Shown here: positions 1 to 64,000 of the stretch, piece after piece | Position numbering within the stretch: position 1 is the first letter of the stretch | How the letters are laid out: each line of letters starts with the position of its first letter | Assembly (NCBI GenBank): GCA_030637025.1 | Contig: DAOVVV010000008.1 | Span: 5,802-69,801, forward strand | DNA length: 64,000 nt | Direction: 5' to 3' | From: Clostridia bacterium | Lineage (GTDB): Bacteria; CBDUZB01; JAGLHV01 | Translations under genes and position numbers: made by a program | The notes under the pieces: generated by a model | The model's input: only the letters and a program-made list of their open reading frames with translations | Databases searched by the model: none | Told to the model about the DNA's origin: nothing

Positions 1-135
1 ATTTTTAAGCATAGCTTTTAAAAAAGGAAAAAGGACTTAATTTTGCAGTGAAAGATAAGAAATCAATGTGAGATAGACGGGGAATGGAGATTAATAGATG
101 GTTCCTTTTACTAATTGCCTAAAATGCAGGCATAC

Positions 136-151
136 TGGCAACCAAATTGCG
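136..151 (+). promoter_or_regulatory. sigma-54-type -24/-12 promoter-like motif (TGGCAA-N6-TTGC) upstream of glnA
   Basis: ctGGcaaccaaatTGCg: GG at 137-138 and GC at 149-150, a 12-nt offset identical to the TGGCAC-N5-TTGCW consensus. glnA is a classical RpoN target in other bacteria. Confidence 0.3.
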
Positions 152-170
152 TAAATAGAAGTAGAGAGGA

Positions 171-209
171 AAACGGCTATTTTATGGAATTAAGATAAAA
201 TAGCCGTTT
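171..209. terminator. perfect 14-bp stem hairpin (aaacggctatttta / taaaatagccgttt), 11-nt loop, no U-tract
   Basis: Inverted repeat read directly from the sequence. Possible terminator of an upstream gene, or a protein or RNA structural site in the glnA leader. Confidence 0.35.
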
Positions 210-253
210 GATTGCTCAGAAACTATTGGTTAATAAAAACCAAAAAAAATTAA

Positions 254-396
254 GAGTTCTGCGAAATAACGCATTCTGTCATTCCGCACTTGATGCGGAA
301 TCTAAAATGTAATGGATTCCTGCTTTCGCAGGAATGACCCGCCTTACAGACTGGCGGGCAAACAAAAAGGGTAAAAAGGTTATTTTGCAGAAGTCT
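254..396 (+). mobile_element. MITE-like composite repeat copy with TIRs (5' AGAGTTCTGC ... 3' GCAGAAGTCT). Contains REP-like palindromes gtcattccgcacttgatgcggaatc and ggattcctgctttcgcaggaatgac
   Basis: Near-identical copies at 16784-16924, 26596-26735 and 53940-54091. Its 3' end lies 33 nt before the glnA ATG. Confidence 0.6.
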
Positions 397-429
397 AAAA
401 CCAAAAAAAATTAAAAGGAGGAAAAAGAA

Positions 430-1761
430 ATGGGAAGCAGAAGTAAAGAAGAAATTTTGAAATTAGTAAAAGAAAATGATGTTAAATTTATTAGATTGTG
501 GTTTACCGACATTTTAGGACAGGTTAAAAGTTTTGCCATTACTGATAATGAATTAGAAACTGCCTTAGAAAACGGTATGGGTTTTGATGGTTCTTCCATT
601 ACCGGTTATCAATCCATAGAAGAAAGTGATATGATTGCTTTTCCTGATACAAGTACCTTTGAGCTACTTCCCTGGCGGCCAAAAGAAAAAGCAGTGGCCC
701 GTATGATTTGCGATATTTTAACCCCTGATAGAAAACCCTATGAAGGGGATCCCCGTTATATATTAAAAAAAGCCTTAAAAAGAGCTAACGATATGGGATT
801 TGACCATTTTTACATAGGACCGGAATTAGAATTTTTCTATTTTAAGAATGATCAGGGTGCTGAGGTTTTAGATAAAGGAGGGTATTTTGATTTAACTACC
901 TTAGATGTTGCTTCTGATTTAAGACGGGATACGGTACTGGCTTTAGAATCAATGGGAATACAGATTGAGTATAGTCACCATGAAGTAGGACCCAGTCAGC
1001 ACGAAATAGATATGCGTTATGATGATGCCATAAAAATGGCTGATAATGTAATAACTTATCGTATTATTGTTAAGGAAATTGCTCAAAAATACGGGGTGTA
1101 TGCTACATTTATGCCTAAACCGGTTTTTGGAGAAAATGGCAGTGGTATGCATACTCATCAGTCTCTTTTTAAAGGAGATAAAAATTCCTTTTTTTCCAAA
1201 AAGGATAAAAATTACTTAAGCGATACAGCCAAAAAATTTATTGCCGGACAAATAGTACATGCTAAGGAAATGAGTGCAGTATTTGCCCAATGGGTAAATT
1301 CTTACAAAAGACTTGTTCCGGGATATGAAGCCCCGGTTTATATTGCCTGGTCGCGAAGAAACAGATCAGCTTTAATCAGGGTGCCGGAATATCATCCGGG
1401 AAAGGAACAGGCAACGAGAATGGAATTTAGGTCTCCGGATCCTGCTTGCAATCCTTATCTAACCTTTGCGGTGTTACTGAATGCCGGTTTAGACGGTATT
1501 GAGAAAAATTATGAATTACCTGAATCAATAGAGAAGAATTTGTACAATTTAAGTGCGGAAGAGAGAAAAGATTTAGGAGTGGCGTCTCTGCCGGATAGTT
1601 TGGGAGAAGCAGTTAATCTATTGGAGAAGAGCGATTTTATAAAAAAAGCTCTAGGTGAGCATGTATTTTCTCGTTTTGTAACTTTAAAAAGAAAAGAATG
1701 GGATGATTATCGAATTCAATTGACCAAATATGAATTAGATAAGTTACTTCCCATACTCTAA
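430..1761 (+). CDS. glnA: glutamine synthetase type I (443 aa, GSI-alpha-like)
   Basis: Full-length Gln-synt N and C domains. Starts with the MxxxSKEEILKLVKENDVKFIRLWFTDILG pattern typical of GlnA. AAAAGGAGG RBS. Confidence 0.9.
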   Translation: MGSRSKEEILKLVKENDVKFIRLWFTDILGQVKSFAITDNELETALENGMGFDGSSITGYQSIEESDMIAFPDTSTFELLPWRPKEKAVARMICDILTPDRKPYEGDPRYILKKALKRANDMGFDHFYIGPELEFFYFKNDQGAEVLDKGGYFDLTTLDVASDLRRDTVLALESMGIQIEYSHHEVGPSQHEIDMRYDDAIKMADNVITYRIIVKEIAQKYGVYATFMPKPVFGENGSGMHTHQSLFKGDKNSFFSKKDKNYLSDTAKKFIAGQIVHAKEMSAVFAQWVNSYKRLVPGYEAPVYIAWSRRNRSALIRVPEYHPGKEQATRMEFRSPDPACNPYLTFAVLLNAGLDGIEKNYELPESIEKNLYNLSAEERKDLGVASLPDSLGEAVNLLEKSDFIKKALGEHVFSRFVTLKRKEWDDYRIQLTKYELDKLLPIL

Positions 1762-1773
1762 AATAAGGGAGTA

Positions 1774-1824
1774 TATACACAACCTTGGTTTTCTATTTAA
1801 ATAGGGAACCAAGGTGATGTGTTA
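1774..1824. terminator. imperfect long hairpin after glnA (core ccttggtt / aaccaagg)
   Basis: Inverted repeat 13 nt after the glnA stop. No clear U-tract. Confidence 0.3.
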
Positions 1825-1841
1825 TATTAGATTAAACGGTT

Positions 1842-2549
1842 ATGGTTTTAATTATAAAACATGTTACAGTAGAAGGTCCGGGGTTAATTGGTGATTTTTT
1901 TCAAGCTAGCAAATGGCAGATAAAAACGGTTGAATTGGGGAATGGGGATAAATTACCCGAAGACCTTCAAGGAATCAAAGGGATTATTGTTTTAGGTGGA
2001 CCGATGAATGTGGATGAAGAGAAACAATATCCTTTTTTGAAAGAGGAAAATAAGTTCTTAAAAAAAGCAATGATATTTAATATTCCTCTTTTAGGCATAT
2101 GTTTAGGTTCGCAGCTTCTGGCTAAAGCAACAGGAGCGAAAGTGCGAAAAGGTGTGGCGAAGGAAATCGGATGGTACAAAATTAATTTAACCGAAGAAAG
2201 TAAAAAAGATTTACTTTTTGAAGGTTTAGGAAAAAATTTGGAAGTATTTCAATGGCACGAAGACCAATTTGACTTACCGCAAGGAGCTTTATTATTAGCA
2301 AGATCTAAAATTTGTCCGAATCAGGCATTTAAGATAGGAAAGAATGCTTATGGCTTGCAGTTTCATATAGAAATTACTCCCGGGATGATTGAATCTTGGG
2401 TAAAGAAATATTATGTAGAGAATGGTAAGCAGTCGATTAAAATAACAGATGTGCAAAAGATGCTTATAGATACATATAGAAAAAAAGGACAATTAACGAG
2501 ACAGACAAAAAAAATTCTTTCCAATTTTTCTCAAATAATAGCAGGGTAA
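1842..2549 (+). CDS. class I glutamine amidotransferase-like protein (GATase1 / peptidase C26-like)
   Basis: GICLGSQLL nucleophile-elbow Cys and a QFHIE His motif, ~235 aa. Sits immediately after glnA. Confidence 0.65.
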   Translation: MVLIIKHVTVEGPGLIGDFFQASKWQIKTVELGNGDKLPEDLQGIKGIIVLGGPMNVDEEKQYPFLKEENKFLKKAMIFNIPLLGICLGSQLLAKATGAKVRKGVAKEIGWYKINLTEESKKDLLFEGLGKNLEVFQWHEDQFDLPQGALLLARSKICPNQAFKIGKNAYGLQFHIEITPGMIESWVKKYYVENGKQSIKITDVQKMLIDTYRKKGQLTRQTKKILSNFSQIIAG

Positions 2550-2552
2550 AAG

Positions 2553-2702
2553 TGGCAGTCGCAACCTTTAGGTTGCGTTCTCAGAGGAGATTTTCCGCAG
2601 GCTTTAGCCTGCGACTACCAAAAAGGGAGTTATGACACACTCTGTTCGCAGGAATCCATTTTGTCGACGATATCCTGGATTCCCGCTTTCGCGGGAATAA
2701 CA
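2553..2702. repeat. ~70-bp palindromic element (tggcagtcgc-hairpin-hairpin-gcgactacca) followed by REP-like half sites
   Basis: Copies at 4973-5038, 16375-16525, 35596-35627 and 53376-53403. Contains gcaacctttaggttgc and gcaggctttagcctgc hairpins. Confidence 0.6.
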
Positions 2703-2810
2703 ACAATAGGACTTTGGCAATAAATTCATAGTCTTCCGAATATTAAAAAAGGAATATGCTGAAAAATGAAAGTCAGGATCTATCTTGACACTACTTTAGA
2801 AAAAGACAAT

Positions 2811-2839
2811 TTGACAGGTGTTTTTTTTTGATGTATAAT
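2811..2839 (+). promoter_or_regulatory. consensus sigma-70 promoter TTGACA-N17-TATAAT
   Basis: TTGACA at 2811-2816 and TATAAT at 2834-2839. About 22 nt upstream of the 2861 start codon. Confidence 0.6.
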
Positions 2840-2860
2840 GCTTAAAATTTAGGCAGAATA

Positions 2861-3232
2861 ATGATTAATATTTCCATAATCGATAAAGAAAGAAAAGTAT
2901 CCTTACTAATTATTAAAGCCCTTAATGATGCTGGGTATTGCATAAAAAAAATAGATACTGAACAGGAAAAACAAATAATAGAAATAGAAGAGAAAAAAGT
3001 TTCTTTTGAACGATCAGTTAAAGAGCTGGAGGATTTTTTTATCCGCAGTAAAGAAAAAGAGCTTTATAAATTTATTTTAACTGCAATAGAAAAACCTTTA
3101 ATTGAGGATGTTTTAGAAAAATGTAGCGGAAATAAAGTGCAAGCAGCACAAATTTTAGGTATAAATAGGAATACTTTACATACTAAAATTAAAAAGTTAG
3201 GGATTAAAATAGAAAAATGGAAAAAAGAATGA
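2861..3232 (+). CDS. small regulator with C-terminal Fis-type (NtrC C-terminal-like) HTH
   Basis: C-terminal ...NKVQAAQILGINRNTLHTKIKKLGI resembles the HTH_8/Fis motif. No AAA+ or receiver domain. Its stop overlaps the nadE start. Confidence 0.5.
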   Translation: MINISIIDKERKVSLLIIKALNDAGYCIKKIDTEQEKQIIEIEEKKVSFERSVKELEDFFIRSKEKELYKFILTAIEKPLIEDVLEKCSGNKVQAAQILGINRNTLHTKIKKLGIKIEKWKKE

Positions 3233-4905
3233 GAATAGCTCTGGCCCAGATTAATTCTGTAGTGGGGGATTTAGAGGGAAATGTAAATAAAATTGTTCAT
3301 TTTGTGAAAAAAGCGCAAAAATTCAAAGCGGATATAGTAACATTTCCGGAATTAGCTATATGTGGATATCCCCCTGAAGATTTATTATTAAAAGAACATT
3401 TTGTGAAAGATAATCTAAAAGCATTAAATTCATTAGTAAGGAAAATTAGCAATATTGCAGTAATTGTCGGATTTGTAGATAGGGATAAAAAGGGTTATTT
3501 ATATAATGCAGCAGCTGTAATTAGTAAGGGGAAAATAAAAGGAATTTATCACAAGGTCAAGTTACCTAATTACGGAGTTTTTGATGAGAAAAGATATTTT
3601 CAACCAGGCAAAGAATTTCCTTTGTTTGAATTAAATCAGGTTGTTTTCGGAATTAATATTTGTGAAGATATCTGGGAACTAAAAGGAGTAGCGAAATTAC
3701 AGGCGGATGAAGGAGCACAAGTAATTATAAATATTTCCGCTTCTCCGTATTATGCCGGAAAAGAAAATTTAAAAAAGAAAATATTAACTAAGCAGGCAAA
3801 AGAAACAAGAACTTATCTTTGTTATAATAATTTAGTAGGAGGACAGGACGAACTTGTTTTTGACGGAGGCAGTGTTGTTTTTGATTTTGCGGGGAAAGAA
3901 ATAATAAGGGGTAAACAGTTTGAGGAAGATTTAATTATTGCTGATTTGCCAATAAAAAAAATAACAAATAAAATTAGAGGTAAAAAGTGTATTAAAATAA
4001 GTATCCCGGAAAATATTAAAAAACCTGTTTTACCAGAAAGTAAAGTAAAAAAATCAAAACAAATAAATAAAATTTATTCTGCTTTAGTTTTAGGAACGCA
4101 GGACTATATAAGAAAAAATGGTTTCCAGAAAGTAGTTGTTGGATTAAGTGGGGGAATAGATTCTGCTTTAACTGCGGTAATTGCCAGAGATGCAATAGGT
4201 AAAGAAAATGTTATTGGTATTTCAATGCCTTCCCGTTATTCATTAATGGAGACACAAAAAGATGCCCGTATTTTAGCTAAAAATTTAGGGATTAGATTTA
4301 TTACCATATCAATAGAAGATATTTTTAAAGTTTATTTAAGGGTACTGGAAAAGGAGTTTTTAGGGTTAAAAAATGATGTTACCGAAGAGAACTTACAGGC
4401 CAGAATAAGAGGAAATATCTTAATGGCTTTTTCTAATAAGTTTAATTGGCTGGTACTTACTACCGGAAATAAAAGTGAGACATCTGTTGGGTATTGCACC
4501 TTGTATGGTGATATGGCCGGCGGATTTGCCGTAATAAAAGATGTTCCGAAAATAATGGTTTACCGGTTAGCTGAATTTGTAAATGAAAAAGAAAATGAAA
4601 GTTTAATACCGGAAAGTATTCTGGTTCGGGAGCCATCGGCGGAATTGCGGGAAAATCAAAAAGACCGGGATAGTTTGCCTCCTTATACGATTTTAGATAA
4701 AATCATAAAGGGTTATGTGGAAGAAGACAAAAGTTCCAAAAAAATAACTACTAATAAAATCAGTATTGGTACGGTAAGAAAAATTATCCGGATGGTTGAT
4801 AAAAATGAATATAAACGCAGACAATCTTCTCCGGGGATAAAAATTACTTCCAAAGCATTTGGTAAGGACAGAAGATTTCCTATTACTAATAAATATAAAG
4901 AGTAG
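3229..4905 (+). CDS. nadE: glutamine-dependent NAD+ synthetase (nitrilase-like glutaminase domain + NAD synthase domain)
   Basis: MRIALAQIN start typical of the CN-hydrolase domain. The C-terminal half carries the PP-loop SGGIDS. An alternative in-frame ATG lies at 3217. Confidence 0.85.
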   Translation: MRIALAQINSVVGDLEGNVNKIVHFVKKAQKFKADIVTFPELAICGYPPEDLLLKEHFVKDNLKALNSLVRKISNIAVIVGFVDRDKKGYLYNAAAVISKGKIKGIYHKVKLPNYGVFDEKRYFQPGKEFPLFELNQVVFGINICEDIWELKGVAKLQADEGAQVIINISASPYYAGKENLKKKILTKQAKETRTYLCYNNLVGGQDELVFDGGSVVFDFAGKEIIRGKQFEEDLIIADLPIKKITNKIRGKKCIKISIPENIKKPVLPESKVKKSKQINKIYSALVLGTQDYIRKNGFQKVVVGLSGGIDSALTAVIARDAIGKENVIGISMPSRYSLMETQKDARILAKNLGIRFITISIEDIFKVYLRVLEKEFLGLKNDVTEENLQARIRGNILMAFSNKFNWLVLTTGNKSETSVGYCTLYGDMAGGFAVIKDVPKIMVYRLAEFVNEKENESLIPESILVREPSAELRENQKDRDSLPPYTILDKIIKGYVEEDKSSKKITTNKISIGTVRKIIRMVDKNEYKRRQSSPGIKITSKAFGKDRRFPITNKYKE

Positions 4906-4972
4906 TGAAAGTGTCAAAAAAGGAATGGCAAGAAAAACAGAAAGAAGTTTGTAGATAAAGAGAAAATCGGGG

Positions 4973-5038
4973 GGTAGCCGCAGGCTTTAGCCTGCGTTAT
5001 CGTTGGAGATTTTACGCAGGCTAAAGCCTGCGACTACA
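4973..5038. repeat. palindromic element copy (ggtagccgcaggctttagcctgcg...cgcaggctaaagcctgcgactaca)
   Basis: Same architecture as 2553-2620. Two internal 16-bp hairpins flanked by inverted ends. Confidence 0.6.
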
Positions 5039-5109
5039 AAAACAGAAATCAGAACAGAAATATGCAGATATTTTTGACAATACTAAAGGAATATTGAAAG
5101 AGATAAAAA

Positions 5110-8100
5110 ATGAAAAATACATTTTTTCCTAAAAAACAAGGATTATATGATCCACAATTTGAAAAGGATTCCTGTGGTGTAGGATTTGTGTGTGATATAA
5201 AAGGCAGGCAATCTAACGAAATGTTGCATTTGGGGATACAATCTCTTAATCGCCTCCTACATCGTGGTGCTACCGGCGCAGATCCTGAAACCGGAGATGG
5301 TGCGGGTATTCTTATTCAAATCCCCGATGAATTTTTCCAAAAAGAAACTCAAAAAATAGGAATTGATTTACCCCCATTAGGTGAATACGGTACAGGTTTA
5401 ATATTTTTACCTCCGGATAAAAAAGAGCGGCAGTTTTGTAAAGATATTTTTACAAAAATAATCAAACAGGAGCAGCAAAAACTTTTAGGATGGCGCAGGG
5501 TTCCGGTGGATGATTCCAGTATCGGTAAAACTGCCCGCCAGACTCAACCGGTGATTGAACAAATTTTTATTGCTAAAGACCCGAAGGTCAAAAAACAGAT
5601 ATATTTTGAAAGGCGCCTTTATGTAATTAGAAAACAGATAGAAAATATTATTCGTGCTTCTAATTTAAAACAAAAATCATATTTTTATGTTAATAATATT
5701 TCCTCTCGTACTTTTGCTTATAAAGGGCTATTAATTTCTAATCAATTGGAAAACTTTTTTCTGGATCTTAAAGATAAAAGCTTAAAAACCGCTCTTTGTT
5801 TAGTACATGCGCGCTATAGCACCAATACTTTTCCTACATGGGATTTGGCTCAGCCATTTAGGTTCTTAGCTCATAACGGAGAGATTAATACCTTACAGGG
5901 TAATATTAATTGGATGCGGGCCAGAGAAGGTTTACTACAAAGTGAAGTGTTTAGCGATCAAGATATTGAAAAAATAAAATCCATAATTGTTCCGGGTGGA
6001 AGTGATTCTGCAACTATTGATAATGTATTTGAATTACTTGCTTTAACCGATAAGTCCCTTCCACATGCGATGATGATGCTTATTCCCGGTGCCTGGCAGG
6101 AAAATAAATTAATGGATAAAAAATTAAAAGATTTTTATAAGTATCATGCCTGCTTTATGGAACCGTGGGATGGACCGGCTGCTATTGCTTTTACGGATGG
6201 GGTTAAAATCGGTGCTGTATTAGACAGGAATGGTTTGCGCCCGGCACGTTATATTGTAACTAAGAAAAATTTTGTGGTTATGGCGTCAGAAGTAGGGGTT
6301 TTAGATATAGCTCCGGAAGATATTCTTTTATCAGGAAGGTTAGAGCCGGGTAAAATATTTTTTATCGATACGGAAAAGGGGGAAATTGTCGAGGATAATG
6401 AAATAAAATTGGAAATGGCAGAAAGGCATCCCTATGGTCATTGGATGAAAGAACAGATGGTTGATCTTGATAAAATGCCGGCAGTTAAAAATACCCAAAA
6501 AATTATGCAGGATAGAGTAACATTTTTAAAAGCCTTTGGTTATACCCGCGAAGACTTAAAGTTTATTATCAAATTTATGGCTGAAAACGGAGAGGAACCT
6601 ACAGGTTCAATGGGGGATGATACCCCTCCTGCAATTTTATCTAAAGAACCGGAGCTTCTTTATAATTATTTTAAACAACTTTTTGCCCAGGTAACTAATC
6701 CGGCCATTGATCCTATAAGAGAAAACTTAGTAATGAGCCTGGAAAGTTATATCGGTTCTGAAAAGAATATTTTAGCAGAGACATCTTTACATTGTCATAA
6801 ATTAAGAGTAAAGAAACCTGTTTTGAGTAACGAAGATTTAGAAAAAATACGCAACATAAAAAAGAATGATCTTAAAACAAAGACTATTTCCGTTTTGTTT
6901 TCCACTAAGAACAAAGATAATAAGGAATTTATAAAAGCCCTGGATAAAATATGTGCAGAGGCAGTTATGGCAATCAAAGAAGGGTATACTTTTATTATTT
7001 TAAGTGACCGGGGTGTTAATAAAGAATATGCGGCAATACCGATTCTTTTAGCTCTGGGGGCCGTACATCATTTTTTAGTAAAAAAGGCTTTGCGTTCTCA
7101 AATTGGAATTATAATAGAAAGTGCGGAACCACGCGAAGTTCATCACTTTGCTCTTCTTTTTGGATACGGTGCTGATTGTATTAATTCTTATTTGGCCTAT
7201 GATGCAATTAAATATTTAATAGATGAGAACCGGATAGAATTAGATTATGATATTGCTTTGAGTAATTATAGAAAAGCTGTTGATAAAGGAATATTTAAAA
7301 TCCTTTCGAAGATGGGGATATCAACCTTACAAAGTTACAAAGGTGCTCAGATATTTGAAGCCCTGGGTTTAAAGGAAGAGATAATTAACAGGTGTTTTTT
7401 AGGAACGGTTTCCCGTATTGGCGGAGCAGGGTTTGATGTTATTATTAAAGAAACTCTTTTGCGCCACGAAAAAGCCTATTCCCAAAAAGAAACAACAACT
7501 TCTTCTTATCTGGATGCCGGTGGTGTGTACCAATGGAAAAGAAACGAAAAGTTTCATTTATGGAATCCCCAGACTATTTCTGCTTTACAGAATGCAGTCA
7601 GACAAAATAGTTATTCCGGGTATAAAGAATTTGCCCGTACGATAAATGACCAATCAGAAAATCCTGCTACTCTACGCAGTTTATTTAAATTTAAAAAAAC
7701 CGGAGCGATACCAATAAACAAAGTAGAACCGGCAGAAAAAATCCTAAAACGTTTTGTTACCGGGGCAATGAGCTTTGGTTCTATTTCCAAAGGAGCGCAC
7801 GAAAGTATTGCTATTGCGATGAATCGATTAGGTGCCCGTTCCAATACAGGGGAAGGGGGTGAAGATCCTGCACGGTTTAAGCCGTCGACTAATGGTAATT
7901 TTAAGCGTAGTGCAATAAAACAGGTTGCTTCAGGAAGATTTGGAGTAACTACGAATTATTTGGTAAATGCTGATGAGTTACAAATAAAAATAGCACAAGG
8001 GGCAAAACCCGGGGAAGGGGGGCAGCTTCCCGGGCATAAAGTAAGCCCGGCTATTGCCCAAATTCGTTATACTACCCCGGGAGTAATTTTAATTTCTCCT

Positions 8101-9651
8101 CCACCCCATCACGATATTTATTCTATTGAAGATTTAGCTCAATTAATCTTTGACTTAAAAAATACTAATCCCGGTGCCCGGATAAGCGTTAAACTTGTTT
8201 CTGAAATGGGGGTAGGAACAGTTGCGGCCGGAGTAGCTAAGGGACATGCCGATATGATTTTAATTTCCGGAGGAGATGGGGGAACCGGTGCTTCTCCCCG
8301 GAGTTCTATAAGGTATGCCGGTCTTCCCTGGGAATTAGGTATTTCAGAAACACATCAGACCCTGGTTTTGAATGATTTGCGTTCAAGGGTACGTTTACAA
8401 ACCGACGGACAAATGCGTACGGGGCGGGATATAGCCATTGCAGCCCTTTTGGGAGCAGATGAATTTGGTTTCGGTTCAGTTGTTTTGGTTGTTTTGGGAT
8501 GTATGATGCTCAGGCATTGCCATCTTAATAATTGTTCGTTAGGTGTTGCTACTCAAGACGAAGTTTTACAGGAAAGATTTAAAGGTAAACCTGAACACAT
8601 TGAGAATTATTTTCGTTTTGTAGCTGAGGAGATACGAGAAATTATGGCTGAGTTAGGATTTAGTAAAATGGATGAAATGGTCGGACGAACAGATTTATTA
8701 GAAATAAACCAAAATATTATTCCATGGAAAGCTAAAAATATTGATTATTCCGGTATTCTTTATCAGCCGCAAGGAGCTCATAAATTTTCAGGTTCGATTG
8801 AGCAGGATCACGGAATTGAGTACGTTTTGGATAAGAAACTTATTGAATATGCCCGGCCGGCTTTAGAGCAAGCACAAAAAGTTAGCATGGAGTTGAAAAT
8901 CAAAAATGTAAATAGAACCACCGGGGCAATGTTGAGTGGAAAGGTATGTAAAAAATATGGGGAAAAAGCCCTTGCAGAGGATACTATTTGTTTTAAGTTT
9001 AAAGGTGTCGCCGGTCAGAGCTTTGGTGCCTGGTTGGCTAAAGGGATAACCTTTGAATTGGAGGGTTTGGCTAATGATTATATCGGGAAAGGTATATCCG
9101 GAGGAAAAATAATTGTTTATCCGGATAAGAAATCGGATTATAAACCGGAGGAAAATATTATTATTGGGAATACGACTTTTTATGGTGCAATAGCAGGAGA
9201 GGCTTATATTTGCGGGGTTGCCGGGGAGAGATTTTGTATAAGAAATTCCGGTTTATACGCAGTGGTAGAAGGAGTGGGAGATCACGGTTGTGAATATATG
9301 ACCGGGGGAAGAGTGGTTATTTTAGGTAAAACAGGAAGGAATTTTGCTGCCGGAATGTCAGGTGGGATTGCCTATGTTTACGATGAAAAAAATAATTTTA
9401 AAGATAAATGCAATTTGAATATGGTAGAGTTGGAAAAAATAGATAAAGAAGATGAAAAAACCGTTTATGATTTACTGAATAGTCACTATATTTATACGCA
9501 AAGTTCCCGGGCAAAAACGATTTTAGATAATTTTAAAAATAAAATTAAAAAGTTTATTAAAGTAATGCCTGTAGAATACAAGCGTGTTTTAGAAGAAAAG
9601 AGAAAAAAAGAGACATTAGATTTGGAGGGGGTTTCAAATGGGAGATCCTAA
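5110..9651 (+). CDS. gltB: glutamate synthase large subunit (1513 aa)
   Basis: N-terminal Ntn amidotransferase domain (Cys in DSCGVGF), central domain, FMN domain and C-terminal GXGXG domain. Confidence 0.92.
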   Translation: MKNTFFPKKQGLYDPQFEKDSCGVGFVCDIKGRQSNEMLHLGIQSLNRLLHRGATGADPETGDGAGILIQIPDEFFQKETQKIGIDLPPLGEYGTGLIFLPPDKKERQFCKDIFTKIIKQEQQKLLGWRRVPVDDSSIGKTARQTQPVIEQIFIAKDPKVKKQIYFERRLYVIRKQIENIIRASNLKQKSYFYVNNISSRTFAYKGLLISNQLENFFLDLKDKSLKTALCLVHARYSTNTFPTWDLAQPFRFLAHNGEINTLQGNINWMRAREGLLQSEVFSDQDIEKIKSIIVPGGSDSATIDNVFELLALTDKSLPHAMMMLIPGAWQENKLMDKKLKDFYKYHACFMEPWDGPAAIAFTDGVKIGAVLDRNGLRPARYIVTKKNFVVMASEVGVLDIAPEDILLSGRLEPGKIFFIDTEKGEIVEDNEIKLEMAERHPYGHWMKEQMVDLDKMPAVKNTQKIMQDRVTFLKAFGYTREDLKFIIKFMAENGEEPTGSMGDDTPPAILSKEPELLYNYFKQLFAQVTNPAIDPIRENLVMSLESYIGSEKNILAETSLHCHKLRVKKPVLSNEDLEKIRNIKKNDLKTKTISVLFSTKNKDNKEFIKALDKICAEAVMAIKEGYTFIILSDRGVNKEYAAIPILLALGAVHHFLVKKALRSQIGIIIESAEPREVHHFALLFGYGADCINSYLAYDAIKYLIDENRIELDYDIALSNYRKAVDKGIFKILSKMGISTLQSYKGAQIFEALGLKEEIINRCFLGTVSRIGGAGFDVIIKETLLRHEKAYSQKETTTSSYLDAGGVYQWKRNEKFHLWNPQTISALQNAVRQNSYSGYKEFARTINDQSENPATLRSLFKFKKTGAIPINKVEPAEKILKRFVTGAMSFGSISKGAHESIAIAMNRLGARSNTGEGGEDPARFKPSTNGNFKRSAIKQVASGRFGVTTNYLVNADELQIKIAQGAKPGEGGQLPGHKVSPAIAQIRYTTPGVILISPPPHHDIYSIEDLAQLIFDLKNTNPGARISVKLVSEMGVGTVAAGVAKGHADMILISGGDGGTGASPRSSIRYAGLPWELGISETHQTLVLNDLRSRVRLQTDGQMRTGRDIAIAALLGADEFGFGSVVLVVLGCMMLRHCHLNNCSLGVATQDEVLQERFKGKPEHIENYFRFVAEEIREIMAELGFSKMDEMVGRTDLLEINQNIIPWKAKNIDYSGILYQPQGAHKFSGSIEQDHGIEYVLDKKLIEYARPALEQAQKVSMELKIKNVNRTTGAMLSGKVCKKYGEKALAEDTICFKFKGVAGQSFGAWLAKGITFELEGLANDYIGKGISGGKIIVYPDKKSDYKPEENIIIGNTTFYGAIAGEAYICGVAGERFCIRNSGLYAVVEGVGDHGCEYMTGGRVVILGKTGRNFAAGMSGGIAYVYDEKNNFKDKCNLNMVELEKIDKEDEKTVYDLLNSHYIYTQSSRAKTILDNFKNKIKKFIKVMPVEYKRVLEEKRKKETLDLEGVSNGRS

Positions 9652-11083
9652 AGGTTTTTTAAAAATTAAAAAACAAAATAGTCAATACAGGCCAGTCAAA
9701 GAACGAATTGAAGATTTTTGTGAAGTAACAATTTTACCTGATGTTTCCCATTCTCAGGAACAGGCAGCACGTTGTATGGATTGTAGCACTTCCTTTTGTC
9801 ATTGGGGATGTCCGTTGGGAAATTATATTCCGGAATGGAATGACTATGTTTTTAACGGTCATTGGAAAAAGGCATTTGAATTGCTTACGGCTACTAATAA
9901 TTTACCTGAAATTACCGGGAGACTATGTCCTGCTCTTTGTGAATATGCATGTGTTTTGGGATTTAATGACGATGCGGTAACTATAAGAGAGAATGAATTA
10001 GCTGTAGTTGAATATGCTTTTAACACAGGATTAATAAAACCTTCGCTTCCTTTAATGCGAACAGAAAAAAGGGTTGCTGTTGTTGGCTCAGGCCCGGCAG
10101 GATTATCCTGTGCTGTCCAATTAAATCAAGCCGGCCATAAAGTAGTTGTTTTTGAAAAAAACAATAAAATCGGAGGAATTTTACGTTACGGTATTCCTGA
10201 TTTTAAACTGGAAAAAGAAATAATAGACCGGCGACTGGCAATTTATGAAAAAGAGGGAATTGAATTTATCACCGGGGTAAATGTAGGGAATGACTTATCC
10301 GCAGAAAAACTTTTAGCAGAATATGATGCAATATGCCTTGCCGGCGGAAGTTCTGTTCCCCGTGATTTAAAAATCGAAGGCAGGAAAATGGAAGGTATTC
10401 ATTTTGCTATGGATTATTTAGTGCAAGCCAATAAGAAGGTTTCCGGAGAAAAAATTGTTGACGAAAAATTAATTAATGCTAAGGGGAAAAAGGTAGTAGT
10501 TATCGGAGGTGGTGATACCGGTGCTGATTGTGTCGGAACAGCTCATCGGCAGGGTGCAAGGAAGATAGTACAAATTGAGCTTTTACCTAAACCTCCCGAA
10601 TCGCGTAGTCAGGATTTTCCGTGGCCGGTATATCCGGTAATTTTAAAAACTTCTACTTCACATCAGGAAGGTGGAAAACGCTGCTGGTCGGTTTTAACTA
10701 AAAAATTTATAGGAGAAAAAGGGGAAGTAAAAAAAATTATCTGTGTAAAAGTAGAGTTTATTAAAAAAGATGAACATTCTTCTCCGATAATGAAAGAGAT
10801 TCCAGGCAGTGAATTTGAAATAGAAGCGGACTTGATAATTTTAGCAATAGGTTTTATTGGTCCTCAGCAACAGGGATTATTAAAAAAACTCAGCATTGAA
10901 CCGGATAATCGGGGGAATGTAAAAAGCGATGAAAAACAAATGACCTCAAGAAAAGGAATATTTGCTGCCGGTGATATAAGGAGGGGACAATCACTTATTG
11001 TCTGGGCTATATTAGAGGGTAGACGGACCGCTTATTTTATTGATGAGTATCTTATGGGTAAAAGTTGTTTGCCATTTATTTAG
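9638..11083 (+). CDS. gltD: glutamate synthase small subunit, NADPH-dependent
   Basis: Overlaps the gltB end by 14 nt. Two Cys clusters at the N-terminus and two Rossmann GxGxxG motifs (VAVVGSGPAG, VVVIGGGDTG). Confidence 0.9.
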   Translation: MGDPKGFLKIKKQNSQYRPVKERIEDFCEVTILPDVSHSQEQAARCMDCSTSFCHWGCPLGNYIPEWNDYVFNGHWKKAFELLTATNNLPEITGRLCPALCEYACVLGFNDDAVTIRENELAVVEYAFNTGLIKPSLPLMRTEKRVAVVGSGPAGLSCAVQLNQAGHKVVVFEKNNKIGGILRYGIPDFKLEKEIIDRRLAIYEKEGIEFITGVNVGNDLSAEKLLAEYDAICLAGGSSVPRDLKIEGRKMEGIHFAMDYLVQANKKVSGEKIVDEKLINAKGKKVVVIGGGDTGADCVGTAHRQGARKIVQIELLPKPPESRSQDFPWPVYPVILKTSTSHQEGGKRCWSVLTKKFIGEKGEVKKIICVKVEFIKKDEHSSPIMKEIPGSEFEIEADLIILAIGFIGPQQQGLLKKLSIEPDNRGNVKSDEKQMTSRKGIFAAGDIRRGQSLIVWAILEGRRTAYFIDEYLMGKSCLPFI

Positions 11084-11102
11084 TTGTGCTTAAATTGGAT
11101 AT

Positions 11103-11132
11103 TTGACATAAAGATGGAAAATGAAGTATAAT
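11103..11132 (+). promoter_or_regulatory. sigma-70 promoter TTGACA-N18-TATAAT
   Basis: TTGACA at 11103-11108 and TATAAT at 11127-11132. Follows the gltD stop and points into the GIY-YIG unit. Confidence 0.5.
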
Positions 11133-11206
11133 ACAGCGCTGAAAGATAGAAGACACCTAAATCTCTATGGTTACATAGTGCAATTATGGGAAAAAATGGA
11201 TAATTT

Positions 11207-11230
11207 GTCATTCCTGCGAAAGCAGGAATC
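11207..11230. repeat. 24-bp REP-like perfect palindrome gtcattcctgcgaaagcaggaatc (left flank of GIY-YIG ORF)
   Basis: Same palindrome at 317-340, 11542-11565, 16868-16891 and 54038-54061, with variants elsewhere. Confidence 0.7.
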
Positions 11231-11248
11231 TAAAAAAAAAGAATAAAC

Positions 11249-11536
11249 ATGAGAGATTATTATATTTATATATTAGCCAGTAAAAAGAATGGGACATTGT
11301 ATCTTGGAGTTACGAATAATCTTGTAAAAAGAGTATATGAACACAAACAAAACTTTGTAGAAGGATTTACTAAGAAATATAACATTCATAGTTTGGTATA
11401 TTATGAACAGACCAATGATAGCTACAGTGCTATTCAACGCGAAAAAAGGATGAAAAGATGGAAGAGGGAGTGGAAGATAGAATTAATTGAAAGATTTAAT
11501 CCTGGATGGAAAGATTTACATTATGATTTGATATAA
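11249..11536 (+). CDS. small GIY-YIG nuclease family protein (95 aa)
   Basis: YIYILAS...GTLYLGVTNNLVKRVYEH is a GIY-YIG core (YhbQ/UPF0213-like). Flanked within 18 nt and 5 nt by inverted copies of the REP-like palindrome. Confidence 0.7.
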   Translation: MRDYYIYILASKKNGTLYLGVTNNLVKRVYEHKQNFVEGFTKKYNIHSLVYYEQTNDSYSAIQREKRMKRWKREWKIELIERFNPGWKDLHYDLI

Positions 11537-11541
11537 TTATG

Positions 11542-11685
11542 GATTCCTGCTTTCGCAGGAATGACAGAATGGAAAAAGGAATGACAGAATAAGAACAGGA
11601 ATGACCCTCCTTATTCTCCGCCTCAGGCGGATGAGGCGGAACGGAGAGGCACGTAGAATAAGAATAGAATCAGTGCGGAATGATT
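11542..11685. repeat. cluster of repeat modules (REP-like palindrome, ggaatgac repeats, ccgcctcaggcgg palindrome, cagtgcggaatga)
   Basis: Right flank of the GIY-YIG ORF. Its modules are shared with the other repeat loci. Confidence 0.6.
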
Positions 11686-11725
11686 TGCATTTTTGACATT
11701 ACTAATATTTAGAGAAAGGATTGTA

Positions 11726-12802
11726 ATGAAAGCAATAATTGCTCTGGAAGATGGAACTATATTTGAAGGTAGTTCCTTTGGTGCATCCGGTGAAAGGACA
11801 GGAGAAATAGTTTTTAATACCAGTATGATGGGATACCAGGAAATTTTAACCGATCCTTCCTATAAAGGACAAATAGTTGCTATGACTTATCCTTTAATCG
11901 GAAATTACGGAGTAAATAAAGAGGATTATGAATCAATAAGGCCTTTTATGGAGGGATTTGTAGTTAAAGAATGCAGTCAGGTTACCAGTAATTGGCGGGC
12001 ACAAGACAGTTTAATTAATTTCCTTAAAAAGCACAATGTTATGGGAATAGAAGGGATTGATACCCGCGCACTGACTAAACATATACGTGATAAAGGAGCA
12101 ATGAAAGCAGTCATATCTACCGAATGCCTGGATAAGAGTTTTTTAGTGGAAAAAGCAAAAAAATCCCTCTCTTTAATTGGGAGGGATTTAGTAAAAGAAG
12201 TTGCTGCCCAAAAACCTTATGAATGGGAGAAAAAAGGGAAATATAAAGTAGTAGTTATTGATTGTGGAGTGAAATATAATATATTACGGGAATTGGCATT
12301 ACATGACTGTGCGGTAAAAGTTGTTCCGGCTAAAACAAAAGCTGCTGATATATTAAAATTAAAGCCGGATGGATTATTGATTTCTAATGGTCCGGGTGAT
12401 CCGCAGGGGGTTCCCTATGTAATAGAGACAGCAAGGCACTTACTGGATAAATTACCTATTTTTGGAATTTGCCTGGGACACCAAATCTTAAGTTTAGCTA
12501 TGGGTGGAAAAACTTATAAACTTAAATTCGGCCATCGGGGGGGAAATCATCCGGTGAAGGATTTAAAAACTAACAAAATAATTATAACCGTCCAAAATCA
12601 TGGTTTTTGTGTAGATATAGAATCATTGAACAAGGAAGTGGAAATGACCCATATAAATCTTAATGACCGGACTTTAGCCGGAATACGACATAAAAAACTT
12701 CCTGTATTTTCTGTTCAGTTTCATCCGGAAGCTTCTCCCGGTCCGCAGGATGCGCAGTATTTATTTAAGGAATTTATTGATTTAATTTCTTTTTCGGTCT
12801 AA
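11726..12802 (+). CDS. carA: carbamoyl-phosphate synthase small (glutaminase) subunit
   Basis: [11 protein letters not shown] start, a GICLGHQ catalytic Cys and an HPE motif. The ORF-track start at 11693 is probably too far upstream. Confidence 0.9.
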
Positions 12803-12886
12803 TTCCCCGCGGCTTGTGGTAGTGTCAAAAATTAGATGAAAGAATGTGAAAGGCTTACGATAAGTAATTAGAAAATAGGAGTATTT

Positions 12887-12965
12887 GTCATTTCCGTGTA
12901 AACGGGAATCCTTGAGTAAATATTAGCAAAAGAATAGATTCCTTCTTTCGCAGGAATGACAGAAT
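12887..12965. repeat. two REP-like palindromes (variant gtcatttccgtgtaaacgggaatc and gattccttctttcgcaggaatgac)
   Basis: Lies between carA and carB. Palindrome family as above. Confidence 0.55.
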
Positions 12966-13122
12966 AAAAAAAGAAAAAGCACTTATTTTAACATAAATGA
13001 AAAATCATAAACTAAATGTCAAAAATATTTGACATTACTTAGCTTGCGGTAGGAAGCTACGAATAAATAAAATAGTTGGGAATGGAATACAAATATAAAC
13101 CTTTACATTAAGGACGATAAAA

Positions 13123-16100
13123 ATGCCTAAAAGAACAGATATAAAAAAGATATTAATTATTGGGTCGGGACCGATTATAATTGGTCAGGCCTGTGAGTTT
13201 GATTATTCCGGAACACAGGCATGCAAAGCATTAAAAGCGGAAGGATACGAAGTTGTTTTAGTCAACAGTAATCCGGCAACGATTATGACCGACCCTGAAA
13301 TGGCTGATCATACTTATGTTGAAGCAATAGTTCCTGAAATGATAGAAAAAATTATTGCCCAAGAAAAACCGGATGCCGTACTGCCTACATTGGGGGGACA
13401 AACAGCACTTAATGTGGCAATAAAATTAGAAGAAAAAGGTGTTTTTAAAAAATATAACGTAGAAATGATTGGAGCAAATTGTGAGGTAATTAAAAAGGCG
13501 GAAGACAGAAAATTATTTAAAAAAGCAATGGAAAAAATTGGTATGGATTTACCGAAAAGCGGACCGGCGTATAGTTTAAACGAAGCTGAAGAAGTAGCGG
13601 TAAAGATAGGTTTTCCGGTGATTATTCGTCCCAGTTTTACCATGGGGGGAACCGGTGGAGGGGTGGCATATAATATTGAAGAATTCAAAGAAATGGCAAT
13701 TAAAGCTTTAGATAGTAGTTTAATTAATGAGATATTGATAGAAGAGTCAGTAATTGGTTGGAAAGAATTTGAATTAGAAGTAATGAGGGATAGAAAAGAT
13801 AATGTAATTATTGTTTGTTCTATAGAAAATTTAGACCCTATGGGAGTTCATACCGGGGACAGTATTACTGTTGCCCCTATCCAAACTCTCACCGATAAAG
13901 AATATCAACAGATGCGTAATGCGGCGATAAAAATAATCAGGGAAATCGGGGTGGAGACAGGGGGGTCTAATGTACAGTTTGCGGTTAATCCGGAAGACGG
14001 AAAAATGGTAGTGATTGAAATGAACCCGCGTGTATCACGTAGTTCCGCTCTAGCTTCTAAAGCAACCGGTTTTCCCATAGCTAAAATAGCAGCTAAATTA
14101 GCCGTAGGATATACTCTGGATGAAATACCTAACGACATTACCCAAAAAACGCCTGCTTGTTTTGAACCGACTATCGATTACTGTGTAGTTAAAATTCCCC
14201 GTTTCAATTTTGAAAAATTTCCTTCCGCGAGTAAAATATTAACTACTTCTATGAAAGCAGTAGGCGAGGTTATGGCTATCGGAAGGACATTTAAAGAAGC
14301 ATTGCAAAAGGCTTTGCGTTCTATGGAAACAGGAAGTTATGGATTAGATAAAAAGTTCAACTCTTTAACCAGGGAAAAAATATCGGAGAAATTGGGAATT
14401 CCTTCCACGGATAGAATTTTTTATATAAAAAGTGCGTTGGATGAAGGTTTTAGTATAGAAGAAATTTACGATTTGTCGAAAATAGATAAATGGTTTTTAT
14501 ATAATATTAAACAAATTGCCGATTTGGAAGAAGAAATTATTAATTATTCCAATCAGGATAAGTTCCCTCTTGATTTATTAATAAAAGCAAAAAAATATGG
14601 TTTTTCCGATAGACAATTAGCCTTTCTTTTAAAAAAAGATGAAAGTTATATCCGCAACTTACGCAAAGAAAAAAATATTTTTCCTACATTCAGACAGGTG
14701 GATACCTGTGGGGCGGAATTTGAAGCGTATACACCATATTATTATTCTACTTACAATGCAAAAGCTGAGGATAAAGTTTCGGTTTCCTTAAATAAAAAAG
14801 TGATGATTTTAGGTGGTGGTCCGAATAGAATCGGGCAGGGTATAGAATTTGATTACACCTGTGTGCATGCGGCTTTTGCTCTGGGTGATGAAAAATATGA
14901 GTCAATTATGGTCAATTGTAACCCTGAAACAGTATCCACTGATTATGACACTTCCGATAGACTTTATTTTGAGCCGCTGACCGTTGAAGATGTTCTGGCA
15001 ATTTATGAGAAAGAAAAGCCGGAAGGGGTGATTGTTCAGTTTGGCGGGCAGACTCCCTTGAATATTGCTAAGGAATTAGAAAATAACGGAGTGAAAATTT
15101 TGGGCACATCACCGGAGAGCATTCATTTAGCCGAAGATAGAGAACATTTTTGTAAAAAAATGATTGTTCTTGGTGTTCCCCAACCGGAAAGCGGCATAGC
15201 CCGTTCATTGGAAGAAGCTGTTACTATTGCCGGAAAAATAGACTATCCCCTAATGGTAAGGCCTTCTTTTGTATTAGGCGGTCGAGGTATGGAGATTATT
15301 TATGATGAAACTATGCTGCTAAAGTATGCCCGGGAAGCGATTAAGGTTAGCCCGGAATATCCGATGCTTATTGACCGATTTCTTGAACAGGCCATTGAAA
15401 TAGAAGTTGATGCTCTTTCCGATGGAGAGAATACATTTGTTGCTGCCATTATGGAGCACATAGAGTTGGCCGGTGTTCATTCAGGAGATTCTGCCTGTGC
15501 TATTCCCACCAGAACGATTAAAGAAAAGTGTTTAAGGACAATAGAAAAATATACAGTTCAAATTGCAAAAGAATTGAAGGTTGTGGGTTTAATGAATATC
15601 CAATATGCTATCTGTGATGATAAGGTCTATATTCTTGAAGCAAATCCCAGAGCTTCGCGTACAGTTCCTTTTGTTTCCAAAGTTACGGGAATTCCTATAG
15701 CCCGTATAGCAACTCAGGTCATGTTAGGTAAAAAAATTAAAGATTTACCTGGGTTAAAAAAACATAAACTTCCTTATGTAGGAGTAAAAGAAGCGGTTTT
15801 TTCTTTTAATATGTTCCCCGAGGTGGATCCGCTGTTAGGGCCGGAAATGAGGGCTACCGGGGAGGTGATGGGAATTGCTGAAACCTTTGGACTTGCTTTC
15901 TATAAAGCACAAGAAGCTGCAGGCACTAAACTTCCCCTGGAAGGAAATGTTCTTTTAACCGTAGCCGATAAAGATAAAAAGGGTTTGGTTTCCATTGCCC
16001 GACAGCTTAAGAAAATGGGGTTTAATATTTATGCTACAGGAGGTACCAGCTGTTTCTTAAAAGAAAAAGGTATAGAGAATATAACGGTAAAGAAATTACA

Positions 16101-16344
16101 TGAAGGCAAACCCAATATCACCGATGCGATTAAAAACAAAAAAATCAATCTTATAATAAATACACCTATTGGCCGCAGCAGCAAATACGATGATAGTTTT
16201 ATTCGTATAAAAGCGATACAATATAAAATTCCTTATATTACTTCATTAATGGCTGCTCAAGCTAGTGTTGAAGGTGTTCAAGCTGTAACTAAAGCCAAAA
16301 ATTCACCTAAGTCCCTGCAAAATTATTACACGAAACTTATTTAA
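13123..16344 (+). CDS. carB: carbamoyl-phosphate synthase large subunit (1073 aa)
   Basis: Duplicated ATP-grasp halves, oligomerisation domain and MGS-like C-terminal domain. Confidence 0.95.
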
Positions 16345-16374
16345 AAAAAATCATAACTTACTCATATTTATATG

Positions 16375-16525
16375 TGGTAGCCGCAACCTTTAGGTTGCGT
16401 TATCGCCGGAGATTTTCCGCAGGCTACTTGTTCGCTCCGCCTCAGGCGGATTTGGAGGAAAGCCTGTGACTACCAAAAAGGGAGTTATGACACAGTCTGT
16501 TTGCAAGAATGACGCAGCAAGCTGC
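16375..16525. repeat. palindromic element copy carrying a nested insertion of the ccgcctcaggcgg module (16427-16460) inside its second hairpin, plus a 3' REP-like tail
   Basis: The consensus aggctaaagcct hairpin is split as aggcta[34-nt insert]agcct. The ends tggtagccgc / gtgactacca are retained. Confidence 0.6.
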
Positions 16526-16649
16526 AGATAATTAGACCCAAAGAGAAATTATTAAATTTCATTAAGTATAATTTAGCAGGCTTACAGTCTGCCATTATGT
16601 TTGGTGGAAAGATGAAAATATTGCAAGAGAAATTTGGGTGATTAAAAGC

Positions 16650-16678
16650 TTGACAATGTTACATTTAATATTTATACT
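16650..16678 (+). promoter_or_regulatory. sigma-70 promoter TTGACA-N17-TATACT
   Basis: TTGACA at 16650-16655 and TATACT at 16673-16678. About 280 nt upstream of the 16956 gene. Confidence 0.45.
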
Positions 16679-16744
16679 AAGACATATTTTGAAGAATAAA
16701 ATGGCACAATGATGTGCATTATAAGGACAAAGGGGTCCGATATT

Positions 16745-16767
16745 AAAGGGGCACCTTTTATTTTTTT
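16745..16767 (+). terminator. short hairpin (aaagg-ggca-ccttt) plus U-tract, a possible attenuator in the leader
   Basis: 5-bp stem, 4-nt loop, then tattttttt. Preceded by a 22-codon mini-ORF (ATGATGTGC...). Confidence 0.25.
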
Positions 16768-16783
16768 AAAGGTGTGAAGTTAA

Positions 16784-16924
16784 AGAGTTCTGCAAAATAC
16801 AATATTCTGTCATTTCGCTCTGCCTGAGGCAGATGATGCGGAATCTATAATGTTTTTAAATATCAATAGATTCCTGTTTTCGCAGGAATGACAAAAAAGA
16901 TAAAAAGCTATTTTGCAGAAGTCT
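16784..16924 (+). mobile_element. MITE-like composite repeat copy (TIRs agagttctgc / gcagaagtct)
   Basis: Same modules as 254-396. Its 3' end lies 31 nt before the 16956 ATG. Confidence 0.6.
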
Positions 16925-16955
16925 ATGTGAAGTTATTAAAAGGAGGAAAGGAAAA

Positions 16956-18545
16956 ATGAATTTACAACAACCAAATGCAAATGAAGCAATACAGACCTCA
17001 AACCGGTCAAGAAATGTTTCTCCGGTATCGGGACTTTGTACCCGTTGTATTGACGGATGTCGTGGTAACTGCGATGTTTTTAAAGCAACATTTAGAGGAC
17101 GGGAAGTAATTTATCCGGGACCTTTCGGAGATATTACTGCAGGAGGAGATAAAGAGTATCCTATAGATTATTCACATCTTAATATTTTAGGATATGCAAT
17201 GGGTGCGAAGGGACTTCCCGAAGGAGTCGAAGCCGGACCGGATACGGCAACTTTTCCGGCTGTAAAAACTGAAACCGAATATGGTTGGGACAAGAAAGTA
17301 AAACTGAAAGTACCTATTTTTACCGGGGCATTAGGTTCTACGGAAATTGCCCGCAAAAATTGGGAACATTTTGCCATTGGGGCCGCAATTTCCGGGGTAA
17401 CCCTGGTTTGCGGAGAAAATGTCTGTGGAATTGATCCAAAACTCGAGTTAGATGCTAAAGGTAAAGTTAAAAATGCTCCTGATATGGATCGTAGAATCGA
17501 AACTTACAGAAGATTTCACGGCGGCTATGGTGAAATATTAGTTCAAATGAATGTAGAAGATACCCGTCTGGGTGTTGCCGAATATGTGTTAAATAAACAT
17601 AAATTGGAGACGATTGAGCTGAAATGGGGACAAGGGGCAAAATGTATCGGTGGAGAAATTAAAGTAAAAAGTATTGAAAGGGCATTGGAACTCAAAAAAC
17701 GCGGGTATATTGTTACGCCGGATCCAACAGTTCATTCAGTGAAAGAAGCATATAAAGTTGGAGAAATTAAGGAATTTGAACGGCATTCCCGTCTTGGATT
17801 TGTTTCCGAAGAAGGTTTTTTGGCTGAGGTAGAACGTTTAAGAAAAATTGGTTTTAAACGTGTTACTTTAAAAACAGGTGCTTATCCAATGAGAGAACTG
17901 GCCATGGCGATTAAATACTGTTCAATTGCTAATATTGACCTCTTAACCATTGATGGTGCTCCGGGTGGAACAGGAATGAGCCCCTGGAGAATGATGCAGG
18001 AATGGGGTATTCCCACATTCTATTTACAGTCGATGACCCAGGAGATTTGTGAGAAGTTAACTAAAAAAGGAATGCGTGTTCCTGATATTGCTATCGCCGG
18101 TGGTTTTTCTACTGAAGATCATGTATTTAAGGTGCTTGCTATGGGTGCGCCTTATACAAAAGCTGTTTGTATGGGTAGAGCACTAATGATTCCCGGAATG
18201 GTAGGTAAAAATATTGGCCAATGGATGAAAGAAAACAACTTACCCAAAACAGTTTCTCAATATGGAAAGACAGCAGAAGAAATCTTTGTTTGTTATGAAG
18301 AGCTGGTTGATGAATATGGGAAAGACATGAAAGATATTCCATTAGGTGCTATTGGTATTTATTGCTTTTCACAGAAAATAAAAGTAGGGCTACAGCAATT
18401 AATGGCTGGTACCCGAAATTTTAAACTTTCAACTATTACCAGAAAAGATGTTACCGCTCTTACTCAGGAAGCAGCTAAAGTATCGGGAATACCTTATGTG
18501 ATGGACGCTTATCGTCAGGAAGCAGAGGCTATTCTGGAAGGTTAA
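16956..18545 (+). CDS. glutamate synthase FMN-binding domain-2-like protein (archaeal-type standalone GltB subunit) with N-terminal 4Fe-4S Cys cluster
   Basis: N-terminal Cys-rich CTRCIDGCRGNC motif, GltS FMN-domain signature and a glycine-rich FMN/phosphate loop. Confidence 0.7.
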   Translation: MNLQQPNANEAIQTSNRSRNVSPVSGLCTRCIDGCRGNCDVFKATFRGREVIYPGPFGDITAGGDKEYPIDYSHLNILGYAMGAKGLPEGVEAGPDTATFPAVKTETEYGWDKKVKLKVPIFTGALGSTEIARKNWEHFAIGAAISGVTLVCGENVCGIDPKLELDAKGKVKNAPDMDRRIETYRRFHGGYGEILVQMNVEDTRLGVAEYVLNKHKLETIELKWGQGAKCIGGEIKVKSIERALELKKRGYIVTPDPTVHSVKEAYKVGEIKEFERHSRLGFVSEEGFLAEVERLRKIGFKRVTLKTGAYPMRELAMAIKYCSIANIDLLTIDGAPGGTGMSPWRMMQEWGIPTFYLQSMTQEICEKLTKKGMRVPDIAIAGGFSTEDHVFKVLAMGAPYTKAVCMGRALMIPGMVGKNIGQWMKENNLPKTVSQYGKTAEEIFVCYEELVDEYGKDMKDIPLGAIGIYCFSQKIKVGLQQLMAGTRNFKLSTITRKDVTALTQEAAKVSGIPYVMDAYRQEAEAILEG

Positions 18546-18585
18546 TTTTTGGAGAAAAAACCTGAAATTGAAACTTTAATTTAAT

Positions 18586-18616
18586 CGGGGTAACTGGATA
18601 GTATTCGGTTACCCCG
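18586..18616. terminator. 9-bp stem hairpin cggggtaac / gttaccccg after the 16956-18545 gene
   Basis: Inverted repeat 40 nt after the stop codon. No U-tract. Confidence 0.25.
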
Positions 18617-18746
18617 GTAATATGTATATTAAGATAGTAGACATTGATTTGTTTCCTCTGGTTGCCATTGTTTGTTTCTGACCGTTATTTATTAAATATT
18701 TTCACCTAAAATATAATCAATTCTTAGCAAGCAAAGGAGAAAACTT

Positions 18747-19460
18747 ATGAATTTGTTATTGTTTTTAGTTACTCTTATTGTATCTTTTATTGTGATAAAA
18801 ATAGGTGCTATTGCTTTTCAATTGACCGGGTTAGAATGGTCTTTAGCTCAATTTCAAGCTTTATCCTGCTTTACCGGAACCGGTTTTACTACCAAGGAAT
18901 CAGAACTAATTACCGGTAATCTTCAAAGAAGACGCATTGCTTCTGTTCTTATTATTTTGGGTTATGCCGGATTAGTTACCATAATTGTCACTTTTGCTAA
19001 TTCTTTAAGGCCGTCTCCTACCTTTGATGTTCCTTTTTTATCCTCATTTTTTTCGCCGGGGGTGTTACCATGGATAAATTTCGTTATCATCATTATCTCT
19101 GTATATATTATTTATAAAATCGCTACTTACGCTAAATTTACTAAACGATTAACCGATATTTTAAGAGCGCGTATGGTAAAAAAAGAAATTATTAAAGCGG
19201 TATCCTTTGAAGAATTAATGGTTGCTACAGGTGGTTACGGAGTATCCAGCATAGAAATTTGTAAGGGCAGTCCTATATTAAATAAAACTATGATTGAAGC
19301 GGCCTTAAGAAAACAGGATATTACAATTTTGGCCATAGAGAGAGCAGGGGAAATAATTCCTAATCCTTCTGCAAAAATTAAATTTCTTTTAGGTGATAAA
19401 CTGGTGTGTTTCGGAAAGTTAGAAAATATTAGAACTAAGCTGTGTTTAATCCCTGAATAA
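18747..19460 (+). CDS. 2-TM pore-loop cation-channel-like protein with C-terminal TrkA-C (RCK_C) domain and an atypical TGTGF filter
   Basis: TM1, then a pore-helix-like WSLAQFQALSCFTGTGFTT, then TM2, then a RCK_C-like domain (GSPILNKTMIEAALRKQDITILAIERAG). Confidence 0.45.
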   Translation: MNLLLFLVTLIVSFIVIKIGAIAFQLTGLEWSLAQFQALSCFTGTGFTTKESELITGNLQRRRIASVLIILGYAGLVTIIVTFANSLRPSPTFDVPFLSSFFSPGVLPWINFVIIIISVYIIYKIATYAKFTKRLTDILRARMVKKEIIKAVSFEELMVATGGYGVSSIEICKGSPILNKTMIEAALRKQDITILAIERAGEIIPNPSAKIKFLLGDKLVCFGKLENIRTKLCLIPE

Positions 19461-19511
19461 ATTTCAAAAAACAATTAACCTCCCCACAAAAAGCTATGGG
19501 GTATCAATCAA

Positions 19512-19590
19512 TGTCACTCCTGCGAAAACAGGAGTCTATCCCTGTAGATTCCCTCCTTCGCGGGAATGACGCAGCAAGCTGTGGGAAATT
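19512..19590. repeat. REP-like palindrome variants (gtcactcctgcgaaaacaggagtc; gattccctccttcgcgggaatgacgcagcaagctgtgg)
   Basis: The shared tail gaatgacgcagcaagctg also occurs at 16505-16522. Confidence 0.55.
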
Positions 19591-19610
19591 AGCCACAAAA
19601 AGAAATTAAA

Positions 19611-20627
19611 ATGAATGACAAAAATATTAATGATTGGGAAAATTTAAAAGATGAGGAATTACTGGATTTTCGACTTTGTGATTTTCATTTAAATATTAAG
19701 GGAACAGAGCTGGAAATTTATGTACAACAACTTTATCGGGAACTTACCCAAAAAAATATCATTTTTCATCCTGCCTGTTATTTAGCAGATGAATGGCTCT
19801 GTCCTGACCTGGAGCCGGTAATTGGAATTCCTTTCTATCTGGCTCATCCCCGTTTAAAAAAAATAGAACATAAAATAATGCTGGATGTAGAGGGGGAAAC
19901 AAAATCTTCCTGTATGCGCCTTTTAAGGCACGAAGCCGGACATACTATCAACTATGCTTATCGTTTATACCGAAGAAAACGATGGAAAGAATTATTTGGT
20001 TTGTTTTCTAAAGACTATCCGGAAAAATACCGCTTTCGGCCTTATAGCAAAGGTTATGTGCGACATTTAGAAGACTGGTATGCTCAGTATCATCCTGATG
20101 AGGATTTTGCTGAAACCTTTGCTGTATGGCTGACTCCTAAAAGTAAATGGAGAGAGGAATATCTCGGATGGAAAGCCCTGGAAAAACTGGAATATGTTGA
20201 TCATTTAATGAAAGAAATCAGCAATAAACAGCCCTTAATAAAAACAGGTAAAAAATTATGGCAGGTTTCCCGGCTGACATTAAAATTAAAAACTTATTAT
20301 CGACGAAAAAGGAAACTTTACGAAGAAGAATACCCGGATTTTCATGATTCCAATCTTAAAGAAATATTTTGTCCTACCGTAACTGCCGGAAAAGCATCAT
20401 CATTTTTAAAACATCATCAAAAACAAATCTTAGATAATGTTTCTATGTGGACCGGAGAAAAAAAATATATAATCAATCGTATTATAAAAGATTTAATTAA
20501 ACGTTGTAATGAATTAAATTTATATACCGGAAATAACGAATGTAATACAGTTTCTAAAGTAACGGCTTACATAACAACATTAATTATGAATTATCTTTAT
20601 ACCGGAGGATTTAAAAAAAGACGATGA
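19611..20627 (+). CDS. putative zinc metallopeptidase-like protein (HEAGH ... E zincin motif), function unknown
   Basis: HEAGHTINYAY with a downstream DEDFAETFAVW. Forms an operon with the following ATP-grasp gene (4-nt overlap). Confidence 0.5.
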   Translation: MNDKNINDWENLKDEELLDFRLCDFHLNIKGTELEIYVQQLYRELTQKNIIFHPACYLADEWLCPDLEPVIGIPFYLAHPRLKKIEHKIMLDVEGETKSSCMRLLRHEAGHTINYAYRLYRRKRWKELFGLFSKDYPEKYRFRPYSKGYVRHLEDWYAQYHPDEDFAETFAVWLTPKSKWREEYLGWKALEKLEYVDHLMKEISNKQPLIKTGKKLWQVSRLTLKLKTYYRRKRKLYEEEYPDFHDSNLKEIFCPTVTAGKASSFLKHHQKQILDNVSMWTGEKKYIINRIIKDLIKRCNELNLYTGNNECNTVSKVTAYITTLIMNYLYTGGFKKRR

Positions 20628-21640
20628 GAAAAAAATTAAAAATTTTAGTTTTATTTGATAGTGCCGGTTCTCCGCCACCGGACCAGAATTTCAAGGAAGC
20701 GTTAAAAACGGAAGGATGGGAAACAGAAGCAGAAGTTATTAATACTCTAAAAAAATTAAGCTATGAAGTAAGGATATTAGGAATTTATGATGATGTAAGT
20801 TTAATTATCAAAGAAGTTGAAGAGCATAAACCAGATGTAGTTTTTAATCTGGCTGAAGTTTTTTTAGGTAAAGCTCGTTTTGACAAAAATGTCCCTTCTA
20901 TTCTGGAAATGTTACCAATACCTTATACCGGTTCAGGCCCGGTAGGTATGATGTTATGTAACAACAAAGCAATTAGTAAAAAAATACTAACTTTTCACCG
21001 GATTAAAGTACCCGGTTTTTATGTGTTTCAGAGAGGAAAACGCATATGGCAACCTAAAAAATTACGCTTTCCTCTTATCGTTAAACCTTTACGAGAAGAA
21101 GCTTCTACAGGCATTGTTCAGGCTTCTTTTGTAGAAAATGAAAAGGAACTTTGTGATAGAGTCGGATTTACTCACGAACAACTTAAAATGGATGCTATTG
21201 CCGAAGAATATATTGAAGGCCGTGAATTGTATGTAAGTATTCTGGGCAGTAAAAAATTAATGGTTTTTCCTTTGCGTGAGATAAAATTTACTCAAGTAAA
21301 TGATAATGAACATAAAATAGCTACTTATAAAGCAAAATGGGATGAAGAATATCGAAAAAAATGGGGCATTAAAAATGAATTTGCCGGGCGTCTTCCTGCG
21401 GATATCCCGGAAAAAATAGAGGAAATTTGTAAAAAAGCCTACCGGGTTTTACAACTCCAGGGATATGCCAGATTTGATATAAAACTGACTCCGGAAAATG
21501 AAATTTTTATTCTGGAAGCAAATGCCAATCCTTCACTGGCCCCGGATGATGAATTTGCCTTATCTGCGGAAAAGGCAGGTATTTCTTATACGCAGTTAAT
21601 CCGGAAAATATTGTATTTTGCTTTCAAACGGAACAGATAA
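20624..21640 (+). CDS. ATP-grasp family ligase (D-alanine--D-alanine ligase-like)
   Basis: Ddl-like N-domain. The ATP-grasp motifs EEYIEGRELYVSILG and FDIKLTPENEIFILEANANP are present. Confidence 0.7.
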   Translation: MRKKLKILVLFDSAGSPPPDQNFKEALKTEGWETEAEVINTLKKLSYEVRILGIYDDVSLIIKEVEEHKPDVVFNLAEVFLGKARFDKNVPSILEMLPIPYTGSGPVGMMLCNNKAISKKILTFHRIKVPGFYVFQRGKRIWQPKKLRFPLIVKPLREEASTGIVQASFVENEKELCDRVGFTHEQLKMDAIAEEYIEGRELYVSILGSKKLMVFPLREIKFTQVNDNEHKIATYKAKWDEEYRKKWGIKNEFAGRLPADIPEKIEEICKKAYRVLQLQGYARFDIKLTPENEIFILEANANPSLAPDDEFALSAEKAGISYTQLIRKILYFAFKRNR

Positions 21641-21760
21641 AAGATAAAGACGGTGCATTGGTTATATTGGTTTCTATTGGTTAGATTGGTTGAAAGATAA
21701 AAGAGAAAAGACAGGCATCCGCCTTAAAGATTGGCGGACTTCCGTTTTGCTTCAGCAGTC

Positions 21761-22135
21761 GATAGTCCATAGACAACAAACAACAGAAAGTTATAAGTTA
21801 ATAGTTATGAGTTATAAGTTAAAAGAAAATTGAAAGACAAGAATAAAAAACAGGCACAAAGGCATCAAGGCACAGAGGCACAAAGTAAAAGACAAGACAA
21901 CAGATAGTCCATAGACAACAAACAACAGAAAGTTATAAGTTACTAGTTATGAGTTATAAGTTAAAAAAAAATTGAAAGACAAGAATAAAAGACAGGCACA
22001 AAGGCATCAAGGCACAGAGGCACAAAGTAAAAGACAAGACAACAGATAAAAGATAAAAGAAAGTTATTAGTTAATAGTTATGAGTTATAAGTTAAAGAAA
22101 TAAAAAACAAAGACAAAGACAAAAGAAAAAAGACG
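21761..22135. repeat. tandem array: two full 142-bp units (21761-21902, 21903-22044), a degenerate third, and a degenerate unit upstream
   Basis: Units are more than 95% identical. Each contains an 8-bp-periodic AGGCACAA x4 sub-repeat and a gttataagtta sub-repeat. The + strand is strongly T-depleted. Confidence 0.8.
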
Positions 22136-22145
22136 GGAGAATATA

Positions 22146-22481
22146 ATGTTTTGTCCAGAGTGTCGAGCTGAATTCATAGAGGGAATAACCGTTTGCAGTG
22201 ATTGTGGAATTACCTTAGTCGAAGAATTATCTCCCCAGCCAAAACCGGAATATCATAAATTAGTGAAAGTTTTTTCCACCGGAAAAAGTATCGAAGCGGG
22301 ATTTGTTAAATCATTGTTAGAGGCAAATGAGATTAATTGTTTCATTAAAAATATGCATTATCCTTCGCTTATACCTGTAGGAATTGCAGCTGTTCCGATA
22401 AAAATAATGGTAGAAGAAAAAGACAAAGTTAATGCGGAAGAAATTATTAATCAATATTATAAAGATTTGAAAAACGAGTAA
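22146..22481 (+). CDS. zinc-ribbon (CPEC...CSDC) protein with C-terminal DUF2007-like domain
   Basis: N-terminal CxxC-x11-CxxC. The C-terminal LVKVFSTGKSIEAGFVKSLLEANEINCFIKN resembles the DUF2007 pattern. Confidence 0.5.
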   Translation: MFCPECRAEFIEGITVCSDCGITLVEELSPQPKPEYHKLVKVFSTGKSIEAGFVKSLLEANEINCFIKNMHYPSLIPVGIAAVPIKIMVEEKDKVNAEEIINQYYKDLKNE

Positions 22482-22583
22482 GAATATTTTTGGGAAATAA
22501 TAATTTTTATAATTTTATTGGTTTTTATAAATAGGGTATATAATTTAATAATATAAGACTTGTATAGATATAGTGGGAATAAA

Positions 22584-23945
22584 ATGAACAATAATAATTT
22601 GCGTGATAAAAATAATAATTTCCATTTAATTAATGGAAATATTCATAAAAGCGTACTTTCCATAGCTTTGCCTTTGATAGTTGTGAATACCTTTAATATT
22701 GCCCTGGAACTTATTGATGCCTTTTTTGTGGGGCGTTTAGGTGCGGAAGCACTGGCGGCTATTGCCCTGGCCAGTGTGATAATGTTTTTTTTAGCCACTT
22801 TTGGAATAGGTTTAGGAATAGGGACAATAGCTTTGGTATCTGCTGCCTTTGGAGAAGGAGACTTTGAAAAGGGAGATAAGATTGCCCTGCAATCTTTATA
22901 TTTAGGGATAGTCGTTTCGCTTGTTTTAGGAGCACTTGGTTTCTTCTTTTCGCCATGGTTGCTAAATTTTCTGGGAGCAAAGGGGAATGTTCTCATAATC
23001 GGGAGCAAATATCTTAAAATTTTATTTACGGGAATATTGGCAATGTTTTTTATGTTTTTGGGTAACGCTGTTTTTCAGGGAGCAGGGGATACTAAAATCC
23101 CGATGAAAATCGGAGCGATAACAGTCATAATAAATATTATACTTGATCCGTTAATGATATTTGGGTTGTTAGGTTTTCCGCGACTGGGAATTTCCGGAGC
23201 AGCATGGGCTACAGTTATAGCACGTACTATAGGTGGTATAATAATGCTAAGTATTTTTTTTAGAGGGAAACATTTGGTACAAATAAAATTAGATGATTTA
23301 GGTTTGAATTTTAAAATAATTAAGAAAATATTATTGATTGGTTTTCCCGGTTCTATTCAAATGTTACTGAGAAGCTTTTCAGCCGTGGTACTAATTAAAA
23401 TAGTTGCTGTGTTTGGCACTACCGTAATAGCTGCTTACGGAATAGGGGGGAGAATATTTCATTTTTTTCTTTTGCCCGGGTTTTGTTTTGGCGGGGCAGC
23501 AGCGACTTTAGTGGGACAAAATTTAGGGGCAAAAAATCCTCACCGAGCTTACAAAAGTGCTTTGTTATCTTCTTATTATTACCTTGTATTTTTATTAATA
23601 AGCGGCACAATTGTTTTTATTTTCTCTTCTCCCATCGCTGCTCTTTTTAATCCGGATAAAGAATTTGTAAAGGTTTGTTCCTTATTTCTTAAATATCTGT
23701 CGGTTGGCTCTGTTTTTCTTAGTTCCGGGGTAGTATTTTCCCGGGCATTACAAGGAGCAGGAGATACAATTTCTCCGATGTTAATGACCGGACTTTCTTT
23801 GTATATATTTCAAATACCCCTTGCTTATTTTTTGTCTACGCATTTAAGATTTAACGAAAGAGGCATCTGGATGGCCGGTCTGATAGGAAGTCTTATCCAT
23901 GGATTATTAATGGCCGTTATTTTTTTAAATGGTAAATGGAAATAG
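22584..23945 (+). CDS. MATE family efflux transporter
   Basis: 12 predicted TM segments in duplicated halves. The ORF-track start at 22560 is a TTG; ATG 22584 is more likely. Confidence 0.8.
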   Translation: MNNNNLRDKNNNFHLINGNIHKSVLSIALPLIVVNTFNIALELIDAFFVGRLGAEALAAIALASVIMFFLATFGIGLGIGTIALVSAAFGEGDFEKGDKIALQSLYLGIVVSLVLGALGFFFSPWLLNFLGAKGNVLIIGSKYLKILFTGILAMFFMFLGNAVFQGAGDTKIPMKIGAITVIINIILDPLMIFGLLGFPRLGISGAAWATVIARTIGGIIMLSIFFRGKHLVQIKLDDLGLNFKIIKKILLIGFPGSIQMLLRSFSAVVLIKIVAVFGTTVIAAYGIGGRIFHFFLLPGFCFGGAAATLVGQNLGAKNPHRAYKSALLSSYYYLVFLLISGTIVFIFSSPIAALFNPDKEFVKVCSLFLKYLSVGSVFLSSGVVFSRALQGAGDTISPMLMTGLSLYIFQIPLAYFLSTHLRFNERGIWMAGLIGSLIHGLLMAVIFLNGKWK

Positions 23946-24007
23946 CGAAAGGTTGGAGTGAAAATAAATTAAATTATAATATAATTTAATTTTAAAAAAA
24001 ACATAAA

Positions 24008-25279
24008 ATGTTTAAAAAATTCTACGATGTAATTGTAATTGGCGGCGGTGCTTCAGGAATGTTTGCTGCCGGATGTGCAGCAGCTAAGGGTGCTGATACT
24101 CTCTTGTTAGAAAAAACTAATCAATTAGGTAAAAAATTAAGCATTACCGGAAAAGGCAGATGTAATCTTACTAATATTGGCGAGGTAAATGATTTTATTG
24201 AAAGTTATGGAAAAAACGGCAAATTTTTATACCGGTCTTTTAAAAACTTTTTCAACCAGTCTTTAATTGCCTTTTTTAATAGTTATGGTATTGAAACGAA
24301 AGTAGAAAGAGGAGGAAGGATTTTTCCGGTTAGTGATAATTCTGAAAGCATTGTAAATGCTTTAAGAAATTATCTTAAAGAAAACAAAGTGACTTTAGGT
24401 TTAAATCTACAAGTTAAAGAAATTGTACTTGGCGACAATAAAACAGATAGAAATAATAAAGTCATAGGAATAAAACTAAGTGAAAGAAAAGAAATTATAA
24501 AAACAGATAAAGTTATTCTGGCTACCGGCGGACTTTCTTATCCTAAGACAGGGGCTACCGGAGATGGGTACCGAATGGCAAAGAAATTAGGGCACAGTAT
24601 TGTTTCTCTTACGCCGGCACTGGTGCCTTTAGAAACTAAAGAAGATTTTGTTAAAGACTTACAGGGATTAGCCTTAAAAAATGTCAGTGTTACTGTTTTT
24701 ACTAACGGCAGGAAGATTGGTGAAGACTTTGGTGAAATGTTATTTACTCATTTTGGTCTTTCAGGTCCGATTATATTAAAAATGAGTAGTTTAGTCATTG
24801 AACATTTAAACAAAAACCAAGAAGTAAGTATTGTAATTAATTTTAAACCCGCATTAGATGAAAAGAAGCTTGCAGACCGATTATTACGTGAAACTAAAAA
24901 TTTTGGTCTTAAATCAGTCAATAATGTAATGAAAAATTTCCTTCCCCGAAAACTTGTTCCTGTCTTCCTGAAATTAGCTAATATAAATACTGATAAAAAA
25001 TTCAAACAAATCACTCATCAGGAAAAAGAAAAAATAATCAATCTTTTAACTAATTTTAGTTTAAAAATAACTAAATCCAGACCAATTGATGAAGCTATTA
25101 TTACCAAAGGAGGGATTTCTTTAAAAGAAATCAATCCTTACACTATGGAATCGAAAAAAATTAAAGGGCTATATTTTTGTGGAGAAATAATTGACCTTGA
25201 CGGTAAAACCGGAGGATATAATCTGCAGTTAGCCTTTTCTACCGCACACCTTGCCGCACAATCAGCATTCAACCCTTGA
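24008..25279 (+). CDS. HI0933/YhiN-family FAD-dependent oxidoreductase
   Basis: N-terminal DVIVIGGGASGMFAA Rossmann motif. Its length and C-terminal GGYNLQLAFSTA are typical of the family. Confidence 0.8.
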   Translation: MFKKFYDVIVIGGGASGMFAAGCAAAKGADTLLLEKTNQLGKKLSITGKGRCNLTNIGEVNDFIESYGKNGKFLYRSFKNFFNQSLIAFFNSYGIETKVERGGRIFPVSDNSESIVNALRNYLKENKVTLGLNLQVKEIVLGDNKTDRNNKVIGIKLSERKEIIKTDKVILATGGLSYPKTGATGDGYRMAKKLGHSIVSLTPALVPLETKEDFVKDLQGLALKNVSVTVFTNGRKIGEDFGEMLFTHFGLSGPIILKMSSLVIEHLNKNQEVSIVINFKPALDEKKLADRLLRETKNFGLKSVNNVMKNFLPRKLVPVFLKLANINTDKKFKQITHQEKEKIINLLTNFSLKITKSRPIDEAIITKGGISLKEINPYTMESKKIKGLYFCGEIIDLDGKTGGYNLQLAFSTAHLAAQSAFNP

Positions 25280-25454
25280 CATAAGATAAAGTAGAAATAT
25301 ATAATATTACACAGAATAAAAATATTATCTAAAAAAAAGAAGATATTTTCTCGATTTAAAAAAAAACACGACTAAACTCCTTTCCTTTATAAGTATCGGG
25401 AAGTAATAAAAATAGATAAGGATTTTAAAAGATTCGACTTTGAGGGTTTTAAAA

Positions 25455-26591
25455 ATGGCCTGGATTCAAAAAACTTTAGATATAAACGAAAAACTTTCAG
25501 TTTTATCACATGATTCACAATACGATCTGGCATGTTCCTGCAGTATAAATGATGATGATCGCCGGCATCGCTCAAAAGAGGACAAGTGGATATATCCGGT
25601 TACTTTTCCTAATGGCGGCCGGTCTTTTTTGTTTAAGACTTTAATTTCTAATGTATGTGTTAATGATTGTAAATATTGTCCTTTGCGTGAAGGACAGAAT
25701 ACCAGAAGATGTACACTGCAGGCATATGAACTGGTAAAAGCCTTTCTTCAGTATTATCAAAAAGGTAAAGTGATGGGGCTTTTTTTAAGTAGTGGCGTAA
25801 TGGGTAATCCCGATAAAACAATGGAGCAAATAAATAAAATTGCTCTTATTTTAAGAAAAAAACATTTTAAAGGATACATTCATCTAAAAGTTATTCCCGG
25901 TGCTTCTAATGCAGCGATAGAGGAAACTGTTTCTTTAGCCAGTGCAGTTTCAATAAATATCGAAACTGCCGGCGAAAAGAATTTTAACCAACTTTCTAAC
26001 AGCAAAAACTATTTACAGGATATTATTAGGCCGCTTAAATTAATCAGCCGGCTTACCGGAAAAGGTTCTCGTTATAGTAGAGTAAAAAAAACGACGCAAT
26101 TTGTGGTTGGTGCATCTGAAGAAACTGACCAGGAAATTATTAAATATTCCTGGAACTTATACCGGCGATTGGGTTTAAACCGTATTTATTTTAGTGCTTA
26201 TCAACGGGGTTTAGGCGAACCTGATTTACCCGGGGAGATTTCCGGTCAAAGCAATAATGATATTTTAACTCGAGAGCATCGTTTATATCAGGCGGATTGG
26301 TTAATCAGAAAATATGGTTTTACGGAAAAAGAAATTCTTTTTCAAGCTGATGGTAATTTATCATTGACTCTGGACCCCAAGGAAACTTGGGCTAAGAATC
26401 ATCCGGAATTTTTTCCGGTTGATATTAATAAAGCAGATAAGTTAAAATTACTACGGGTCCCGGGTTTAGGATTGGTTACCGTTAATTATATACTTAAATA
26501 CAGGGAAAAGGGTGGATATATTCGTTATCTGGAAAACTTAGGAAAATTAGGAAAAAGACTGATCAAGGCAAAACAGTATTTAAAAATTTAG
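25455..26591 (+). CDS. radical SAM protein with C-terminal helix-hairpin-helix (putative DNA modification/repair radical SAM family)
   Basis: CVNDCKYC (CxxxCxxC) and a C-terminal LLRVPGLGLVTVNYIL HhH. No partner gene lies adjacent. Confidence 0.65.
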   Translation: MAWIQKTLDINEKLSVLSHDSQYDLACSCSINDDDRRHRSKEDKWIYPVTFPNGGRSFLFKTLISNVCVNDCKYCPLREGQNTRRCTLQAYELVKAFLQYYQKGKVMGLFLSSGVMGNPDKTMEQINKIALILRKKHFKGYIHLKVIPGASNAAIEETVSLASAVSINIETAGEKNFNQLSNSKNYLQDIIRPLKLISRLTGKGSRYSRVKKTTQFVVGASEETDQEIIKYSWNLYRRLGLNRIYFSAYQRGLGEPDLPGEISGQSNNDILTREHRLYQADWLIRKYGFTEKEILFQADGNLSLTLDPKETWAKNHPEFFPVDINKADKLKLLRVPGLGLVTVNYILKYREKGGYIRYLENLGKLGKRLIKAKQYLKI

Positions 26592-26595
26592 ATAG

Positions 26596-26735
26596 ACTTC
26601 TGCGGAATGACACATTCTGTCATTCCGCTCCGCCTCAGGCGGATGATGCGGAATCTATAATATTCTTAAATATCAATAAATTCCTGCTTCCGCAGGAATG
26701 ACAATAAAAGGAAAAAGGTTGTTTTGCAGAACTCT
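26596..26735 (+). mobile_element. MITE-like composite repeat copy (5' TIR agacttctgc, 3' gcagaactct)
   Basis: The 5' TIR is an exact reverse complement of the canonical 3' end. Its 3' end lies 30 nt before the 26766 ATG. Confidence 0.6.
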
Positions 26736-26765
26736 TAAAAATTCAGAAATAAAGGAGGGGGAATT

Positions 26766-27488
26766 ATGCGTACAGGCAATCCGGCTTTAAAATCTAATGT
26801 TTTTACTTCTGCTGCTTCTTTTGGTTCAGCAGAGGTGATGAGTATTCAGGGAACAGTAAACAAAACAATGTTTTTACTTTTACTTACCCTGGTTAGTGCT
26901 TCGTGGGTATGGAGCAATGCCGCCCAGTGGATGCCGTTTATGTTTCCGTTGGTTATTGGTGGGTTCATTGTAGCCTTAATAACAATTTTTAAAAAAGAAT
27001 GGGCAATGATAACTGCACCTGTTTATGCAGTAGTAGAGGGACTGTTTTTAGGGGTCATTTCAGCTTTTATGGAAAGGGCATATCCCGGTATTGTTATTCA
27101 GGCAGTAGCTTTAACTTTTGGTACATTATTTTGTTTGCTTATTGCTTATAAATCAAAGTTGATTAAAGTTACTGATAATTTTAGGCTTGGCGTGGTTTCG
27201 GCAACAGGAGCTATAGCGTTAATATATTTTGTTACGATTATTTTGGGTTTTTTTGGTATTCGAATGCCTTTTATCCATGAAAGCGGACTTATTGGCATAG
27301 GATTCAGTTTGTTTGTAGTGGTGATTGCTTCCCTTAATCTGGTGCTTGATTTTGACTTCATTGAAAAGGGAGCAGAATCAAATGCACCCAAATATATGGA
27401 ATGGTATGCAGCATTTGGATTAATGGTTACTCTTATCTGGCTTTATCTTGAAATGTTGAGGTTGTTAAGTAAAATGAGAAGGAGATAA
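26766..27488 (+). CDS. BI-1/YccA-like multi-pass membrane protein
   Basis: About seven hydrophobic segments. The size and N-terminal pattern fit the Bax-inhibitor/YccA family. Assignment tentative. Confidence 0.45.
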   Translation: MRTGNPALKSNVFTSAASFGSAEVMSIQGTVNKTMFLLLLTLVSASWVWSNAAQWMPFMFPLVIGGFIVALITIFKKEWAMITAPVYAVVEGLFLGVISAFMERAYPGIVIQAVALTFGTLFCLLIAYKSKLIKVTDNFRLGVVSATGAIALIYFVTIILGFFGIRMPFIHESGLIGIGFSLFVVVIASLNLVLDFDFIEKGAESNAPKYMEWYAAFGLMVTLIWLYLEMLRLLSKMRRR

Positions 27489-27533
27489 TCCTATTTAAGA
27501 TAATATTAAATCTAAAGAAAAGGGGTAATAACA

Positions 27534-27698
27534 GTGAAAACAAAAGTGTTGTTTATTCTTACAATTTTTTTTGCAATGGCAATTATCAGTGCTTGCAGCA
27601 GAAGTGATAAAACAACCGAAGAGATGCAAAAAAAAATGGAAGTAAGATGTGGTATCCGAAATGCACCGGATTTTATTCCTGCACCAGGTACGGAATAA
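27534..27698 (+). CDS. small predicted lipoprotein (54 aa, GTG start, lipobox IISAC)
   Basis: RBS aagggg, then a signal peptide with an LSAC-like lipobox. Not in the ORF track because it is under 60 aa. Confidence 0.3.
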   Translation: MKTKVLFILTIFFAMAIISACSRSDKTTEEMQKKMEVRCGIRNAPDFIPAPGTE

Positions 27699-27756
27699 TA
27701 TGATATAATATTAAATCAGTTTTTAATCTTATAAAAAGGAGAATTAAAATAACATA

Positions 27757-28836
27757 ATGGATTACCGGATTTTACACGTAAATACAGCAAATACCTGGAG
27801 GGGTGGAGAACAACAGGTAGTTTATCTGGTTGAAGGGTTACAATCAAGAGGACACAATAATTTTGTTGTCTGCCAACCAAAAAGTGTTCTGAGGGAAAAA
27901 TTATTTTCTTCGAAAACACCTGTTTTCCCCTTAGCAATGCACGGAGAGTGGGACTTAATTGCGGCTATTAAATTAGCCATGATTATAAAAAAAAATAATA
28001 TCCAAATTCTTCATCTGCATACTGCACATGCTCATACATTAGGATTGTTAGCGGCAAAATTTAATCCCGCTTGTAAGGTAATTGTATCCCGCCGGGTTGA
28101 TTTTCATATTCATTCCCGGTTCAAATATAAAAGGGGAATTAATAAAATAATTACCGTTAGTGAAAGAATCAGGCAGGTACTGATAGAAGATAAAATAGAC
28201 GCAGAAAAAATTGTTGCTGTACATAGCGGGGTTGATTTAGAAAGATTTAATGGAATAAAAAGCAACGGTTATATTTATAAAGAATTCAAACTTGATGGTA
28301 AAACCCCTATAGTAGGAATTGTGGCTGCTTTAGCTCCTCATAAAGATCATCAGAACTTTTTATATGCAGCCGGAAAGTTAAAAGAAAAATATCCTAGGGT
28401 AAAGTTTTTAATCGTAGGAGAAGGAGAATTAAAACAAGATTTAAAAATTTTAACCCGGCAGCTGGGACTGGAAAAAGAAGTAATTTTTACCGGCTTTAGA
28501 AAGGATTCTTTAGAAATTATATCAACCTTTGATGTTTTTGTTTTAAGTTCTTGTCTGGAAGGAATGGGTAGTGTTTTACTGGAAGCAATGGCTTTGGCTA
28601 AACCTATTGTTGCAACCAGAACCGGTGGCATTCCGGAAGTTGTTTTAAACGGAGTAACCGGTATTCTTGTTTCTCCGGGAGATTCCGGAGAATTAGCAAA
28701 TGGGATTATGCAATTGCTTGGAGATAATGCTTTAGCTAAAGAGATGGGTCTAAAGGGAAAGGAAAGAGTAAAAGAATTTAGTAAAGATAAAATGGTAGAA
28801 AAAACCGAAGGGATATATAAAAAAATAATGAGTTAA
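27757..28836 (+). CDS. GT4-family glycosyltransferase (GT-B, retaining)
   Basis: N-terminal HVNTANTWRGGEQQV and a C-terminal EGMGSVLLEAMALAKPIVATRTGGIPEVV EX7E-type motif. Confidence 0.8.
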   Translation: MDYRILHVNTANTWRGGEQQVVYLVEGLQSRGHNNFVVCQPKSVLREKLFSSKTPVFPLAMHGEWDLIAAIKLAMIIKKNNIQILHLHTAHAHTLGLLAAKFNPACKVIVSRRVDFHIHSRFKYKRGINKIITVSERIRQVLIEDKIDAEKIVAVHSGVDLERFNGIKSNGYIYKEFKLDGKTPIVGIVAALAPHKDHQNFLYAAGKLKEKYPRVKFLIVGEGELKQDLKILTRQLGLEKEVIFTGFRKDSLEIISTFDVFVLSSCLEGMGSVLLEAMALAKPIVATRTGGIPEVVLNGVTGILVSPGDSGELANGIMQLLGDNALAKEMGLKGKERVKEFSKDKMVEKTEGIYKKIMS

Positions 28837-28992
28837 GACAAAAACTTAATCTTTCTTCAATTGTCAAGAAAAAAAATGGCAATCTAAAAAAAACAAAGGG
28901 ATTATGACTTGTTTTATCCATTAAAAAATAGTAAAATAAATTGTATTAATTTAAAAATAAAAGCTTTTGATAAATTCTGGAAAGGGGAGATT

Positions 28993-30606
28993 ATGCAGAA
29001 ATATTCTTTTGATGCTGTTATTTTTGACTTGGATGGTGTTGTTACTAAAACAGCCCTTCTACATTCTGAAGCATGGAAAGAAACTTTTGATCAATATTTA
29101 CAACAAAGAAAAAACAAGAACAATAAACCTTTTCGCGAGTTTACCCATGAGGATGATTATCTTCCTTTTGTTGATGGTAAACCTAAATACGAGGGGGTTA
29201 AGAGTTTTTTTCAATCACGCGGAATTAATATTCCCTTTGGTGACCCCTCCGATACTGCCGATAAAAATACTATTTGTGGTGTTGGCAATAAAAAAAATAT
29301 TCTTTTTAGACAATTACTTAAAAAAAGGGGAGCAGAGACTTATCCTAGTACCATTCAATTTATAAAAAATCTGAAGGAATCAGGCATCAGAGTAGGGGTT
29401 GCTTCGTCTTCGAGAAATTGTGAAACCATTCTGGAATCCGTAGGTTTAGAAAAATTGTTCGAGACAAGAGTTGACGGGGTAGTTTCTGCACAACTTAAGC
29501 TTAAAGGTAAACCGGAAGGAGATATTTTTGTTAAAGCGTCACGTAATTTAAATGCCGTCCCATCCAAAACTGTTATAGTGGAAGATGCTATTTCAGGAAT
29601 TCAGGCAGGAAGAAACGGAGGATTTGGATTGGTTCTTGGTGTAGCAAGGAACAATAATGAATCTGAGCTTATTGAAAACGGGGCAGATATTGTAGTTAGC
29701 GATTTAGCAAAAATAAGCATGGAATATATTGAAAAGTGGTTTCACCGCAAGCCGTTATCTTTACCTTCTTTTTTAGAAAGCAACAAAGAAACAATAAATA
29801 ATTTATCCGAAAACAGAACGAATGGAAAAGATGTAATTATTAATTCCCACTATAATCACAATAATATATCCACCCTTTTTAACAAAAAAAAAGTTGTATT
29901 TCTGGATTATGACGGCACTTTGACTCCCATTGTAGAACGGCCGGAACTGGCTGTTTTGTCATCGGAAATGAGAGCGGCGATAAAACATCTTGCTGAAAAA
30001 TATACTGTTGCTATTGTTAGCGGAAGAATGAGAGAAGATGTAGAAAAACTTGTTGGAATTAAGGGGATTTTTTATGCAGGAAGTCATGGTTTTGATATTA
30101 TGGGCCCCGGTTTTTCTATGATGCATCCTAAAGTTAAAGAAATTATGCCGGTTATTTCGCAAATAATCAAACAGCTTTCTGAAAAATTGAGTGATATACA
30201 GGGGATATTAATTGAAGAAAAAAAATTTAGTGTAGCTGTTCACTATCGTCTTGTTGAGCAACAATATTTGCCTCGGATTAAAGAAATTATCGATGAGATT
30301 ATTAAAGACCAAAATAAAATTTGTTTAATGAGCGGGAAAAAAGTTTTTGAAATTTTACCTGATATTGATTGGGATAAAGGCAAGGCAGTACGATGGATTA
30401 TAGACGCTTTAAAAGTTTCCTGGCAAGATGTCTGTGTGGTCTACATCGGAGATGATGTTACCGATGAATATGCCTTTAGAACGCTCCGTACAAGAGGGTT
30501 TGGAATTTTAGTTTCTAACGAATCTAAAGAATCGGCTGCGGATTTTAGACTATCTTCAACAGAAGAAGTAAAAAAATTGTTTGAGAAGGTTGTTGCTCAT
30601 GCCTGA
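28993..30606 (+). CDS. fusion: beta-phosphoglucomutase-like HAD hydrolase (N) + trehalose-6-phosphate phosphatase (C)
   Basis: Two HAD DxD motifs: AVIFDLDGVVT (beta-PGM-like, with cap) and VVFLDYDGTLTP (OtsB-like). Start chosen at the ATG after aaaggggag. Confidence 0.7.
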   Translation: MQKYSFDAVIFDLDGVVTKTALLHSEAWKETFDQYLQQRKNKNNKPFREFTHEDDYLPFVDGKPKYEGVKSFFQSRGINIPFGDPSDTADKNTICGVGNKKNILFRQLLKKRGAETYPSTIQFIKNLKESGIRVGVASSSRNCETILESVGLEKLFETRVDGVVSAQLKLKGKPEGDIFVKASRNLNAVPSKTVIVEDAISGIQAGRNGGFGLVLGVARNNNESELIENGADIVVSDLAKISMEYIEKWFHRKPLSLPSFLESNKETINNLSENRTNGKDVIINSHYNHNNISTLFNKKKVVFLDYDGTLTPIVERPELAVLSSEMRAAIKHLAEKYTVAIVSGRMREDVEKLVGIKGIFYAGSHGFDIMGPGFSMMHPKVKEIMPVISQIIKQLSEKLSDIQGILIEEKKFSVAVHYRLVEQQYLPRIKEIIDEIIKDQNKICLMSGKKVFEILPDIDWDKGKAVRWIIDALKVSWQDVCVVYIGDDVTDEYAFRTLRTRGFGILVSNESKESAADFRLSSTEEVKKLFEKVVAHA

Positions 30607-33451
30607 AAAAGCGAATGAGGATATTAATAAAACTTCTAATTGGAAATTATCTTATAACCAATTTCAACCGGTGCAGGAGGGACTAAGAGAATCGCTTTGT
30701 ACTCTGGGGAATGGTTATTTAGGAACCAGGGGAGCTATTTATGAATCTCCTGCTTCCAGGGTACATTATCCGGGTACTTACATTGCCGGAGTTTATAACG
30801 AATTGCCTACAATTATTGCCGGGAGAAAAACATTAAACGAAGATTTTGTTAATTGTCCTAATTGGTTGTTTTTAACTTTTAAAAATGAAAAAGGAAATTG
30901 GGTTTCTCTTTCCACCAGTAAAATTCTTTTTTATCATCAAGAACTTGATTTTCGCCGGGGAGTTCTTATAAGAAAGGTCCGGCTTCAGAATGATAATGGA
31001 CAAATAACCACTATTGAAACAGAAAGGATTGTCCATTTAGTATATCCGCATTGTGTTGCAATTAAATATACCGTTATTCCTGAAAATTATGAAGGTTTCA
31101 TAACAATAAAATCAGCACTTGATGGAACAGTACAAAATACCGGTGTTCCTAGATATAGACAATTAAACTCTAAACATCTGATGCCTTCTTCCCTGGGAAG
31201 CTTTGATAATAACGGGGTTTATCTGGCAATGAAAACGACCCAATCCAATATTAAAATTTGCCAGGCAGCAAAAGTGCTGATATCTATTAACGGCAAAAAA
31301 ATTAAATCAGTAAATAAAGTTTCGACTAAAAAGAAAGAAAAAATTGAGCAGGAATTTAAAGTATTTGTGCGTCAACAACAACGCTGTGAGATTGAAAAAA
31401 TCGTTACTATTTATACCTCTAAAGATAAAGATATTAGTAATCCGCTTTCTTCCGCTATTAATTCAGTAAAAAAACATCCCGGATTTGATGTGCTTTTTAA
31501 AACTCATCAATCTGCGTGGAAAGATTTATGGAAAAAATTTGATATTCAAATTAACGGTGATGCTTTTTCCCAAAAAGTACTAAGACTGCATATTTTCCAT
31601 TTATTGCAAACAGCCTCTATTCATAATACTAAGATTGATGCCGGACTTCCAGCCAGAGGATTACATGGAGAAGCTTATCGCGGGCATATTTTTTGGGATG
31701 AACTTTTTGTTATGTCTTTTTTTGATTTCCATAGTCCGGAAATATCAAAAGCATTGCTTTTATATAGATACCAGCGTCTTATACCTGCCAGAAAATCTGC
31801 GAAAAAAAGCGGATATAAGGGAGCAATGTTTCCCTGGCAGAGCGGTTCTGACGGCAAGGAAAAAACTCAGTTTATTCATTTGAATCCAATGTCAGGTAAA
31901 TGGGGGCCCGATCATACTTATGTGCAAAGGCATGTTTCCTTTGCTATTGCTTATAATGTATGGCAATATTGGAAAAAATCTAACGACCTGGATTTTCTTG
32001 TAAATTACGGGGCTGAAATAATACTGTCAATTGCTCAATTCGGAGCCAGTCTTGCCCAATATGACGTTGAAGATAGTAGATATCATACCCATGACCTTAT
32101 GGGCCCCGATGAATTTCACGAAAAAGTTTCTAATTCACAAAAGCCCGGATTTAAAGATAATGCTTATACTAATTTGTTAATTGTGTGGACATTACTTAAA
32201 GCAAAAGAAGTTATTGCTATTTTACCTCCACAGCATCGAACCAAGATAATTAAGAAATTAAAACTTGATCAAACTGAATTACTGCGATGGAAAGATATTA
32301 CCCGTAAGATGAAGATATCTATCAATAATGAAGGCATTATTGGCCAGTTTGACGGATATTTTAAATTAAAAGAATTAAATTGGGATGCTTACAGAAGAAA
32401 ATATGATAAAATCGAACGTATGGATAGAATTTTAAAAGCGGAAGGAAAATCACCGAACGATTATAAAGCAGCCAAGCAAGCAGATGTTTTGATGCTCTTT
32501 TACTTATTTCCTTTATTTGAAATAAAAGATTTGTTTCATCGGTTAGGATATAGGTTTGATCGGTACGTTTTGAAAAGAAATTATGAATATTATATAAAAA
32601 GAACTTCACATGGCTCAAGTTTGAGTAAAGTTGTTCACTGTTACATTTCTTATTTATTAGGAAAGTCAAAAGAAGGATGGCAGTGGTTTTCCAGTGTTCT
32701 CAAATCAGATATTTATGATGTTCAGGGAGGAACAACTGTTGAGGGTATTCATACCGGCATAATGGGTGGTTCCATTGATATGGTGGTAAGAGGATTCGCC
32801 GGAGTATATATGGGGGAGCAGATAATTAATATTACTCCTAATCTTCCTCCTCATTGGCAAAGTCTCAGGCTTAAATTTTGTTATAGGAGAAATTGGTTTT
32901 CTTTATTTATAACTAAAGAACAAATTACTATTTCTATAGCCGGATCCAAATCCAAAGAATTTGCTGTTCCCGTTAAAATCCATGGAAAATTATATCATTT
33001 CTTTTTTGGAAAAAAATATAGTATTTCTCTTGAAAAAAATATTAAGGGGAAAGGGAATTCGAAAATGATACAAAAAAGGATATTAATTGTTGACGGAAAT
33101 ATTACTCAAACGGAAATACTAAAAACAAGATTACAAGCTATGGGTTATTTAATAGATTGTGCCCACACGGGTAAAGAAGCTTTGGATGTTTTAGAAACCA
33201 AATGGGTAGATTTAATTATATCTGCTATTATTTTTCAAGGAGGAATGAACGGTTTTCAATTTTTTAAAGAAGTAAAAAAGAGGAAACGGCTTTCAAAAAT
33301 ACCTATTGCTATGCAAAGCAGTAAAGCTGCAATGAAAAAAATATTTGAGATAATGGGAGTAGATATCTTTTTTGTTAAACCGTATTCTGTAGATTTATTT
33401 TTGAACGAAGTAAAAAATATTTTAAATAAAGAAGATATTTGTTCTCAGTAG
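30599..33451 (+). CDS. GH65 glycoside phosphorylase (trehalose/kojibiose/maltose phosphorylase family) fused to a C-terminal degenerate receiver (pseudo-REC) domain
   Basis: GH65 N-terminal, catalytic (alpha/alpha)6 and C-terminal domains. An in-frame CheY-like domain at the last ~125 aa has DD->DG and phospho-Asp->Ala changes. The ATG at 30599 overlaps the upstream stop (ATGCCTGA). Confidence 0.7.
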   Translation: MPEKANEDINKTSNWKLSYNQFQPVQEGLRESLCTLGNGYLGTRGAIYESPASRVHYPGTYIAGVYNELPTIIAGRKTLNEDFVNCPNWLFLTFKNEKGNWVSLSTSKILFYHQELDFRRGVLIRKVRLQNDNGQITTIETERIVHLVYPHCVAIKYTVIPENYEGFITIKSALDGTVQNTGVPRYRQLNSKHLMPSSLGSFDNNGVYLAMKTTQSNIKICQAAKVLISINGKKIKSVNKVSTKKKEKIEQEFKVFVRQQQRCEIEKIVTIYTSKDKDISNPLSSAINSVKKHPGFDVLFKTHQSAWKDLWKKFDIQINGDAFSQKVLRLHIFHLLQTASIHNTKIDAGLPARGLHGEAYRGHIFWDELFVMSFFDFHSPEISKALLLYRYQRLIPARKSAKKSGYKGAMFPWQSGSDGKEKTQFIHLNPMSGKWGPDHTYVQRHVSFAIAYNVWQYWKKSNDLDFLVNYGAEIILSIAQFGASLAQYDVEDSRYHTHDLMGPDEFHEKVSNSQKPGFKDNAYTNLLIVWTLLKAKEVIAILPPQHRTKIIKKLKLDQTELLRWKDITRKMKISINNEGIIGQFDGYFKLKELNWDAYRRKYDKIERMDRILKAEGKSPNDYKAAKQADVLMLFYLFPLFEIKDLFHRLGYRFDRYVLKRNYEYYIKRTSHGSSLSKVVHCYISYLLGKSKEGWQWFSSVLKSDIYDVQGGTTVEGIHTGIMGGSIDMVVRGFAGVYMGEQIINITPNLPPHWQSLRLKFCYRRNWFSLFITKEQITISIAGSKSKEFAVPVKIHGKLYHFFFGKKYSISLEKNIKGKGNSKMIQKRILIVDGNITQTEILKTRLQAMGYLIDCAHTGKEALDVLETKWVDLIISAIIFQGGMNGFQFFKEVKKRKRLSKIPIAMQSSKAAMKKIFEIMGVDIFFVKPYSVDLFLNEVKNILNKEDICSQ

Positions 33452-33502
33452 AATAAAAATATCTTAAAACAGAATAATTTTTTTCTAAAGGAGGTTTTTA
33501 AA

Positions 33503-33979
33503 ATGATAAAAAGCACAAAATTCAGATTAAAAGATTTAACCAAGAAATTAAAAGCAATTAAAGCAGAAGATATTATGACTAAAAAAGTTATTACCACGAC
33601 GGAAAGCACAACTTTAGCCGATATTGCTGAAATAATGATTAAAGAAAAAATAAACGGGATACCGGTAATAGGAAAAAAAGGTAAAATAATCGGGTTAATT
33701 ACTAATACTGATCTTTTTCTGGTGATGGATATGATAAAGTCAGGAGAGGTTATAAAAAACGGAATGGAACCGATTTCTAATCCAACGGTAAAATTTGCTA
33801 TGTCCACCGAAGTTATTAAGATAAAAAAAGACACAACCCTGGATGAAATTCTTACCTTAATGAAATACAAAAATGCACATACTTTTCCTGTTTTTGAAGG
33901 AAGTAAAATGGTTGGAGTAATTGGAAGACGCGATGTTTTTAAAAACTTTTACGCTATAGAAAAAGATTTGTATCTATAA
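33503..33979 (+). CDS. CBS-pair domain protein
   Basis: Two CBS motifs (DIMTKKVITT...; VKFAMSTEVIKI...). Confidence 0.7.
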   Translation: MIKSTKFRLKDLTKKLKAIKAEDIMTKKVITTTESTTLADIAEIMIKEKINGIPVIGKKGKIIGLITNTDLFLVMDMIKSGEVIKNGMEPISNPTVKFAMSTEVIKIKKDTTLDEILTLMKYKNAHTFPVFEGSKMVGVIGRRDVFKNFYAIEKDLYL

Positions 33980-34027
33980 AAAAACATGGTAAATCAATTC
34001 AATAAATTTAAGTTTACGGGGAAAAAA

Positions 34028-35494
34028 ATGAAAATTTCAGTAAAAATAATATTGTCAATGATTTTATGCTGCCTGGCTACTGTTAATGTACAGGCCAAAA
34101 CTAATATAAAAGAAGCTATCGTAAAAATATATACTGTTTGCAACCGATATAATTATTATGAACCATGGCAAATGCGCGGTCAAAGAAGAGGAACGGGTTC
34201 AGGGTGCATAATTAATGGCAACAGAATATTAACTAATGCTCATGTAATTGCGGACCAAACCTTTATCCAGGTAAAACGGGCCGGACAATCAAAGAAATAT
34301 ACAGCAGAAGTAGAAATTGTAGCTCACGAATGTGACCTTGCTATTTTGAAGGTTAAAGACGATTCATTTTTTACAGGGGTTAAACCGTTGCAGATTGGGA
34401 AATTAGCAGAAGTGAGAGATAAAGTTGCTGTTTATGGTTTTCCGGTAGGTGGTGATGAATTGTGTATTACCGAAGGGGTAGTTTCTCGCATAGAACATCA
34501 GGCATATACTCATAGTAAGGCCCATTTATTAACCTGTCAAATTGATGCTACCATTAATCCCGGGAATAGCGGGGGACCTGTAGTCAAAAATAATAAAATA
34601 GTTGGAATAGCCTTTCAAGCAGGTGCAGGTGAAAATATTGGATATATGGTTTCTGTGCCGGTTATTAATCATTTTTTACAGGACATAAAAAATAATAAGT
34701 ACGATGGAATCCCTGATATTGGTATTTCCTGTCAAAAAATGGAAAATTATGCCCTCAGAAAAAAATATAATATGAACTCTAAACAAACAGGATTGTTGAT
34801 AAATAAAATTTATCCCGGCTCTTCTGCCGAGGGAAGATTAAAATCCGAAGATATAATCCTTGCTGTAGACAATAAAAATGTCGAAAATGACGGAACAATA
34901 GAATTCCGAGAAAATGAAAGAACATTTTTTATATATGTAATTCAAAATAAATATATCAATGATACTGTTAATTTTAATATTCTAAGAGAGAGTAAAATTA
35001 TTAATGTAAAAATAAAATTGACCACCCCGGTAAATTTTTGGCGGTTAGTTCCGCATCAACAGTATGATATTGCTCCGACTTATTATATTTTAGGCGGATT
35101 GGTGTTTGAACCTTTAACTCTGGATTTTTTAAATGAATGGGGTGGAGATTGGAATAATGATGCCCTTAAGAATTTAATCAACTATTATTATTCCGGAGAA
35201 ATATTATCCGAGCGAAAAGAAATAGTCATACTGGTGCAGGTTTTAGCCGATGAAATTAATACAGGCTATCATGATTGGAAATATAATGTAATTTCTTATG
35301 TTAATGGCCAAAAGGTAAGCATCATAAGTGATTTGGTGACCGCGATTGAAAAACATAAAGGAAAATATCATACAATAGTAGATGAACGCGGATATAAAAT
35401 AGTTTTAGATAAAAATGAAGTTGATAAGAACAATCAAAGAATTTTAAAAAAATATAAAATTAATTTTGACCGTTCGGAAGATTTAAAAAAATGA
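34028..35494 (+). CDS. secreted trypsin-like (S1/HtrA-like) serine protease
   Basis: Signal peptide, catalytic His (LTNAHV), Asp (CDLAIL) and Ser (GNSGGPV), then a ~250-aa C-terminal extension. Confidence 0.7.
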   Translation: MKISVKIILSMILCCLATVNVQAKTNIKEAIVKIYTVCNRYNYYEPWQMRGQRRGTGSGCIINGNRILTNAHVIADQTFIQVKRAGQSKKYTAEVEIVAHECDLAILKVKDDSFFTGVKPLQIGKLAEVRDKVAVYGFPVGGDELCITEGVVSRIEHQAYTHSKAHLLTCQIDATINPGNSGGPVVKNNKIVGIAFQAGAGENIGYMVSVPVINHFLQDIKNNKYDGIPDIGISCQKMENYALRKKYNMNSKQTGLLINKIYPGSSAEGRLKSEDIILAVDNKNVENDGTIEFRENERTFFIYVIQNKYINDTVNFNILRESKIINVKIKLTTPVNFWRLVPHQQYDIAPTYYILGGLVFEPLTLDFLNEWGGDWNNDALKNLINYYYSGEILSERKEIVILVQVLADEINTGYHDWKYNVISYVNGQKVSIISDLVTAIEKHKGKYHTIVDERGYKIVLDKNEVDKNNQRILKKYKINFDRSEDLKK

Positions 35495-35496
35495 AT

Positions 35497-35730
35497 AGAG
35501 TTCTGCAAAATAACGCATTCTGTCATGCGGAATCTGTAATGTGTTTAAAATATCAATAGATTTCTGCTTTCCAGACTGTGTCGCAATCCCTTTTTTGGTA
35601 GTAGCAGGCTTTAGCCTGCGGCTACCACATGAAAATATGAGTTATGACACAGTCTGTTCGCAGGAATGACTTGCCTTATCCGCCAGTCTTTAAGGCGGAG
35701 CGGGCAGGCAAACTACTTCGCAGAAAGATT
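35497..35730 (+). mobile_element. MITE-like composite repeat (5' TIR agagttctgc) with the short palindromic element (35596-35627) and ccgccagtctttaaggcgg module nested inside
   Basis: Largest copy (~235 bp). Its 3' end lies 30 nt before the 35761 ATG. Confidence 0.55.
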
Positions 35731-35760
35731 AAAAAATAAACTAAAAGGAGGAAATTAGTA

Positions 35761-35937
35761 TGACAAAACCTGTAAGTGATTTGATTAAAGCAGTATTTAG
35801 AGTTCTGGCTTTTTTGGGCCTATATTTTTTAATAGCCGGTACATTGCTAAATACACTGGCTCTAATTTTAATCGGAGGAGTATTAATGACTGCAGGAGCA
35901 GTCCTCGGTTGGATGAATGAAAAAATAGAAAAATAGG
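35761..35937 (+). CDS. small membrane protein (58 aa)
   Basis: AAAAGGAGG RBS and one or two hydrophobic helices. Confidence 0.35.
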
Positions 35938-36173
35938 AACTAATTTCCTGGAATGATTAAATTTATTTATATAAGTCGGAATATAAAAAATTGGGATGTA
36001 AATGCCAGGAAATAATTGTGTATTGTCAACACTGCCCGGAGTGTGACCGATAGTAGATCATTGGCAAAATTGGGTTTTAAAAGGGTTAAAACCTGGTGGT
36101 AAAATTATTACCTGGAAAAAAGTAGGTCTTTAAGTCATATCCGGAGGAAAGCAAGATTAGAGAAGAACAAATT

Positions 36174-36818
36174 ATGCTTGAGAAAACGGCAACAATTCGA
36201 TTCGTTTTTTACAGATATGACTTAAACACAAATTATGATAAAAATTTGTTTTGTCCTTTTGAAATATTTATCGATGATAAACTGGTTCTTGATAAAACCC
36301 TGGGTTGTACGATAAAACCCGGTTCTGATCCGATAATAAATGTAACTACAGGAACAGAACACACTTTAACTGTAAAGTTAAAAGAAACGGATGTTGTTAA
36401 AAAAATTAAAAGGGTGTTCAATAAGAACGCTACCTTAGTAATATTCTACGATTTAAATGCTAAGGATTTAGTAATCAAGATTATCCCAGATAAAGTAAAA
36501 ATTAAAATTGATTTTTCAAATGAAATATGTTTTCAATTCGAAGATTCTATTAAAATATTTCTTGATAATGAATTAGTTTTTGACAAAATTTCATTAAATA
36601 AAAATCAAAATAATAAAATACAGGAGCACAGTTCTCAGCCGGTATTGATATTAGAATTAAAACAAGGGGAGCACTGTATAGCTGTAAAATCAAAAAAAAA
36701 TAAAATCACTAAAAAAATAAAAAGAATTTTTCATAGAAACGGAACTCTATATATTTCTTATGCGGAAAAAGATACTAAAAGCGGCAAAAAACAATTGATA
36801 GTTGATTTTAATTATTAA
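36174..36818 (+). CDS. hypothetical protein with two internally repeated ~50-aa modules (KIKRVFNKNATLVIFYD... / KIKRIFHRNGTLYISYA...)
   Basis: Internal duplication seen in the translation. No recognisable family. Confidence 0.4.
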   Translation: MLEKTATIRFVFYRYDLNTNYDKNLFCPFEIFIDDKLVLDKTLGCTIKPGSDPIINVTTGTEHTLTVKLKETDVVKKIKRVFNKNATLVIFYDLNAKDLVIKIIPDKVKIKIDFSNEICFQFEDSIKIFLDNELVFDKISLNKNQNNKIQEHSSQPVLILELKQGEHCIAVKSKKNKITKKIKRIFHRNGTLYISYAEKDTKSGKKQLIVDFNY

Positions 36819-36833
36819 AAGGAAAACATAAAA

Positions 36834-37250
36834 ATGCAGGTAAAAAAAGGCAGATTGTTTATGGGAAGATTTAAATCAAAAGTAGATCTTTTAGCTTCTT
36901 TAACTGAATTTTGTAAAGAAAAAAATATAAAATTAGGCACATTTTCCGTTATCGGAGCTTTAACTCAAGTAAAATTAGGATATTATGATCAGGACAATAA
37001 AAAATATACCGGGTGTGTAAGTTTAAATAAAAAATTGGAAATAACCACCTGTGTAGGCAACATATCCTTAAAAGATTCGGAAATTTTTGTTCATGCCCAC
37101 ATAACCTTAGCTGACCATCAGGGACAATGTTACGGAGGACATCTTATGCCTGAATCGGTTGTGTTTGCTGCTGAATATTATATTCAGGAACTTATCGGCG
37201 GCAAATTAGAAAGAAAAAATGACTCGGAAACAGGGCTGAGTTTATGGTAA
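36834..37250 (+). CDS. PPC (DUF296) domain protein
   Basis: FSVIGALTQVKLGYYD...EITTCVGNISLKD...FVHAHITLADHQGQCYGGHL matches the PPC/DUF296 pattern. Confidence 0.55.
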   Translation: MQVKKGRLFMGRFKSKVDLLASLTEFCKEKNIKLGTFSVIGALTQVKLGYYDQDNKKYTGCVSLNKKLEITTCVGNISLKDSEIFVHAHITLADHQGQCYGGHLMPESVVFAAEYYIQELIGGKLERKNDSETGLSLW

Positions 37251-37272
37251 ACTATAAAAAGCAGAGGGTGAA

Positions 37273-38013
37273 GTGAATAGAAAAAGTATTTTAATTATGA
37301 TGATAATACTTTGTTTTTTAAGTGGTTGCAAAGGAGAAACAAATAAAATGCAAGAATTTAATAGGAGTGAAGAAACGATTTTTGCTCAAGCCAGAAAAGA
37401 AATGATAGAAACCCAGATAAAGAGAAGAGGAATTAAAGACCAACGCGTGCTGGAAGCAATGTTTAAGGTCAAAAGGCATAAATTTGTTCCTCAAAGTGAA
37501 CAAAAACTTGCTTATGAAGATTATCCTTTACCCATTGGGAAAGAACAAACCATTTCTCAGCCGTATATAGTTGCCTTAATGACTGAATTATTACAGCTGG
37601 AGGGCAAAGAGAAGGTTTTGGAAATTGGAACAGGTTCCGGGTATCAGGCGGCTATATTAGCGGAATTAGCTAATGAAGTTTATACTATTGAAATATTAGA
37701 ACCCTTAGCCATAAATGCGGAAAAAGTACTCCGGGAACTGGATTACAGTAATGTTACTGTAAAATGTGGTGACGGCTATTTGGGCTGGGAAGAATATGCT
37801 CCTTTTGATAGTATTATTGTCACCTGCGCTCCACCCTATATTCCCCAACCTTTAATTGACCAATTAGCTGAGGGCGGAAAAATGGTTATTCCGGTGGGAA
37901 TACACTATCAGGAATTAAAATTGTTAAAAAAAATAAAGGGAAAAATAAAAACCACTAATATCATCCCGGTCAGGTTCGTACCAATGACCAGGGAAAGTGA
38001 TGAAGATAATTAA
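37273..38013 (+). CDS. pcm: protein-L-isoaspartate O-methyltransferase with N-terminal lipoprotein signal peptide (GTG start)
   Basis: VLEIGTGSGYQAAILA motif I plus the PIMT pre- and post-motifs. N-terminal MNRKSILIMMIILCFLSGC lipobox. Confidence 0.8.
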   Translation: MNRKSILIMMIILCFLSGCKGETNKMQEFNRSEETIFAQARKEMIETQIKRRGIKDQRVLEAMFKVKRHKFVPQSEQKLAYEDYPLPIGKEQTISQPYIVALMTELLQLEGKEKVLEIGTGSGYQAAILAELANEVYTIEILEPLAINAEKVLRELDYSNVTVKCGDGYLGWEEYAPFDSIIVTCAPPYIPQPLIDQLAEGGKMVIPVGIHYQELKLLKKIKGKIKTTNIIPVRFVPMTRESDEDN

Positions 38014-38038
38014 TCAATACAGAAGAAAGTTAATTTAA

Positions 38039-38728
38039 ATGTCTAAAGAAAAAATCTTAGTTATTGAGGACGATAAACATCTTTCCAAACTTATCAAGTA
38101 TAACATGGAAAAGGCTGGTTTTGACTGTGTAGCAACTCCAACCGGAGAAATAGCATTAAAAACCTTAGACAGACAACCAGTTGATTTGATTATATTGGAT
38201 ATAATGCTTCCTAAAATGGACGGACTTCAGGTTTGTAAACAAATAAAACAAGATAAAAAATTAGCTGCCATTCCCATCATTATGTTAACCGCCAAAGGTG
38301 AAGAAATAGATAGGATTGTCGGATTTGAGCTGGGTGCGGATGATTATATAGTTAAACCGTTTAGTGTGCGGGAATTAATTTTGAGAATAAAAGCAATCCT
38401 GAAACGAAATAAAAAAGAAAAAACTCTGCAAAACATATTAACTGCAGGCAAACTAACCATTGATATTCCCCGGCATAAAGTAATGGTAAATAAAAAAGAA
38501 ATAGAATTAACCCTGATTGAATTTAAGCTTTTAGTTACTCTTATAGAAAGAAAAGGCAGGGTTCAATCACGGGATCGATTATTAGATGATGTATGGGATA
38601 TATCCTCTGAGGTTACTACCCGAACTGTAGATACGCATGTTAAAAGGCTAAGACAAAAATTAGGCCCGGCGGGAAACTTAATTGAAACTGTGAGGGGAAT
38701 CGGATACAGGTTTGCTGACGGGGGATAA
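38039..38728 (+). CDS. phoB: OmpR-family response regulator, phosphate regulon
   Basis: REC domain with an intact DD...D...K set, plus a winged-helix C-terminus. Adjacent to phoR and pst. Confidence 0.85.
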   Translation: MSKEKILVIEDDKHLSKLIKYNMEKAGFDCVATPTGEIALKTLDRQPVDLIILDIMLPKMDGLQVCKQIKQDKKLAAIPIIMLTAKGEEIDRIVGFELGADDYIVKPFSVRELILRIKAILKRNKKEKTLQNILTAGKLTIDIPRHKVMVNKKEIELTLIEFKLLVTLIERKGRVQSRDRLLDDVWDISSEVTTRTVDTHVKRLRQKLGPAGNLIETVRGIGYRFADGG

Positions 38729-38733
38729 TTATT

Positions 38734-40506
38734 TTGAAAATTAATATTCATTATAAAATTACAATTATTTTTACTATAATTCTGGCGATTATTCTTTTTG
38801 GTATTTACTTATCTCTTAATGATAATTTAAAGACTAATACTTACCAACGGATTAAAACAAATCTGTTTAAAGAAACTGCTTTATGCAAATCCTTTATAGA
38901 ACAACACTATATTCAAAACCTTCAATCTCAGGAATTAGATAATTTTTTACATGAAATAGCTGATGATTTAAATTTAAGGGTCACTATTATCAACCTGGAA
39001 GGAACTGTTTTGGCTGATTCGGAAGTAAACCGGGATATTCTGGGTAAAGTGGAAAATCATCTCTATCGGCCTGAGATTCAACAGGCTCTGCATTCCGGCA
39101 TTGGAGAAAGCAGGCGTTTCAGCACCACGGTAAAAAAAGATATGCTTTATGTTGCCAGTACTATTGGCCGAAATAAGCCGGAGGGAATAATCAGATTATC
39201 TATGCCTCTAGCTGAAATTGAATTAATATCCAATCATTTAAAGAAATTGTTGATTGTTTCTCTTTTATTTGCTTTTTTTCTGGCAATTATAATTAGTTTT
39301 GCTGCTTCTATGTTTATTTCTCAACCAATAAAAAAGATGTCTTTGTTTGCCCAAGATATAGCCAAAGGTGATTTTTCTAAAAGAATTTTAAATTTAACCA
39401 ACGACGAATTCGGTGACATGGCTAAAGCTTTTAATTATATGTCTGAGCAAATTAAATTAAAAATTAACGAAGTCAACTTGAGCAAATCAAGATTTGAAGC
39501 AATTCTTTTGAGTATGTTTGAAGGGGTAATGGTTGTTGATACAAAGGGAACTATTTTATTGATGAACCGGGCACTAAAAGATTTATTGAAAGTTAAAGAC
39601 GAATTTGTAAATAAAAAACCATTGGAAATACTTCGTAACATCGAAATTCAGGAAATAGTTGATAATACATTAAAATTAAAACAGGGGGTTGAATCCCGCG
39701 AAATATCTGTTTTATTCCCGGAAGAAAAGATTTTGTTAATTCATGCAACACCGGTGGTTCGGGAAAATGAGACAGAAGGGGCTGTTTTAGTATTTCATGA
39801 TATAACAAGTTTGCGAGAGCTGGAAAAAATCCGTAAGGATTTTGTAGCTAATGTTTCCCACGAATTAAGGACCCCTGTAGCCAGCATTAAAGGTTATGCA
39901 GAGACATTATTGGATGGAGCACTGGAAGATAAAAATAATGCTAAAGATTTTTTAAAAATAATTTATACTGATATCGACCGCCTGGCAAGATTGATTGACG
40001 ATTTGCTTAATTTATCCAGGATAGAATCAGGTAAATTCAAAATGAATTTACAACTCTGTGCTATTGCTCCCATAATTAAAGGCGTTGTTTCCAGATTGAA
40101 TAAACAAGCCCGGGATAAATCCATTACTATTAAAACAAATATTCCTGAAAAGCTGGATTCTCTTTTAATTGACGAAACAAGAATTGCCCAGGTTTTATTC
40201 AATCTTATTGATAATGCCATCAAATATATACCTGAGAAGGGGAATATTATTATTTCAGTTAATGAAAAAGATGGTTTTATTCAAATAAATATTGCTGATA
40301 CCGGATCCGGCATTGCTCAGGAACATATTCCCCGGCTTTTTGAACGATTTTACCGGGTAGATAAATCCCGTTCCCAGGAATTAGGGGGAACAGGATTGGG
40401 ATTGGCTATCGTTAAACACATTATTCAAGCTCATCAGGGAGAAGTTTTTGTACAAAGCATTTTAGGACAGGGTTCTGTTTTTAGTTTTACTCTGCCTAAG
40501 GCTTAG
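38734..40506 (+). CDS. phoR: phosphate regulon sensor histidine kinase (TM-HAMP-PAS-HisKA-HATPase)
   Basis: H-box VSHELRTPV, plus N, G1 and G2 boxes. TTG start follows the phoB stop. Confidence 0.85.
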   Translation: MKINIHYKITIIFTIILAIILFGIYLSLNDNLKTNTYQRIKTNLFKETALCKSFIEQHYIQNLQSQELDNFLHEIADDLNLRVTIINLEGTVLADSEVNRDILGKVENHLYRPEIQQALHSGIGESRRFSTTVKKDMLYVASTIGRNKPEGIIRLSMPLAEIELISNHLKKLLIVSLLFAFFLAIIISFAASMFISQPIKKMSLFAQDIAKGDFSKRILNLTNDEFGDMAKAFNYMSEQIKLKINEVNLSKSRFEAILLSMFEGVMVVDTKGTILLMNRALKDLLKVKDEFVNKKPLEILRNIEIQEIVDNTLKLKQGVESREISVLFPEEKILLIHATPVVRENETEGAVLVFHDITSLRELEKIRKDFVANVSHELRTPVASIKGYAETLLDGALEDKNNAKDFLKIIYTDIDRLARLIDDLLNLSRIESGKFKMNLQLCAIAPIIKGVVSRLNKQARDKSITIKTNIPEKLDSLLIDETRIAQVLFNLIDNAIKYIPEKGNIIISVNEKDGFIQINIADTGSGIAQEHIPRLFERFYRVDKSRSQELGGTGLGLAIVKHIIQAHQGEVFVQSILGQGSVFSFTLPKA

Positions 40507-40715
40507 TAAAAAAGGAGATATTTTATTAATTGTAATAGGAACAAAAATAATAAGTCCTTTATGCCGTAAAATATATATATTTCTAACTGCGTAATTTTTT
40601 TGGAGTGCATTAACCCTGTTAATGTATGCATCGTTAGGAACAATGTATTGCACACATACAGATATTTTTTTCACCTCGACAAATCTTTTCTGTAAACCAA
40701 ATCACAAAAAAACAT

Positions 40716-40732
40716 TTCACAAAAAATTCACA
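40716..40732 (+). promoter_or_regulatory. direct repeat TTCACA-N5-TTCACA (11-bp period), a PhoB/PhoP-box-like element
   Basis: Sits in the phoR-porin intergenic region, with an additional ATCACA 15 bp upstream. Separated from the porin gene by a repeat insertion. Confidence 0.3.
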
Positions 40733-40810
40733 CAAATGCTCTTTTTTTGCCACACCGATAATATATACTTTTCTTGAAAATAAAAAAAATTAAAGTATAA
40801 ATATTTTTTA

Positions 40811-40964
40811 AATTCCTGTTTTCCAGACTATGGCACAACTCTGATTTTTAAAGCAATTGTAGGGGCAACATTTATGACGCCCGTCGGAAAAAGTATTCAT
40901 CAGCCCAATCCTCCAAATCCGCCTGAGGCGGAGCGGGCAGGCAATAAAGGTAGAAAGGCTATTT
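40811..40964 (+). mobile_element. 5'-truncated MITE-like composite repeat (retains 3' end ggctattttacaaaagatt)
   Basis: Contains ccgcctgaggcgg and gagcgggcaggc modules. Followed by AAAGGAGG and an ATG-TAA mini-ORF (41005-41010). Confidence 0.5.
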
Positions 40965-41066
40965 TACAAAAGATTTAAAGTTAAAAATAAAGGAGGACAA
41001 GAAAATGTAAAACATAAGCGGTATAAAGAAGTAGAAAACAAAAACGATAAAAAGGAGAATTGAAAA

Positions 41067-42299
41067 ATGAAAACAAAATTTTTAATTTTAATGGCAGGAA
41101 TATTATTAACGGTTACATTTGGTTCCATCCACTCTTTTGCCGGTGAAGTTGAGATTTTAGTAAATAAACTGGTAGAGAAAGAAATACTTAATCCGGTAGA
41201 AGCACAAATTATTATGGATGAAACTAAACAAGCGATAGCTAATGAATTAAGTCAGGGTAAATCAGTTAGTACTCCCGGATGGGTTCAGAAAATGACCTTT
41301 AAAGGGGATTTGCGTCTGCGTTACCAATGGAACAAAAAAGAAGCAAAGGTTGAACGTCATCGGGGAAGATACAGATTTAGACTTGGTGCAAAAGCAAATG
41401 TAGTGGATAAAGTCAAAGTAGGATTTGGATTTTGCTCCGGGGGAACGGATCCCCGTTCTACTAACCAGACCATGACTAACACCTTTGAAACTCCGGATTT
41501 GCGATTGGATTATGCCTATATGCAATGGTCACCTAAGACATGGCTTGATTTTTATGGTGGTAAATCTAAGAGAAAAGCAATAATTCGACAAAATTCCGAC
41601 CTTTTGTGGGATTCCGATATTAATATTGAGGGGGGTGCTTTTGTTATCAATAAATCCTGCGGAATGAAAACAGATTTATTGATAAGTTTTGGAAGTCTTG
41701 TTTTGGATGAATCAAGTAGTGATATATCCGATCCTGTAATGTATTTTAGTCAGGCAGGAATAAATTGGAAAACAGGAAATTCTTTTTCTTTAAAGCCCAC
41801 AATTACTTATTATGATGCATATAACGTAAAAGACGATTCGCTTGACCATTCTGAAGGAACTAACAGTTTGGACAGCAATGATTGTTTTATCTATGATTAT
41901 AATGTCGTTAATCCGGAATTGGAATTAGCTGTTAAAACATCTTGTAGTAAAGTGCCTTATTTTTCCTTATTCGGTGGATATGCTTCTAACCTTGATCCGG
42001 ATGAAGATAATGAGGGGTATCTTTTCGGATTGAAATTCGGAGATAAAAAAGTAAAAAAGAAAGGGCAATGGCAATTCAAATACACCTGTCGCCAACTGGA
42101 AAAAGATGCCTGGCTGGATACATTTCCTGATTCTGATTTTCATGGCGGAAAAACAGGTGTAAAAGGTTCAGAAGTAATATTACAGTATGCACTAGCGAAA
42201 AATGTAATTTTAGGGTTTGATTATTATTGCAGTGAAAAAATAAACGCTCCGGTAGTAACCGAAGAGATACTGCAGGTTGATTTATTGTTGAAATTTTAA
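41067..42299 (+). CDS. phosphate-selective porin O/P family outer-membrane protein
   Basis: Signal peptide, N-terminal coiled segment, a KGDLRLRYQW motif and a C-terminal Phe. Confidence 0.65.
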   Translation: MKTKFLILMAGILLTVTFGSIHSFAGEVEILVNKLVEKEILNPVEAQIIMDETKQAIANELSQGKSVSTPGWVQKMTFKGDLRLRYQWNKKEAKVERHRGRYRFRLGAKANVVDKVKVGFGFCSGGTDPRSTNQTMTNTFETPDLRLDYAYMQWSPKTWLDFYGGKSKRKAIIRQNSDLLWDSDINIEGGAFVINKSCGMKTDLLISFGSLVLDESSSDISDPVMYFSQAGINWKTGNSFSLKPTITYYDAYNVKDDSLDHSEGTNSLDSNDCFIYDYNVVNPELELAVKTSCSKVPYFSLFGGYASNLDPDEDNEGYLFGLKFGDKKVKKKGQWQFKYTCRQLEKDAWLDTFPDSDFHGGKTGVKGSEVILQYALAKNVILGFDYYCSEKINAPVVTEEILQVDLLLKF

Positions 42300-42341
42300 A
42301 CAATATAATGCTTAACTAAAATTTACATAGAGTTTGCTAAG

Positions 42342-42358
42342 TTGTCACAAAATTGTCA
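42342..42358 (+). promoter_or_regulatory. Pho box: TTGTCA-N5-TTGTCA direct repeat (matches the E. coli CTGTCAT 11-bp-period consensus)
   Basis: tTGTCAcaaaatTGTCATat, ~45 nt upstream of the pstS start. Confidence 0.55.
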
Positions 42359-42401
42359 TATTTGAATGTTATTGTTTATTAAACAAAGGGAGGAATTTAA
42401 A

Positions 42402-43280
42402 ATGAAAAAGCGTTTACAGGTTTTAACAGGAATTGGATTGGGATTGATTTTAACTACAAGCCTTTATGCCCAGGAAATGGTGCAAATAAAAGGTTCGGAT
42501 ACGTTGATTAATCTTGTACAACGATTATCTGAAGTATATATGGAAAAAAATCCGGGCAAATTTATTGCCATAACCGGTGGAGGTTCGGGAACAGGAATTG
42601 CAGGATTGATTAACGGAAAGTGTGATATTGCCAATGCTTCCCGTTTGATGAAATCCAAAGAAATAAAGCAAGCCAACAGCAGAAAAATAACACCTAAAAG
42701 AATCGTAATTGCTATGGATGGTTTAAGTGTTATTGTTAATGACCGGAATCCGGTTGATAAATTAACCAAGGATGAACTCGGCAGAATATTTCGTGGAGAA
42801 GTTACTAATTGGAAGGAAATCGGCGGAAAAGATATGTCCATTACTCTTTACGGCAGGCAATCTAATTCGGGAACTTTTGTTTTCTTTAAAGAAGCAATAT
42901 TAAAAGCTGATTATTCACAGAAAATGAATCGTATGAATGGTAACGCACAAATAGTAGAAGCAGTAAAGCAGGATGTTAGCGGCATTGGTTATGTCGGAGT
43001 AGGGTATGTAAAAAAAGTAACCGGACTTACTGTTGTAAGGGTTGCTTCTGCTTCCGAAAAAAAATACATCAGCCCGCTTGATGCCGAAGATGTTAAAAGC
43101 GGAAAATATCCTATTACCCGTCCGCTTAATCAGTATCTAAATGGCATACCTAAAGGTGCGGTTAGTCATTTTATTGCTTTTGAATTGAGTAAAGAGGGAC
43201 AAAGAATCGTGGAGGAAGAAGGATTTTTCCCTATACCTTCCGAATATAGAGATTTTAACAATAAAAATTTGGGAATGTAG
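42402..43280 (+). CDS. pstS: phosphate ABC transporter substrate-binding protein
   Basis: Start moved to the ATG after aaagggagg. MKKRLQVLTGIGLGLILTTSLYA signal peptide. Confidence 0.85.
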   Translation: MKKRLQVLTGIGLGLILTTSLYAQEMVQIKGSDTLINLVQRLSEVYMEKNPGKFIAITGGGSGTGIAGLINGKCDIANASRLMKSKEIKQANSRKITPKRIVIAMDGLSVIVNDRNPVDKLTKDELGRIFRGEVTNWKEIGGKDMSITLYGRQSNSGTFVFFKEAILKADYSQKMNRMNGNAQIVEAVKQDVSGIGYVGVGYVKKVTGLTVVRVASASEKKYISPLDAEDVKSGKYPITRPLNQYLNGIPKGAVSHFIAFELSKEGQRIVEEEGFFPIPSEYRDFNNKNLGM

Positions 43281-43310
43281 ATAAAATAAAAACAAGAGGA
43301 GAAAGAGGTT

Positions 43311-44195
43311 ATGAATATGAATAAATTTAAAGAAAAAGTAATCCATAGCCTCTTTTTCTTTAATGGATTATTAGTGGTATTAGTACTCTTGGGAATATTT
43401 GCTCTTTTGGTTTTTACGGCTCTTCCCGGGTTTAAAGAAATAAAAGTAACCGAGTTTTTATTTAAATCACATTGGAATCCAACGTCTTACATTAAATCAT
43501 CTTATGGAATTGTTTCTATGCTGGTAAGCACCTTAATGGTTACTTTCGGAGCACTTTTAATTGCTATTCCTTTAGGTATCGGAACTGCCGCTTACTTAAC
43601 GGATTTAGCCAGTCCCAGGGTAAGAGAAATTGCTAAGCCCATTATTGAAATATTAGCGGGAATTCCATCGGTGGTTATCGGTTTTCTGGGCATTCTTCTG
43701 ATAGGACCTTTTATTGCCCGGCTTTTTGGTTTACATAATGGACTTAACGCAATAAATGGGTCCGTTCTTCTGTCAATAATGGCTTTACCCACTATTATCA
43801 GTTTGTCCGAAGATGCTTTAAAAAGCGTTCCTAAATCGTATACGCAAGCCTCTCTGGCACTGGGGGCAACTAAATGGCAAACCCTGGTAAAAATAAAAAT
43901 CCCGGCGGCCTGTTCAGGGATATTAGCGGCATGTATGTTAGGGATGGGCAGGGCAATAGGGGAAACAATGACGGTTCTTATGGCTACAGGGTGTGCACCT
44001 GCAATGCCTAAAAGTTTTTTGGGTTCAGTGCGGACAATGACTTCTACCATTGCCATTGAATTGGGAGAAGTACCTTATAATACCACTCATTATTATGCCC
44101 TTTTTGGTATTGGTCTGGTATTATTTGTGATAACTTTTATTGTCAATATGATTTCCGATATTATTTTGCATAGGCACGAAAGGAAAACAAGATGA
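43311..44195 (+). CDS. pstC: phosphate ABC transporter permease
   Basis: Six TM segments and an EAA-like loop. Confidence 0.9.
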   Translation: MNMNKFKEKVIHSLFFFNGLLVVLVLLGIFALLVFTALPGFKEIKVTEFLFKSHWNPTSYIKSSYGIVSMLVSTLMVTFGALLIAIPLGIGTAAYLTDLASPRVREIAKPIIEILAGIPSVVIGFLGILLIGPFIARLFGLHNGLNAINGSVLLSIMALPTIISLSEDALKSVPKSYTQASLALGATKWQTLVKIKIPAACSGILAACMLGMGRAIGETMTVLMATGCAPAMPKSFLGSVRTMTSTIAIELGEVPYNTTHYYALFGIGLVLFVITFIVNMISDIILHRHERKTR

Positions 44196-45046
44196 AAAAC
44201 AAAGAATTGCAGGAAATATTAGGCTTTAATCTGTTAAGAATATGTGTGGGGATTGTCGGCATAATCCTGGCAATTATTTTATATGATTTAACCAGCAAAG
44301 GGATAAGTAAAATAAGCTGGGAATTTTTTACTGCGATGCCCCGTAAGGGAATGACAGAGGGGGGTATCCTACCTGCCATTATCGGCACTTTTCTGGTAAC
44401 CGTTATTACAGCAGTTTTAGCTATACCGTTAGGTATGGGGTGTGCTATATACTTGAATGAATACGCTAAAAAAAATAAAATAACCCGGATTATTCGGATG
44501 TCGATCAGAAATCTATCCGGAGTTCCTTCCATAGTGTATGGATTATTCGGGGTGATATTATTTGTGCAGTTAATGCACCTTGGTACTTGTGTTTTATCAG
44601 CTGGTTTGACTTTAGGATTAATGACTCTTCCCTGGACTATTACTGCCAGCGAGGAATCTTTAAAGAATATACCAAATTCTTATCGGGAAGGTTCTTTGGC
44701 TTTGGGTGCCACCAAATGGCAAATGATTAAAACCAATGTGTTACCTTATGCTGCCGGAGGGATGCTTACCGGAACGATTCTTGGTTTGGCCCGTGCTGCC
44801 GGAGAAACAGCTCCCATTCTTTTTACCGGGGCTGCTTTTTACCTTCCTTTTATTCCGAAGTCACTATTCAGTCAGTTTATGGCATTACCTTACCATCTTT
44901 ATATAATGTCCACTCAACACCATGCAATAACTAAAGTGCGGCCGATCGCTTATGCAACGGCTCTGGTATTAATAATGTTAGTATTAACTATAAATCTATC
45001 AGCCGTAATTTTAAGATATCGTTTACGAAAACTTAAAAGGGAGTAA
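44192..45046 (+). CDS. pstA: phosphate ABC transporter permease
   Basis: ATGA overlap with pstC. Permease fold. Confidence 0.9.
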
Positions 45047-45050
45047 TCAT

Positions 45051-45809
45051 ATGAATGACACGAAAATCGATGTAATTAATTTCAATTTTTATTATAGCGG
45101 AGAGAAAGCCTTAAACAATGTAACAATTAGTATACAACAAAATATGGTTACCGGAATAATCGGTCCTTCAGGATGTGGAAAGTCTACTTTTTTACGCTGC
45201 CTTAATCGGATGAATGATGTTATTCCAGGAATAAAAGTAGAGGGGGAAGTTTTGCTGGATAACGAAGATATTTATGCTTCGAATGTTGATGTAGTGAAGA
45301 TAAGAAGACAAATAGGGATGGTTTTTCAAAAATCTAATCCTTTTCCTAAGTCAATCTTCGATAATGTTGCTTATGGTTTAACTATAAATGGAATAAGGGA
45401 TAAAAATTATATTGTTGAGAAGGTAGAGAAAAGTCTGAAAGATGCTGCTTTATGGGATGAAGTTAAAGACAGATTGAATAAAAGTGCTTTTGATTTATCA
45501 GGCGGGCAGCAACAAAGATTATGTATTGCCCGGGCTTTGGCGGTAGAACCGGAAGTATTGCTTATGGATGAACCGGCTTCAGCTTTGGACCCTAAAGCTA
45601 CTTTAAAAATAGAAGAACTTATTCAGGAATTAAAGAAAAAATATACCATAATTATTGTTACTCATAATATGCAGCAAGCGGCACGTATTTCGGATTTTAC
45701 TGCTTTTTTTATGATGGGAGAATTAATTGAATATGATACAACAAGCAAAATTTTTACTACACCCTCGATGAAAGTTACTGAGGATTATATTACAGGTAGG
45801 TTTGGATAG
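45051..45809 (+). CDS. pstB: phosphate ABC transporter ATP-binding protein
   Basis: Walker [10 protein letters not shown], signature LSGGQQQR, Walker B LLMDEP. Confidence 0.95.
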
Positions 45810-45847
45810 ATTTTAAATTTGAATTAAATTGAAGGGGGAGGAAAAAA

Positions 45848-46522
45848 ATGGAACGGCATTTTGATGAGGAATTAAAAAATTTAAAAGAGTTATTATTGAA
45901 AATGAGTATTTTAGTAGAAAAAGCAATTAATTATTCAATAAAAGCTTTAGTTGAACGCAAAACGAAATTGGCTGAAAAAGTGATTAAGTCTGATAATGCC
46001 ATAAATATGATGGAAATAGAAATAGATGATTTTTGCCATATGCTTTTGGCTCTTCGCCAACCGGCAGCAATTGATTTGAGATTTATTACTGCGGCAATGA
46101 AAATTAATAATGATCTTGAACGCATAGGAGATCAAGCAGTTAACATTGCTGAACGTACCCGTGAAATAATCAAAGAACCCTTACTTAAACCTTTGATAGA
46201 TATCCCCCTCATGGCCACCCTGGCTAAAAAAATGATTAAGGATTCCATTGATGCTCTGGTAAATAAAGATGAATCGTTAGCCAGGGATATATGTAAAAGA
46301 GACGATAAAGTCGATGATTTAAACAATCAGATATTTAGAGAATTATTAACCTATATGATGCAGGATCCTAAAACAATTACCAGAGCTGTGGAACTTATTT
46401 TAGTCGGAAGGCATTTAGAACGAATAGCAGACCATGCTACTAATATCTCGGAAGAAGTTATTTATTTTCTGAGCGGAAAAACTATAATGCATCATATGGA
46501 AGATATTAAAAAACAGCAATAA
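45848..46522 (+). CDS. phoU: phosphate signalling complex protein PhoU
   Basis: Duplicated three-helix PhoU repeats, 224 aa. Confidence 0.9.
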   Translation: MERHFDEELKNLKELLLKMSILVEKAINYSIKALVERKTKLAEKVIKSDNAINMMEIEIDDFCHMLLALRQPAAIDLRFITAAMKINNDLERIGDQAVNIAERTREIIKEPLLKPLIDIPLMATLAKKMIKDSIDALVNKDESLARDICKRDDKVDDLNNQIFRELLTYMMQDPKTITRAVELILVGRHLERIADHATNISEEVIYFLSGKTIMHHMEDIKKQQ

Positions 46523-46667
46523 AATGGTAAATGTCTATCCTTGATAATTGGCCACATACGATATTCTTTATTTATCCGAACGAATAAAAATTTCTATTTT
46601 TTAATTGCATATTTAAAAATATTTTATTAAAATAAATATCAACAAAAATAAATAATATTTTTGTTAA

Positions 46668-46728
46668 AGAGTTATGACGAAATTTTGATTATATTTTTAG
46701 GAAATAGAATATTGTATTTTGCAGAATT
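46668..46728 (+). mobile_element. miniature copy of the MITE-like element: only the two TIR regions (aaagagttatgac ... tattttgcagaat)
   Basis: Both termini are recognisable about 35 bp apart. The 3' end lies 29 nt before the ATG at 46758. Confidence 0.4.
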
Positions 46729-46757
46729 ATTTTTTAGAAAACAAAAAGGAGGAAAAA

Positions 46758-46967
46758 ATGTTAGGATATTGGTCAGTAATAATTCTTTTGGGTATTCTTA
46801 TGTGTTATAATTTAATTAATGCTTACAAGGATTATACTTCAGATAATAAAACATTAAAATTTGCCGGTCATTTAATTCTTTTGTTGGTGCTTTTTATTAT
46901 CATCTTAAATTCTCTTTTTACTGTAATGGAATTCGGTCTCGAAACAACAACAATTTTCTCAAAATAA
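46758..46967 (+). CDS. small two-TM membrane protein (69 aa)
   Basis: AAAAAGGAGG RBS. The ORF-track start at 46719 is probably too far upstream. Confidence 0.35.
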   Translation: MLGYWSVIILLGILMCYNLINAYKDYTSDNKTLKFAGHLILLLVLFIIILNSLFTVMEFGLETTTIFSK

Positions 46968-47025
46968 AAGTTGAATAAATTTAACGCAAGTTTTTTTTAA
47001 CCGGGAATAAATAAACATAAGCAAA

Positions 47026-48135
47026 TTAGCTTTTATTGTTTGAAATTAAAATAATTTTTACGATTTCTGAACGGGAAAAGAGACGCATTGGAGGGCCCCA
47101 GGTTCCTGTACCACAGGTTGTATAAATATAAGAATCTTCAAATTGATATAATCCCCATGGGTATTTAAAGGCTAACCAGACTATCAAATCCAGTGGGGGA
47201 ATTTGTCCTGCGTGAGTATGTCCGGATAATTGTAAATCAACACCTTTTTTAACTGCCTGCCGGAAGTATTTTGGTTGGTGAGAAAGAAGAATAACCGGTT
47301 TGTTTAAATTGCAATTTTTCATTGCTTTTTTAAGATTCGGACCGGCAAGAGAAAACCTTTTCCCTGTTTCATCATCAATGCCGATTATTTCAACTGTATC
47401 GGCAATAGTTATTTTTTCATTTCTTAAAACAGTGATATTCGATTGTTCGGCAATTTCCAGAAAATGACTGACTCCGGCATAAAACTCATGATTTCCGGTA
47501 ATAGCCAGCACCCCGTGTTTTGATTTTAATTCTTTCAATATAGGATAGAATTTTTCAAAATTGTGAACACTCTGATCTATCAAGTCTCCGGTAATAACTA
47601 TTAAATCCGGATTTAATTTATTTGTTTTATCTACTATAGATTTTAACCATCGGGTCGAGGTTAAGGAATCTAAATGTAAATCGGATAATTGAACAATAGA
47701 AAATCCTGATTTTTCAAAGGGTAGTTTTTTTGTTGTTATTCGAATTTCTTTTATTTTTACTTCTCTGGCGGCATTATAAAGTGAAAATACACTGCTGAAT
47801 AAAACAAGAATAAGAGTAATCATAGTCCAAACTTTGTTGTGATGGATAAAAAATAATCCTGCAATATCTTTAAGAAAAAACAGAAAAAAAGCAATAGATA
47901 TTACCCCTAACCAGACAGAACTAAAATAAACCAGCAAATAAACTAAAAAATATCTACTTAATAGTTTTCCCAACACAAACGATAATGCGGCAAACAAGAA
48001 AAAAAGTCTCAGATAATTACCAATTAAAGGAGAAAGGGCTAATCCTTTTATGATACGCATACAAATATAGTAATGCATTCCTAAGTAAAAAGAAGCAGCT
48101 ATTAAAATAAAAATAAAAAGATACAGGATATTCAT
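47026..48135 (-). CDS. membrane-anchored calcineurin-like metallophosphoesterase
   Basis: Four N-terminal TM helices and the phosphoesterase motifs (VQLSDLH, GDLID, GNHE, GHTH). RBS aaggtg precedes the internal MNILY start. The ORF extends to 48219. Confidence 0.75.
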   Translation of the reverse strand: MNILYLFIFILIAASFYLGMHYYICMRIIKGLALSPLIGNYLRLFFLFAALSFVLGKLLSRYFLVYLLVYFSSVWLGVISIAFFLFFLKDIAGLFFIHHNKVWTMITLILVLFSSVFSLYNAAREVKIKEIRITTKKLPFEKSGFSIVQLSDLHLDSLTSTRWLKSIVDKTNKLNPDLIVITGDLIDQSVHNFEKFYPILKELKSKHGVLAITGNHEFYAGVSHFLEIAEQSNITVLRNEKITIADTVEIIGIDDETGKRFSLAGPNLKKAMKNCNLNKPVILLSHQPKYFRQAVKKGVDLQLSGHTHAGQIPPLDLIVWLAFKYPWGLYQFEDSYIYTTCGTGTWGPPMRLFSRSEIVKIILISNNKS

Positions 48136-48234
48136 TTTTGTAACACCTTGATTTATTTGTTCAGTTATAGATAATAAAAATGTTTTTATGATTTTACAAA
48201 AAACGAGCATTTTTTGCAATTAAATAAAATTGTA

Positions 48235-48264
48235 TTGAAGTGAATAATAAAAAATTTGTATAAT
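48235..48264 (+). promoter_or_regulatory. candidate promoter TTGAAG-N18-TATAAT for mtnA
   Basis: TATAAT at 48259-48264, preceded by TG two nt upstream. Weak -35. Confidence 0.35.
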
Positions 48265-48304
48265 ATGTTATATTAAAAAAAATATTGTTTAATCTGGTAT
48301 AAAA

Positions 48305-49357
48305 ATGAAAGTTAACGGTAAACATTACAGAACTGTCTGGATGAAAGATTCATCCGTGTTTTTAATCGAACAAAATCTCCTGCCTTTTGATTTTAAAATT
48401 TATGAAGCAAAAAATTATCCGGATACTTGCCGGGCAATTAAAACAATGATGGTAAGGGGTTCTATGGCTATTGGTGCAGCAGCGGGATTTGCTATGGCAC
48501 AAGCTTTCTTAGAAGCCCCTGAAAAAAATTTCTCCCAATTTATTGAAAAGGCTAAAAGAGACATCGAGTTAACACGGCCCACTGCTCAGAATTTATTTCA
48601 TGCAGTGAATCATGTTTATAATGCTGCAAAAAAATCAAAAAAACCAAGAGAAACCGCAATGTTTACCGCACAAAAATTTGCTGATGATGATGCTGCCGCT
48701 TGCAGGAAAATAGGTGAACATGGAAACACTTTAATCAAAGATAATTATAATATTGAAACCCATTGTAATGCCGGCTGGCTTGCCTGCGTTGATTATGGTA
48801 GTGCTTTATCTCCCATATATATTGCTCATCAAAACGGAAAAAAAGTTTTTGTCTATGTTGATGAAACAAGACCCCGAAATCAAGGGGCAAAGCTTACTGC
48901 CTGGGAACTTAAAAACGAAGAAATACCACATCTTATTTTGCCTGATAATGCCGGAGCTTATTTAATGTCACAGGGAAAAGTAGATATGATGATTGTCGGG
49001 GCAGACAGGATTGCCCAAAACGGTGATGTAGCAAATAAAATCGGTACACTGGAAAAAGCCATTGTGGCCAAAGAATTTGATGTACCATTTTATGTTACTG
49101 CCACAATTCCGACGTTTGACCTAAATTGTAATTCTGGCAGGGACATTCCCATTGAAGAGAGAAGTGAAGAGGAAGTTTTGTATCAAACCGGTCGCTCGAT
49201 AAAAGGAAAGTTAGAAAAAATTTTGGTGTGCTCACCCGGGTCAAAGGCTATAAACCCGGCTTTTGATATAACCCCGGCAAAATATATTACCGGATTTATT
49301 ACTGAAAAAGGAATAATTAAACCGGATGCATCTGCCATAAAAAAATTATTTGCTTAA
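48305..49357 (+). CDS. mtnA: S-methyl-5-thioribose-1-phosphate isomerase (eIF2B-like family)
   Basis: eIF-2B-related fold: conserved MMVRGSMAIGAAAGFAMA and C-terminal GADRIAQNGDVANKIGT. Confidence 0.85.
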   Translation: MKVNGKHYRTVWMKDSSVFLIEQNLLPFDFKIYEAKNYPDTCRAIKTMMVRGSMAIGAAAGFAMAQAFLEAPEKNFSQFIEKAKRDIELTRPTAQNLFHAVNHVYNAAKKSKKPRETAMFTAQKFADDDAAACRKIGEHGNTLIKDNYNIETHCNAGWLACVDYGSALSPIYIAHQNGKKVFVYVDETRPRNQGAKLTAWELKNEEIPHLILPDNAGAYLMSQGKVDMMIVGADRIAQNGDVANKIGTLEKAIVAKEFDVPFYVTATIPTFDLNCNSGRDIPIEERSEEEVLYQTGRSIKGKLEKILVCSPGSKAINPAFDITPAKYITGFITEKGIIKPDASAIKKLFA

Positions 49358-49375
49358 CTAAAGGTTAAAGGTTAT

Positions 49376-49960
49376 ATGATTTACCAAGGTATAAAGTTTA
49401 AAACTAAAATTATCAATAAAGAAATTCCAAAACATCCCGGACTGGAAGAGTTAAAATACTGGTGTAGGGAATTTCACAAGTTTCATCTGGCACCACCATA
49501 TAGTGGTGGTTCTTATGGTAATTTAAGTTTTCGGGTAAAAAAGGGGGAGGATTCTTTTATAATTACCGGGTCCAAAATCGGTTTAAAAGAAAAATTATCC
49601 GATGATTGTTTTGTAAAAGTTCTCTCATCTAATTTAAAAGCAAAAACTATTTTTATCTCAGGCATAAAAGAACCTTCTTCTGAAAGCAAGCTTCATTTAG
49701 CTATTTACCGGCAAAGAAAAGATATAAATGCCATATTTCACGGACATTGCAAAAAAATTTTATCTAATGCAGACAGATTAAAAATACCCCAAACCCAAAA
49801 AGAAGAACTCTATGGAACAATGGAATTAGTTCAGAGGGTTTTGGAGATATTAGATGATAAATCTTTCCTGATAATGAAAAATCATGGATTTATTTCTTTA
49901 GGTAAAACAATGGAGAAAGCAGGAAAATTAGCTTTGGAAATTCATAAAAAATGTTTATAA
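49376..49960 (+). CDS. class II aldolase/adducin-family protein (MtnB dehydratase or Ald2-type methylthioribulose-1-P aldolase)
   Basis: Class II aldolase fold with metal-binding His residues (HGHC, KNHG). Adjacent to mtnA. Confidence 0.6.
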   Translation: MIYQGIKFKTKIINKEIPKHPGLEELKYWCREFHKFHLAPPYSGGSYGNLSFRVKKGEDSFIITGSKIGLKEKLSDDCFVKVLSSNLKAKTIFISGIKEPSSESKLHLAIYRQRKDINAIFHGHCKKILSNADRLKIPQTQKEELYGTMELVQRVLEILDDKSFLIMKNHGFISLGKTMEKAGKLALEIHKKCL

Positions 49961-49976
49961 AAAAGGAGGAATAATT

Positions 49977-50378
49977 ATGCGAGTAGCAATATCTACAGAT
50001 GCAGACTCTGTATCTGCTCATTTTGGTCGATGTCCGTCTTTTACTATTGTGGACATTGAAGAGGGGAAGATTATAAAAAAAGAAGTTATTGATAATCCGG
50101 GGCATCATCCCGGGTTTATCCCGCAGTTTTTAAACGAAAAAGGGGTTAAATGTATTGTTGCCGGGGGTATGGGAATGAGAGCAACCGGACTTTTTAATGA
50201 ATTCGGTATTCAGACTATTATCGGTATAAGTGGAAAAATTGATGAAGTTATCGATAAACTACAAAAAGGGACCCTGCAAAGCGGTGAAAGTCTATGCCGG
50301 CCTGGTGCAGGAAAGGGTTATGGTTTGGATAAAACTGAATGTAACCACCCTGCCGAAGATGATTGTGACCACAAATAA
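49977..50378 (+). CDS. NifX/NifB-C-terminal-like dinitrogenase FeMo-cofactor-binding-fold protein with Cys/His-rich tail
   Basis: MRVAISTD...HFGRCPSFTIVDIEEGK pattern of PF02579. The tail CRPGAGKGYGLDKTECNHPAEDDCDHK is Cys/His-rich. Confidence 0.6.
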   Translation: MRVAISTDADSVSAHFGRCPSFTIVDIEEGKIIKKEVIDNPGHHPGFIPQFLNEKGVKCIVAGGMGMRATGLFNEFGIQTIIGISGKIDEVIDKLQKGTLQSGESLCRPGAGKGYGLDKTECNHPAEDDCDHK

Positions 50379-50441
50379 AAGAAAAATTCAAGATAAAAAA
50401 ATCCGGATATAAAAATAAGCAACAGAATAATAGGGGGAATT

Positions 50442-51044
50442 TTGGAAAAAGAGGTAATAGAAAACCATCAACGGTATTTAGAGAGAATAAATGTTTATAA
50501 AAAATTTGGCTATGATAATGAAAAAGAAAGGGATTTTATTATCCAAAAAGCACAACCTATAGGTGGTCGTATATTAGAGGTTGGCACAGGGAAGGGACAT
50601 CTAAGCATTGCTTTAGCCAAGAAGGGCTATAGCTTTGTTAGTGTTGATATTTCAAAAGAAGAGCAAGAGTTTGCCCAACTGAGCATTCAATATTTAGAGT
50701 TGAATAAACAAGTAGATTTTAAAATAGAAAGTGCCAAACATTTAAATTTTGACAACGGAAGCTTTGATACAATTATTTCCGTTAATTTAGTTCATCACCT
50801 TACAAATTTGTTTGAAGTTGTAGATGAATGGCTCCGAATTGTTTCTTCGGACGGTAAGATTATTTTAAGTGATTTTACCCGGGAGGGGCTGGAAGTAATC
50901 GATAAAGTTCATTTAAATGAAGGAAGAAAACACCCTGTTGGTGAAATTAATTTAACAGATATAGATAATTACTTAATAGCAAAAAAAATCAGGGTAGAAA
51001 AGTATAGAAGCAAATTTCAGGAAATATCGATAATAAAAATTTAG
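50442..51044 (+). CDS. class I SAM-dependent methyltransferase (TTG start)
   Basis: Motif I ILEVGTGKGHLSIALAKKG and post-I DIS. RBS tagggggaa. Confidence 0.65.
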   Translation: MEKEVIENHQRYLERINVYKKFGYDNEKERDFIIQKAQPIGGRILEVGTGKGHLSIALAKKGYSFVSVDISKEEQEFAQLSIQYLELNKQVDFKIESAKHLNFDNGSFDTIISVNLVHHLTNLFEVVDEWLRIVSSDGKIILSDFTREGLEVIDKVHLNEGRKHPVGEINLTDIDNYLIAKKIRVEKYRSKFQEISIIKI

Positions 51045-51052
51045 GGTTAAGA

Positions 51053-51631
51053 ATGAATATACTGGCAATTAACGGTAGTCCGAAAAAAAATGGGAAGATA
51101 AGTAGAATAGTTAAGGAAATCATAAAAGGAGCATCAGAAGAAAACAATAAATGTGAAATTTTATATTTATCAGATATTAAAAACATAAATGATTGTAAGG
51201 GTTGTATGCAATGCCAGGAACAAGGAAAATGCATAATAAGAGATGATATTCTGATTGTTGAAGAGGCGATAAAAAGAAATGAAGTAATAATATTTGCTAC
51301 GCCAACACACTGGGGAAATGTTTCCGGAATAATGCTGCGAATGATAGAACGATTATTCGGTTTTTTAATCGAAGAAAAACCATTAGGATTTCCTGTTGCT
51401 AAGGCAGGAAAGGGAAAGAAGGCTATATTGGTTACTGCCTGCAGTACATCCTGGCCGTTTAATTGGATATTTAATCAATCACGAGCTTGTTTTGGCCGGT
51501 TAAAGGAAGTTTGTAAATACAGCGGCATAAAGATAATAAAAACTTTTACTTTGCCTGGAACAACAAAGATGGATAAAATACCGCAAAAATATTTAATTAA
51601 AGCTTTTATGCTCGGAAGAAAGATTAAATAA
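51053..51631 (+). CDS. iron-sulfur flavoprotein (Isf) of the NADPH-dependent FMN reductase family
   Basis: Flavodoxin-like fold with the compact CxxCxxCx5C motif (CKGCMQCQEQGKC) characteristic of Isf. Confidence 0.6.
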   Translation: MNILAINGSPKKNGKISRIVKEIIKGASEENNKCEILYLSDIKNINDCKGCMQCQEQGKCIIRDDILIVEEAIKRNEVIIFATPTHWGNVSGIMLRMIERLFGFLIEEKPLGFPVAKAGKGKKAILVTACSTSWPFNWIFNQSRACFGRLKEVCKYSGIKIIKTFTLPGTTKMDKIPQKYLIKAFMLGRKIK

Positions 51632-51697
51632 AAATATGTTTTATTTTTTTATTGACAAATGATATTAATTTAGTATCATAAAGTAAAGGAGACAAAC

Positions 51698-52099
51698 ATG
51701 ATGCTGATTAACAGGGATACAGACTATGCCGTTAGGGCCCTTTGTTTTATTGCGCAGAGTAAAAAAAACAAAGTGTCAGTTGGTGAATTAGTGAAAGAGT
51801 TAAAAATACCCAGGCCCTTTTTAAGAAAGATACTTCAAATTTTAAACAAGAAAAAAATGCTCAAATCATCCAAAGGACCACACGGTGGCTTTATCCTGGC
51901 TAAACCCGGCAATAAAATCCTTTTAACTGATTTAATGAAAATCTTCCAGGGGGTGCTAAAACTAAATAAATGTATTTTTAAAAAACAAGTTTGTCCGAAC
52001 ATGAAAACTTGTAAACTCAAAAAGAAAATTGACAAAATAGAAAAACATGTTATTTCCGAATTAAAAGGCATTACATTAGAACAGTTATCAGAAAAATAA
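51698..52099 (+). CDS. Rrf2-family transcriptional regulator with Cx6Cx5C putative Fe-S ligands
   Basis: N-terminal wHTH (DYAVRALCFIAQ...VSVGELVKELKIP) and a C-terminal CIFKKQVCPNMKTC cluster. Confidence 0.8.
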   Translation: MMLINRDTDYAVRALCFIAQSKKNKVSVGELVKELKIPRPFLRKILQILNKKKMLKSSKGPHGGFILAKPGNKILLTDLMKIFQGVLKLNKCIFKKQVCPNMKTCKLKKKIDKIEKHVISELKGITLEQLSEK

Positions 52100-52117
52100 A
52101 GATATAAAGGGATAAAA

Positions 52118-53167
52118 ATGGATACACTAAAAATTGCTTTTTTTGATACAAAACCATATGACCAAAAATTTTTTGATCTGGTAAATAGCGATTATAATTT
52201 TGAACTAAAATATTTCAAAAATCACTTAAGCAAAGAAACTGTTGAACAGGTGCAAGGATTTAACGTCGTATGTGCATTCGTTAACGATACTGTTGACAAA
52301 GATGTTATAAGGATACTAAAACAAGAAGGTGTTAAATTAATTGCTTTGCGTTGTGCCGGATATAACAACGTTGATTTAAGAGCGGCATTTAAAAATATTC
52401 ATATTATGCGCGTACCGGAATATTCTCCTTATGCAGTTGCTGAACATGCGGTAGCCTTGATGTTGGGATTAAACAGAAAAATCTATCGGGCTTATTATCG
52501 TACCCGGGATAATAATTTTAGTATCAACGGATTACTCGGTTTTGATATGCACGGCAAAACAGCAGGCATTATCGGAACAGGAAAAATCGGAAAATGTCTG
52601 ATTTCTATTCTTAAAGGCTTTGGGATGAATATTATTTGTTTTGATCTTCATCCGGATGAGTCATATGCAAAGGCTGTGGGGATTAATTATGTTCCTCTTG
52701 CTCAGCTTTATAGTCAATCGAATATTATTTCTTTACATTGTCCCTTAACCCCTCAAACCCAGTATATGATTAATCATGAAAGTATTGCCCAAATGAAAGA
52801 GGGAATAATGATTATAAATACGGGTAGGGGAAAATTGATTAAGACACAGGCATTGATAGAGGGTCTTAAAAGCGGAAAAATCGGGGGAGCGGGGCTTGAT
52901 GTATATGAGGAAGAAAGTAATTACTTTTTCGAGGACTTTTCTGCTTCAATGATCAGTGACGATGTATTAGCACGGCTACTGACTTTTTCCAATGTGCTGA
53001 TAACTTCCCATCAGGGTTTTTTTACCAAAGAAGCATTGACTAATATAGCTCAGACAACTTTTGATAATATTGTTGAATTTTTTAACGGCGGATATTTAAA
53101 AAATGAGATTTGTTATCATTGCGGAGAAACATGTATAAAAAAAGATAAAAAACGTTGTTTTGATTAA
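52118..53167 (+). CDS. ldhA: D-lactate dehydrogenase (D-2-hydroxyacid dehydrogenase, LdhA-like)
   Basis: Collinear similarity to E. coli LdhA (ALRCAGYNNVDL; RAYYRTRDNNFSINGLLGFDMHGKTAGIIGTGKIG). Extra C-terminal Cys-rich tail. Confidence 0.85.
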   Translation: MDTLKIAFFDTKPYDQKFFDLVNSDYNFELKYFKNHLSKETVEQVQGFNVVCAFVNDTVDKDVIRILKQEGVKLIALRCAGYNNVDLRAAFKNIHIMRVPEYSPYAVAEHAVALMLGLNRKIYRAYYRTRDNNFSINGLLGFDMHGKTAGIIGTGKIGKCLISILKGFGMNIICFDLHPDESYAKAVGINYVPLAQLYSQSNIISLHCPLTPQTQYMINHESIAQMKEGIMIINTGRGKLIKTQALIEGLKSGKIGGAGLDVYEEESNYFFEDFSASMISDDVLARLLTFSNVLITSHQGFFTKEALTNIAQTTFDNIVEFFNGGYLKNEICYHCGETCIKKDKKRCFD

Positions 53168-53375
53168 AATTGTAATAAAGGGTAATGTCAAAAATAAAAT
53201 GATAAATACTCAGAGAAGGGTTATAAATAAAAAAGAATTTTTTCATAATGTAGGACGGAAAGCGTATAATCTATACTTTGGATACTTCCATAAGAAAAGG
53301 TTTAATTGATAATTGGAAAGAGTATGTGTTTAAATGTTCGTTGGATTTTGATTTAGAAGGAATTATTAAATAAAA

Positions 53376-53403
53376 ACGCAGGCTAAAGCCTGCGACTACC
53401 AAA
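53376..53403. repeat. half-copy of the palindromic element (cgcaggctaaagcctgcgactacca) abutting the RBS of the 53419 gene
   Basis: The 16-bp hairpin gcaggctaaagcctgc lies 10 nt upstream of AAAGGAGG. Confidence 0.5.
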
Positions 53404-53418
53404 GAAAGGAGGAAAAGT

Positions 53419-53928
53419 ATGCAAGTGTATCGTTGTCGTGTATGTGGAGAAGTGTATATCGGAGATGAAAAACCCACAAGTTGTCCTTTTTGCGGTGCTC
53501 ATGAGGGGTATTTTGTTTTAGCTAAAGAATGGAAATTAATACATAGTGAGGTCTTATCCGATACAAGTAAAGAAAATTTAAAAAAAGCATTGGATTTGGA
53601 AATAAATAATACTAATTTTTACAAAGCCGCTTCGGAAAAAAGCAAAGATGTACATTTTTCCAGTATGTTTAAAGGTTTGTCCAAGGTGGAAAGAGAGCAT
53701 GCTTCAACTATATGTAAACATCTTAGAATAGCCAAACCGGAATCGAGTGTAGGAGCGGATAAGGCAGTTGATTCCGACCGGGCAAATATAGAAGAAGCTA
53801 ATCGCAGGGAAAAAAGTGCGGTTAAATTTTATGGGGAAGCAATTAATCAGGCACCGGAAGAAGCCATTAAAGAGTTTTTTAAAGCATTAATGCAGATAGA
53901 ATCAGACCATATAGCTTTAACCGACTAA
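53419..53928 (+). CDS. reverse rubrerythrin-like protein (N-terminal rubredoxin-like CxxC...CxxC + C-terminal ferritin-like diiron domain)
   Basis: N-terminal CRVCGEVY...CPFCGA and C-terminal E...ExxH ferritin-like helices. Confidence 0.65.
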   Translation: MQVYRCRVCGEVYIGDEKPTSCPFCGAHEGYFVLAKEWKLIHSEVLSDTSKENLKKALDLEINNTNFYKAASEKSKDVHFSSMFKGLSKVEREHASTICKHLRIAKPESSVGADKAVDSDRANIEEANRREKSAVKFYGEAINQAPEEAIKEFFKALMQIESDHIALTD

Positions 53929-53939
53929 AAATATTTAAG

Positions 53940-54091
53940 AGTTATGCAAAATACAATATTCTGCCTGCCCGCCAGTCTTTAAGGAGGGTCATTCCGCACT
54001 TGATGCGGAATCTATAATGTTTTTAAATATCAATAGATTCCTGCTTTCGCAGGAATGACAAAAAAGATAAAAAGCTATTTTGCAGAAGTTT
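53940..54091 (+). mobile_element. MITE-like composite repeat copy (TIRs agagttatgc / gcagaagttt)
   Basis: Near-identical to 254-396 and 16784-16924. Its 3' end lies 29 nt before the dfx ATG. Confidence 0.6.
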
Positions 54092-54120
54092 AAAAAATCT
54101 TTAATAAAGGAGGGAAGAAG

Positions 54121-54501
54121 ATGACTAAATTAAGAGAGCTTTACCGTTGTAATATTTGTGGAAATGTTGTGGAAATAACCCATGAAGGGGCACCGGCACT
54201 GGTATGTTGTAATCAGCCAATGGTAAAACTGGAGGCCAAAACCGAGGATACCGGAAGCGAAAAACATGTTCCGGTAATAGAAGAAATCGATGGTGGAACC
54301 ACCATAAAAGTAGGAAGTATTGCCCATCCTATGGAGGAAAAACACTATATCAAATTTATCGAAGTCCTGACCAAGGATAAAGTTTTACGGATAGAATTAA
54401 AACCCGGACAAAATCCCGAGGTTCAATCTTGTGTATCAAAAGAGGATATATTAGAAGTACGGGAATTTTGTACTGTACATGGCCTATGGAAGAATAAATA
54501 A
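54121..54501 (+). CDS. dfx: desulfoferrodoxin (2Fe superoxide reductase)
   Basis: Domain I CxxC-x15-CC (CNICGN...VCCNQPM). Domain II carries the SOR His/Cys ligands. Confidence 0.85.
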   Translation: MTKLRELYRCNICGNVVEITHEGAPALVCCNQPMVKLEAKTEDTGSEKHVPVIEEIDGGTTIKVGSIAHPMEEKHYIKFIEVLTKDKVLRIELKPGQNPEVQSCVSKEDILEVREFCTVHGLWKNK

Positions 54502-54546
54502 AAAGGCTAAAATCTTTTAACTATTAATCTAAAGGAGGAATTTAAA

Positions 54547-55122
54547 ATGGGAAGTATAAAAGGAACAAAAACAGAAAAAAATCTTTTGGCATCTTTTGCC
54601 GGAGAATCACAAGCAAGAAATCGTTATACTTATTTTTCTTCTGTCGCCAGAAAAGAAGGATATGAACAAATAGCAGCGATATTCTTAGAAACTGCGGACA
54701 ATGAAAAGGAACATGCTAAAAGATTCTTTAAATTCCTGGAAGGCGGGGAAATAGAAATTGCAGCAAGCTATCCTGCCGGAGTTATTAATGATACCGCAGC
54801 TAATCTGGAAGCTGCCGCAGCAGGGGAAAATATGGAATGGACCAAACTTTATAAAGAAGCGGAAAAAACGGCCGGAGAGGAAGGATTTGAAGAAATAGCT
54901 GATTTATTTAAAGAAATAGCTGAAGTAGAAGAAGAGCATGAAAAACGCTACCGAAAATTACTTAAAAATATAAAAGAATGCAAGGTTTTTCAAAAAGATA
55001 CCGTGGTTAAATGGAAATGCCGCAATTGTGGATATGTTCACGAAGGAAAAGAGGCCCCTCAACTATGCCCGGCTTGTGCCCATCCGCAAAGTTATTACGA
55101 ATTGCTCTGTGAAAATTATTAA
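54547..55122 (+). CDS. rbr: rubrerythrin
   Basis: N-terminal diiron four-helix bundle (ExxH x2) and a C-terminal rubredoxin domain (CRNCGY...CPAC). Confidence 0.9.
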
Positions 55123-55145
55123 AAATCTTCTCAAAGGAGAACAAA

Positions 55146-55376
55146 ATGGAGATAAAGATTTATTCTACACCAACCTGTCCTTATTGCAAAATGGCTAAAG
55201 AATATCTTTCTTCTAAAGGGATTGCTTACCAGGATTTAGATATTTCTGCTAATAATGTTGATAAGGAAGAAATGCTAAAAGTATCAGGACAAATGGGGGT
55301 TCCTGTTATCGTGATTAACAGTGAAGTAATTGTTGGATTTGACCGAGCCCGTATAGATTCTCTTATCGGTAAATAA
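55146..55376 (+). CDS. glutaredoxin-like / NrdH-like small redoxin
   Basis: CPYC active site in a 76-aa thioredoxin fold. Confidence 0.7.
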   Translation: MEIKIYSTPTCPYCKMAKEYLSSKGIAYQDLDISANNVDKEEMLKVSGQMGVPVIVINSEVIVGFDRARIDSLIGK

Positions 55377-55391
55377 AAAGAGGATATTTTT

Positions 55392-56306
55392 ATGAGTAAA
55401 ATTTATGATTTAATAATTTTAGGAGCAGGTCCTGCCGGAATAACTGCTGCGGTGTATGCAGCAAGAAAGAAATTAGATTTTTTGTTAATTACTTTGGATA
55501 TCGGCGGTCAGGCTGCGTTAAGCGGATATATTAAAAATTATACCGGTTATCAGTTTATTAGCGGACCGGAACTTGCTTTAAAATTTCAGGAACATATGAA
55601 TTCTTTTGCAATAGAAATAAAAATGCCGGAAAGAGTAAAGGAAATAAAACAGGAAAATAATTTAATAAAAACAATCACCGAAAAGGAAACGTATGGGTCA
55701 AAAACTCTCATTGTGGCTACCGGAAAACGGTCAAGGGAATTAAATGTAGAAGGAGAAAAGGAGTTTAAAAACAAAGGAGTTACTTATTGTGCTACTTGCG
55801 ACGGACCTATATTTAAAGAAAAAAATGTAGCGATAATCGGGGGGGGAAACTCCGGGCTGGATGCCGCCCTGCAAATGATGAAAATTTCTCCCAAAGTATA
55901 TTTAATTAATGCCACAGCCCAACTTACCGGTGATGAGGTAATGATAGAAAAAGTAAAAGAAGCCGATAATGTGGAAATATGGAATAATTCTCAAGTAAAG
56001 AAAATTTACGGGAATGTTTTTGTAAGAGGAATAGAAATAGATAAAGAAGGTAAATTATACAATTTTAATGTAGAAGGCATTTTTGTAGAAATTGGTTTGA
56101 TTCCCAGCTCGGAATTTGCTAATTGTCTAAAACAAAATCAGTGGAAAGAAATACTTATTGATTGTTATAATAAAACAAGTATAGAGGGTATTTTCGCTGC
56201 AGGAGATGTGACTAATGTACCGGAAAAACAAATTATTATTGCTTGCGGCGAAGGTTCTAAATCTTGTTTGTCAGCCTTTAAATATTTATCAACCCGTAAA
56301 TTCTAG
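55392..56306 (+). CDS. thioredoxin reductase-like FAD/NAD(P) disulfide oxidoreductase
   Basis: GAGPAG FAD motif, CATC redox-active disulfide, GGGNSG NADPH motif. Confidence 0.75.
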   Translation: MSKIYDLIILGAGPAGITAAVYAARKKLDFLLITLDIGGQAALSGYIKNYTGYQFISGPELALKFQEHMNSFAIEIKMPERVKEIKQENNLIKTITEKETYGSKTLIVATGKRSRELNVEGEKEFKNKGVTYCATCDGPIFKEKNVAIIGGGNSGLDAALQMMKISPKVYLINATAQLTGDEVMIEKVKEADNVEIWNNSQVKKIYGNVFVRGIEIDKEGKLYNFNVEGIFVEIGLIPSSEFANCLKQNQWKEILIDCYNKTSIEGIFAAGDVTNVPEKQIIIACGEGSKSCLSAFKYLSTRKF

Positions 56307-56314
56307 AGGATAAT

Positions 56315-57358
56315 ATGCAAATTATCTTAAATATTATTAAAGAAGCATATTTTTTATTAAACCAAATGTCAGTATATCTGGTTTTTGGTTTTTTATTTGC
56401 CGGGATTTTACATATTTTTATACGAGAAGAAATAATTGCTAAACATCTGGGTAAAAATAATTTTCTGTCGGTAATAAAAGCATCTCTATTTGGTATTCCT
56501 TTACCTCTTTGCTCCTGTGGGGTAATTCCTGCAGCGTTGTCTTTACGCAAAAGCGGAGCAAGCAGGGGGGCGGTACTTTCTTTTTTGATTTCCACTCCCA
56601 CCACCGGAATTGATTCTATTTTTGCTACCTACGCTTTGCTGGGTGGAGTTTTTACTGTTTATCGGGTATTGGCTTCTTTTGTCATTGCCGTATTTGCCGG
56701 GATATTGGCCAATTTATTTTTAAAAAAAGAAGAGCCCCCTTTTAATTCCAGCGATAATAAATATAAGTGCAAACTTTGTCATAATAATGAGCATTCTCCG
56801 TTAAAACATAGTATTTCAAAGAGAATTAAAGGTGTTTTTACTTACGCCTTTGGCGATCTTTTAGGGGATGTTAGTAAATGGCTGCTAATCGGTATTTTAA
56901 TTGGCGGAATAATATCATATCTTATTCCGGAAACATTGGTTATGCGTTATCTTGGCTCCGGATGGCAATCGATATTTATTATGCTTTTGGTGGGAATACC
57001 AATGTATGTATGTTCTTCCGGTTCCCTGCCTATAGCAGCAGCATTAATCTTAAAAGGAATGAACCCCGGAGCAGCCTTTGTCTTTCTTTTAGCCGGTCCG
57101 GCTACAAATTCAGTAGCTCTCACCGTTATTGCTAATCAGTTTGGAAAAAAAACTGTTTTTATTTTTTTAATTTCAATTATCGGATGCGGGCTGGGATTGG
57201 GTTTTTTGTTAAATTATGTATGGGGTTTTTTAAATATTGATATCACCCAACACATAGCACAGCATACTGCTATGATTCCTTTCTGGATGAGCACCATAGC
57301 CAGTATTTTTTTATTATCAGGTATGTTATTTAATATCATCAAACAAAAAAAACAATAA
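56315..57358 (+). CDS. permease of the DUF318/YraQ (ArsP-like) family with CSCG motif
   Basis: Eight or more TM segments. PLCSCGVIPAALSL is characteristic of the family. Confidence 0.55.
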   Translation: MQIILNIIKEAYFLLNQMSVYLVFGFLFAGILHIFIREEIIAKHLGKNNFLSVIKASLFGIPLPLCSCGVIPAALSLRKSGASRGAVLSFLISTPTTGIDSIFATYALLGGVFTVYRVLASFVIAVFAGILANLFLKKEEPPFNSSDNKYKCKLCHNNEHSPLKHSISKRIKGVFTYAFGDLLGDVSKWLLIGILIGGIISYLIPETLVMRYLGSGWQSIFIMLLVGIPMYVCSSGSLPIAAALILKGMNPGAAFVFLLAGPATNSVALTVIANQFGKKTVFIFLISIIGCGLGLGFLLNYVWGFLNIDITQHIAQHTAMIPFWMSTIASIFLLSGMLFNIIKQKKQ

Positions 57359-57434
57359 TTTTATTAATTGTATTGCAAACAATAACAAAAGCTTGTATAA
57401 TGCACTACATGTAAAAAAAAAGGAAAATCTAATT

Positions 57435-57506
57435 ATGATGGTAATTATTGTATTAATATTAATTATTATTGGGATCATTTTGTTTTTACAACAAAAGAAG
57501 GATTAG
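57435..57506 (+). CDS. candidate 23-aa hydrophobic micropeptide (MMVIIVLILIIIGIILFLQQKKD)
   Basis: AAGGAAAA RBS 9 nt upstream and a single TM helix. Upstream of nox. Confidence 0.2.
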   Translation: MMVIIVLILIIIGIILFLQQKKD

Positions 57507-57575
57507 CTTTTTCCCTGGCATTCTCATATTTATTTTTAAATTTTAAATAAAATAATAGGAAGGAGTAAATTGTAG

Positions 57576-58922
57576 ATGCGTAAAGAAACAGATGTTTTAG
57601 TCTTAGGAGGAGGTCCTGCCGGAATAATAAGCGCGGTTACTGCCCGAAAATATTATCCCAACAAGAAAATTGTAGTAATCAAAAGTATAGAAAAAGGCGT
57701 TGTCCCCTGTGGTATTCCCTATATGTTTTCTACCTTAAAAAATCCGGAAGAAAATAAACTGGGTAATGCCGCACTGGAAAAAAACAATGTTGAAGTATTC
57801 GTAGATGAAGCGGTTAAAATAGAACGCAAAGATAGAGTTGTTACTACTAAAAAGAAAGATACCTATCATTATGAAAAATTAATTTTAGCAGTTGGTTCAG
57901 ACCCGATTGTACCACCTATTCCCGGTATTGATAAAAAGGGTATTTATCCTGTGTATAAAGAAATGGATTATCTTAAAAATGCTGTGGAAACTTTTAAAAA
58001 AGCAAAAAATATTTTAGTCCTGGGTGGGGGATTTATCGGCATAGAATTTGCTGATGAATTGGCTAAATTAGATGGAGTTAATGTTTGCTTAGCAGAAATG
58101 TTACCCGATTTATTAAATAATTCTTTTGATAGCGAATTTTCTGAATTAGTAGAGGAGAAGTTAAAAGCAAACGGGGTAAAAGTATTGACTAATGTAAAGG
58201 TGGAAGGTTTTTTAGGCAATGACGCAGTAGAAAAGGTTAAATTATCTAATGGGAGCGAAATAGCCGTTGATTGTGTTGTTTTAGGCATTGGGGCCTTTCC
58301 CAATACAAAAATAGCTAACGAAGCAAACTTAAGATTGGGTATGGGTAAAGGAATATGGGTAGATGAATATATGAGAACGGTAGATTCAAATATTTTTGCA
58401 GTAGGGGATTGTGCCGGAAAAAGAGATTTTTTTACGCGCAAAGATGCTCCGGTAATGCTTGCTTCAACCGCAACTGCAGAAGCCAGGATCGCAGGCTCGA
58501 ATCTCTATCAATTAAAAGTTGTTCGTGAAATTAAAGGAACAATTGCTATATATTCAACGTATATCAATGATTTAGCCTTAGCTTCAGCCGGCCTTACCGA
58601 AAATAATGCCAGAAAAGAAGGTTTTGAAATTGTAGTGGGTATGGCTAATAGCGTTGATAAACACCCGGCTACTATGCCTGATGCAAGTAAACTGAAAGTC
58701 AAATTGATTTTTTCCAGACAATCGGGAATTATAATGGGTGGACAGGTTGCCGGAGGAATATCCTGTGGTGAAATAATTAATATTATTGGAATAGCAATAC
58801 AAAAAAGGATTTCTTTAACCGAATTGGAAACATTACAAATGGCTACTCATCCTTGTTTAACCAGTGCCCCGACGATGTATCCGCTGGTATTAGCTGCCCA
58901 GGATGCAACAAGCAAAATTTAA
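57576..58922 (+). CDS. NADH oxidase / CoA-disulfide reductase family flavoprotein
   Basis: Active-site Cys in VVPCGIPY. FAD and NAD Rossmann motifs. C-terminal dimerisation domain. Confidence 0.8.
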   Translation: MRKETDVLVLGGGPAGIISAVTARKYYPNKKIVVIKSIEKGVVPCGIPYMFSTLKNPEENKLGNAALEKNNVEVFVDEAVKIERKDRVVTTKKKDTYHYEKLILAVGSDPIVPPIPGIDKKGIYPVYKEMDYLKNAVETFKKAKNILVLGGGFIGIEFADELAKLDGVNVCLAEMLPDLLNNSFDSEFSELVEEKLKANGVKVLTNVKVEGFLGNDAVEKVKLSNGSEIAVDCVVLGIGAFPNTKIANEANLRLGMGKGIWVDEYMRTVDSNIFAVGDCAGKRDFFTRKDAPVMLASTATAEARIAGSNLYQLKVVREIKGTIAIYSTYINDLALASAGLTENNARKEGFEIVVGMANSVDKHPATMPDASKLKVKLIFSRQSGIIMGGQVAGGISCGEIINIIGIAIQKRISLTELETLQMATHPCLTSAPTMYPLVLAAQDATSKI

Positions 58923-59061
58923 ATTGTTCATTAAAAAATTTAAAAATAAAATTATTTTTGAAAAAGGCATATAATGTGCAACGCATATAAAAAGAGGGAT
59001 TTAGTATGAACAAAGAATATATTCAAGTAATTACTACTACAGAAAAAAGTAAGGGGAGAAA

Positions 59062-59589
59062 GTGAAGATTTTTAAATTTATATTCGGCACAGTGATTTTA
59101 TTGTTAATCTTTAGTATGGTTATTTTACCCCAAAGCCGGCAAATTATCGCAAAAGAAACAATAACCGATATCATTAATCCTTCGGAAAAAATCAATGAAG
59201 TATTAGATTGGTTCAGGGATGTTTATCTTAAACAACAGGATAAATTAGAAGAGGCTATTACTAAACTGAAAAATCGCACAATAGGTAAAACAGATAAAGC
59301 AAAAAGAAAAGAAATAAAAACGATTGTTAGTAAAAAAGAATTAGTAAATTTAAACAAGTTAACATGGGAATATACAAATGTTGGTATTCCTAACGCTTTA
59401 ATCAAGATAGAAACTGTTTTTTTAAAGCAGGAAGAAAAAATCGCAAAACTGGAATATTTATTAATAAAAGAAAAATCCGGAAAATCTAAAAAAAATATGA
59501 GCAAAGAAATAAAAGAAAAAAAGAAAGCATATAAAGAAGCAAAGAAAAAATATAGGGAATTTTTAAAAAAAGCAAGACAGATTGATTAA
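59062..59589 (+). CDS. hypothetical N-terminally anchored, Lys-rich coiled-coil protein (GTG start)
   Basis: AAGGGGAG RBS, an N-terminal TM/signal segment and a highly charged C-terminal half. Confidence 0.4.
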   Translation: MKIFKFIFGTVILLLIFSMVILPQSRQIIAKETITDIINPSEKINEVLDWFRDVYLKQQDKLEEAITKLKNRTIGKTDKAKRKEIKTIVSKKELVNLNKLTWEYTNVGIPNALIKIETVFLKQEEKIAKLEYLLIKEKSGKSKKNMSKEIKEKKKAYKEAKKKYREFLKKARQID

Positions 59590-59740
59590 AATAATAATAA
59601 AAATCTTTACTGAAACGTTTTTATATAGTACAATCAAAAAGAGGTTTTTGTATTTGGGATTTACTTATAATTATATTTAAAAATCTATTTAGATTTATTC
59701 CGGTAATTACGGAAAACCAAAAAAAGAAGGGGGTGTAAAA

Positions 59741-59875
59741 ATGCATAATCAAGCTTATATGATGGGCGGATTTATGATCATTGTATGGTGGGCAGTTTTT
59801 ACTTGGTTGGTCATATTTACTATAATGGTTGTTAAGAAATTAGATAAAATTGTTAAGTTACTTGAAAAAAAATAA
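59741..59875 (+). CDS. small membrane protein (44 aa)
   Basis: RBS aagaagggggtg and a single TM helix. Followed by a large hairpin. Confidence 0.3.
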   Translation: MHNQAYMMGGFMIIVWWAVFTWLVIFTIMVVKKLDKIVKLLEKK

Positions 59876-59888
59876 TTTTTAGTAAAAT

Positions 59889-59980
59889 AAAAAGGGGCGT
59901 TCACAAAAGTATAAATTTATAGAGTTATTAATTAATCCTATTTTTTTTATTATTTATACTTTTATTAACGCCCCTTTTAT
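59889..59980. terminator. long inverted repeat (~27-bp arms aaaaggggcgttcacaaaagtataaat / atttatacttttattaacgcccctttt, ~35-nt AT loop). Possible bidirectional terminator
   Basis: Read directly from the sequence. A- and T-tracts flank both sides. Confidence 0.45.
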
Positions 59981-60081
59981 AGCCTTCGTGAATTCTTTCT
60001 TAAAGTTATACAGGTATAGGAAATAAAATTGATTTGGTTCATATAGTAAAAAATATTTACTTTTAAAAAACCTTTTAATAA

Positions 60082-60498
60082 ATGAAAAATAAAGAATGTA
60101 CTAATTGTGCGGAATATAAACGCTGTAAAGATAATCATACTTCCTGGATATTTTTTATAATAGGGATAGTTGCTACAATATCTTTACGGGTTGTTACGGT
60201 TTTAATTTATATTAATCCTCTTTATGGAAAAATTGCATGGTATGTCGGTGTCGGAGGATTCTTTATTTTTTTCGTTTATAAATTCAAGGTGACGCAAACA
60301 AGGGCTAAACTGATTAACCAACAGAATATAGTCAATAAAATTAGACAAGAAGAACAGTTAACAAAAGAAGACTACTCTCTGATAGGGAATATTTTATGCA
60401 GCATAAGTTCTAATAAAGATAGAATAAATTATTTTTTTATATTTGTTTTATCGGCACTGGCTTTAATAATAGCTCTCTATTTCGATTTTGTAAAATAA
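60082..60498 (+). CDS. hypothetical membrane protein with N-terminal Cys-rich motif (CTNCAEYKRC)
   Basis: CxxC-x5-C then three TM helices. Confidence 0.4.
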   Translation: MKNKECTNCAEYKRCKDNHTSWIFFIIGIVATISLRVVTVLIYINPLYGKIAWYVGVGGFFIFFVYKFKVTQTRAKLINQQNIVNKIRQEEQLTKEDYSLIGNILCSISSNKDRINYFFIFVLSALALIIALYFDFVK

Positions 60499-60541
60499 GT
60501 CAATTCCAATGCAGGTTTGAAAGAGGATTTTAGGAAAGTAA

Positions 60542-61285
60542 ATGAAACGCATTTTTAACCGGCAAATTATTTTAGGTTTGGTTTTAGTGATATTATCTGC
60601 AGTAGTTTATCTTGTTCATTATTTAGTTTTCAGGGATGCTCATCATATTTTTATCTATCTAGTGGGGGATGTTGCTTTTGTTTTCCTGGAAGTTTTACTG
60701 GTTTCTCTGATTATTCACAGTATACTTGTTTATAGAGAAAAGCAGGTAATGTTAAAAAAGCTCAACATGGTAATCGGTGTTTTTTTTAGTGAAATAGGGA
60801 CCATCTTACTTAAAAAACTTTCCGATTTTGATTTGGAAGCTTTTAAAATTACCAAAGAACTGATTATTACTAATGATTGGTCTAATCAAGAATTTTTAAG
60901 AGCGCATAAATATCTCAAGGAACATACAATTAATATCGATACTAAAAAAGGAGAATTAGAAGAAATAAAAAAAAATTTGTTAGGAAAAAGGAATTTTTTA
61001 CTTAATCTATTGGAAAATCCCAATTTATTAGAACATGATTCTTTTACCGACCTTCTTTTTGGAGTATTCCATTTAACGGACGAACTGGATAAAAGAAAAG
61101 ATTTAAAACACCTGCCTCAAACGGATTACAAACATCTCGCCGGGGATATTAAAAGGGCATATCATTTGTTGATTTTTGAATGGTTAAATTATATGAAACA
61201 TTTAAAATACGATTATCCCTATCTTTTCTCTTTGGCTATAAGAACAAATCCTTTTGATGCTAAAGCTACGATAGAAGTAAAATAA
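60542..61285 (+). CDS. hypothetical membrane protein (2 TM + ~170-aa cytoplasmic helical domain)
   Basis: Topology read from the translation. No recognisable family. Confidence 0.4.
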   Translation: MKRIFNRQIILGLVLVILSAVVYLVHYLVFRDAHHIFIYLVGDVAFVFLEVLLVSLIIHSILVYREKQVMLKKLNMVIGVFFSEIGTILLKKLSDFDLEAFKITKELIITNDWSNQEFLRAHKYLKEHTINIDTKKGELEEIKKNLLGKRNFLLNLLENPNLLEHDSFTDLLFGVFHLTDELDKRKDLKHLPQTDYKHLAGDIKRAYHLLIFEWLNYMKHLKYDYPYLFSLAIRTNPFDAKATIEVK

Positions 61286-61870
61286 AGATTATTAACACGA
61301 TTAATAAGGAATAATCTTAAGACCGTCCTTCAAATTCCCATTTATAGAGGTTATCACTTCAAATAACTAAGTTATCATTAGAATGTCAAATTTTCTTTAT
61401 TCATTGTAACTTTCCTGTTTTTCATCGGAGAGTGTTCCGGAAGATATTATGGATTTTACATTTTCTACACCTTTAAAAAAGTCCCCCGAGTAGACAAATA
61501 GTTTAAAATTTTATTTTTTTTACTTGACTGTTTTGTATTAAAATGTTAAAAACAGATTTCATTTAATATCAGATTTAGAAAGCAAGTTATACCGAAGAAG
61601 GGAAGAAGTAACTAAAAACAAATAAAAAGTAATACAAATAATAATTAGTTAATAAGGACACAATGTTCCCTGTGTTCTATTCAGTAAAAGTCCGATTAGT
61701 GAATTTTTGAGATAAAAAACTAATGTAAAAAGAAAATTAAAAACGTTTGAAAATAAATTAGGATTAACAGATTAACAGGGGGAAGAGAAGTTTTTTAGAG
61801 AAAATTGTTTTAACTTAAGAATATTGTTAAAAGATTTTAACATTATCACCAAATATTAAAGGAGATAGGT

Positions 61871-62968
61871 ATGACACGCGTTTACAATTTTAGTGCAGGT
61901 CCGGCGGTTTTACCGGAAGAGGTTTTGCTAAAAGCGGCTCAGGAGATGTTGGATTATAAAGGATCAGGAACGTCTGTGATGGAAATGTCTCATCGGGGCA
62001 AAGAATTTAAACAAATTATTGAAACTGCGGAGGCGAATTTAAAAGACTTGATGAATATTCCTAAAAATTATAAGGTGTTGTTTCTTCAGGGTGGTGCGTC
62101 TTTACAGTTTGCTATGGTACCATTAAATTTAATGAAAAAAAATAAAAAAGCTGATTTCGTTCATACCGGACAGTGGACAAAAAAGGCAATAGCGGAAGCT
62201 AAAAAATTTGGTGAGGTAAACATTGTCGCGAGTTCCGAGGAGGATAATTTCACCTGCATTCCGAAACTGGATCCGGCAACCTTTTCAAAGGATGCGGATT
62301 ATTTTCATATTGCGACCAATAATACTATATACGGAACGGCATATAAAGATATGCCTCAAACAGGGGATGTTCCTCTTGTTGCAGATATGTCTTCCAATAT
62401 TTTGTCGGAGCCGATTGATGTATCTAAATTCGGGATAATATTTGCGGGTGCTCAGAAAAATATCGGGCCGGCAGGGGTGACTATAGTGATTATCCGTGAA
62501 GATCTTGTTGGCGGAGCAGCCAAGGATATTCCAACTCTTTTGAATTATCAAACTCAGGTTGACAATGGTTCTCTATACAATACGCCGCCGTGTTATTCGA
62601 TTTATATAGCCGGATTAGTTTTTGAATGGATCAAGCAAAACGGTGGTCTGATTGGTATGCAAAAGAGCAATAAAGAAAAAGCTCAAATTTTGTATGATTA
62701 TTTGGAGCATTCAACCCTTTTCAGCAGTCCCGTCCAAAAGATGAGTCGCTCAATGATGAATATTCCTTTTGTAACCGGAAACAAAGAGGTTGATGCGGAA
62801 TTTATTGAACAGAGTGCTCAACACGGATTGAAGACTCTAAAAGGGCACCGGACAATAGGGGGGATGCGGGCAAGTATTTACAATGCAATGCCGATAGCAG
62901 GGGTTAAGGCTCTTGTTTCGTTTATGAAAGAATTTGAAACTAATAAAGGAGGAGGGAATAATGTATAA
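61871..62968 (+). CDS. serC: phosphoserine aminotransferase
   Basis: MTRVYNFSAGPAVLPEEVL start. PLP Lys in a GAQKNIGPAG-type motif. 365 aa. Confidence 0.9.
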   Translation: MTRVYNFSAGPAVLPEEVLLKAAQEMLDYKGSGTSVMEMSHRGKEFKQIIETAEANLKDLMNIPKNYKVLFLQGGASLQFAMVPLNLMKKNKKADFVHTGQWTKKAIAEAKKFGEVNIVASSEEDNFTCIPKLDPATFSKDADYFHIATNNTIYGTAYKDMPQTGDVPLVADMSSNILSEPIDVSKFGIIFAGAQKNIGPAGVTIVIIREDLVGGAAKDIPTLLNYQTQVDNGSLYNTPPCYSIYIAGLVFEWIKQNGGLIGMQKSNKEKAQILYDYLEHSTLFSSPVQKMSRSMMNIPFVTGNKEVDAEFIEQSAQHGLKTLKGHRTIGGMRASIYNAMPIAGVKALVSFMKEFETNKGGGNNV

Positions 62969-64000
62969 AATTTTAAAACTCAATAAGATTTCAGCAGACG
63001 GGCTGGCTGTTTTTCCTTTGGATAGATATGAAATCGGGACAGAAATTATAAATCCGGATGTAATAGTGATACGAAGCTCTAATATGTGCGATATGGATTT
63101 ACCAGAAGCATTACTATCCGTAGGACGGGCTGGTGCGGGAGTGAATAATATCCCTGTTTCACGATGCTCAGAGAAAGGGATTGTCGTTTTTAATACTCCG
63201 GGGGCAAATGCCAACGCAGTTAAGGAAATGGCGATAGCCGGTTTATTTTTGGCGTCTCGAGATATTGCAGAAGGAATCAGTTTCTCACAATCTCTAAAAG
63301 GAAAAGGAGCTGAAGTTCCCGCTCTCGTTGAAGGGAACAAAAAAAAGTTTGCAGGGCAGGAGATCAAGGGAAAAACTCTTGGCGTGATTGGGCTTGGAAA
63401 GATTGGTGTAATGGTTGCCAACAGTGCTATTGATTTAGGGATGCGTGTAATCGGATATGACCCGTTTCTTTCAGTAGAATCCGCATGGGGATTGTCCAGG
63501 GAAGTTCAGCGTGCGGACGGAATGGATGCGTTGATAAGTGATGCCGACTATATTTCGGTACATACTCCTTTAACGGATAAAACCCGCGGGATGATTGATG
63601 CTAAAAAATTTGCTCTCATGAAAAAAGGGGTGCGTCTTTTAAATTTTTCGCGAGGGGGAATTATTAACAATGACGACTTGCGGGCGGCTATTAATAATGG
63701 GACGGTTTGGCGTTATGTAACGGATTTTCCTGATGACAAACTTCTTAATATGGAAAATGTTATCGCGATTCCGCATTTAGGTGCGTCAACCCAAGAGGCT
63801 GAAAGGAATTGTGCCGTTATGGTTGCTGAACAGATTAAGGATTTTATCGAGAATGGAAATATCAGAAATTCGGTAAATTATCCTGACAGCAAGTTGGCAA
63901 TAAATTCCGATTTTCGTTTAATGATCATGAACAAAAATATTCCCAACATGGTCGGGCAGATTTCCACAATTCTTGCGACAGCCAATATTAATATTGTTGA
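62962..64000 (+). CDS. serA: D-3-phosphoglycerate dehydrogenase, 5' partial (runs off window end)
   Basis: ATG at 62962 overlaps the serC stop. GVIGLGKIGVMVA NAD motif, the catalytic RGG...H region and the start of a C-terminal ACT domain. No stop codon before 64000. Confidence 0.85.

Follow-up and report, generated by a model that had tools for sequence, protein, structure and literature searches.

A REPIN hairpin loop that probably acquired a piece of a TGTC-tagged REP in a genome of probable Omnitrophota origin

RAYTs are Y1/HUH transposases that act on single-stranded hairpin DNA, and the element IS1397 enters the loop of a palindromic unit; for the CGTC/TGTC-tagged REP superfamily, we know of no transposase. 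In the described REP/REPIN-RAYT systems (Bertels & Rainey 2011, PMC3116915; Di Nocera et al. 2013, PMC3733652), a GTAG tag stands beside a short GC-rich hairpin, two such hairpins form inverted extragenic doublets across a short linker, sometimes with different stems, and the RAYT gene is flanked by the same REP. The second superfamily, of which the Neisseria dRS3 repeat is a member, is defined by a CGTC/TGTC tag, an 8-9-bp stem beginning with AT, a 4-5-nt loop and a CCA-like tail (PMC3733652). Long self-complementary REP loops, REPs nested in other palindromes and mosaic arrays have been published as well (PMC3733652), as have REPs that serve as insertion targets (PMC1525189). The locus that we describe here lies in a 64-kb window (the whole stretch of DNA analysed) and shares with the REP/REPIN-RAYT systems all of the features just listed, including heterodimer stems (GCAACC + GCAGGC). 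It differs in that one REP loop houses the hairpin of another REP superfamily, and in that the host genome probably belongs to the Omnitrophota: the sources of homologs of the neighbouring Glu_synthase-family protein assign them to Candidatus Omnitrophota, and our literature search found no paper on REPs in this group. We think, with a probability of about 0.7, that the REPIN loop acquired a piece derived from a TGTC-tagged REP, and that in this lineage REP hairpin loops have repeatedly served as landing sites.

The doublet, its family and its RAYT

The stretch at 16376-16474 (features lie on the plus strand unless stated otherwise) is a copy of an element of about 70 nt, and from its sequence we class it as a GTAG-tagged REP doublet, or REPIN, of a family with a RAYT as its presumed cognate enzyme. 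Each half is built from an unpaired GTAG tag, two bases, a GC-rich stem of 6-7 bp and a 4-nt loop (GTAG-NC-GCAGGC-TTTA-GCCTGC), and the hairpins read GGTAG-CC-GCAACC/GCAGGC with the reverse-complement tag ACTACC. The first REP (16376-16399, GGTAGCCGCAACCTTTAGGTTGCG) comprises the tag GGTAG, CC, the hairpin GCAACC-TTTA-GGTTGC and a final G, and is followed by the linker (16400-16417, TTATCGCCGGAGATTTTC) and by the 5' stem of the second REP (16418-16425, CGCAGGCT). This arm pairs with 16461-16468 (AGCCTGTG), and the outer stem is intact, with eight pairs of which one is G-T; ACTACC follows at 16469-16474, and on the opposite strand GACTACC (16468-16474) reads as the GGTAGTC tag. Between the two arms lie 35 nt (16426-16460, ACTTGTTCGCTCCGCCTCAGGCGGATTTGGAGGAA) in place of the 2 nt found in uninterrupted copies (GCAGGCT-AA/TT-AGCCTGC), hence a net insertion of 33 nt, with a boundary that is ambiguous by about 1 nt because the loop consists of A and T only. 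The original prediction of an interruption at 16427-16460, in a hairpin that other copies keep intact, is borne out by uninterrupted hairpins such as 5016-5031 and 53378-53393 and was right to within 1 nt, though the string that it quoted carried one 'a' too many. As single-stranded DNA, the filled REP would consist of the 8-bp outer stem and a 6-bp inner stem, with an internal loop of 10+10 nt between them.

The closest uninterrupted paralog in the window (2554-2623; families D7 and D10) has the same GCAACC and GCAGGC hairpins and shares the right flank to about 2655, and a second uninterrupted REPIN (4973-5042) has GCAGGC in both hairpins. The window thus holds three copies in which two inverted REPs face each other across a short conserved spacer, and eight REP hairpins at five sites, all between ORFs; uninterrupted GCAGGCT-AA/TT-AGCCTGC hairpins stand at 2597-2612, 4980-4995, 5016-5031, 35604-35619 and 53378-53393. 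The stem variant of the first REP (GCAACC/GGTTGC) recurs at 2560-2577, and such partners of GCAGGC REPs are common among metagenome REP doublets. The REPIN-bearing unit at our locus is bounded by an outer inverted repeat, of which a left remnant survives at 16351-16358 (TCATAACT; fuller copies read CAGACTGTGTCATAACT, and L009 and L015 carry GTGTCATAACT at the same distance from GGTAGCC) and pairs with the right repeat at 16480-16499 (GGGAGTTATGACACAGTCTG, repeat family D10). The arrangement of REPIN and right outer repeat is also found in six metagenome loci (L037, L061, L084, L097, L136 and L140).

A genome scan with the REPIN linker found 10 loci in the related MAG CSMAG_496, the genes of which are 80-91% identical in DNA to those of the window. 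The linker GTTATCGNNGGAGATTTTNCGCAGG had no match in JGI metagenomes, so the doublet form appears to be restricted to this lineage, and only the bare REP is widespread. Indeed, exact matches to the 23-nt REP pattern GTAGNCGCAGGCTNNAGCCTGCG were found in at least 120 contigs (30-69% GC) from JGI metagenomes, where the GTAG tag is kept and the REP is usually paired with a second one of different stem; the host GTAG REP is both ancient and widespread.

The association with RAYT genes is seen in the related MAG and also in unrelated metagenome contigs. In CSMAG_496, an ORF of 191 aa (L020:6152-6727, minus strand) lies directly 5' of a solo REP, and its product matches Pfam Y1_Tnp (E 6e-7, above the cut-off) and the TnpA-REP structure PDB 4ER8 (E 7.5e-5), and scores 75 bits against the NCBIfam model 'REP-associated tyrosine transposase', just under the cut-off of 80; the sources of many homologs give them the name 'REP element-mobilizing transposase RayT'. 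Within the annotated N-terminus of this ORF there is a second REP (GGTAGCCGCAGACTTTAGTCTGCG). The ORF is flanked by the same REP, as are RAYT homologs at L111, L040, L152 and L153-L155, all with the GCAGGC REP on both sides. Within the 64 kb of the window no intact RAYT was found, only a deleted remnant (53199-53374) that keeps the N-terminal ~20 and the C-terminal ~35 codons, lacks the catalytic core and is 69% identical over 36 aa to the L020 RAYT (tblastn). Immediately 3' of the remnant stands an uninterrupted solo GTAG REP (53376-53400), the empty counterpart of a filled REP at L020:7888-7929. RAYTs are reportedly single-copy and vertically inherited (Bertels et al. 2017). CSMAG_496 departs from this with at least three copies at 84-85% identity, seemingly within a unit that has terminal inverted repeats and a non-coding derivative with an 8-bp target duplication, which sets it apart from the described REP/REPIN-RAYT systems; single-copy vertical inheritance is a typical RAYT trait rather than a defining one.

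What lies in the loop

The content of the loop reads A-CTTGT-TCGC-(TCCGCC-TCA-GGCGGA)-TTT-GGAGGA-A, where the bracketed palindrome (16436-16450) forms a third level of nesting. The palindrome CCGCCTCAGGCGG is present at 11618, 16437 and 26630, with a TGA-loop form at 40919 and a compensated variant CTGCCTGAGGCAG at 16820, making five window matches to the pattern where 0.16 would be expected. TGTC-type REPs have it in their loops too, at 26629-26643 and in L015 and L020, with a variant at 16819-16833. The hosts of these palindromes belong to a family of the form TGTC/CGTC-ATTCCTGC-GAAA-GCAGGAAT-CCA/CTA, with about a dozen sites in the window (copies of the TGTC form at 338, 11207, 11565, 12960, 16892, 19513, 19570, 26702 and 54059) and a sister form, TGTC-ATTCCGC-ACTTG-ATGCGGAAT-CTA. 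In four of the six aligned copies of the sister form the loop ACT is replaced by TCCGCCTCAGGCGGA, and the copy at 16809-16849 carries the doubly compensated palindrome variant TCTGCCTGAGGCAGA. With the described CGTC/TGTC REPs, including Neisseria dRS3 (PMC3733652), the window family shares the tag, an 8-bp stem beginning with AT (ATTCCTGC), a 4-nt GAAA loop and the CCA/CTA tail, and it likewise forms mosaic spacers together with other repeats, in a genome that has GTAG REPs too; it differs in that its copies sit within GTAG REP loops and themselves host a smaller palindrome.

Similarity between the insert and this family extends past the palindrome. The insert aligns with the TGTC-REP region 16796-16846 at 24/30 positions and with 26606-26656 at 24/28, including an exact 19-mer, and the related insert of L018 aligns with a TGTC REP at 22/29, including the tag region; each of these scores exceeded all of 2000 shuffles. 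Because the alignment covers the filled hairpin beyond the palindrome, the module that landed would have been a TGTC-type REP that already carried the palindrome, and the comparison supports reading the insert as a decayed hairpin of this type, originally of about 33-45 nt, with TCCGCCTCAGGCGGA in its loop. The window copy (CTTGT-TCGC...GGAGGAA) has a damaged TGTC tag and stem. Derivation of the insert from the adjacent linker was considered and rejected, the alignment being unconvincing. The recurrence of the palindrome that had been predicted for other places thus holds at 11618 and 26630, and at 40919 in the TGA-loop form, though what landed appears to be a TGTC-type REP hairpin rather than an independent 13-nt palindrome.

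A longer stretch of 27 nt within the insert (16433-16459) is identical to 40909-40935 on the minus strand, and none of 100 shuffles of the 26-nt search pattern was matched; the second copy lies not in a REP loop but in the right part of a MITE-like mosaic. A true MITE occupies the same spacer as our REPIN: 143 nt at 16783-16925, with inverted ends AAGAGTTCTGCAAAATA and TATTTTGCAGAAGTCTA and a 10-bp duplication TGTGAAGTTA at 16773-82 and 16926-35, and with the variant-bearing TGTC REP (16809-16849) inside it. It is absent from the sister strain L027, where a single copy of the target marks a clean empty site, and present in L028. The loop insert at 16426-16460 has no inverted ends of this kind and no clear duplication.

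The sister strain L027 (NCBI MAG GCA_030630345.1) keeps the same carB to Glu_synthase arrangement, with a neighbouring protein 97% identical to that of the window, and its REPIN has an insert at the same position and with the same ends. The middle differs: L027 reads ACTTGT-CATGCCATCTG-TTTGGAAGAA where the window reads ACTTGT-TCGCTCCGCCTCAGGCGGA-TTTGGAGGAA, and the inner palindrome is lost. Since the ortholog is filled at the same spot, the insertion predates the split of the two strains and would not be a recent event. The L027 insert keeps a TGTCAT tag; on its own it has no significant similarity to TGTC REPs, and its middle has none to anything. We considered the L027 middle as a second insertion and set this aside, independent decay of a longer TGTC-REP-like ancestor being simpler; the two copies would then have decayed differently after the split through small deletions and substitutions. 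At greater distance, the carB to Glu_synthase spacers of P0004 and P0005 (86% identity) are not syntenic.

Filled and empty loops

Related inserts occupy the loops of about seven REPs (16419-67 in the window, L027:3497-3537, two copies in L015, L020:7894-7928, L018:919-961 and L152:4949-5031), and one further copy in L007 is truncated, ending after ACTTGT. The ends CTTG...GGAGGA are common to seven copies; the inserts of L015 and of L020:7894-7928 are the identical 22-mer TTCTTGTCCGCCTGTGGAGGAA, L152 has this 22-mer with one substitution, within the REP across the linker, and L018 has a 29-nt form. Against these stand 21 uninterrupted GCAGGC hairpins in the lineage; these small copy numbers come from about 64 kb of the window genome and about 90 kb from relatives. 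Filled and empty states coexist in each structural context, whether within the REPIN subfamily, in the solo REP that follows the RAYT or in REPs on one side of the linker or the other. The clearest pair is found 3' of RAYT genes and sets L020:7860-8000, which is filled, against L020:6090-6250 and window 53280-53440, which are both empty, in otherwise near-identical flanks. Loops of 4 nt were found in 201 of the 213 strictly matched REPs in the scanned loci, although about two thirds of these were selected by the search pattern itself; in addition, partner REPs that the pattern had not selected have loops of 4-5 nt, and the loop is 4 nt long in every REP that flanks a RAYT in L153-L155 and in the one 3' of the L152 RAYT. 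The long loop is hence the derived state.

Other lineages carry different palindromes in their REP loops, with a 20-nt insert in L055 and L107, one of 25 nt in L040 and one containing CCGCCTCAGCGGG in L054; a relaxed hairpin scan (one mismatch, loops up to 60 nt) gave mostly noise in GC-rich contigs, and these four are the strict matches that we kept. Published long-loop families such as E. coli GTAG-3 and Bradyrhizobium GTAG-14, with an inner paired region of up to 27 bp, also combine short and long loops (PMC3733652); here, in distinction, the long loop has a traceable source in one particular other repeat family, and filled and empty copies stand in matching contexts.

Nesting also runs in reverse. 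The REPIN subfamily is bounded by the outer inverted repeat CAGACTGTGTCATAAC...GTTATGACACAGTCTG, which also accompanies REP doublets in unrelated metagenome contigs, and in the complete example, at 35560-35670, an outer-repeat unit with one GTAG REP interrupts the loop of a TGTC-type REP (ATTTCTGC-TTTC, unit, TTC-GCAGGAAT / TTC-GCAGGAATGAC). The same half-hairpins flank the unit at 16500-16516, at 2645-2655 and in L015, L007 and L027; the one at our locus (16500-16516, minus strand, TGCGTC-ATTCTTGC-AAA) represents the 5' half of a CGTC-tagged REP whose loop the REPIN-bearing unit has split. Loop occupancy is recurrent in three forms: the insert family in other GTAG REPs, the palindrome in TGTC REPs and the GTAG-bearing unit in TGTC REPs. 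Such palindrome-in-palindrome organisation is shared with REP dimers within larger palindromes in Anabaena variabilis (GTAG-15), Thermomicrobium roseum (GTAG-23) and Halothiobacillus neapolitanus (CGTC-1) (PMC3733652), the counterparts here being the outer repeat around the REPIN and the unit's place in the TGTC REP loop, whereas nesting here runs both ways between the two superfamilies and reaches three or four levels. With enterobacterial BIMEs and REP-specific insertion sequences (IS1397, ISKpn1, IS621, ISPpu9/10; PMC1525189), the locus shares mosaics of palindromic units and linkers, and REP hairpins as insertion targets; the difference is that the inserted piece is 20-35 nt long, non-coding and without recognisable IS ends.

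Because filled and empty copies share near-identical flanks, and because presence/absence differences of repeat modules are seen between relatives, we conclude that the modules turn over. The original prediction went further, holding that they move or are copied into each other and are not merely ancient structure. Its core survives: copies with the insert and copies without it both exist, so the case in which every copy carries the interruption, which would make it ancestral, does not arise. It needs trimming in that 'moving' is inseparable from template-switch copying or from the spread of a filled REP, and in that the host REP itself is ancient and widespread, with an insertion older than the L027 split. 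As to flanking duplications at the insertion point, no unambiguous target duplication is visible, and the A/T-only loop (TTTA or TAAA) hides duplications of 1-2 nt.

How the loop may have been filled, and what it means

In the reading that we prefer, the 4-nt loop of the second REP would have gained a piece of about 33 nt from the TGTC/CGTC-tagged REP family of the same genome, many members of which already have the palindrome TCCGCCTCAGGCGGA in their loops, giving three nested hairpins. Loops may be targeted since they would form the single-stranded part of extruded hairpins, and the candidate routes are single-stranded DNA transposition, copy-choice template switching during replication or repair, or the spread of one filled REP. 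The resulting element would have no dedicated function beyond the usual REP effects, such as a hairpin at transcript ends or protein binding.

How many times loops were filled is the point on which a possible, though somewhat doubtful, alternative turns: one ancestral filling might have founded a long-loop REP subfamily that was then copied by RAYT or by REP-to-REP gene conversion, with minute inversions and deletions producing the variants. The inserts of CSMAG_496 all point the same way with respect to the GTAG tag, and four of them share the 22-mer (one with one substitution), which in the two L015 copies and at L020:7888 has an identical loop position and orientation; in the L018 composite, the third REP is filled, and its counterpart in the RAYT unit is the 3' REP, likewise filled at L020:7888. 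In addition, loops flip between TTTA and TAAA in copies that are 97% identical, so small inversions do occur, and REP families with both short and long self-complementary loops have been published (PMC3733652). A few events followed by the spread of a filled REP would explain much of this without recurrent targeting of loops, but filled and empty REPs stand side by side in each structural context, and a first entry of a TGTC-REP-like piece into a loop is still required, so that this account competes with ours on the number of events only.

We consider it rather unlikely, though a serious alternative, that the loop was nicked or broken by a hairpin nuclease or RAYT and then patched by copying another repeat through GC-rich microhomology, with no transposition at all. 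What was inserted is an incomplete and variable stretch of a TGTC REP that lacks clear ends and a target duplication, the 27-mer looks like a chimera (TCCTCCAAA being typical of REP-loop inserts and TCCGCCTGAGGCGGAGCG of the MITE module at 35676-35705), and the variant TCTGCCTGAGGCAGA has paired compensatory changes, as intra-strand templating predicts; the TTTA/TAAA flips also fit template switching. The ends shared by seven copies, on the other hand, suggest a defined unit. In a further reading, single-stranded hairpin loops may be specific integration sites through which both superfamilies spread, the RAYT-dependent GTAG type and the CGTC/TGTC type, TGTC REPs entering GTAG loops and the reverse by an HUH-type single-stranded DNA reaction, perhaps with the multi-copy RAYT unit as its source; we regard this stronger proposal as a long shot.

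We also think it improbable that the element, rather than being selfish DNA, is maintained by selection as a structured RNA, such as a stabiliser of transcript ends or a regulator, between carB and the gene that follows. It does lie 32 nt past the carB stop codon, with a near-consensus promoter (16650-16678) about 170 nt further on, its predicted fold (-22 kcal/mol for the whole REPIN) is more stable than that of shuffled sequence (z = -3.6), and REPs are known to act on mRNA ends (PMC3733652). However, a search of 16300-17000 matched no Rfam family (there was one spurious sub-threshold eukaryotic match), no T-run follows the hairpin, the inner palindrome is lost in the sister strain and the same modules are found in many unrelated spacers and orientations. 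Finally, chance similarity or an assembly artefact, for which only the short length of the modules speaks, is rejected, since contigs assembled from three separate samples agree exactly over the intergenic spacer, the separate NCBI MAG has a related insert, the 27-nt stretch recurs exactly and shuffle controls expect 0-0.16 matches, for example 0.01 where the window has three copies of the element core, which share the linker GCGTTNTCNNNGGAGATTTTNCGC.

To return to the preferred reading, in which a loop acquired a TGTC-REP-derived piece, we see its importance as modest: this is real evidence of repeat turnover, yet of a kind that is ordinary for REP-rich genomes with REP/BIME-like mosaics. The traceable nesting of TGTC in GTAG REPs, and the reverse, is a tidy illustration of a known phenomenon and no new principle. 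It does place a REP/REPIN-RAYT system, together with a co-resident TGTC REP family, in an uncultured lineage that is probably Omnitrophota, and it provides clean filled and empty examples of REP hairpin loops that accept other palindromic modules. For annotation, it means that GC-rich islands in AT-rich spacers of this kind are repeat mosaics, as opposed to regulatory RNAs or arrays of the CRISPR type. If loops are indeed targeted, this would give a handle on the spread of REPs that have no known transposase, and if loops should prove to be specific integration sites, the orphan CGTC superfamily would gain a testable route of mobilisation.

Ends and copies of the RAYT gene unit

RAYTs, the Y1/HUH transposases flanked by REP hairpins, are usually described as immobile and single-copy; the RAYT gene unit examined here seems to be mobile itself. 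At least three RAYT copies, 84-85% identical to one another, are found in the related MAG CSMAG_496 (L020:6152-6727, L020:7929-8000 and L152:3001-3525). The unit begins with GGTAGTGTCAAAAATAAA immediately before the ATG, and at its 3' end runs through the 3' REP and further to TTTTGACATTAC. There is also a non-coding derivative of about 320 nt, which has the same inverted ends as the RAYT unit and retains the start-codon region and the REPs. Its copy in L018, another CSMAG_496 locus, has an 8-bp duplication on both sides (TTAAACTG / TTAAATTG), and the syntenic site in the window is without it. These observations on unit and derivative come from L152:2983-3580, L020:6119-6760, L018:693-1014 and, in the window, 4908-5090 and 45826-45833.

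CSMAG_496, accession JAUVLC01 and the source of L007-L020 and L152, carries the title 'Clostridia bacterium', which is probably a mislabel: its DNA is 80-91% identical to the window, and homologs of the window's proteins are labelled Omnitrophota.

Promoter, leader and MITE before the Glu_synthase-family gene

A near-consensus promoter (TTGACA-17-TATACT) and a leader of about 70 nt, ending in a hairpin and T-run, precede the Glu_synthase-family gene (window 16650-16775) and are kept in the sister strain; the leader has no match in Rfam. The same spacer holds a 143-nt MITE (16783-16925). Its ends read AAGAGTTCTGCAAAATA, it is flanked by a target duplication of 10 bp (16773-16782 and 16926-16935), and the sister strain L027 lacks it at this site. 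Five related copies occur in the window, with coordinates given as 237-400, 26578-26740, 35481-35735 and 53934-54095.

Elsewhere in the window, a 142-nt unit rich in GTTATAAGTTA motifs is tandemly repeated at 98% identity, with a third partial copy (21761-22100), and related pieces occur in the CSMAG_496 locus L013. At 11565-11640, the TGTC REP is represented by three 5' halves in tandem, each truncated (TCTGTCATTCCT...); after them comes TCCGCCTCAGGCGGATGAGGCGGA, which is able to form two alternative hairpins.

REPs across lineages

Small palindromes are also found within REP loops of other lineages (L055:735-800, L107:185-260 and L085:2837-2880), where a GCAACC REP hosts CTGCCTACCGGCAGGCAGG and a GTAG-tagged GGGGCA/TGCCCC hairpin hosts TCCGCCTGAGGCGGA.

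The exact 23-nt REP GTAGNCGCAGGCTNNAGCCTGCG is common to JGI metagenome contigs (L029-L148) whose GC content spans 30-69%. Identity to the L020 RAYT is just 42-47% for the RAYT proteins adjoining it there, whose homologs carry labels including WOR-3, Nitrospirota and Spirochaetota, among others. A REP is not usually conserved across lineages in this way.

Follow-up and report, generated by a model that had tools for sequence, protein, structure and literature searches.

The locus studied here, the spacer between two adjacent genes of a Clostridia bacterium that is filled by a long tandem array, raises the question of how the array arose and whether it serves the gene downstream of it. The spacer (21641-22145) lies in a 64,000-nucleotide stretch of DNA (GCA_030637025.1, DAOVVV010000008.1:5802-69801; the window hereafter, with positions counted from its first letter). 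A preliminary description had placed the array in a gap of about 500 bp before the gene starting at 22146, and this was borne out, with 505 bp separating the stop codon of the upstream gene (21640) from the downstream start codon (22146). The upstream gene encoded a D-Ala-D-Ala-ligase-like ATP-grasp protein (ORF at 20624-21640, + strand; Pfam Dala_Dala_lig_C, E=9e-29), and its start was overlapped by 4 nt by the stop of a Peptidase_Mx gene (19611-20627, + strand). The downstream gene (22146-22481, + strand) encoded a 111-aa protein with a zinc ribbon and a DUF2007 domain (Pfam PF09413, E=1.2e-13; NCBIfam DUF2007_rel) carrying a CxxC...CxxC motif at its N-terminus, and was followed by a MATE transporter gene (22560-23945, + strand; NCBIfam matE). 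A Shine-Dalgarno GGGAG was read from the sequence 6 nt before the ATG (22135-22139, + strand), and the Shine-Dalgarno region of the relatives reads AAAGACAGGAGAATATAATG. Nearly all genes of the window were on the + strand.

The array proper was a period-142 tandem repeat at 21761-22048 (TRF; 2.0 copies, 97% matches), the score of which (555) was by far the highest within the 64-kb window, and an extended period-142 repeat covered 21768-22100 with 2.4 copies. Two full composite units were delimited on the + strand, unit 1 at 21761-21902 (variant A; TRF, repeat search, and nhmmer) and unit 2 at 21903-22044 (variant C, with 41C, 65A, and 89G; TRF, repeat search, and variant comparison). They were identical at 139 of 142 positions (~98%) with mismatches at unit positions 41, 65, and 89, in agreement with the identity of more than 95% first ascribed to them. 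The order of modules in the 142-bp block was TAGTCCA, five copies of AGTTATN, an A-rich spacer, four copies of AGGCACAN, and AAGACAA. The AGTTATN heptamer array of unit 1 lay at 21788-21825 (+ strand; TRF period 7, 5.4 copies), with sister arrays at 21930-21963 (at least 4.9 copies) and, within a partial unit, at 22062-22094 (4.7 copies). All nine matches of a heptamer pattern search of the window fell inside the spacer, compared to 0.18 expected from shuffles. The AGGCACAN octamer array lay at 21852-21883 (+ strand; TRF period 8, 4.1 copies) and its sister at 21994-22027 (4.2 copies), while the 32-nt octamer block AGGCACAAAGGCATCAAGGCACAGAGGCACAA occurred exactly twice, a count reached by none of 100 shuffles (0.00 expected). 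The 8-nt periodicity that had been noticed at first in each unit was recovered by TRF, together with the period of 7. Neither inside the 142-bp unit nor at its ends did a repeat search detect inverted repeats.

Both flanks of the two units had been taken for degenerate units, a view that held on the right and more weakly on the left. The right flank was a partial third unit (22045-22100, + strand; 64 nt at 83%) in which the AGTTATN array was kept and the AGGCACA array absent, and its local alignment score of 80 stood against a null of 26 +/- 4. The left flank had the layout of the unit, a short-period array followed by an A-rich spacer, in the form of ATTGGTT(N2-3) at 21657-21691 (+ strand; TRF period 9, 3.8 copies, score 47) and the 28-nt segment TTGAAAGATAAAAGAGAAAAGACAGGCA at 21690-21717 (+ strand), homologous by local alignment to unit positions 69-96 with a score of 29 against a null of 16 +/- 2.6 that was reached by 2 of 300 shuffles. 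It also held one copy of a 17-nt direct repeat, AACAGATAAAAGATAAA, found by repeat search at 21632-21648 and 22041-22057 on the + strand with 100% identity. The left copy overlapped the stop codon of the ATP-grasp gene, whose last codons (AAC AGA TAA) form the start of the repeat, and the right copy spanned the start of the partial third unit. Beyond the latter, an AAAGAC/AAAGAAA short-period array occupied 22094-22133 (+ strand; TRF), so that the 505-bp spacer held five kinds of short array, namely ATTGGTT, AGTTATN, AGGCACAN, AAGATAA, and AAAGAC. A separate hairpin, TCCGCC-N9-GGCGGA, was present at 21718-21738 in both the minimum free energy and centroid folds and belonged to the dispersed REP-like family REP_e, of which the window contained four sites (339, 21719, 35680, and 53969); this hairpin received no call in the terminator scan and is at best a weak terminator.

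The composition of the spacer was strongly skewed between strands. Positions 21761-22145 were 54% A and 16.6% T, the 300-nt window from 21832 had the highest purine (73.7%) and A (55.7%) contents in the 64 kb, and a scan of the 64 kb found 60-nt windows with three or fewer T only in the two full units. The extreme asymmetry described at first was therefore upheld as the most purine-rich and T-poor DNA of the 64 kb, but not the T-free stretches of more than 60 nt, as the longest strictly T-free run was of 40 nt (22102-22141), most of it held by the AAAGAC/AAAGAAA array.

The host of this array is itself poorly represented in genome collections. Scanning genomes with the ATP-grasp protein returned only three close species representatives at 91-93% identity with the next matches at 55-58%, and CarB was 92-93% identical within the clade and then 67-68% identical to Planctomycetota-labelled MAGs; these drops in identity indicate a sparsely sampled, deep-branching lineage. 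Outside the close species, the relative L219 carried syntenic Peptidase_Mx, ATP-grasp, DUF2007, and MATE genes (ATP-grasp and DUF2007 products 78 and 75% identical, respectively) with a repeat-free spacer of 29 bp from ATP-grasp to DUF2007 and one of 31 bp from DUF2007 to MATE. A further DUF2007 homologue, in L222, with a 7-bp upstream gap was left out of the evidence on the ancestral spacer as its upstream gene was not ATP-grasp. The 29-bp gap in L219 makes a tight operon the simplest reading of the ancestral state and the array an expanded operon spacer rather than an ancestral 5' UTR; in other words, an intergenic gap inside one operon appears, from this comparison of sequences, to have grown from ~30 bp to more than 500 bp. 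It also bears on the suggested association of the array with a DUF2007 signalling domain: the DUF2007 gene was supported by its Pfam match, but its link with the array was not, the gene in L219 being devoid of any repeats.

Within the clade, the spacer was found to turn over rapidly. Four close species (ATP-grasp identity 91-93%) had it filled by clusters of 6-10-nt arrays in which the words, their order, and their lengths differed, and the length of the spacer ranged from ~290 to ~750 bp. The spacer of L016/L220 held arrays of ATTGGTT, AAATTC/AAATACT, and TTTGAAG type, so that the ATTGGTT word of the left unit of the window was also arrayed in L016, where extra DNA followed the arrays. The L017 spacer held ATAGTCC (4.6 copies), AGTTATA (5.7 copies), and AGTCCAT (4.3 copies), with a gene for a 593-aa beta-propeller protein inserted between two ATAGTCC arrays. 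The spacer of L216/L018, of 751 bp in total, combined AGTCCAT, AGTTATA (twice), TTTGGGA, AGACGAC (5.9 copies), and AAAGACA with a MITE. Copy numbers of the sub-arrays varied among the relatives, none of the L016/L220, L017, and L216/L018 spacers had the 142-bp periodicity, and conservation across the relatives was confined to the last ~25 nt, AAAGAC(A/G)GGAGAATATAATG, which include the Shine-Dalgarno sequence. Different words in a different order at the same spacer of sister species argue against a set of sequence-specific sites, such that the array of protein-binding sites considered at the outset is possible but disfavoured.

Signals of structure or regulation were sought in the spacer and its surroundings. 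Folding of both strands gave no excess of stability over shuffles (z = -0.34 and -0.70), Rfam returned no match at the gathering threshold for the whole window or at E<=1 for 21500-22300, and no tRNA or tmRNA was found. No sigma-70-like site was detected on the + strand of 21641-22145, and other spacers of the window carried textbook TTGACA-N17-TATAAT promoters. No + strand terminator was found inside the array, each of the three terminator-like matches falling either within the ATP-grasp gene or on the minus strand. There were no GGA motifs in 21761-22100 and no + strand copy of TGTGCCT, the complement of the octamer, in the 64-kb window. The array contained 39 C and 62 G, and with C so far below G it would not resemble a Rho-loading site. 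The only ORF of at least 40 aa in the array was a non-conserved 47-aa ORF with a TTG start, which is not credible as a gene. In the case that the REP_e hairpin terminated transcription, a DUF2007 promoter would be needed inside the array; as none was found, either read-through or an unrecognised promoter would apply.

Several candidates could be set aside on these grounds. The long structured or sponge 5' UTR of the preliminary description was not supported, given the z-scores of -0.34 and -0.70, the lack of Rfam matches, GGA motifs, and TGTGCCT, and the 29-bp spacer of the syntenic relative. A Csr/Rsm-type sponge RNA was ruled out by the absence of GGA and of structure beyond shuffles, a structured cis-regulatory RNA or known sRNA by the absence of Rfam matches and z-scores near zero, and an sRNA sponge with a local partner by the absence of + strand TGTGCCT in the 64 kb. 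A protein-coding sequence or its remnant was rejected as the 47-aa ORF was not conserved and the heptamers carry TAA/TAG stops, and a tandem array of sRNA genes (NsiR1-like) as the units had neither promoter nor terminator. Sigma-54 -24/-12 elements in the AGGCAC octamers were dismissed since the 8-nt period puts GG and GC 9 or 17 apart, a spacing that differs from that of sigma-54 promoters. A template and variable repeat pair of a diversity-generating retroelement was excluded by the lack of a reverse transcriptase among the annotated neighbours (16956-26591), the non-coding nature of both copies, and differences between them that were not A-specific.

The array is probably a hypervariable composite simple-sequence repeat that inflates an operon spacer through slippage, unequal recombination, and ectopic copying and that is probably transcribed passively. 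Short seeds (ACAGATA and AAAGACA) located at the 3' terminus of the ATP-grasp gene and in the original A-rich spacer may have been amplified by replication slippage into arrays of 6-10 nt, and blocks of arrays would then have been copied among A-rich intergenic regions via ectopic recombination or an unspecified mobilisation, as suggested by the homologue that a sister species carries at another locus. A single block of 142 bp would have been duplicated head to tail by unequal recombination, presumably recently as the units are ~98% identical. In the operon mRNA, the product would most likely form a passively transcribed, untranslated spacer that is rich in purines and devoid of structure, and it may be tolerated because it contains no hairpins, T-runs, sigma-70 promoter, or C-rich and G-poor Rho-loading tract. 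As a consequence, translation of DUF2007 would be uncoupled from that of the upstream gene and the locus would be hypervariable and prone to recombination. From the absence of signals, we infer that the array has no dedicated sequence-specific function.

Two features of the locus point away from neutrality. All copies were in one orientation and A-rich on the sense strand, which could reflect selection at the RNA level, although this bias is confounded by the location of nearly all window genes on the + strand. In addition, short-period arrays were kept at one spacer in four species, a persistence that under pure neutrality needs a local mutational hot spot.

The copying step of the composite-repeat explanation was examined with an nhmmer search with unit 1 of all lineage and relative sequences retrieved. 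Between carB and a glutamate-synthase-like gene of L216, outside the orthologous spacer, a homologue of the unit was found at 4086-4200 (covering unit positions 3-135 with E=2e-11), with a module order matching that of the unit (TAGTCCA, four to five copies of AGTTATN, an A-rich spacer, four copies of AGGCACAN, and AAAGACA). It sat inside a 332-bp insert (4074-4405) whose flanks abut at position 7655 of L224, from a related strain, and which was also absent from the orthologous carB spacer of the window itself. The homologue in the carB spacer together with the empty site therefore indicate that a block was copied between spacers within the clade, and a dispersed copy exists at a non-orthologous locus.

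Such a copy would also be expected from a non-autonomous mobile or recombinogenic element, a composite block that would enter A-rich spacers and foster rearrangement as well as the insertion of genes. The clean empty site in L224 is in line with this explanation, as are the 17-nt exact direct repeat of the window and the imperfect A-rich duplications at the ends of the L216 insert, the 593-aa gene of L017 flanked by two ATAGTCC arrays, and the extra DNA after the L016 arrays. An unrelated Thermodesulfovibrionia contig furthermore had a similar composite of ~130 nt with AGGCACAG arrays duplicated in two spacers. This explanation is nevertheless unlikely, as the unit had no terminal inverted repeats or stable hairpin, no transposase or recombinase was nearby, the 17-mer AACAGATAAAAGATAAA did not bracket the whole expansion, and arrays of short period with at least three copies clustered in only two spacers in ~132 kb of lineage DNA; microhomology-mediated ectopic recombination would fit the data equally well. 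A phage or mobile origin was rejected since no exact match to the 23-nt AGGCACA-array pattern (22 specified bases plus N) was found in IMG/VR.

A role at the RNA level has been proposed for related repeats, the TAACTGA heptamers, as a platform for RNA-binding proteins (PMC4679880). By analogy, the arrays could be putative multivalent single-stranded RNA sites for S1-, Csp-, or other OB/KH-type proteins that tune the translation or stability of DUF2007-MATE. The sense-strand RNA is unstructured and A-rich in the manner bound by such proteins, its motifs are multivalent (5 x NAG-N4 and 4 x AGGCA), and arrays persist at the spacer in four species. However, sister species differ in the words and their order, a distance of 51 nt separates the ATG from the end of the closest AGTTATN array, which runs in reverse orientation compared to the TAACTGA case, the array has no GGA motifs, the canonical conserved Shine-Dalgarno sequence leaves no need for alternative ribosome recruitment, and the L219 operon runs without any repeats. 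A post-transcriptional platform was accordingly considered rather unlikely.

A broader proposal, that the 142-bp block represents an undescribed class of small dispersed elements made entirely of 7-8-nt arrays, free of hairpins and of inverted termini, and spreading between A-rich operon spacers where they would act as multivalent platforms for binding single-stranded RNA (or DNA) or as recombination hot spots, was viewed as quite unlikely. If it were true, the AGTTATG and AGGCACAG words of the duplicated composite in Thermodesulfovibrionia would mean a shared trans-acting factor or horizontal spread and not coincidence.

A contingency locus, in which DUF2007-MATE expression would be switched or tuned in a phase-variable manner as 142-bp units or 7-8-nt sub-repeats are gained or lost, was judged very unlikely. 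Unit variants A, B, and C within the same population and the varying sub-array copy numbers among relatives speak for it, but the repeats lie neither in a promoter spacer nor in a reading frame (no sigma-70 site spaced by repeats and no credible ORF), the downstream genes are not of the surface or restriction-modification kinds usually phase-varied, and the apparent variation is inseparable from collapse in short-read assembly. Of the copy-number-variable locus first suggested, variability in number is plausible by the three unit variants, N-gaps, and contig breaks, and no tie to downstream expression was found.

The number of units was assessed from the same locus in other samples of the same study, obtained via exact-protein look-ups. 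The junction between units was present in the assemblies of at least three further samples (L001, L002, and L013). Units in the window were in the order A-C-partial, and other samples had A-B-... or ...-B-partial, where variant B (41C, 65A, and 72A) occupied the unit-2 position; in one sample, one contig end read A-B and a different one C-partial, which requires at least three units or a mixture of strains. Two scaffolds carried a gap of 100 N inside the array, in one sample one contig ended and another started inside it, and seven short contigs (six Logan and one ENA) began at differing positions of the last unit or the partial third one, a scatter expected at a de Bruijn branch on a real repeat. 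Assemblies were broken or gapped at the spacer in every species carrying the array. The array thus has at least two and possibly at least three units, and the number of units read in the window is either a minimum or the result of collapse. That the duplication was made by mis-assembly is highly improbable, for although the 142-bp period is near the length of short reads and both the N-gaps and the contig breaks fall within the array, the window and at least three other samples and assemblers independently yielded the junction and distinct unit variants, the contig ends at differing points of the last or partial unit fit a real repeat, and the doubt concerns the copy number only and not the existence of the repeat.

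The composite repeat that inflates the operon spacer falls into a class of intergenic repeat known from other bacteria, the STRR and TAACTGA heptamer assemblages. TAACTGA direct repeats were reported from the Beggiatoaceae, 15 cyanobacteria, and 5 Bacteroidetes, with some spacers carrying "larger assemblages of heptamer repeats," two loci sharing nearly identical assemblages, close relatives having short repeat-free spacers, and contigs terminating in repeats (MacGregor, 2015; PMC4679880). The roles put forward there, translational control via S1/Csp/CsrA-like proteins and genome rearrangement, were proposals only (PMC4679880). The window array shares with these assemblages the 7-nt intergenic tandem units, the juxtaposition of several words, near-identical assemblages at more than one spacer, short repeat-free spacers in close relatives, and contigs that end in repeats, and it varies among close relatives. 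The words are related as well, AGTTATN being a reverse-complement rotation of TAACTNA and AGTTATC the reverse complement of TAACTGA. In contrast, the minus strand of the window reads TAACT(T/A/C)A and never TAACTGA, the arrays are reverse-oriented to the downstream gene, the last of them ends 51 nt before the ATG instead of adjoining the start codon, and they are packed with an 8-nt array into a tandemly duplicated 142-bp higher-order unit in an unrelated, deep-branching uncultivated lineage.

When metagenomes were scanned for AGTTATNAGTTATNAGTTA, at least 120 loci were returned, with a GC content of 17 to 53% among the 80 listed, and most of the listed loci were intergenic AGTTATC or AGTTATG arrays, often adjoining other heptamer arrays. 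Tandem arrays in the listed contigs were predominantly of period 7 (197, compared to 36 of period 6 and 28 of period 8), an excess that stems in part from selecting the contigs by their AGTTATN arrays. Besides AGTTATN, the words of the lineage (ATAGTCC, ATTGGTT, AAAGACA, TTTGGGA, and others) were shared by only 1 of the 80 listed AGTTATN contigs, L100, which had AGGCACA and AAAATTC in common.

Other repeat systems offered partial parallels. The cyanobacterial short tandemly repeated repetitive (STRR) sequences of Calothrix and Nostoc are cited in PMC4692102. Mazel and co-workers are said to have described these heptanucleotides, in 1990, at about 100 sites per genome. The window array resembles these in its tandem heptamers of several families in non-coding DNA and differs in its words; arrays were seen in two spacers of the ~132 kb of lineage DNA covered, where heptamer assemblages come in tens to hundreds of sets per whole genome. 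Pneumococcal BOX elements are modular dispersed intergenic repeats with a variable number of internal modules, and BOX, REP, and MITE elements have stable hairpins or inverted termini. The modular build, variable internal modules, intergenic position within operons, and dispersed copies of the window block recall BOX, but its unit is without hairpin or inverted termini and only the separate REP_e hairpin qualifies. Head-to-tail units of ~100-150 bp with ~98% identity that are hard to assemble and probably variable in copy number are likewise found in VNTRs and minisatellites, unlike which the window unit is itself built of microsatellite-like arrays. Intergenic DNA of bacteria is enriched in heptameric simple sequence repeats (SSRs), which differ in length and sequence among close relatives while the same flanking genes are kept, with polymerase slippage suggested as their cause (Rehm et al., 2015; PMC4692102). 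The GGGAATC/GGGGAYT SSRs of Xanthomonas and Nostoc (PMC4692102) are G-rich and capable of forming G-quadruplexes, whereas the A-rich window array has isolated GG and is incapable of it.

The finding is of modest importance, extending heptamer-repeat assemblages to a deep-branching uncultivated lineage, with the phenomenon also met in a Thermodesulfovibrionia contig. Copy numbers drawn from short-read assemblies, that of the window included, should not be trusted, and the locus may be usable as a VNTR-type strain marker. One and the same operon with a spacer of either 29 bp or more than 500-750 bp of unstructured repeats could serve as a natural experiment on how spacer length and composition act on polarity and translational coupling.

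Arrays of 7-8-nt words were also present outside the window lineage, in a dcw operon including mraY, murD, ftsW, murG, murC, and murB (positions 340-7010 of the metagenome contig Ga0214473_10017856). The contig derived from a Thermodesulfovibrionia-like organism with a MurC 90% identical to that of Thermodesulfovibrionia-like MAGs, and all of its gene junctions examined carried such arrays. A composite of ~130 nt occurred in two copies (2840-2975 and 5345-5480), including three copies of AGGCACAG plus an inverted copy of the same sequence, and the murD ORF itself contained the in-frame heptamer arrays GTTGCGT (x4.4) and ACTCATA (x4.4) at 6585-6662. The words AGGCACA and AGTTATG were common to this contig and the window lineage despite the unrelated phylum.

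Real-looking ORFs of at least 100 aa in the window (1-64000) were nearly all on the + strand, cumulative GC skew climbed steadily across the profiled stretch (20000-24000), and the sense strand was rich in A and G genome-wide (A 35.5%, T 30.1%, G 20.4%, and C 14.1%). Strand bias of replication and transcription therefore confounds any argument drawn from the orientation of the array in the ATP-grasp/DUF2007 spacer. Reading of the spacers also revealed short ORFs with good Shine-Dalgarno sites inside several apparently intergenic gaps of the window (35700-36000, 46740-46990, 55146-55375, 57435-57510, and 59740-59900), including a glutaredoxin-like ORF (MEIKIYSTPTCPYCK..., at ~55146) and small hydrophobic peptides, that fall under the 100 aa threshold of the window ORF listing.

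Most long spacers of the window held short GC-rich palindromic (REP-like) elements of at least five families, with the cores CCTGCTTTCGCAGGAATGAC (eight sites), CGCAGGCTTTAGCCTGCG (five), CCGCCTCAGGCGGA (four), GCAACCTTTAGGTTGC (two), and CCGCCAGTCTTTAAGGCGG (four). Examples of intergenic sites were at 319, 2561-2613, 4979-5032, 11207, 11546, 11617, 12941, 16383-16450, 16873, 19513, 26629-26702, 35603-35698, 40918, 53377, and 53969-54059. Fixed combinations of the families were frequent and had a MITE-like appearance, with ends of the GACTGTGTCATAA type. A 95 aa GIY-YIG nuclease ORF (11249-11536; Pfam E=4e-13) lay between a left (TTGTCATTCCTGCGAAAGCAGGAATC) and a right (GGATTCCTGCTTTCGCAGGAATGACAG) copy, in inverted orientation, of a REP-like hairpin element that has eight sites in the 64-kb window; the layout spans 11205-11567. 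This arrangement recalls the RAYT transposases flanked by REP elements, although the enzyme between the window copies is a GIY-YIG rather than a RAYT transposase.

In the sister species locus L017 (5040-7130), a gene coding for a 593-aa secreted-type beta-propeller protein was situated between the ATP-grasp and DUF2007 genes, with SBBP repeats and a weakly CHU_C/T9SS-like C-terminus. Near-identical ATAGTCC arrays (x4.6) lay on either side of this gene and the AAATNC...AAACACATTT region was duplicated upstream of both genes, a pattern that suggests insertion or deletion through recombination between the arrays.

Follow-up and report, generated by a model that had tools for sequence, protein, structure and literature searches.

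A predicted trehalose-6-phosphate phosphorylase fused to an Asp-less receiver domain and linked to a CBS-pair gene in a Clostridia bacterium

Stand-alone CBS-pair sensors are known to regulate partner enzymes, as in the cases of CbpB/DarB and Rel, the AMPK gamma subunit, and plant CBSX. The OtsB1 protein of Mycobacterium tuberculosis (Rv2006) combines a HAD part, a trehalose-6-phosphate phosphatase (TPP), and a GH65 enzyme in one chain; to our knowledge, it has no known function. OtsB1 is 1327 amino acids (aa) long (PMC11046441). Known trehalose-6-phosphate (T6P) phosphorylases of the GH65 family are Lactococcus lactis TrePP, CAJ75349.1 of Ca. Kuenenia stuttgartiensis, and APF18594.1 of Caldithrix abyssi. 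Asp-less receivers, or pseudo-receivers, such as FrzS and the central PsR of ShkA, act independently of phosphorylation (reviewed in PMC4395418 and PMC12632262). The words “response regulator,” “fusion,” and “multidomain” appear nowhere in the text of a GH65 review (PMC11442529), and our literature search found no paper combining GH65 with “receiver domain.”

We analyzed a 64,000-nt stretch of a Clostridia bacterium genome (hereafter, the window), in which a preliminary description had reported an operon with two gene fusions, β-phosphoglucomutase (bPGM)::T6P phosphatase and GH65::receiver. Both fusions are real, with open reading frames and domains as described. The first gene (ATG at 28990, stop at 30606, + strand; 538 aa) encodes a bPGM-type HAD domain followed by Trehalose_PPase, and the second (30599-33451, + strand; 950 aa) encodes the GH65 N, catalytic, and C domains followed by a Response_reg domain (REC). 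The reported overlap of the GH65 start codon with the bPGM::TPP stop codon is also present (ATGCCTGA, 30599..30606, + strand), and the two genes are predicted from it to be translationally coupled. The module reaches further downstream than had been described, to a linked CBS-pair (Bateman module) gene of 158 aa (33503..33979, + strand; two Pfam CBS copies) that was omitted from the original gene set. We estimate a probability of roughly 0.5 that the locus is a three-enzyme trehalose module in which the Asp-less REC serves as an adaptor to a CBS sensor and in which the synthetic direction is the most likely one.

The bPGM-type HAD domain (aa 1-270; 28990..29799, + strand) was identified by Pfam Hydrolase/HAD_2, NCBIfam, and PDB matches. 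HAD motifs I to IV are complete (FDLDGV at aa 12, ASSS at 138, KGKPEGD at 172, and EDAISG at 198), and FDLDGV contains the Asp-x-Asp nucleophile and acid pair. The domain passes the family-level model TIGR02009 (154 bits versus a cutoff of 153.35) but does not reach the bPGM equivalog TIGR01990 (117.7 bits versus a cutoff of 189.4), which leaves mutase as opposed to phosphatase activity a prediction. 8h5s (“Beta-phosphoglucomutase”; E 1e-54), which shares its cap insertion, is the solved chain closest to this domain. The length of 8h5s (260 aa) and its Asp27/Asp29 motif, which agrees with the D29A catalytic mutant of the Rv3400 preprint (bioRxiv 10.1101/2025.11.20.689507), lead us to infer that this chain is M. 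tuberculosis Rv3400. The TPP domain (aa 299-538 plus the TGA stop; 29884..30606, + strand) contains DYDGTL at aa 306, SGR at 344, and GDDVTDE at 487 and matches both PF02358 (179.8 bits) and the T6P phosphatase equivalog TIGR00685 (178.1 bits versus a cutoff of 68.05). Among solved chains, the one closest to this domain (second entry of the PDB table) is the 430-aa 5gvx, “Trehalose-phosphate phosphatase” (E 7e-52), which we take to be M. tuberculosis OtsB2 (Rv3372); the degenerate HAD part at its N terminus is aligned as well. Judged by these motifs, the first gene product is a bPGM-type HAD fused to a T6P phosphatase, with the catalytic motifs of both parts intact.

The GH65 body (aa 1-812; 30599..33034, + strand) scores above the cutoffs of PF03636 (226.9 bits), PF03632 (392.1 bits), and PF03633 (38.4 bits). 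To assign its residues, we mapped them via the numbering of CsKP (PMC11442529 and PMC8537180). The catalytic acid is E505 within GPDEFHE, which aligns with GPDEFHE of CsKP (E483 in CsKP) and is the same in all 121 relatives. In CsKP, phosphate is bound by K330, S631, S632, and H675, i.e., by Lys/Arg, Ser-Ser, and His, a site that takes the place of the catalytic base of hydrolases (PMC11442529). The corresponding residues here are R353, S673, S674, and H718, and this site (with Ser or Thr at 674) is likewise invariant in 121/121 relatives. Assignment of the enzyme to the T6P phosphorylase group had been missed in the preliminary description.

The T6P phosphorylase signature is DQGQDE at CsKP positions 64, 392, 394, 402, 416, and 585 (PMC8537180). 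The corresponding positions are D82, Q414, G416, Q424, D438 (or W435), and E615. Five of the six (D82, Q414, G416, Q424, and E615) match the motif unambiguously; CsKP position 416 corresponds to D438 if loop 3 is ungapped, a reading that relies on the anchors Q424/P402 and H445/H423 being the same distance apart in both proteins, and to W435 under the gapped HMMER alignment. With D438, the signature equals that of the characterized Caldithrix T6P phosphorylase (PMC8537180). The closest solved chain is 9lb6, “Trehalose-6-phosphate hydrolase” (E 1e-149). A different specificity (for kojibiose, trehalose, or a new acceptor) would be in line with kojibiose phosphorylase 3wiq being the second-best solved relative (E 6e-120), with the dependence of position 416 on the loop 3 alignment, and with the NCBIfam profile search, in which the protein reached no equivalog. 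We nevertheless regard it as very improbable, since the kojibiose phosphorylase motif EEAPxx is matched at 0 of 4 defined positions while five of six positions are T6P phosphorylase-like, the best solved chain carries T6P in its name, and T6P chemistry suits the neighboring TPP and bPGM. Based on these residues, we assign the second gene to GH65 phosphorylases of the T6P phosphorylase type (EC 2.4.1.216).

The GH65 body is followed by a linker (aa 813-825; 33035..33073, + strand) that is disordered in the AF2 model (pLDDT <50) and by the receiver (aa 826-950 plus the stop; 33074..33451, + strand). PF00072 matches aa 828-936 with 47.2 bits (cutoff 30.2), and the AF2 model of aa 828-948 has the canonical (βα)5 fold, with five strands alternating with five helices. 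The preliminary description had proposed a pseudo-receiver on the basis of VDGN, DLIISA, and VKPYS, all of which are present. Alignment with CheY and Spo0F equates D832 with D12, G833 with D13, A876 with D57, S907 with T87, and K927 with K109. The phospho-acceptor Asp is thus absent and is not regained upon alignment, and the Mg-binding pair is incomplete, with D832 kept and D13 replaced by Gly. The same is true of the family as a whole: the residue equivalent to D57 is Ser in 26 of 54 unique domains, Ala in 19, Asp in 5, Gly in 3, and Thr in 1 (i.e., 49/54 lack the acceptor Asp), and the D13 position is Gly in 48; separately encoded copies are Asp-less as well. Relative to the nearest relative, L169, dN/dS is 0.154 for REC and 0.158 for the GH65 body. 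By this measure, REC is under purifying selection and as tightly constrained as the catalytic part, and we consider it an Asp-less receiver, or pseudo-receiver, kept by selection.

A working phospho-receiver, phosphorylated by a histidine kinase at another residue or by a non-canonical mechanism, might be suspected from the Asp at position 57 in 5 of the 54 family members and from an OmpR-type regulator and kinase pair located 4.5 kb downstream. However, D57 is Ala here, D13 is Gly in 48/54 domains, and no kinase near the module is conserved among related loci. The docking or allosteric, rather than phosphorylatable, role originally suggested for the domain fits this evidence better than phosphotransfer does. 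The existence of split forms could likewise make the fusion look like an artifact of assembly or of a frameshift. Yet L169, an independent assembly with 89% aa identity and dS of 0.34, contains the same uninterrupted open reading frame (958 aa) in a fully syntenic region, and 34 further GH65+REC proteins of 938 to 971 aa were found in NCBI, JGI, ENA, and Logan assemblies. The fusion is therefore not a local frameshift, and we consider a phosphorylatable receiver or an artifactual fusion extremely unlikely. In many relatives, GH65 and REC are indeed separated by a stop codon, which the preliminary description would have taken as a sign of a sequencing error; it reflects an alternative gene arrangement instead. 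Since the split REC genes carry their own Shine-Dalgarno sequence and ATG, they are no evidence of an error in the fused frame. Met823 of the linker (33065-33067) aligns with the start Met of these separate genes and is preceded by a purine-rich, Shine-Dalgarno-like stretch.

The CBS-pair protein matches PF00571 in two stretches (93 bits) and has the conserved ribose-binding type motifs GLITNTD (G-h-h-T-x-x-D) and GVIGRRD; it does not reach the CbpB model NF041630 (35.5 bits versus a cutoff of 125). It is 96.8% identical to its L169 counterpart and, with dN/dS of 0.031, is the most constrained product of the locus. In two collection scans, a CBS gene was located directly downstream of REC in 29 of 32 REC-bearing loci and in 0 of 75 REC-less loci, counts that are phylogenetically non-independent because most REC-bearing loci are from Omnitrophota. 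Contig ends account for two of the three exceptions. The CBS gene was also present in all six REC-bearing loci fetched separately (L164-L169), and in 24/24 metagenomic loci with this REC subfamily, REC adjoined or was fused to GH65 wherever upstream DNA was visible. One fused locus (L005) has neither a bPGM::TPP nor a CBS neighbor. The three pieces occur as GH65::REC|CBS, GH65|REC|CBS, and GH65|REC::CBS; the REC::CBS fusion, located downstream of GH65 in P0260/L167, is known from a single protein cluster, represented by two contigs of related samples. Judging from these neighborhoods, the CBS gene is inherited together with the Asp-less receiver. The co-occurrence and the three arrangements argue for REC being an adaptor between the enzyme and the CBS sensor.

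The same domain could be a mere structural or oligomerization appendage of a GH65 dimer, with the CBS protein a co-transcribed but functionally independent neighbor. Constitutive dimers are common among pseudo-receivers with solved structures (PMC12632262), and GH65 enzymes are oligomeric (PMC7896129). We find this unlikely, because REC and CBS have been gained and lost as a pair, a REC::CBS fusion exists, and a purely intramolecular structural role is a poor explanation for a REC that is also a separate polypeptide.

In the adaptor model, the Asp-less receiver would connect GH65 and the CBS protein, whose CBS pair may bind a small-molecule or ionic signal, e.g., an adenosine-containing ligand or ionic strength. 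The signal would be transmitted via the receiver and modulate the reversible phosphorylase reaction. bPGM would interconvert glucose-6-phosphate (G6P) and β-glucose-1-phosphate (β-G1P), GH65 would form T6P and Pi from β-G1P and G6P by reverse phosphorolysis, and TPP would provide an irreversible pull by converting T6P to trehalose and Pi. The net reaction would be 2 G6P → trehalose + 2 Pi, without UDP- or ADP-glucose, and REC and CBS together would act as a gate on the synthesis of this compatible solute. The TPP domain, catalytically intact by its motifs, shares one polypeptide with the enzyme catalyzing the first step of the route, an observation in favor of synthesis. Both the direction of the pathway and the CBS ligand are inferred.

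The trio itself has a wide distribution across phyla. Nearly all of 80 species representatives have a HAD/bPGM beside or joined to a GH65 of this clade, and in about half of them it is HAD::TPP. A bPGM::TPP fusion beside GH65 is not unusual, being present in dozens of species representatives from many phyla. The GT4 gene (27757-28836), which had been counted as an operon member, is upstream only in the fully syntenic L169 and does not belong to the module conserved in other loci; the 80 genome loci yielded no adjacent GT4, and upstream genes in other loci encode DUF362, Fic, REC, DUF3108, AAA, or SpoU proteins. In a Bacteroidota relative (L048), bPGM is fused to GH65, and a canonical OtsA::OtsB gene lies divergently beside the fused gene. 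The clade thus coexists with the classical synthesis route, which weakens the argument for a bypass.

The same anatomy and REC-CBS adaptor may instead serve a catabolic or homeostatic function. GH65 would then phosphorolyze T6P to β-G1P and G6P, bPGM would turn β-G1P into G6P as in L. lactis, the fused TPP would serve separate OtsA-dependent synthesis, and REC/CBS would determine, by energy or phosphate status, how T6P is divided between trehalose and glycolysis. CBS modules commonly sense adenylate state, which would suit this function, as would the OtsA::OtsB gene of L048. The known enzymes also count against the synthetic direction: T6P phosphorylase of L. lactis (PMC12125463) and the bPGM Rv3400 (bioRxiv 10.1101/2025.11.20.689507) both act in trehalose catabolism. 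On the other hand, TPP is fused to bPGM and coupled to a T6P-consuming enzyme, so that in the catabolic case two enzymes would compete for one substrate, and no trehalose PTS, kinase, or transporter was found around the module in the window or in related loci. Overall, we view a catabolic or homeostatic role as possible but the less probable of the two directions, and we favor the synthetic one. The combination of an Asp-less signaling-type domain and a CBS sensor suggests an undescribed on/off switch of a trehalose-metabolism enzyme.

Compared to described systems, the enzyme shares with known T6P phosphorylases the three-domain GH65 body, the catalytic Glu, the Arg/Ser-Ser(Thr)/His phosphate site, DQGQDE, and an adjoining bPGM gene. 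It differs from them in the C-terminal Asp-less receiver of ~125 aa, the linked CBS-pair gene, and the fusion of the upstream bPGM to a T6P phosphatase. The OtsB1 trio forms a single chain and is not known to include a receiver, whereas here it is split into bPGM::TPP and GH65::REC. As in other pseudo-receivers, REC has a PF00072-type (βα)5 fold, lacks the acceptor Asp, and keeps Ser/Thr87 and Lys109, and FrzS chains are among the PDB matches; unlike other pseudo-receivers, it forms the C-terminal end of a glycoside phosphorylase or is the product of a separate gene next to it, and is paired with a CBS protein. This small two-CBS protein resembles stand-alone CBS-pair sensors in its ribose-binding type motifs and presumed partner binding, but it falls outside the CbpB model, and its likely partner is a pseudo-receiver on a sugar phosphorylase.

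Four co-directional ORFs fill positions 27757-33979 of the window. According to Pfam, they encode a GT4 glycosyltransferase (27757-28836), a HAD hydrolase domain followed by Trehalose_PPase (28990-30606), three GH65 domains followed by Response_reg (30599-33451; aa 828-936, 47.2 bits with a cutoff of 30.2), and a protein with two CBS motifs (33503-33979). The stop codon of the second gene overlaps the GH65 start codon within ATGCCTGA (30599-30606). Apart from the CBS gene, this layout is that of the preliminary description, and the strings VDGN, DLIISA, and VKPYS listed there are seen in the sequence. The GT4 gene, which had been counted as part of the trehalose module, lies outside it: such a gene is found upstream only in the nearest relative's locus (L169), whose entire region is syntenic with the window. 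Rfam gave zero matches in the whole window at gathering thresholds, and thus there is no detectable riboswitch upstream. A promoter/terminator scan of 27400-35600 yielded 41 and 6 hits compared to shuffled expectations of 34.8 and 5.1; since neither count is in excess, operon boundaries are not drawable from the scan.

As had been proposed, the fusion of the GH65 enzyme to a receiver (REC) is real: the same unbroken ORF (958 aa) is present in L169, which comes from an independent assembly and is syntenic across the whole neighborhood, and 34 more proteins with both GH65 and REC, 938-971 aa long, were identified. NCBI automatically names ~950-aa enzymes of this kind "response regulator" (P0004, P0005, P0007, P0010, P0018, and others), a label under which carbohydrate-enzyme surveys miss them. 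Because nearly all named relatives are Omnitrophota MAGs, the window probably derives from a Candidatus Omnitrophota genome.

The REC domain was also correctly described as a pseudo-receiver. Alignment with CheY places D832, G833, A876, S907, and K927 at CheY positions D12, D13, D57, T87, and K109, with Ala at the phospho-acceptor position and Gly in place of D13. The Asp-less state extends throughout the family: among 54 non-identical CheY-aligned domains of the GH65-linked subfamily, D57 is represented by Ser in 26, Ala in 19, Asp in 5, Gly in 3, and Thr in 1. D13 is Gly in 48 of the 54, D12 is Asp in 49, T87 is Ser or Thr in 50, and K109 is Lys in 47. The domain is not decaying. Its dN/dS against L169 (dS about 0.35) is 0.154, compared to 0.158 for the GH65 body, and the AF2 model has the canonical (beta-alpha)5 topology at aa 828-948, with a low-confidence linker at aa 813-825.

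REC is not always carried by the enzyme itself. A CBS homologue search placed homologues on the same contigs as many GH65 proteins listed as "REC-less", and in three split loci the genes for GH65 (809-828 aa), a stand-alone REC (121-135 aa), and CBS are consecutive. Each stand-alone REC gene starts with an ATG behind a GGAGG-type ribosome-binding site and is likewise Asp-less. These start codons align with Met823 of the window protein, which suggests that the GH65::REC fusion arose through loss of a stop codon. Within 33040-33067, the purine-rich, Shine-Dalgarno-like AAGGGGAAAGGGAA immediately precedes the in-frame ATG of Met823 and may be a vestige of a split ancestor or an internal initiation site for free REC. 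When all fetched loci were subjected to a same-ORF test, 13 proved fused and 18 split, 75 had no REC, and 1 could not be assigned; calling loci fused from mere GH65/REC adjacency was abandoned, as the test moved 18 of them to the split class. In a neighbor-joining tree of the GH65 body, fused and non-fused forms are interleaved. We do not take this as evidence of repeated REC gain, because many of the "non-fused" proteins are split forms.

A third arrangement was revealed by a profile search with the REC alignment across 1.84 billion representatives, in which multi-receiver proteins dominate through inflated summed scores and a handful of matches are informative. P0260, found in one cluster only, is a 285-aa REC::CBS fusion with Ala at position 57 and a short junction of ~5 residues in the alignments. 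Its REC and CBS parts are, respectively, 58 and 70% identical to those of the window, and its gene immediately follows one for a GH65 protein with a C terminus 57% identical to that of the window enzyme. Some split loci have yet another layout: an ~252-aa gene between GH65 and CBS (L085:3691-4449) encodes an Asp-less REC and a second, more degenerate receiver-like half, as do P0246, P0247, P0299, and P0363. The second half explains the 400-nt "gap" before CBS in L084-L089.

The REC domain and the CBS gene are inherited together. In two scans, the CBS gene follows REC in 29 of 32 REC-bearing loci and is found in 0 of 75 loci that lack REC, counts that are not phylogenetically independent. Two of the three REC loci without CBS stop at a contig edge; the remaining one, L005, is a genuine exception and also lacks the fusion of beta-phosphoglucomutase (bPGM) to trehalose-6-phosphate (T6P) phosphatase (TPP). 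The same rule holds in L164-L167 and L169, which were looked up later. A metagenome scan seeded with the REC alignment alone recovered 24 close relatives, all adjoining or fused to GH65 where upstream DNA was visible. CBS is the most constrained gene of the locus (96.8% identity to L169, dN/dS of 0.031), and its CBS pair keeps ribose-binding-type motifs. Assignment of the protein as the c-di-AMP-binding CbpB was rejected, its score being far below the cutoff. By Rosetta-stone logic, we infer that REC forms a physical bridge from the GH65 enzyme to the CBS protein. The latter would sense a ligand or an ionic condition through its CBS pair and modulate the reversible phosphorylase step through REC. 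Right after the CBS gene, L166 carries a gene for an MscS-type mechanosensitive channel (8348-9403, minus strand) and L167 one for an amino-acid permease fused to a PTS EIIA_2 domain (1464-3311, plus strand), which may point to an osmotic or transport setting.

Both domains of the enzyme encoded upstream of GH65 have all HAD motifs intact. The TPP domain scores 178 bits, above the T6PP equivalog cutoff of 68 bits in NCBIfam, and its nearest solved chain is the trehalose-phosphate phosphatase 5gvx, which we take to be M. tuberculosis OtsB2. The HAD domain narrowly passes the NCBIfam "beta-phosphoglucomutase family hydrolase" cutoff (154 versus 153.35 bits) and falls below the bPGM equivalog cutoff (117.7 versus 189.4 bits). 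The solved chain nearest to it is the beta-phosphoglucomutase 8h5s (E 1e-54), with which it shares the cap insertion. The catalytic motif of 8h5s, Asp27/Asp29, agrees with the D29A catalytic mutant of Rv3400, a bPGM in vivo according to a 2025 preprint (bioRxiv 10.1101/2025.11.20.689507).

For the GH65 body, the nearest solved chain is 9lb6, deposited as "Trehalose-6-phosphate hydrolase" (E 1e-149), followed by the kojibiose phosphorylase 3wiq. Residues were mapped by the numbering of the kojibiose phosphorylase CsKP from a GH65 review (PMC11442529) and De Beul et al. (PMC8537180). The window enzyme has the catalytic acid E505 and a phosphorylase-type phosphate site (R353, S673, S674, and H718); the equivalents of E505, R353, S673, and H718 are invariant in 121 relatives, and position 674 alternates between Ser and Thr. 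The specificity positions D82, Q414, G416, Q424, D438, and E615 read DQGQDE, the motif of the experimentally confirmed T6P phosphorylase of Caldithrix (PMC8537180). The residue assigned to CsKP position 416 (D438 in the window) varies with the alignment of loop 3, in which HMMER places compensating gaps; the equal spacing of the two anchors favors the ungapped reading. By these sequence criteria, we group the window enzyme with T6P phosphorylases as a putative GH65 enzyme of this type.

In the species-representative genome collection, at least 596 stretches contain this GH65 clade, and they span many bacterial phyla and some archaea. Among 80 loci examined, a HAD/bPGM gene is immediately upstream or fused in nearly all, and the HAD::TPP fusion occurs in about half. 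Both fusions of the preliminary description are real; bPGM::TPP is common, and only the REC/CBS attachment is lineage-restricted. A Tenuifilaceae MAG (L048) encodes a 1051-aa bPGM::GH65 fusion (5224-8379, plus strand) divergent from a canonical 749-aa OtsA::OtsB with GT20 and TPP domains (2843-5092, minus strand); bPGM::GH65 is a further way in which these enzymes are fused to one another.

The recurrent fusion of bPGM to TPP suggests a UDP-glucose-free synthesis route. In this direction, bPGM would convert glucose 6-phosphate (G6P) to beta-glucose 1-phosphate, the GH65 T6P phosphorylase acting in reverse would join this product to G6P to form T6P, and TPP would release trehalose. Synthesis is favored because TPP shares a polypeptide with the first enzyme and its gene is translationally coupled to that of the second, so that the three would catalyze successive steps. 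A module running in the catabolic direction, which we consider rather unlikely, would place TPP and the phosphorylase in competition for T6P, and this counts for synthesis. There is catabolic precedent in the bPGM Rv3400 (bioRxiv 10.1101/2025.11.20.689507) and in T6P phosphorylase, currently listed as a degradative enzyme only (PMC12125463), and the Bacteroidota bPGM::GH65 of L048 has its OtsA::OtsB neighbor; both points speak for the catabolic alternative. A search of the supplement of the Antarctic Omnitrophota paper found no basis for that paper's "trehalose synthesis" calls. The most far-reaching interpretation, with a probability of roughly 0.3, is that the synthetic module would constitute a sixth, nucleotide-sugar-independent trehalose route in many phyla, its committing step being CBS-gated via an Asp-less receiver in Omnitrophota.

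Several neighboring genes have features of their own. At 36174-36818, the window contains a 214-aa ORF with no Pfam match and two internal repeats of ~100 aa, the first with IFIDDKLVLDK, HTLTVKLK, and KKIKRVFNKNATL and the second with IFLDNELVFDK, HCIAVKSK, and KKIKRIFHRNGTL; L169 has a 211-aa counterpart in the same place, likewise without a Pfam hit. An OmpR-type response regulator and an sCache-HAMP-PAS histidine kinase (38039-40506), located 4.5 kb downstream and syntenic in L169, have no apparent link to the Asp-less receiver. In the complete genome CP070684, a REC-less locus carries, immediately before bPGM::TPP, an ordinary stand-alone 127-aa receiver (L003:5843-6226) and a PAS kinase; this receiver is no more than a distant relative of the GH65-linked REC subfamily (E 2e-6). 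CP070797, a complete Omnitrophota genome with the fused form, has an intein within its RtcB RNA ligase gene (L001:13468-16455), and a faint Pfam hit hints that this intein may include a LAGLIDADG homing endonuclease.

Within the literature library searched, no paper pairs GH65 with "receiver domain", and the terms "response regulator", "fusion", and "multidomain" are all absent from the GH65 review (PMC11442529). Of ~2 million receiver domains, several percent are bacterial pseudo-receivers, whose activation was described in a 2025 review as still a mystery (PMC12632262). The locus offers a compact, testable case, with an assayable enzyme as the output and the 158-aa CBS protein as the probable input, and natural versions of the GH65/REC/CBS set already exist in fused, split, and alternatively fused form. 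If true, the proposed gating would be the first instance in which a bacterial pseudo-receiver attached to a metabolic enzyme is controlled by a defined input protein. A UDP-glucose-free route would bear on the osmoadaptation of uncultured phyla and on coenzyme-free biomanufacture of trehalose and T6P. Compared to known systems, the window REC lacks residues that define phosphorylatable receivers and belongs among the aspartate-less pseudo-receivers, while the GH65 enzyme to which it is fused is, judged by sequence, akin to T6P phosphorylases.

Follow-up and report, generated by a model that had tools for sequence, protein, structure and literature searches.

Conserved Pho boxes, a MITE-like repeat and an ATG-TAA start-stop upstream of a porin gene in a Pho regulon locus of Candidatus Omnitrophota

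Genes and gene order of the locus

The DNA analysed here, referred to as the window, is a stretch of 64 kb. It contains a conventional Pho regulon locus, and the host is a Candidatus Omnitrophota bacterium, which is uncultured. The genes follow each other in the contiguous order phoB-phoR, a 560-bp gap and Porin_5-pstSCAB-phoU, all on the + strand. The first gene (38039..38728) codes for a PhoB-like OmpR-family response regulator of 229 aa with Response_reg and Trans_reg_C domains; its top NCBIfam match is PhoB (TIGR02154) with 249.8 bits, which is under the cutoff of 296.2. The second (38734..40506) encodes a PhoR/PnpS-type sensor histidine kinase with the domain order sCache-HAMP-PAS-HisKA-HATPase, and scores 429.8 bits against NCBIfam PnpS (NF046044), over the cutoff of 400. 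After the gap comes the gene of an outer-membrane porin of the Porin_5 family (41067..42299, 410 aa; PF16930, E = 2.9e-49). PF16930 was the sole match of this protein and NCBIfam gave none, which places it outside Porin_O_P (PF07396) and the PhoE family, and its homologues in the protein database are titled putative porin of Candidatus Omnitrophota. A phosphate role for this porin is suggested by synteny and the Pho boxes. The phosphate-binding protein gene pstS (42402..43280; TIGR02136, 233.8 bits, cutoff 206.6) and the genes pstC, pstA, pstB and phoU (43311..46522), each of these four above its own NCBIfam equivalog cutoff, complete the locus.

Independent metagenome assemblies covering the region agree at 99.5-100% identity and therefore exclude an assembly artefact. 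An apparent alternative allele in L003 and L025, in which 40503-40811 seemed to be swapped, was rejected as it is a 100-N scaffold gap. The intergenic region had no match in a phage collection by blastn. A scan of the whole window against Rfam found nothing at gathering thresholds, and a permissive scan of 40500-41100 returned only a chance miRNA match (E = 0.95) and no known RNA family.

Pho promoters of the porin gene and pstS

Two predicted Pho promoters were found, one of them some 350 bp in front of the porin gene and the other immediately in front of pstS. The pstS promoter has the Pho box TTGTCAC-AAAA-TTGTCAT (42342..42359, + strand), with units at 42342-48 and 42353-59. Its predicted -10 element TATTGT (42370..42375, + strand) lies 10 nt after the box, and the Shine-Dalgarno sequence (SD) AAGGGAGG at 42386-93 precedes the pstS ATG at 42402. 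TAnnnT occupies the same offset in nine of ten lineages, and L016 has CAAAAT. The original prediction of a clean Pho box with an 11-bp period upstream of pstS was thus borne out, since the box has textbook geometry and is kept in all ten lineages.

On the porin side, the TTCACA-N5-TTCACA repeat that had been pointed out at 40716-40732 is present and forms part of a larger array of four units (40714..40753, + strand) in exact 11-bp phase. The units are ATTTCAC (40714-20), AATTCAC (40725-31), a degenerate unit (40736-42) and TTGCCAC (40747-53). A predicted -10 element, TATACT (40764..40769, + strand), is located 10 nt past the last unit, and TA[T/C]ACT or TATTCT is found at the same offset in 10/10 lineages. 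Both promoters share 7-bp direct repeats, 4-bp gaps and an 11-bp period, with the last repeat ending 10 nt before the -10 element, and a generic promoter scan detected no canonical -35 element in either. This layout is kept in every one of the ten lineages compared, whose porins show 51-100% identity. By sequence, a porin promoter with the TTCACA repeat is the usual form, and it is conserved.

A PhoB-motif search had been proposed as a check and was run within the window. The pattern KTCAY-N6-KTCAY occurred three times against 2.13 expected, a count which is not significant alone, and neither strict nor relaxed box patterns rose above the shuffled expectation by count in the window. Two of the three hits have the correct orientation and fall within the two Pho intergenic regions, where they share one geometry and are conserved in ten lineages; for these two, placement, geometry and conservation are beyond chance. 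In close relatives, 52 of the 56 positions of the porin box array and -10 element are invariant, compared with a neutral benchmark of 82 invariant among 122 four-fold sites (67%; p = 5e-6).

The Pho box bound by PhoB in E. coli has the consensus CTGTCAT-A(A/T)A(T/A)-CTGTCA(C/T) and occurs in the pstS and phoE promoters. By eye, the pstS box of the window presumably fits about 15 of the 18 positions of this consensus. As in E. coli, the boxes consist of at least two direct repeats of 7 bp which recur every 11 bp, with an A/T spacer of 4 bp between them, the last repeat is 10 bp before the -10 element and there is no -35 element; the tandem boxes recall E. coli pstS, and the sites precede pstS and a porin gene, next to phoBR. 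Unlike in E. coli, the units on the porin side are (A/T)TTCAC instead of TGTCA(C/T) and resemble the PhoP repeat TT(A/T/C)ACA of Bacillus subtilis, the third porin unit is degenerate, and the regulator scores under the PhoB equivalog cutoff, its binding being a prediction. In the proposed mechanism, the response regulator of the adjacent phoB-like gene would, in its phosphorylated form, bind the boxes under phosphate limitation and recruit RNA polymerase, with PhoB binding predicted at both promoters. For the porin gene, transcription is predicted to begin near 40776, which would give the mRNA an untranslated leader of some 290 nt.

The MITE-like repeat in the porin leader

The leader contains a 5'-truncated mosaic MITE-like repeat (40805..40979, + strand), which was recognised because parts of it match copies elsewhere in the window. 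A truncated MITE between the boxes and the porin gene had been proposed earlier; the repeat is real and MITE-like, and its extent has to be corrected from 40811-40964 to about 40805-40979. Besides the right-end module, it has one arm, the left, of a hairpin module and foreign fragments nested within it. The GC-rich palindrome CCGCCTGAGGCGG (40919..40931, no strand assigned) is a module of the repeat that is also present at 11616, 16435 and 26628. The right terminal inverted repeat TATTTTACAAAAGATT (40960..40975, + strand) is a degenerate form of the family consensus TATTTTGCAGAAGTCT. Portions of 40805-40979 recur at ~242-400, 11616, 16433-16928, 26583-26739, 35486-35740 and 53927-54095.

The family is a non-coding element of about 145 bp, represented in the 64 kb by five full copies of 141-154 bp (longer if nested) and by fragments. 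Full copies end in the terminal inverted repeats AGAGTTCTGCAAAATA and TATTTTGCAGAAGTCT; the porin copy has lost the left one, retains the right one in a degenerate form and is thus truncated. The copies are all intergenic and co-oriented with the genes, in mosaic and nested arrangements, and metagenome assemblies break at their positions. The annotated genes in the neighbourhood of the locus include no transposase. Correia elements of Neisseria, the enterobacterial ERIC/IRU and REP/BIME, which can sit in mRNA leaders, are likewise short, non-coding and multi-copy, with terminal inverted repeats, hairpin modules and a mosaic build, and the likeness is one of layout. The flank duplications found here set the family apart from them, being long and variable.

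Three full copies are flanked by direct repeats that resemble target-site duplications, with lengths of 17 nt, 10 nt and 8 nt (13 nt if one mismatch is allowed). A fourth full copy has the imperfect pair AAAAATATTTA / AAAAAATCTTTA, noticed by eye, and a 7-nt exact match there falls within the downstream gene. The length of the flank repeats thus varies from about 8 to 17 nt, which is unusual, and the truncated porin copy offers no such comparison. In the full copies the duplications stop short of the SD of the next gene, clearly so in three of the four complete copies. All seven right-end repeats of the window have an SD and ATG within 9-25 nt downstream, and the sequence from the terminal inverted repeat to the SD is different in every copy. 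Since the flank repeats end before the SD and the spacer differs per copy, the SD and ATG would be target DNA and not part of the element. The gaps 26592-26765 and 53929-54120 consist almost wholly of the element. The regular position of the repeats before an SD and ATG would follow from insertion into very short pre-existing intergenic spacers.

At the porin gene, the repeat is found at the orthologous position in L006, L007, L008 and L027, with different nested content in each, and the site appears to be an insertion hot spot. The outgroups described below are without the element at the porin leader, so its presence is polymorphic. The 3' module of the repeat is invariant at 22 of 41 positions. 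Its content is best regarded as evolutionarily neutral passenger DNA that would be transcribed through; such read-through is predicted, and no terminator-like sites were detected on the + strand from the promoter to the porin gene. Candidate sigma-54 promoters (TGGCAC at 40833 and GG..TTGCA in the right end of the repeat) were rejected as the spacing is wrong by eye; TGGCAC at 40833 is not kept in L007.

The orphan Shine-Dalgarno sequence and ATG-TAA

The SD AAAGGAGG (40989..40996, + strand) is followed after an 8-nt spacer by an ATG-TAA start-stop (41005..41010, + strand). The original prediction took SD-N8-ATGTAA for the end of the element; both motifs exist, yet they are in the flanking DNA, 10-14 nt past the end of the repeat. 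From the TAA to the porin ATG (41067) there are 56 nt, which include the true porin SD AAAAAGGAG (41049..41057, + strand), with AAAGGAGA invariant in five lineages. About 21 strong SD and ATG pairs are present on the + strand of the window. As all of them except the one at 41005 open ORFs of at least 58 codons, the orphan looks like a genuine ribosome-binding site and not noise.

Conservation was analysed in five lineages, which differ at about 20% of four-fold sites. ATGTAA is invariant at all six positions (p = 0.084 against neutral), the segment from SD to TAA at 15 of 19 (p = 0.175) and the post-repeat leader at 57 of 84 compared with 66% neutral (p = 0.42), all in a test of low power in which even the true SD-ATG segment reaches only 16/21 (p = 0.23). 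The conservation of the start-stop appears to fit the neutral expectation at this low power. Of the five lineages, the window alone has the orphan SD in canonical form, and the other four show 5 to 8 consecutive G in its place; all five retain a G-rich SD whose spacing of 6-8 nt is functional. Folding of the leader gave z = -0.44 for the window and z = +0.86 for L006; neither structure is significant, and none is common to the two. In the predicted fold of the window, the orphan SD is paired with UCCUCC at 40909-14, and this pairing is absent from the leader fold of L006, the only relative folded.

Loss of small ORFs between promoter and porin gene

Eight outgroup lineages (L009, L011-L014, L016, L018 and L020) have no repeat and show the order promoter, small ORF(s), porin gene. 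Two small ORFs occur between promoter and porin in these lineages, one of about 45 aa, a membrane peptide, and one of about 65 aa, a soluble protein that is conserved as protein among the outgroups. A tblastn search with the outgroup small ORFs found no homologue of either in the 64-kb window. The real change in the clade of the window appears to be the loss of these two ORFs, which the outgroups have kept; the ancestral operon would have had both between promoter and porin gene. The start of the second ORF in L016 reads AAGGAGG-N8-ATG-TAT-GAA and the window has AAGGAGG-N8-ATG-TAA-AAC. Local alignments between the post-repeat leader of the window and the small-ORF regions of the outgroups were not significant, as 38-267 of 300 shuffles reached the score. 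No transitional lineage, with a porin identity of 64% to 92%, was found in genome contigs, metagenome contigs or the protein database. Taken together, the start-stop is most likely the remnant ribosome-binding site of a lost small ORF.

Discussion

The locus is probably a conventional Pho locus whose porin leader carries a neutral passenger repeat and, as a relic of a lost small ORF, the start-stop. It had been suggested that the repeat itself carries or creates a ribosome-loading cassette of SD and ATG-TAA and that it rewired the Pho control of the porin. The constant neighbourhood of right-end repeats and SD-ATG pairs is what speaks for such a cassette and for an uncoupling of the porin from Pho control. 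That neighbourhood is explained by insertion into very short spacers; the stretch between repeat end and SD is unique to each copy and, in full copies, duplicated at the left flank, and the Pho boxes are intact and conserved, so we regard this explanation as extremely improbable. The comparison with relatives lacking the insertion, which had been named as a check, was carried out and gave the same promoter architecture in the repeat-free outgroups. With the boxes conserved far beyond the neutral benchmark and the same layout in those outgroups, Pho control of the porin does not seem to have been rewired. Only slightly more probable, and still very unlikely, is transcription of the porin from an outward-facing promoter that the mobile element supplies, either within the repeat or immediately behind it; the distant Pho boxes would then no longer be in control. 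Outward promoters exist in some miniature elements, such as the Correia elements of Neisseria, and two other copies of the present family carry ATGACA-N15-TATTTT near the right end, which agrees with 9 of 12 consensus positions. The porin copy, however, is without this -35-like hexamer, two scans, of which the one for an outward promoter was weak, found no sigma-70-like site on the + strand from 40900 to 41066, and the 3' module of the repeat is poorly conserved. Moreover, the Pho promoter is strongly constrained in the repeat-carrying lineages, which is unexpected if it had lost its target.

A further explanation, which we hold to be possible but unlikely, is that SD-N8-AUG-UAA is a maintained start-stop at which a ribosome docks on the long leader. 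It could keep a subunit on standby for initiation at the porin gene, 56 nt further downstream, or it could shield the mRNA from 5' decay like the STAB-SD of Bacillus cryIIIA, and in either form it would make up for the lost translated small ORFs. The STAB-SD of the Bacillus thuringiensis cryIIIA mRNA lies close to the mature 5' end and needs no start codon to act. In the window, too, a GAAAGGAGG-like sequence is placed in a long 5' leader, tens of nt upstream of the real ribosome-binding site. The strong SD with ideal spacing, in a window whose other + strand pairs all open real genes, is in favour of maintenance, and so are the invariant ATG-TAA and the G-rich SD at 6-8 nt across the five lineages. 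G runs can pair with the anti-SD through G-U pairs, and the G runs of the relatives would be able to do so. On the other side, the conservation is not over the neutral level in any of the three comparisons, GGAGG has drifted to variable G runs in four of the five lineages although the true porin SD is invariant, and the folds of the window and L006 revealed no conserved RNA structure. The invariant ATG-TAA and the kept G-rich SD would also be expected of a maintained element. Start-stops do bind ribosomes in E. coli, where those in yecJ and hslR, located inside genes, are ribosome-bound and modestly alter the expression of the host gene (Meydan et al., bioRxiv 10.1101/520783). Unlike these, the putative start-stop of the window sits in a 5' leader, and its conservation is not beyond neutral.

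A bolder reading, to which we give a low probability, is that one ribosome-binding site was retained in the clade, reduced to a start-stop of one codon, when the two translated small ORFs were lost. Its present role would be to let ribosomes dock or stand by, or to stabilise the 5' end. If true, the retained start-stop would keep a long, repeat-laden leader, untranslated apart from it, productive and would buffer the operon against the continual insertion of repeats.

Under the favoured reading, a conventional Pho locus with a passenger repeat and a relic start-stop, the current understanding of phosphate regulation is unchanged and the finding is an ordinary one with modest curiosities. It holds a caution for readings made from sequence only: a repeat with a strong SD beside it is not necessarily the owner of that SD, and the matter was decided here by the flank duplications and outgroup synteny. 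Two leads arise, namely a conserved protein family of about 65 aa, found together with the Pho porin in most Omnitrophota and lost from the clade of the window, and a start-stop that occurs naturally in the 5' leader of a bacterial mRNA. For the Omnitrophota, an uncultured phylum, the analysis shows the control sites of the Pho regulon clearly and with phylogenetic support: the box geometry of E. coli PhoB holds, and the boxes on the porin side are a TTCAC variant.

Organization of the phosphate locus

The window has a G+C content of 34.5% and possesses a complete phosphate-regulon locus, identified with Pfam and NCBIfam and situated entirely on the + strand. The locus contains an OmpR family response regulator (38039-38728), for which PhoB was the top match with 249.8 bits, below the equivalog cutoff of 296.2, and a sensor kinase of PhoR/PnpS type (38734-40506), which scored 429.8 bits with the PnpS model, above the cutoff of 400. 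An intergenic region of 560 bp (40507-41066) is followed by a porin of 410 aa (41067-42299), by pstS for the phosphate-binding protein (42402-43280) and by pstC, pstA, pstB and phoU for the ABC transporter and PhoU (43311-46522). The porin belongs to the Porin_5 family and is not of OprP/PhoE type; its putative role in phosphate is suggested by its context. The name attached to its homologues is Candidatus Omnitrophota. Nearly all sizeable ORFs of the 64-kb window were found on the + strand, an extreme bias to which the Metallophos gene at 47026-48219 is an apparent exception. Upstream of a gene that starts at 22146, a 142-bp sequence is duplicated in tandem (21761-22100), with 98% identity between the two copies and a third, partial one.

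Within one metagenome series, the porin protein is encoded by contigs of several samples. Wherever they cover the intergenic region it is 99.5-100% identical and is thus no assembly artefact. The seeming replacement of 40503-40811 in two scaffolds was merely a 100-N gap.

Two PhoB-type promoters and their conservation

Both phosphate-box sites of the original prediction were recovered. The box of pstS reads TTGTCAC-AAAA-TTGTCAT (42342-42359), and the porin carries TTCACA-N5-TTCACA at 40716-40732. On recount, the porin boxes form part of a four-unit array on the + strand in exact 11-bp phase, composed of ATTTCAC (40714-20), AATTCAC (40725-31), a degenerate unit (40736-42) and TTGCCAC (40747-53). 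A putative -10, TATACT (40764-69), is positioned 10 nt past the last unit. Similarly, the pstS promoter has two units, 10 nt and then the putative -10 TATTGT (42370-75). In E. coli PhoB promoters the box stands in for the -35, with 10 bp between its end and the -10, and both promoters of the window have this same geometry. The pattern KTCAY-N6-KTCAY occurs 3 times in the window against 2.13 expected, a count which alone is not above chance; two of the three matches are the porin and pstS sites, both on the coding strand. As candidate sites known from sequence, both promoters agree with a PhoB Pho box in every testable feature. Transcription of the porin is predicted to start near 40776, giving a leader of ~290 nt, and no terminator-like site was found on the + strand between the boxes and the porin.

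To compare relatives, four close lineages (L006, L007, L008 and L027; ~91-94% porin nucleotide identity) and six outgroup loci (L009, L011, L014, L016, L018 and L020; 51-64% porin protein identity) were collected. The porin-promoter comparison covered ten lineages, namely the window, L006, L007, L008 and the outgroups, while L027, whose contig starts inside the repeat, was used for the leader comparison only. Unit spacing and -10 offset are identical across the ten lineages in both promoters. Among the close lineages, 82/122 four-fold degenerate porin sites (67%) are invariant. Against this neutral benchmark, the segment from the porin boxes to the -10 is invariant at 52/56 positions (p = 5e-6). 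The porin promoter is thus under purifying selection, and TTCACA is the form normally present there, not a damaged Pho box. The predicted rewiring of Pho control is not supported by this pattern, as the outgroups, which lack the insertion, also keep the same spacing and offset. Just 5' of the porin boxes, the block TTTTTTCACCTCGACAAATCTTTTCTGTAAACC (40665-40713) is invariant at 41/49 positions in close relatives (p = 0.008 versus neutral); outgroups lack a corresponding block, and their phoR stops ~25 nt ahead of the boxes.

A mosaic repeat family occupies the porin leader

The stretch ~40805-40979 is a member of a mosaic repeat family which litters the window. Full copies of 141-154 bp are present at 253-396, 16784-16924, 26594-26735 and 53938-54091, with a nested full copy from 35497 onward (35497-35740). 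They possess terminal inverted repeats (AGAGTTCTGCAAAATA and TATTTTGCAGAAGTCT) and internal hairpin modules, all in the same orientation. In these main features the repeat resembles a miniature inverted-repeat element (MITE). The duplications at its flanks reach 17 nt and are unusual in both length and variability. The five full ~145-bp copies occupy whole intergenic spacers from upstream stop codon to downstream Shine-Dalgarno sequence (SD), and a solo right terminal repeat (46715-46730) precedes an SD-ATG at 46758. Only the 3' part survives in the porin copy: one hairpin module is represented by its left arm, the right terminal repeat (40960-75) is degenerate, and foreign fragments are nested between these two. 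Truncated MITE is a fair label for this copy, with the right boundary at ~40979 and not at 40964 as predicted for the element (40811-40964). A second family of GGTAGCCGCAGGCTTTAGCCTGCG hairpins with ends CAGACTGTGTC...GACACAGTCTG (2554-2655, 4973-5045, 16376-16510, 35587-35667 and 53375-53410) inserts in the hairpin of the first, forming nested mosaics.

The orthologous site contains a short uninterrupted hairpin in L006, ~480 bp of nested repeats in L007 and other insertions in L008 and L027. As a result of this different repeat content, the boxes and the porin ATG are 254, 351, 401 or 617 nt apart in close lineages. The site is an insertion hot spot, and the 3' module of the repeat (22/41 invariant) is no better conserved than neutral sites. 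Contig breaks in metagenomes tend to fall exactly at this repeat, and a 100-N gap or scaffold end was observed there in the scaffolds L003 (2444-2543) and L025 and at the starts of L027 and L029. Assembly of these genomes is limited by repeats of this family.

Origin of the start-stop upstream of the porin

The predicted start-stop is present, with an orphan SD AAAGGAGG (40989-96), an 8-nt spacer and ATGTAA (41005-10), upstream of the true porin start (ATG 41067, own SD at 41049-57). Except the pair at 41005, all of the ~21 strong SD+ATG pairs on the + strand of the window open ORFs of 58 codons or more, so the orphan pair is hardly noise. An SD and ATG follow within 9-25 nt after all seven right-end repeats of the window, as expected if the repeat carried the cassette. 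A cassette of the repeat that rewired Pho control is nevertheless poorly supported, as the stretch from terminal repeat to SD is different in every copy and is duplicated at the left flank in full copies, over 17 nt (AAAACCAAAAAAAATTA), 10 nt (TGTGAAGTTA) and 8 nt, or 13 if one mismatch is allowed; in the fourth full copy the flanks match only imperfectly. Such target-site-like duplications suggest that SD and ATG are target DNA, and their regular presence would result from insertion where neighbouring genes are separated by very little DNA; the gaps 26592-26765 and 53929-54120 are almost wholly element. The same reasoning suggests that the SD-ATG at 40989-41007 opened a gene already in place when the element inserted. 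Also poorly supported is a porin promoter borne by the repeat, since no sigma-70-like promoter was found between boxes and porin on the + strand.

The repeat is absent from every outgroup; there, the same Pho promoter is followed by one or two small ORFs and then by the porin. One encodes a ~45-aa hydrophobic peptide (MNxILWLLILICFA...) and the other a ~65-aa protein (..SSLQSDFVASSLRSQL..SLRRVEKEL..), whose amino acid sequence is conserved among lineages and which matched no Pfam family. In the outgroup Omnitrophota loci examined, the ~65-aa ORF lies directly upstream of the Pho-regulated porin, usually preceded by the ~45-aa peptide (L009 5640-5990; L011-L013; L014 2677-2946; L016 2784-3050; L018 2792-2986; L020 2784-2984). 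In L018 (2146-2986; L019 is the same) the two ORFs are separated by a gene for an additional, receiver-only response regulator, and a second complete Pho-box promoter lies just 5' of the ~65-aa ORF. Neither ORF was found in the window, and the equivalent leader of close relatives showed repeat DNA and the start-stop only. The repeat is positioned 20-40 nt past the -10, matching the position of the first small ORF's SD in outgroups, and the second ORF of L016 starts with AAGGAGG-N8-ATG-TAT-GAA versus AAGGAGG-N8-ATG-TAA-AAC in the window; similarities between leader and small ORFs are suggestive and not significant versus shuffles.

The main alternative, that the start-stop is maintained because ribosomes use it as a standby site or stabilise the message there, has a precedent in start-stops documented to bind ribosomes in E. 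coli (bioRxiv 10.1101/520783) and is considered unlikely here. ATG-TAA is invariant at 6/6 positions in five close lineages (p = 0.084) and the whole post-repeat leader at 57/84 versus 66% neutral (p = 0.42), both in a test of such low power that even the true SD-ATG segment alone is not significant. The orphan SD is canonical in the window only, with runs of 5 to 8 G in other close lineages, whereas AAAGGAGA, the true porin SD, does not vary. The leader matched no known RNA family and showed no fold that was significant or shared. The start-stop may have a function, but nothing positively supports one. The best-supported account is that the two PhoB-type promoters are intact and the porin leader has turned into a dumping ground for mobile repeats; the ancestral small-ORF cassette was lost in the clade of the window, and the orphan ribosome-binding site, whose second codon is a stop, is probably its relic. 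Useful by-products are an Omnitrophota Pho-box consensus, a small protein family usually preceding the porin and a candidate natural start-stop.
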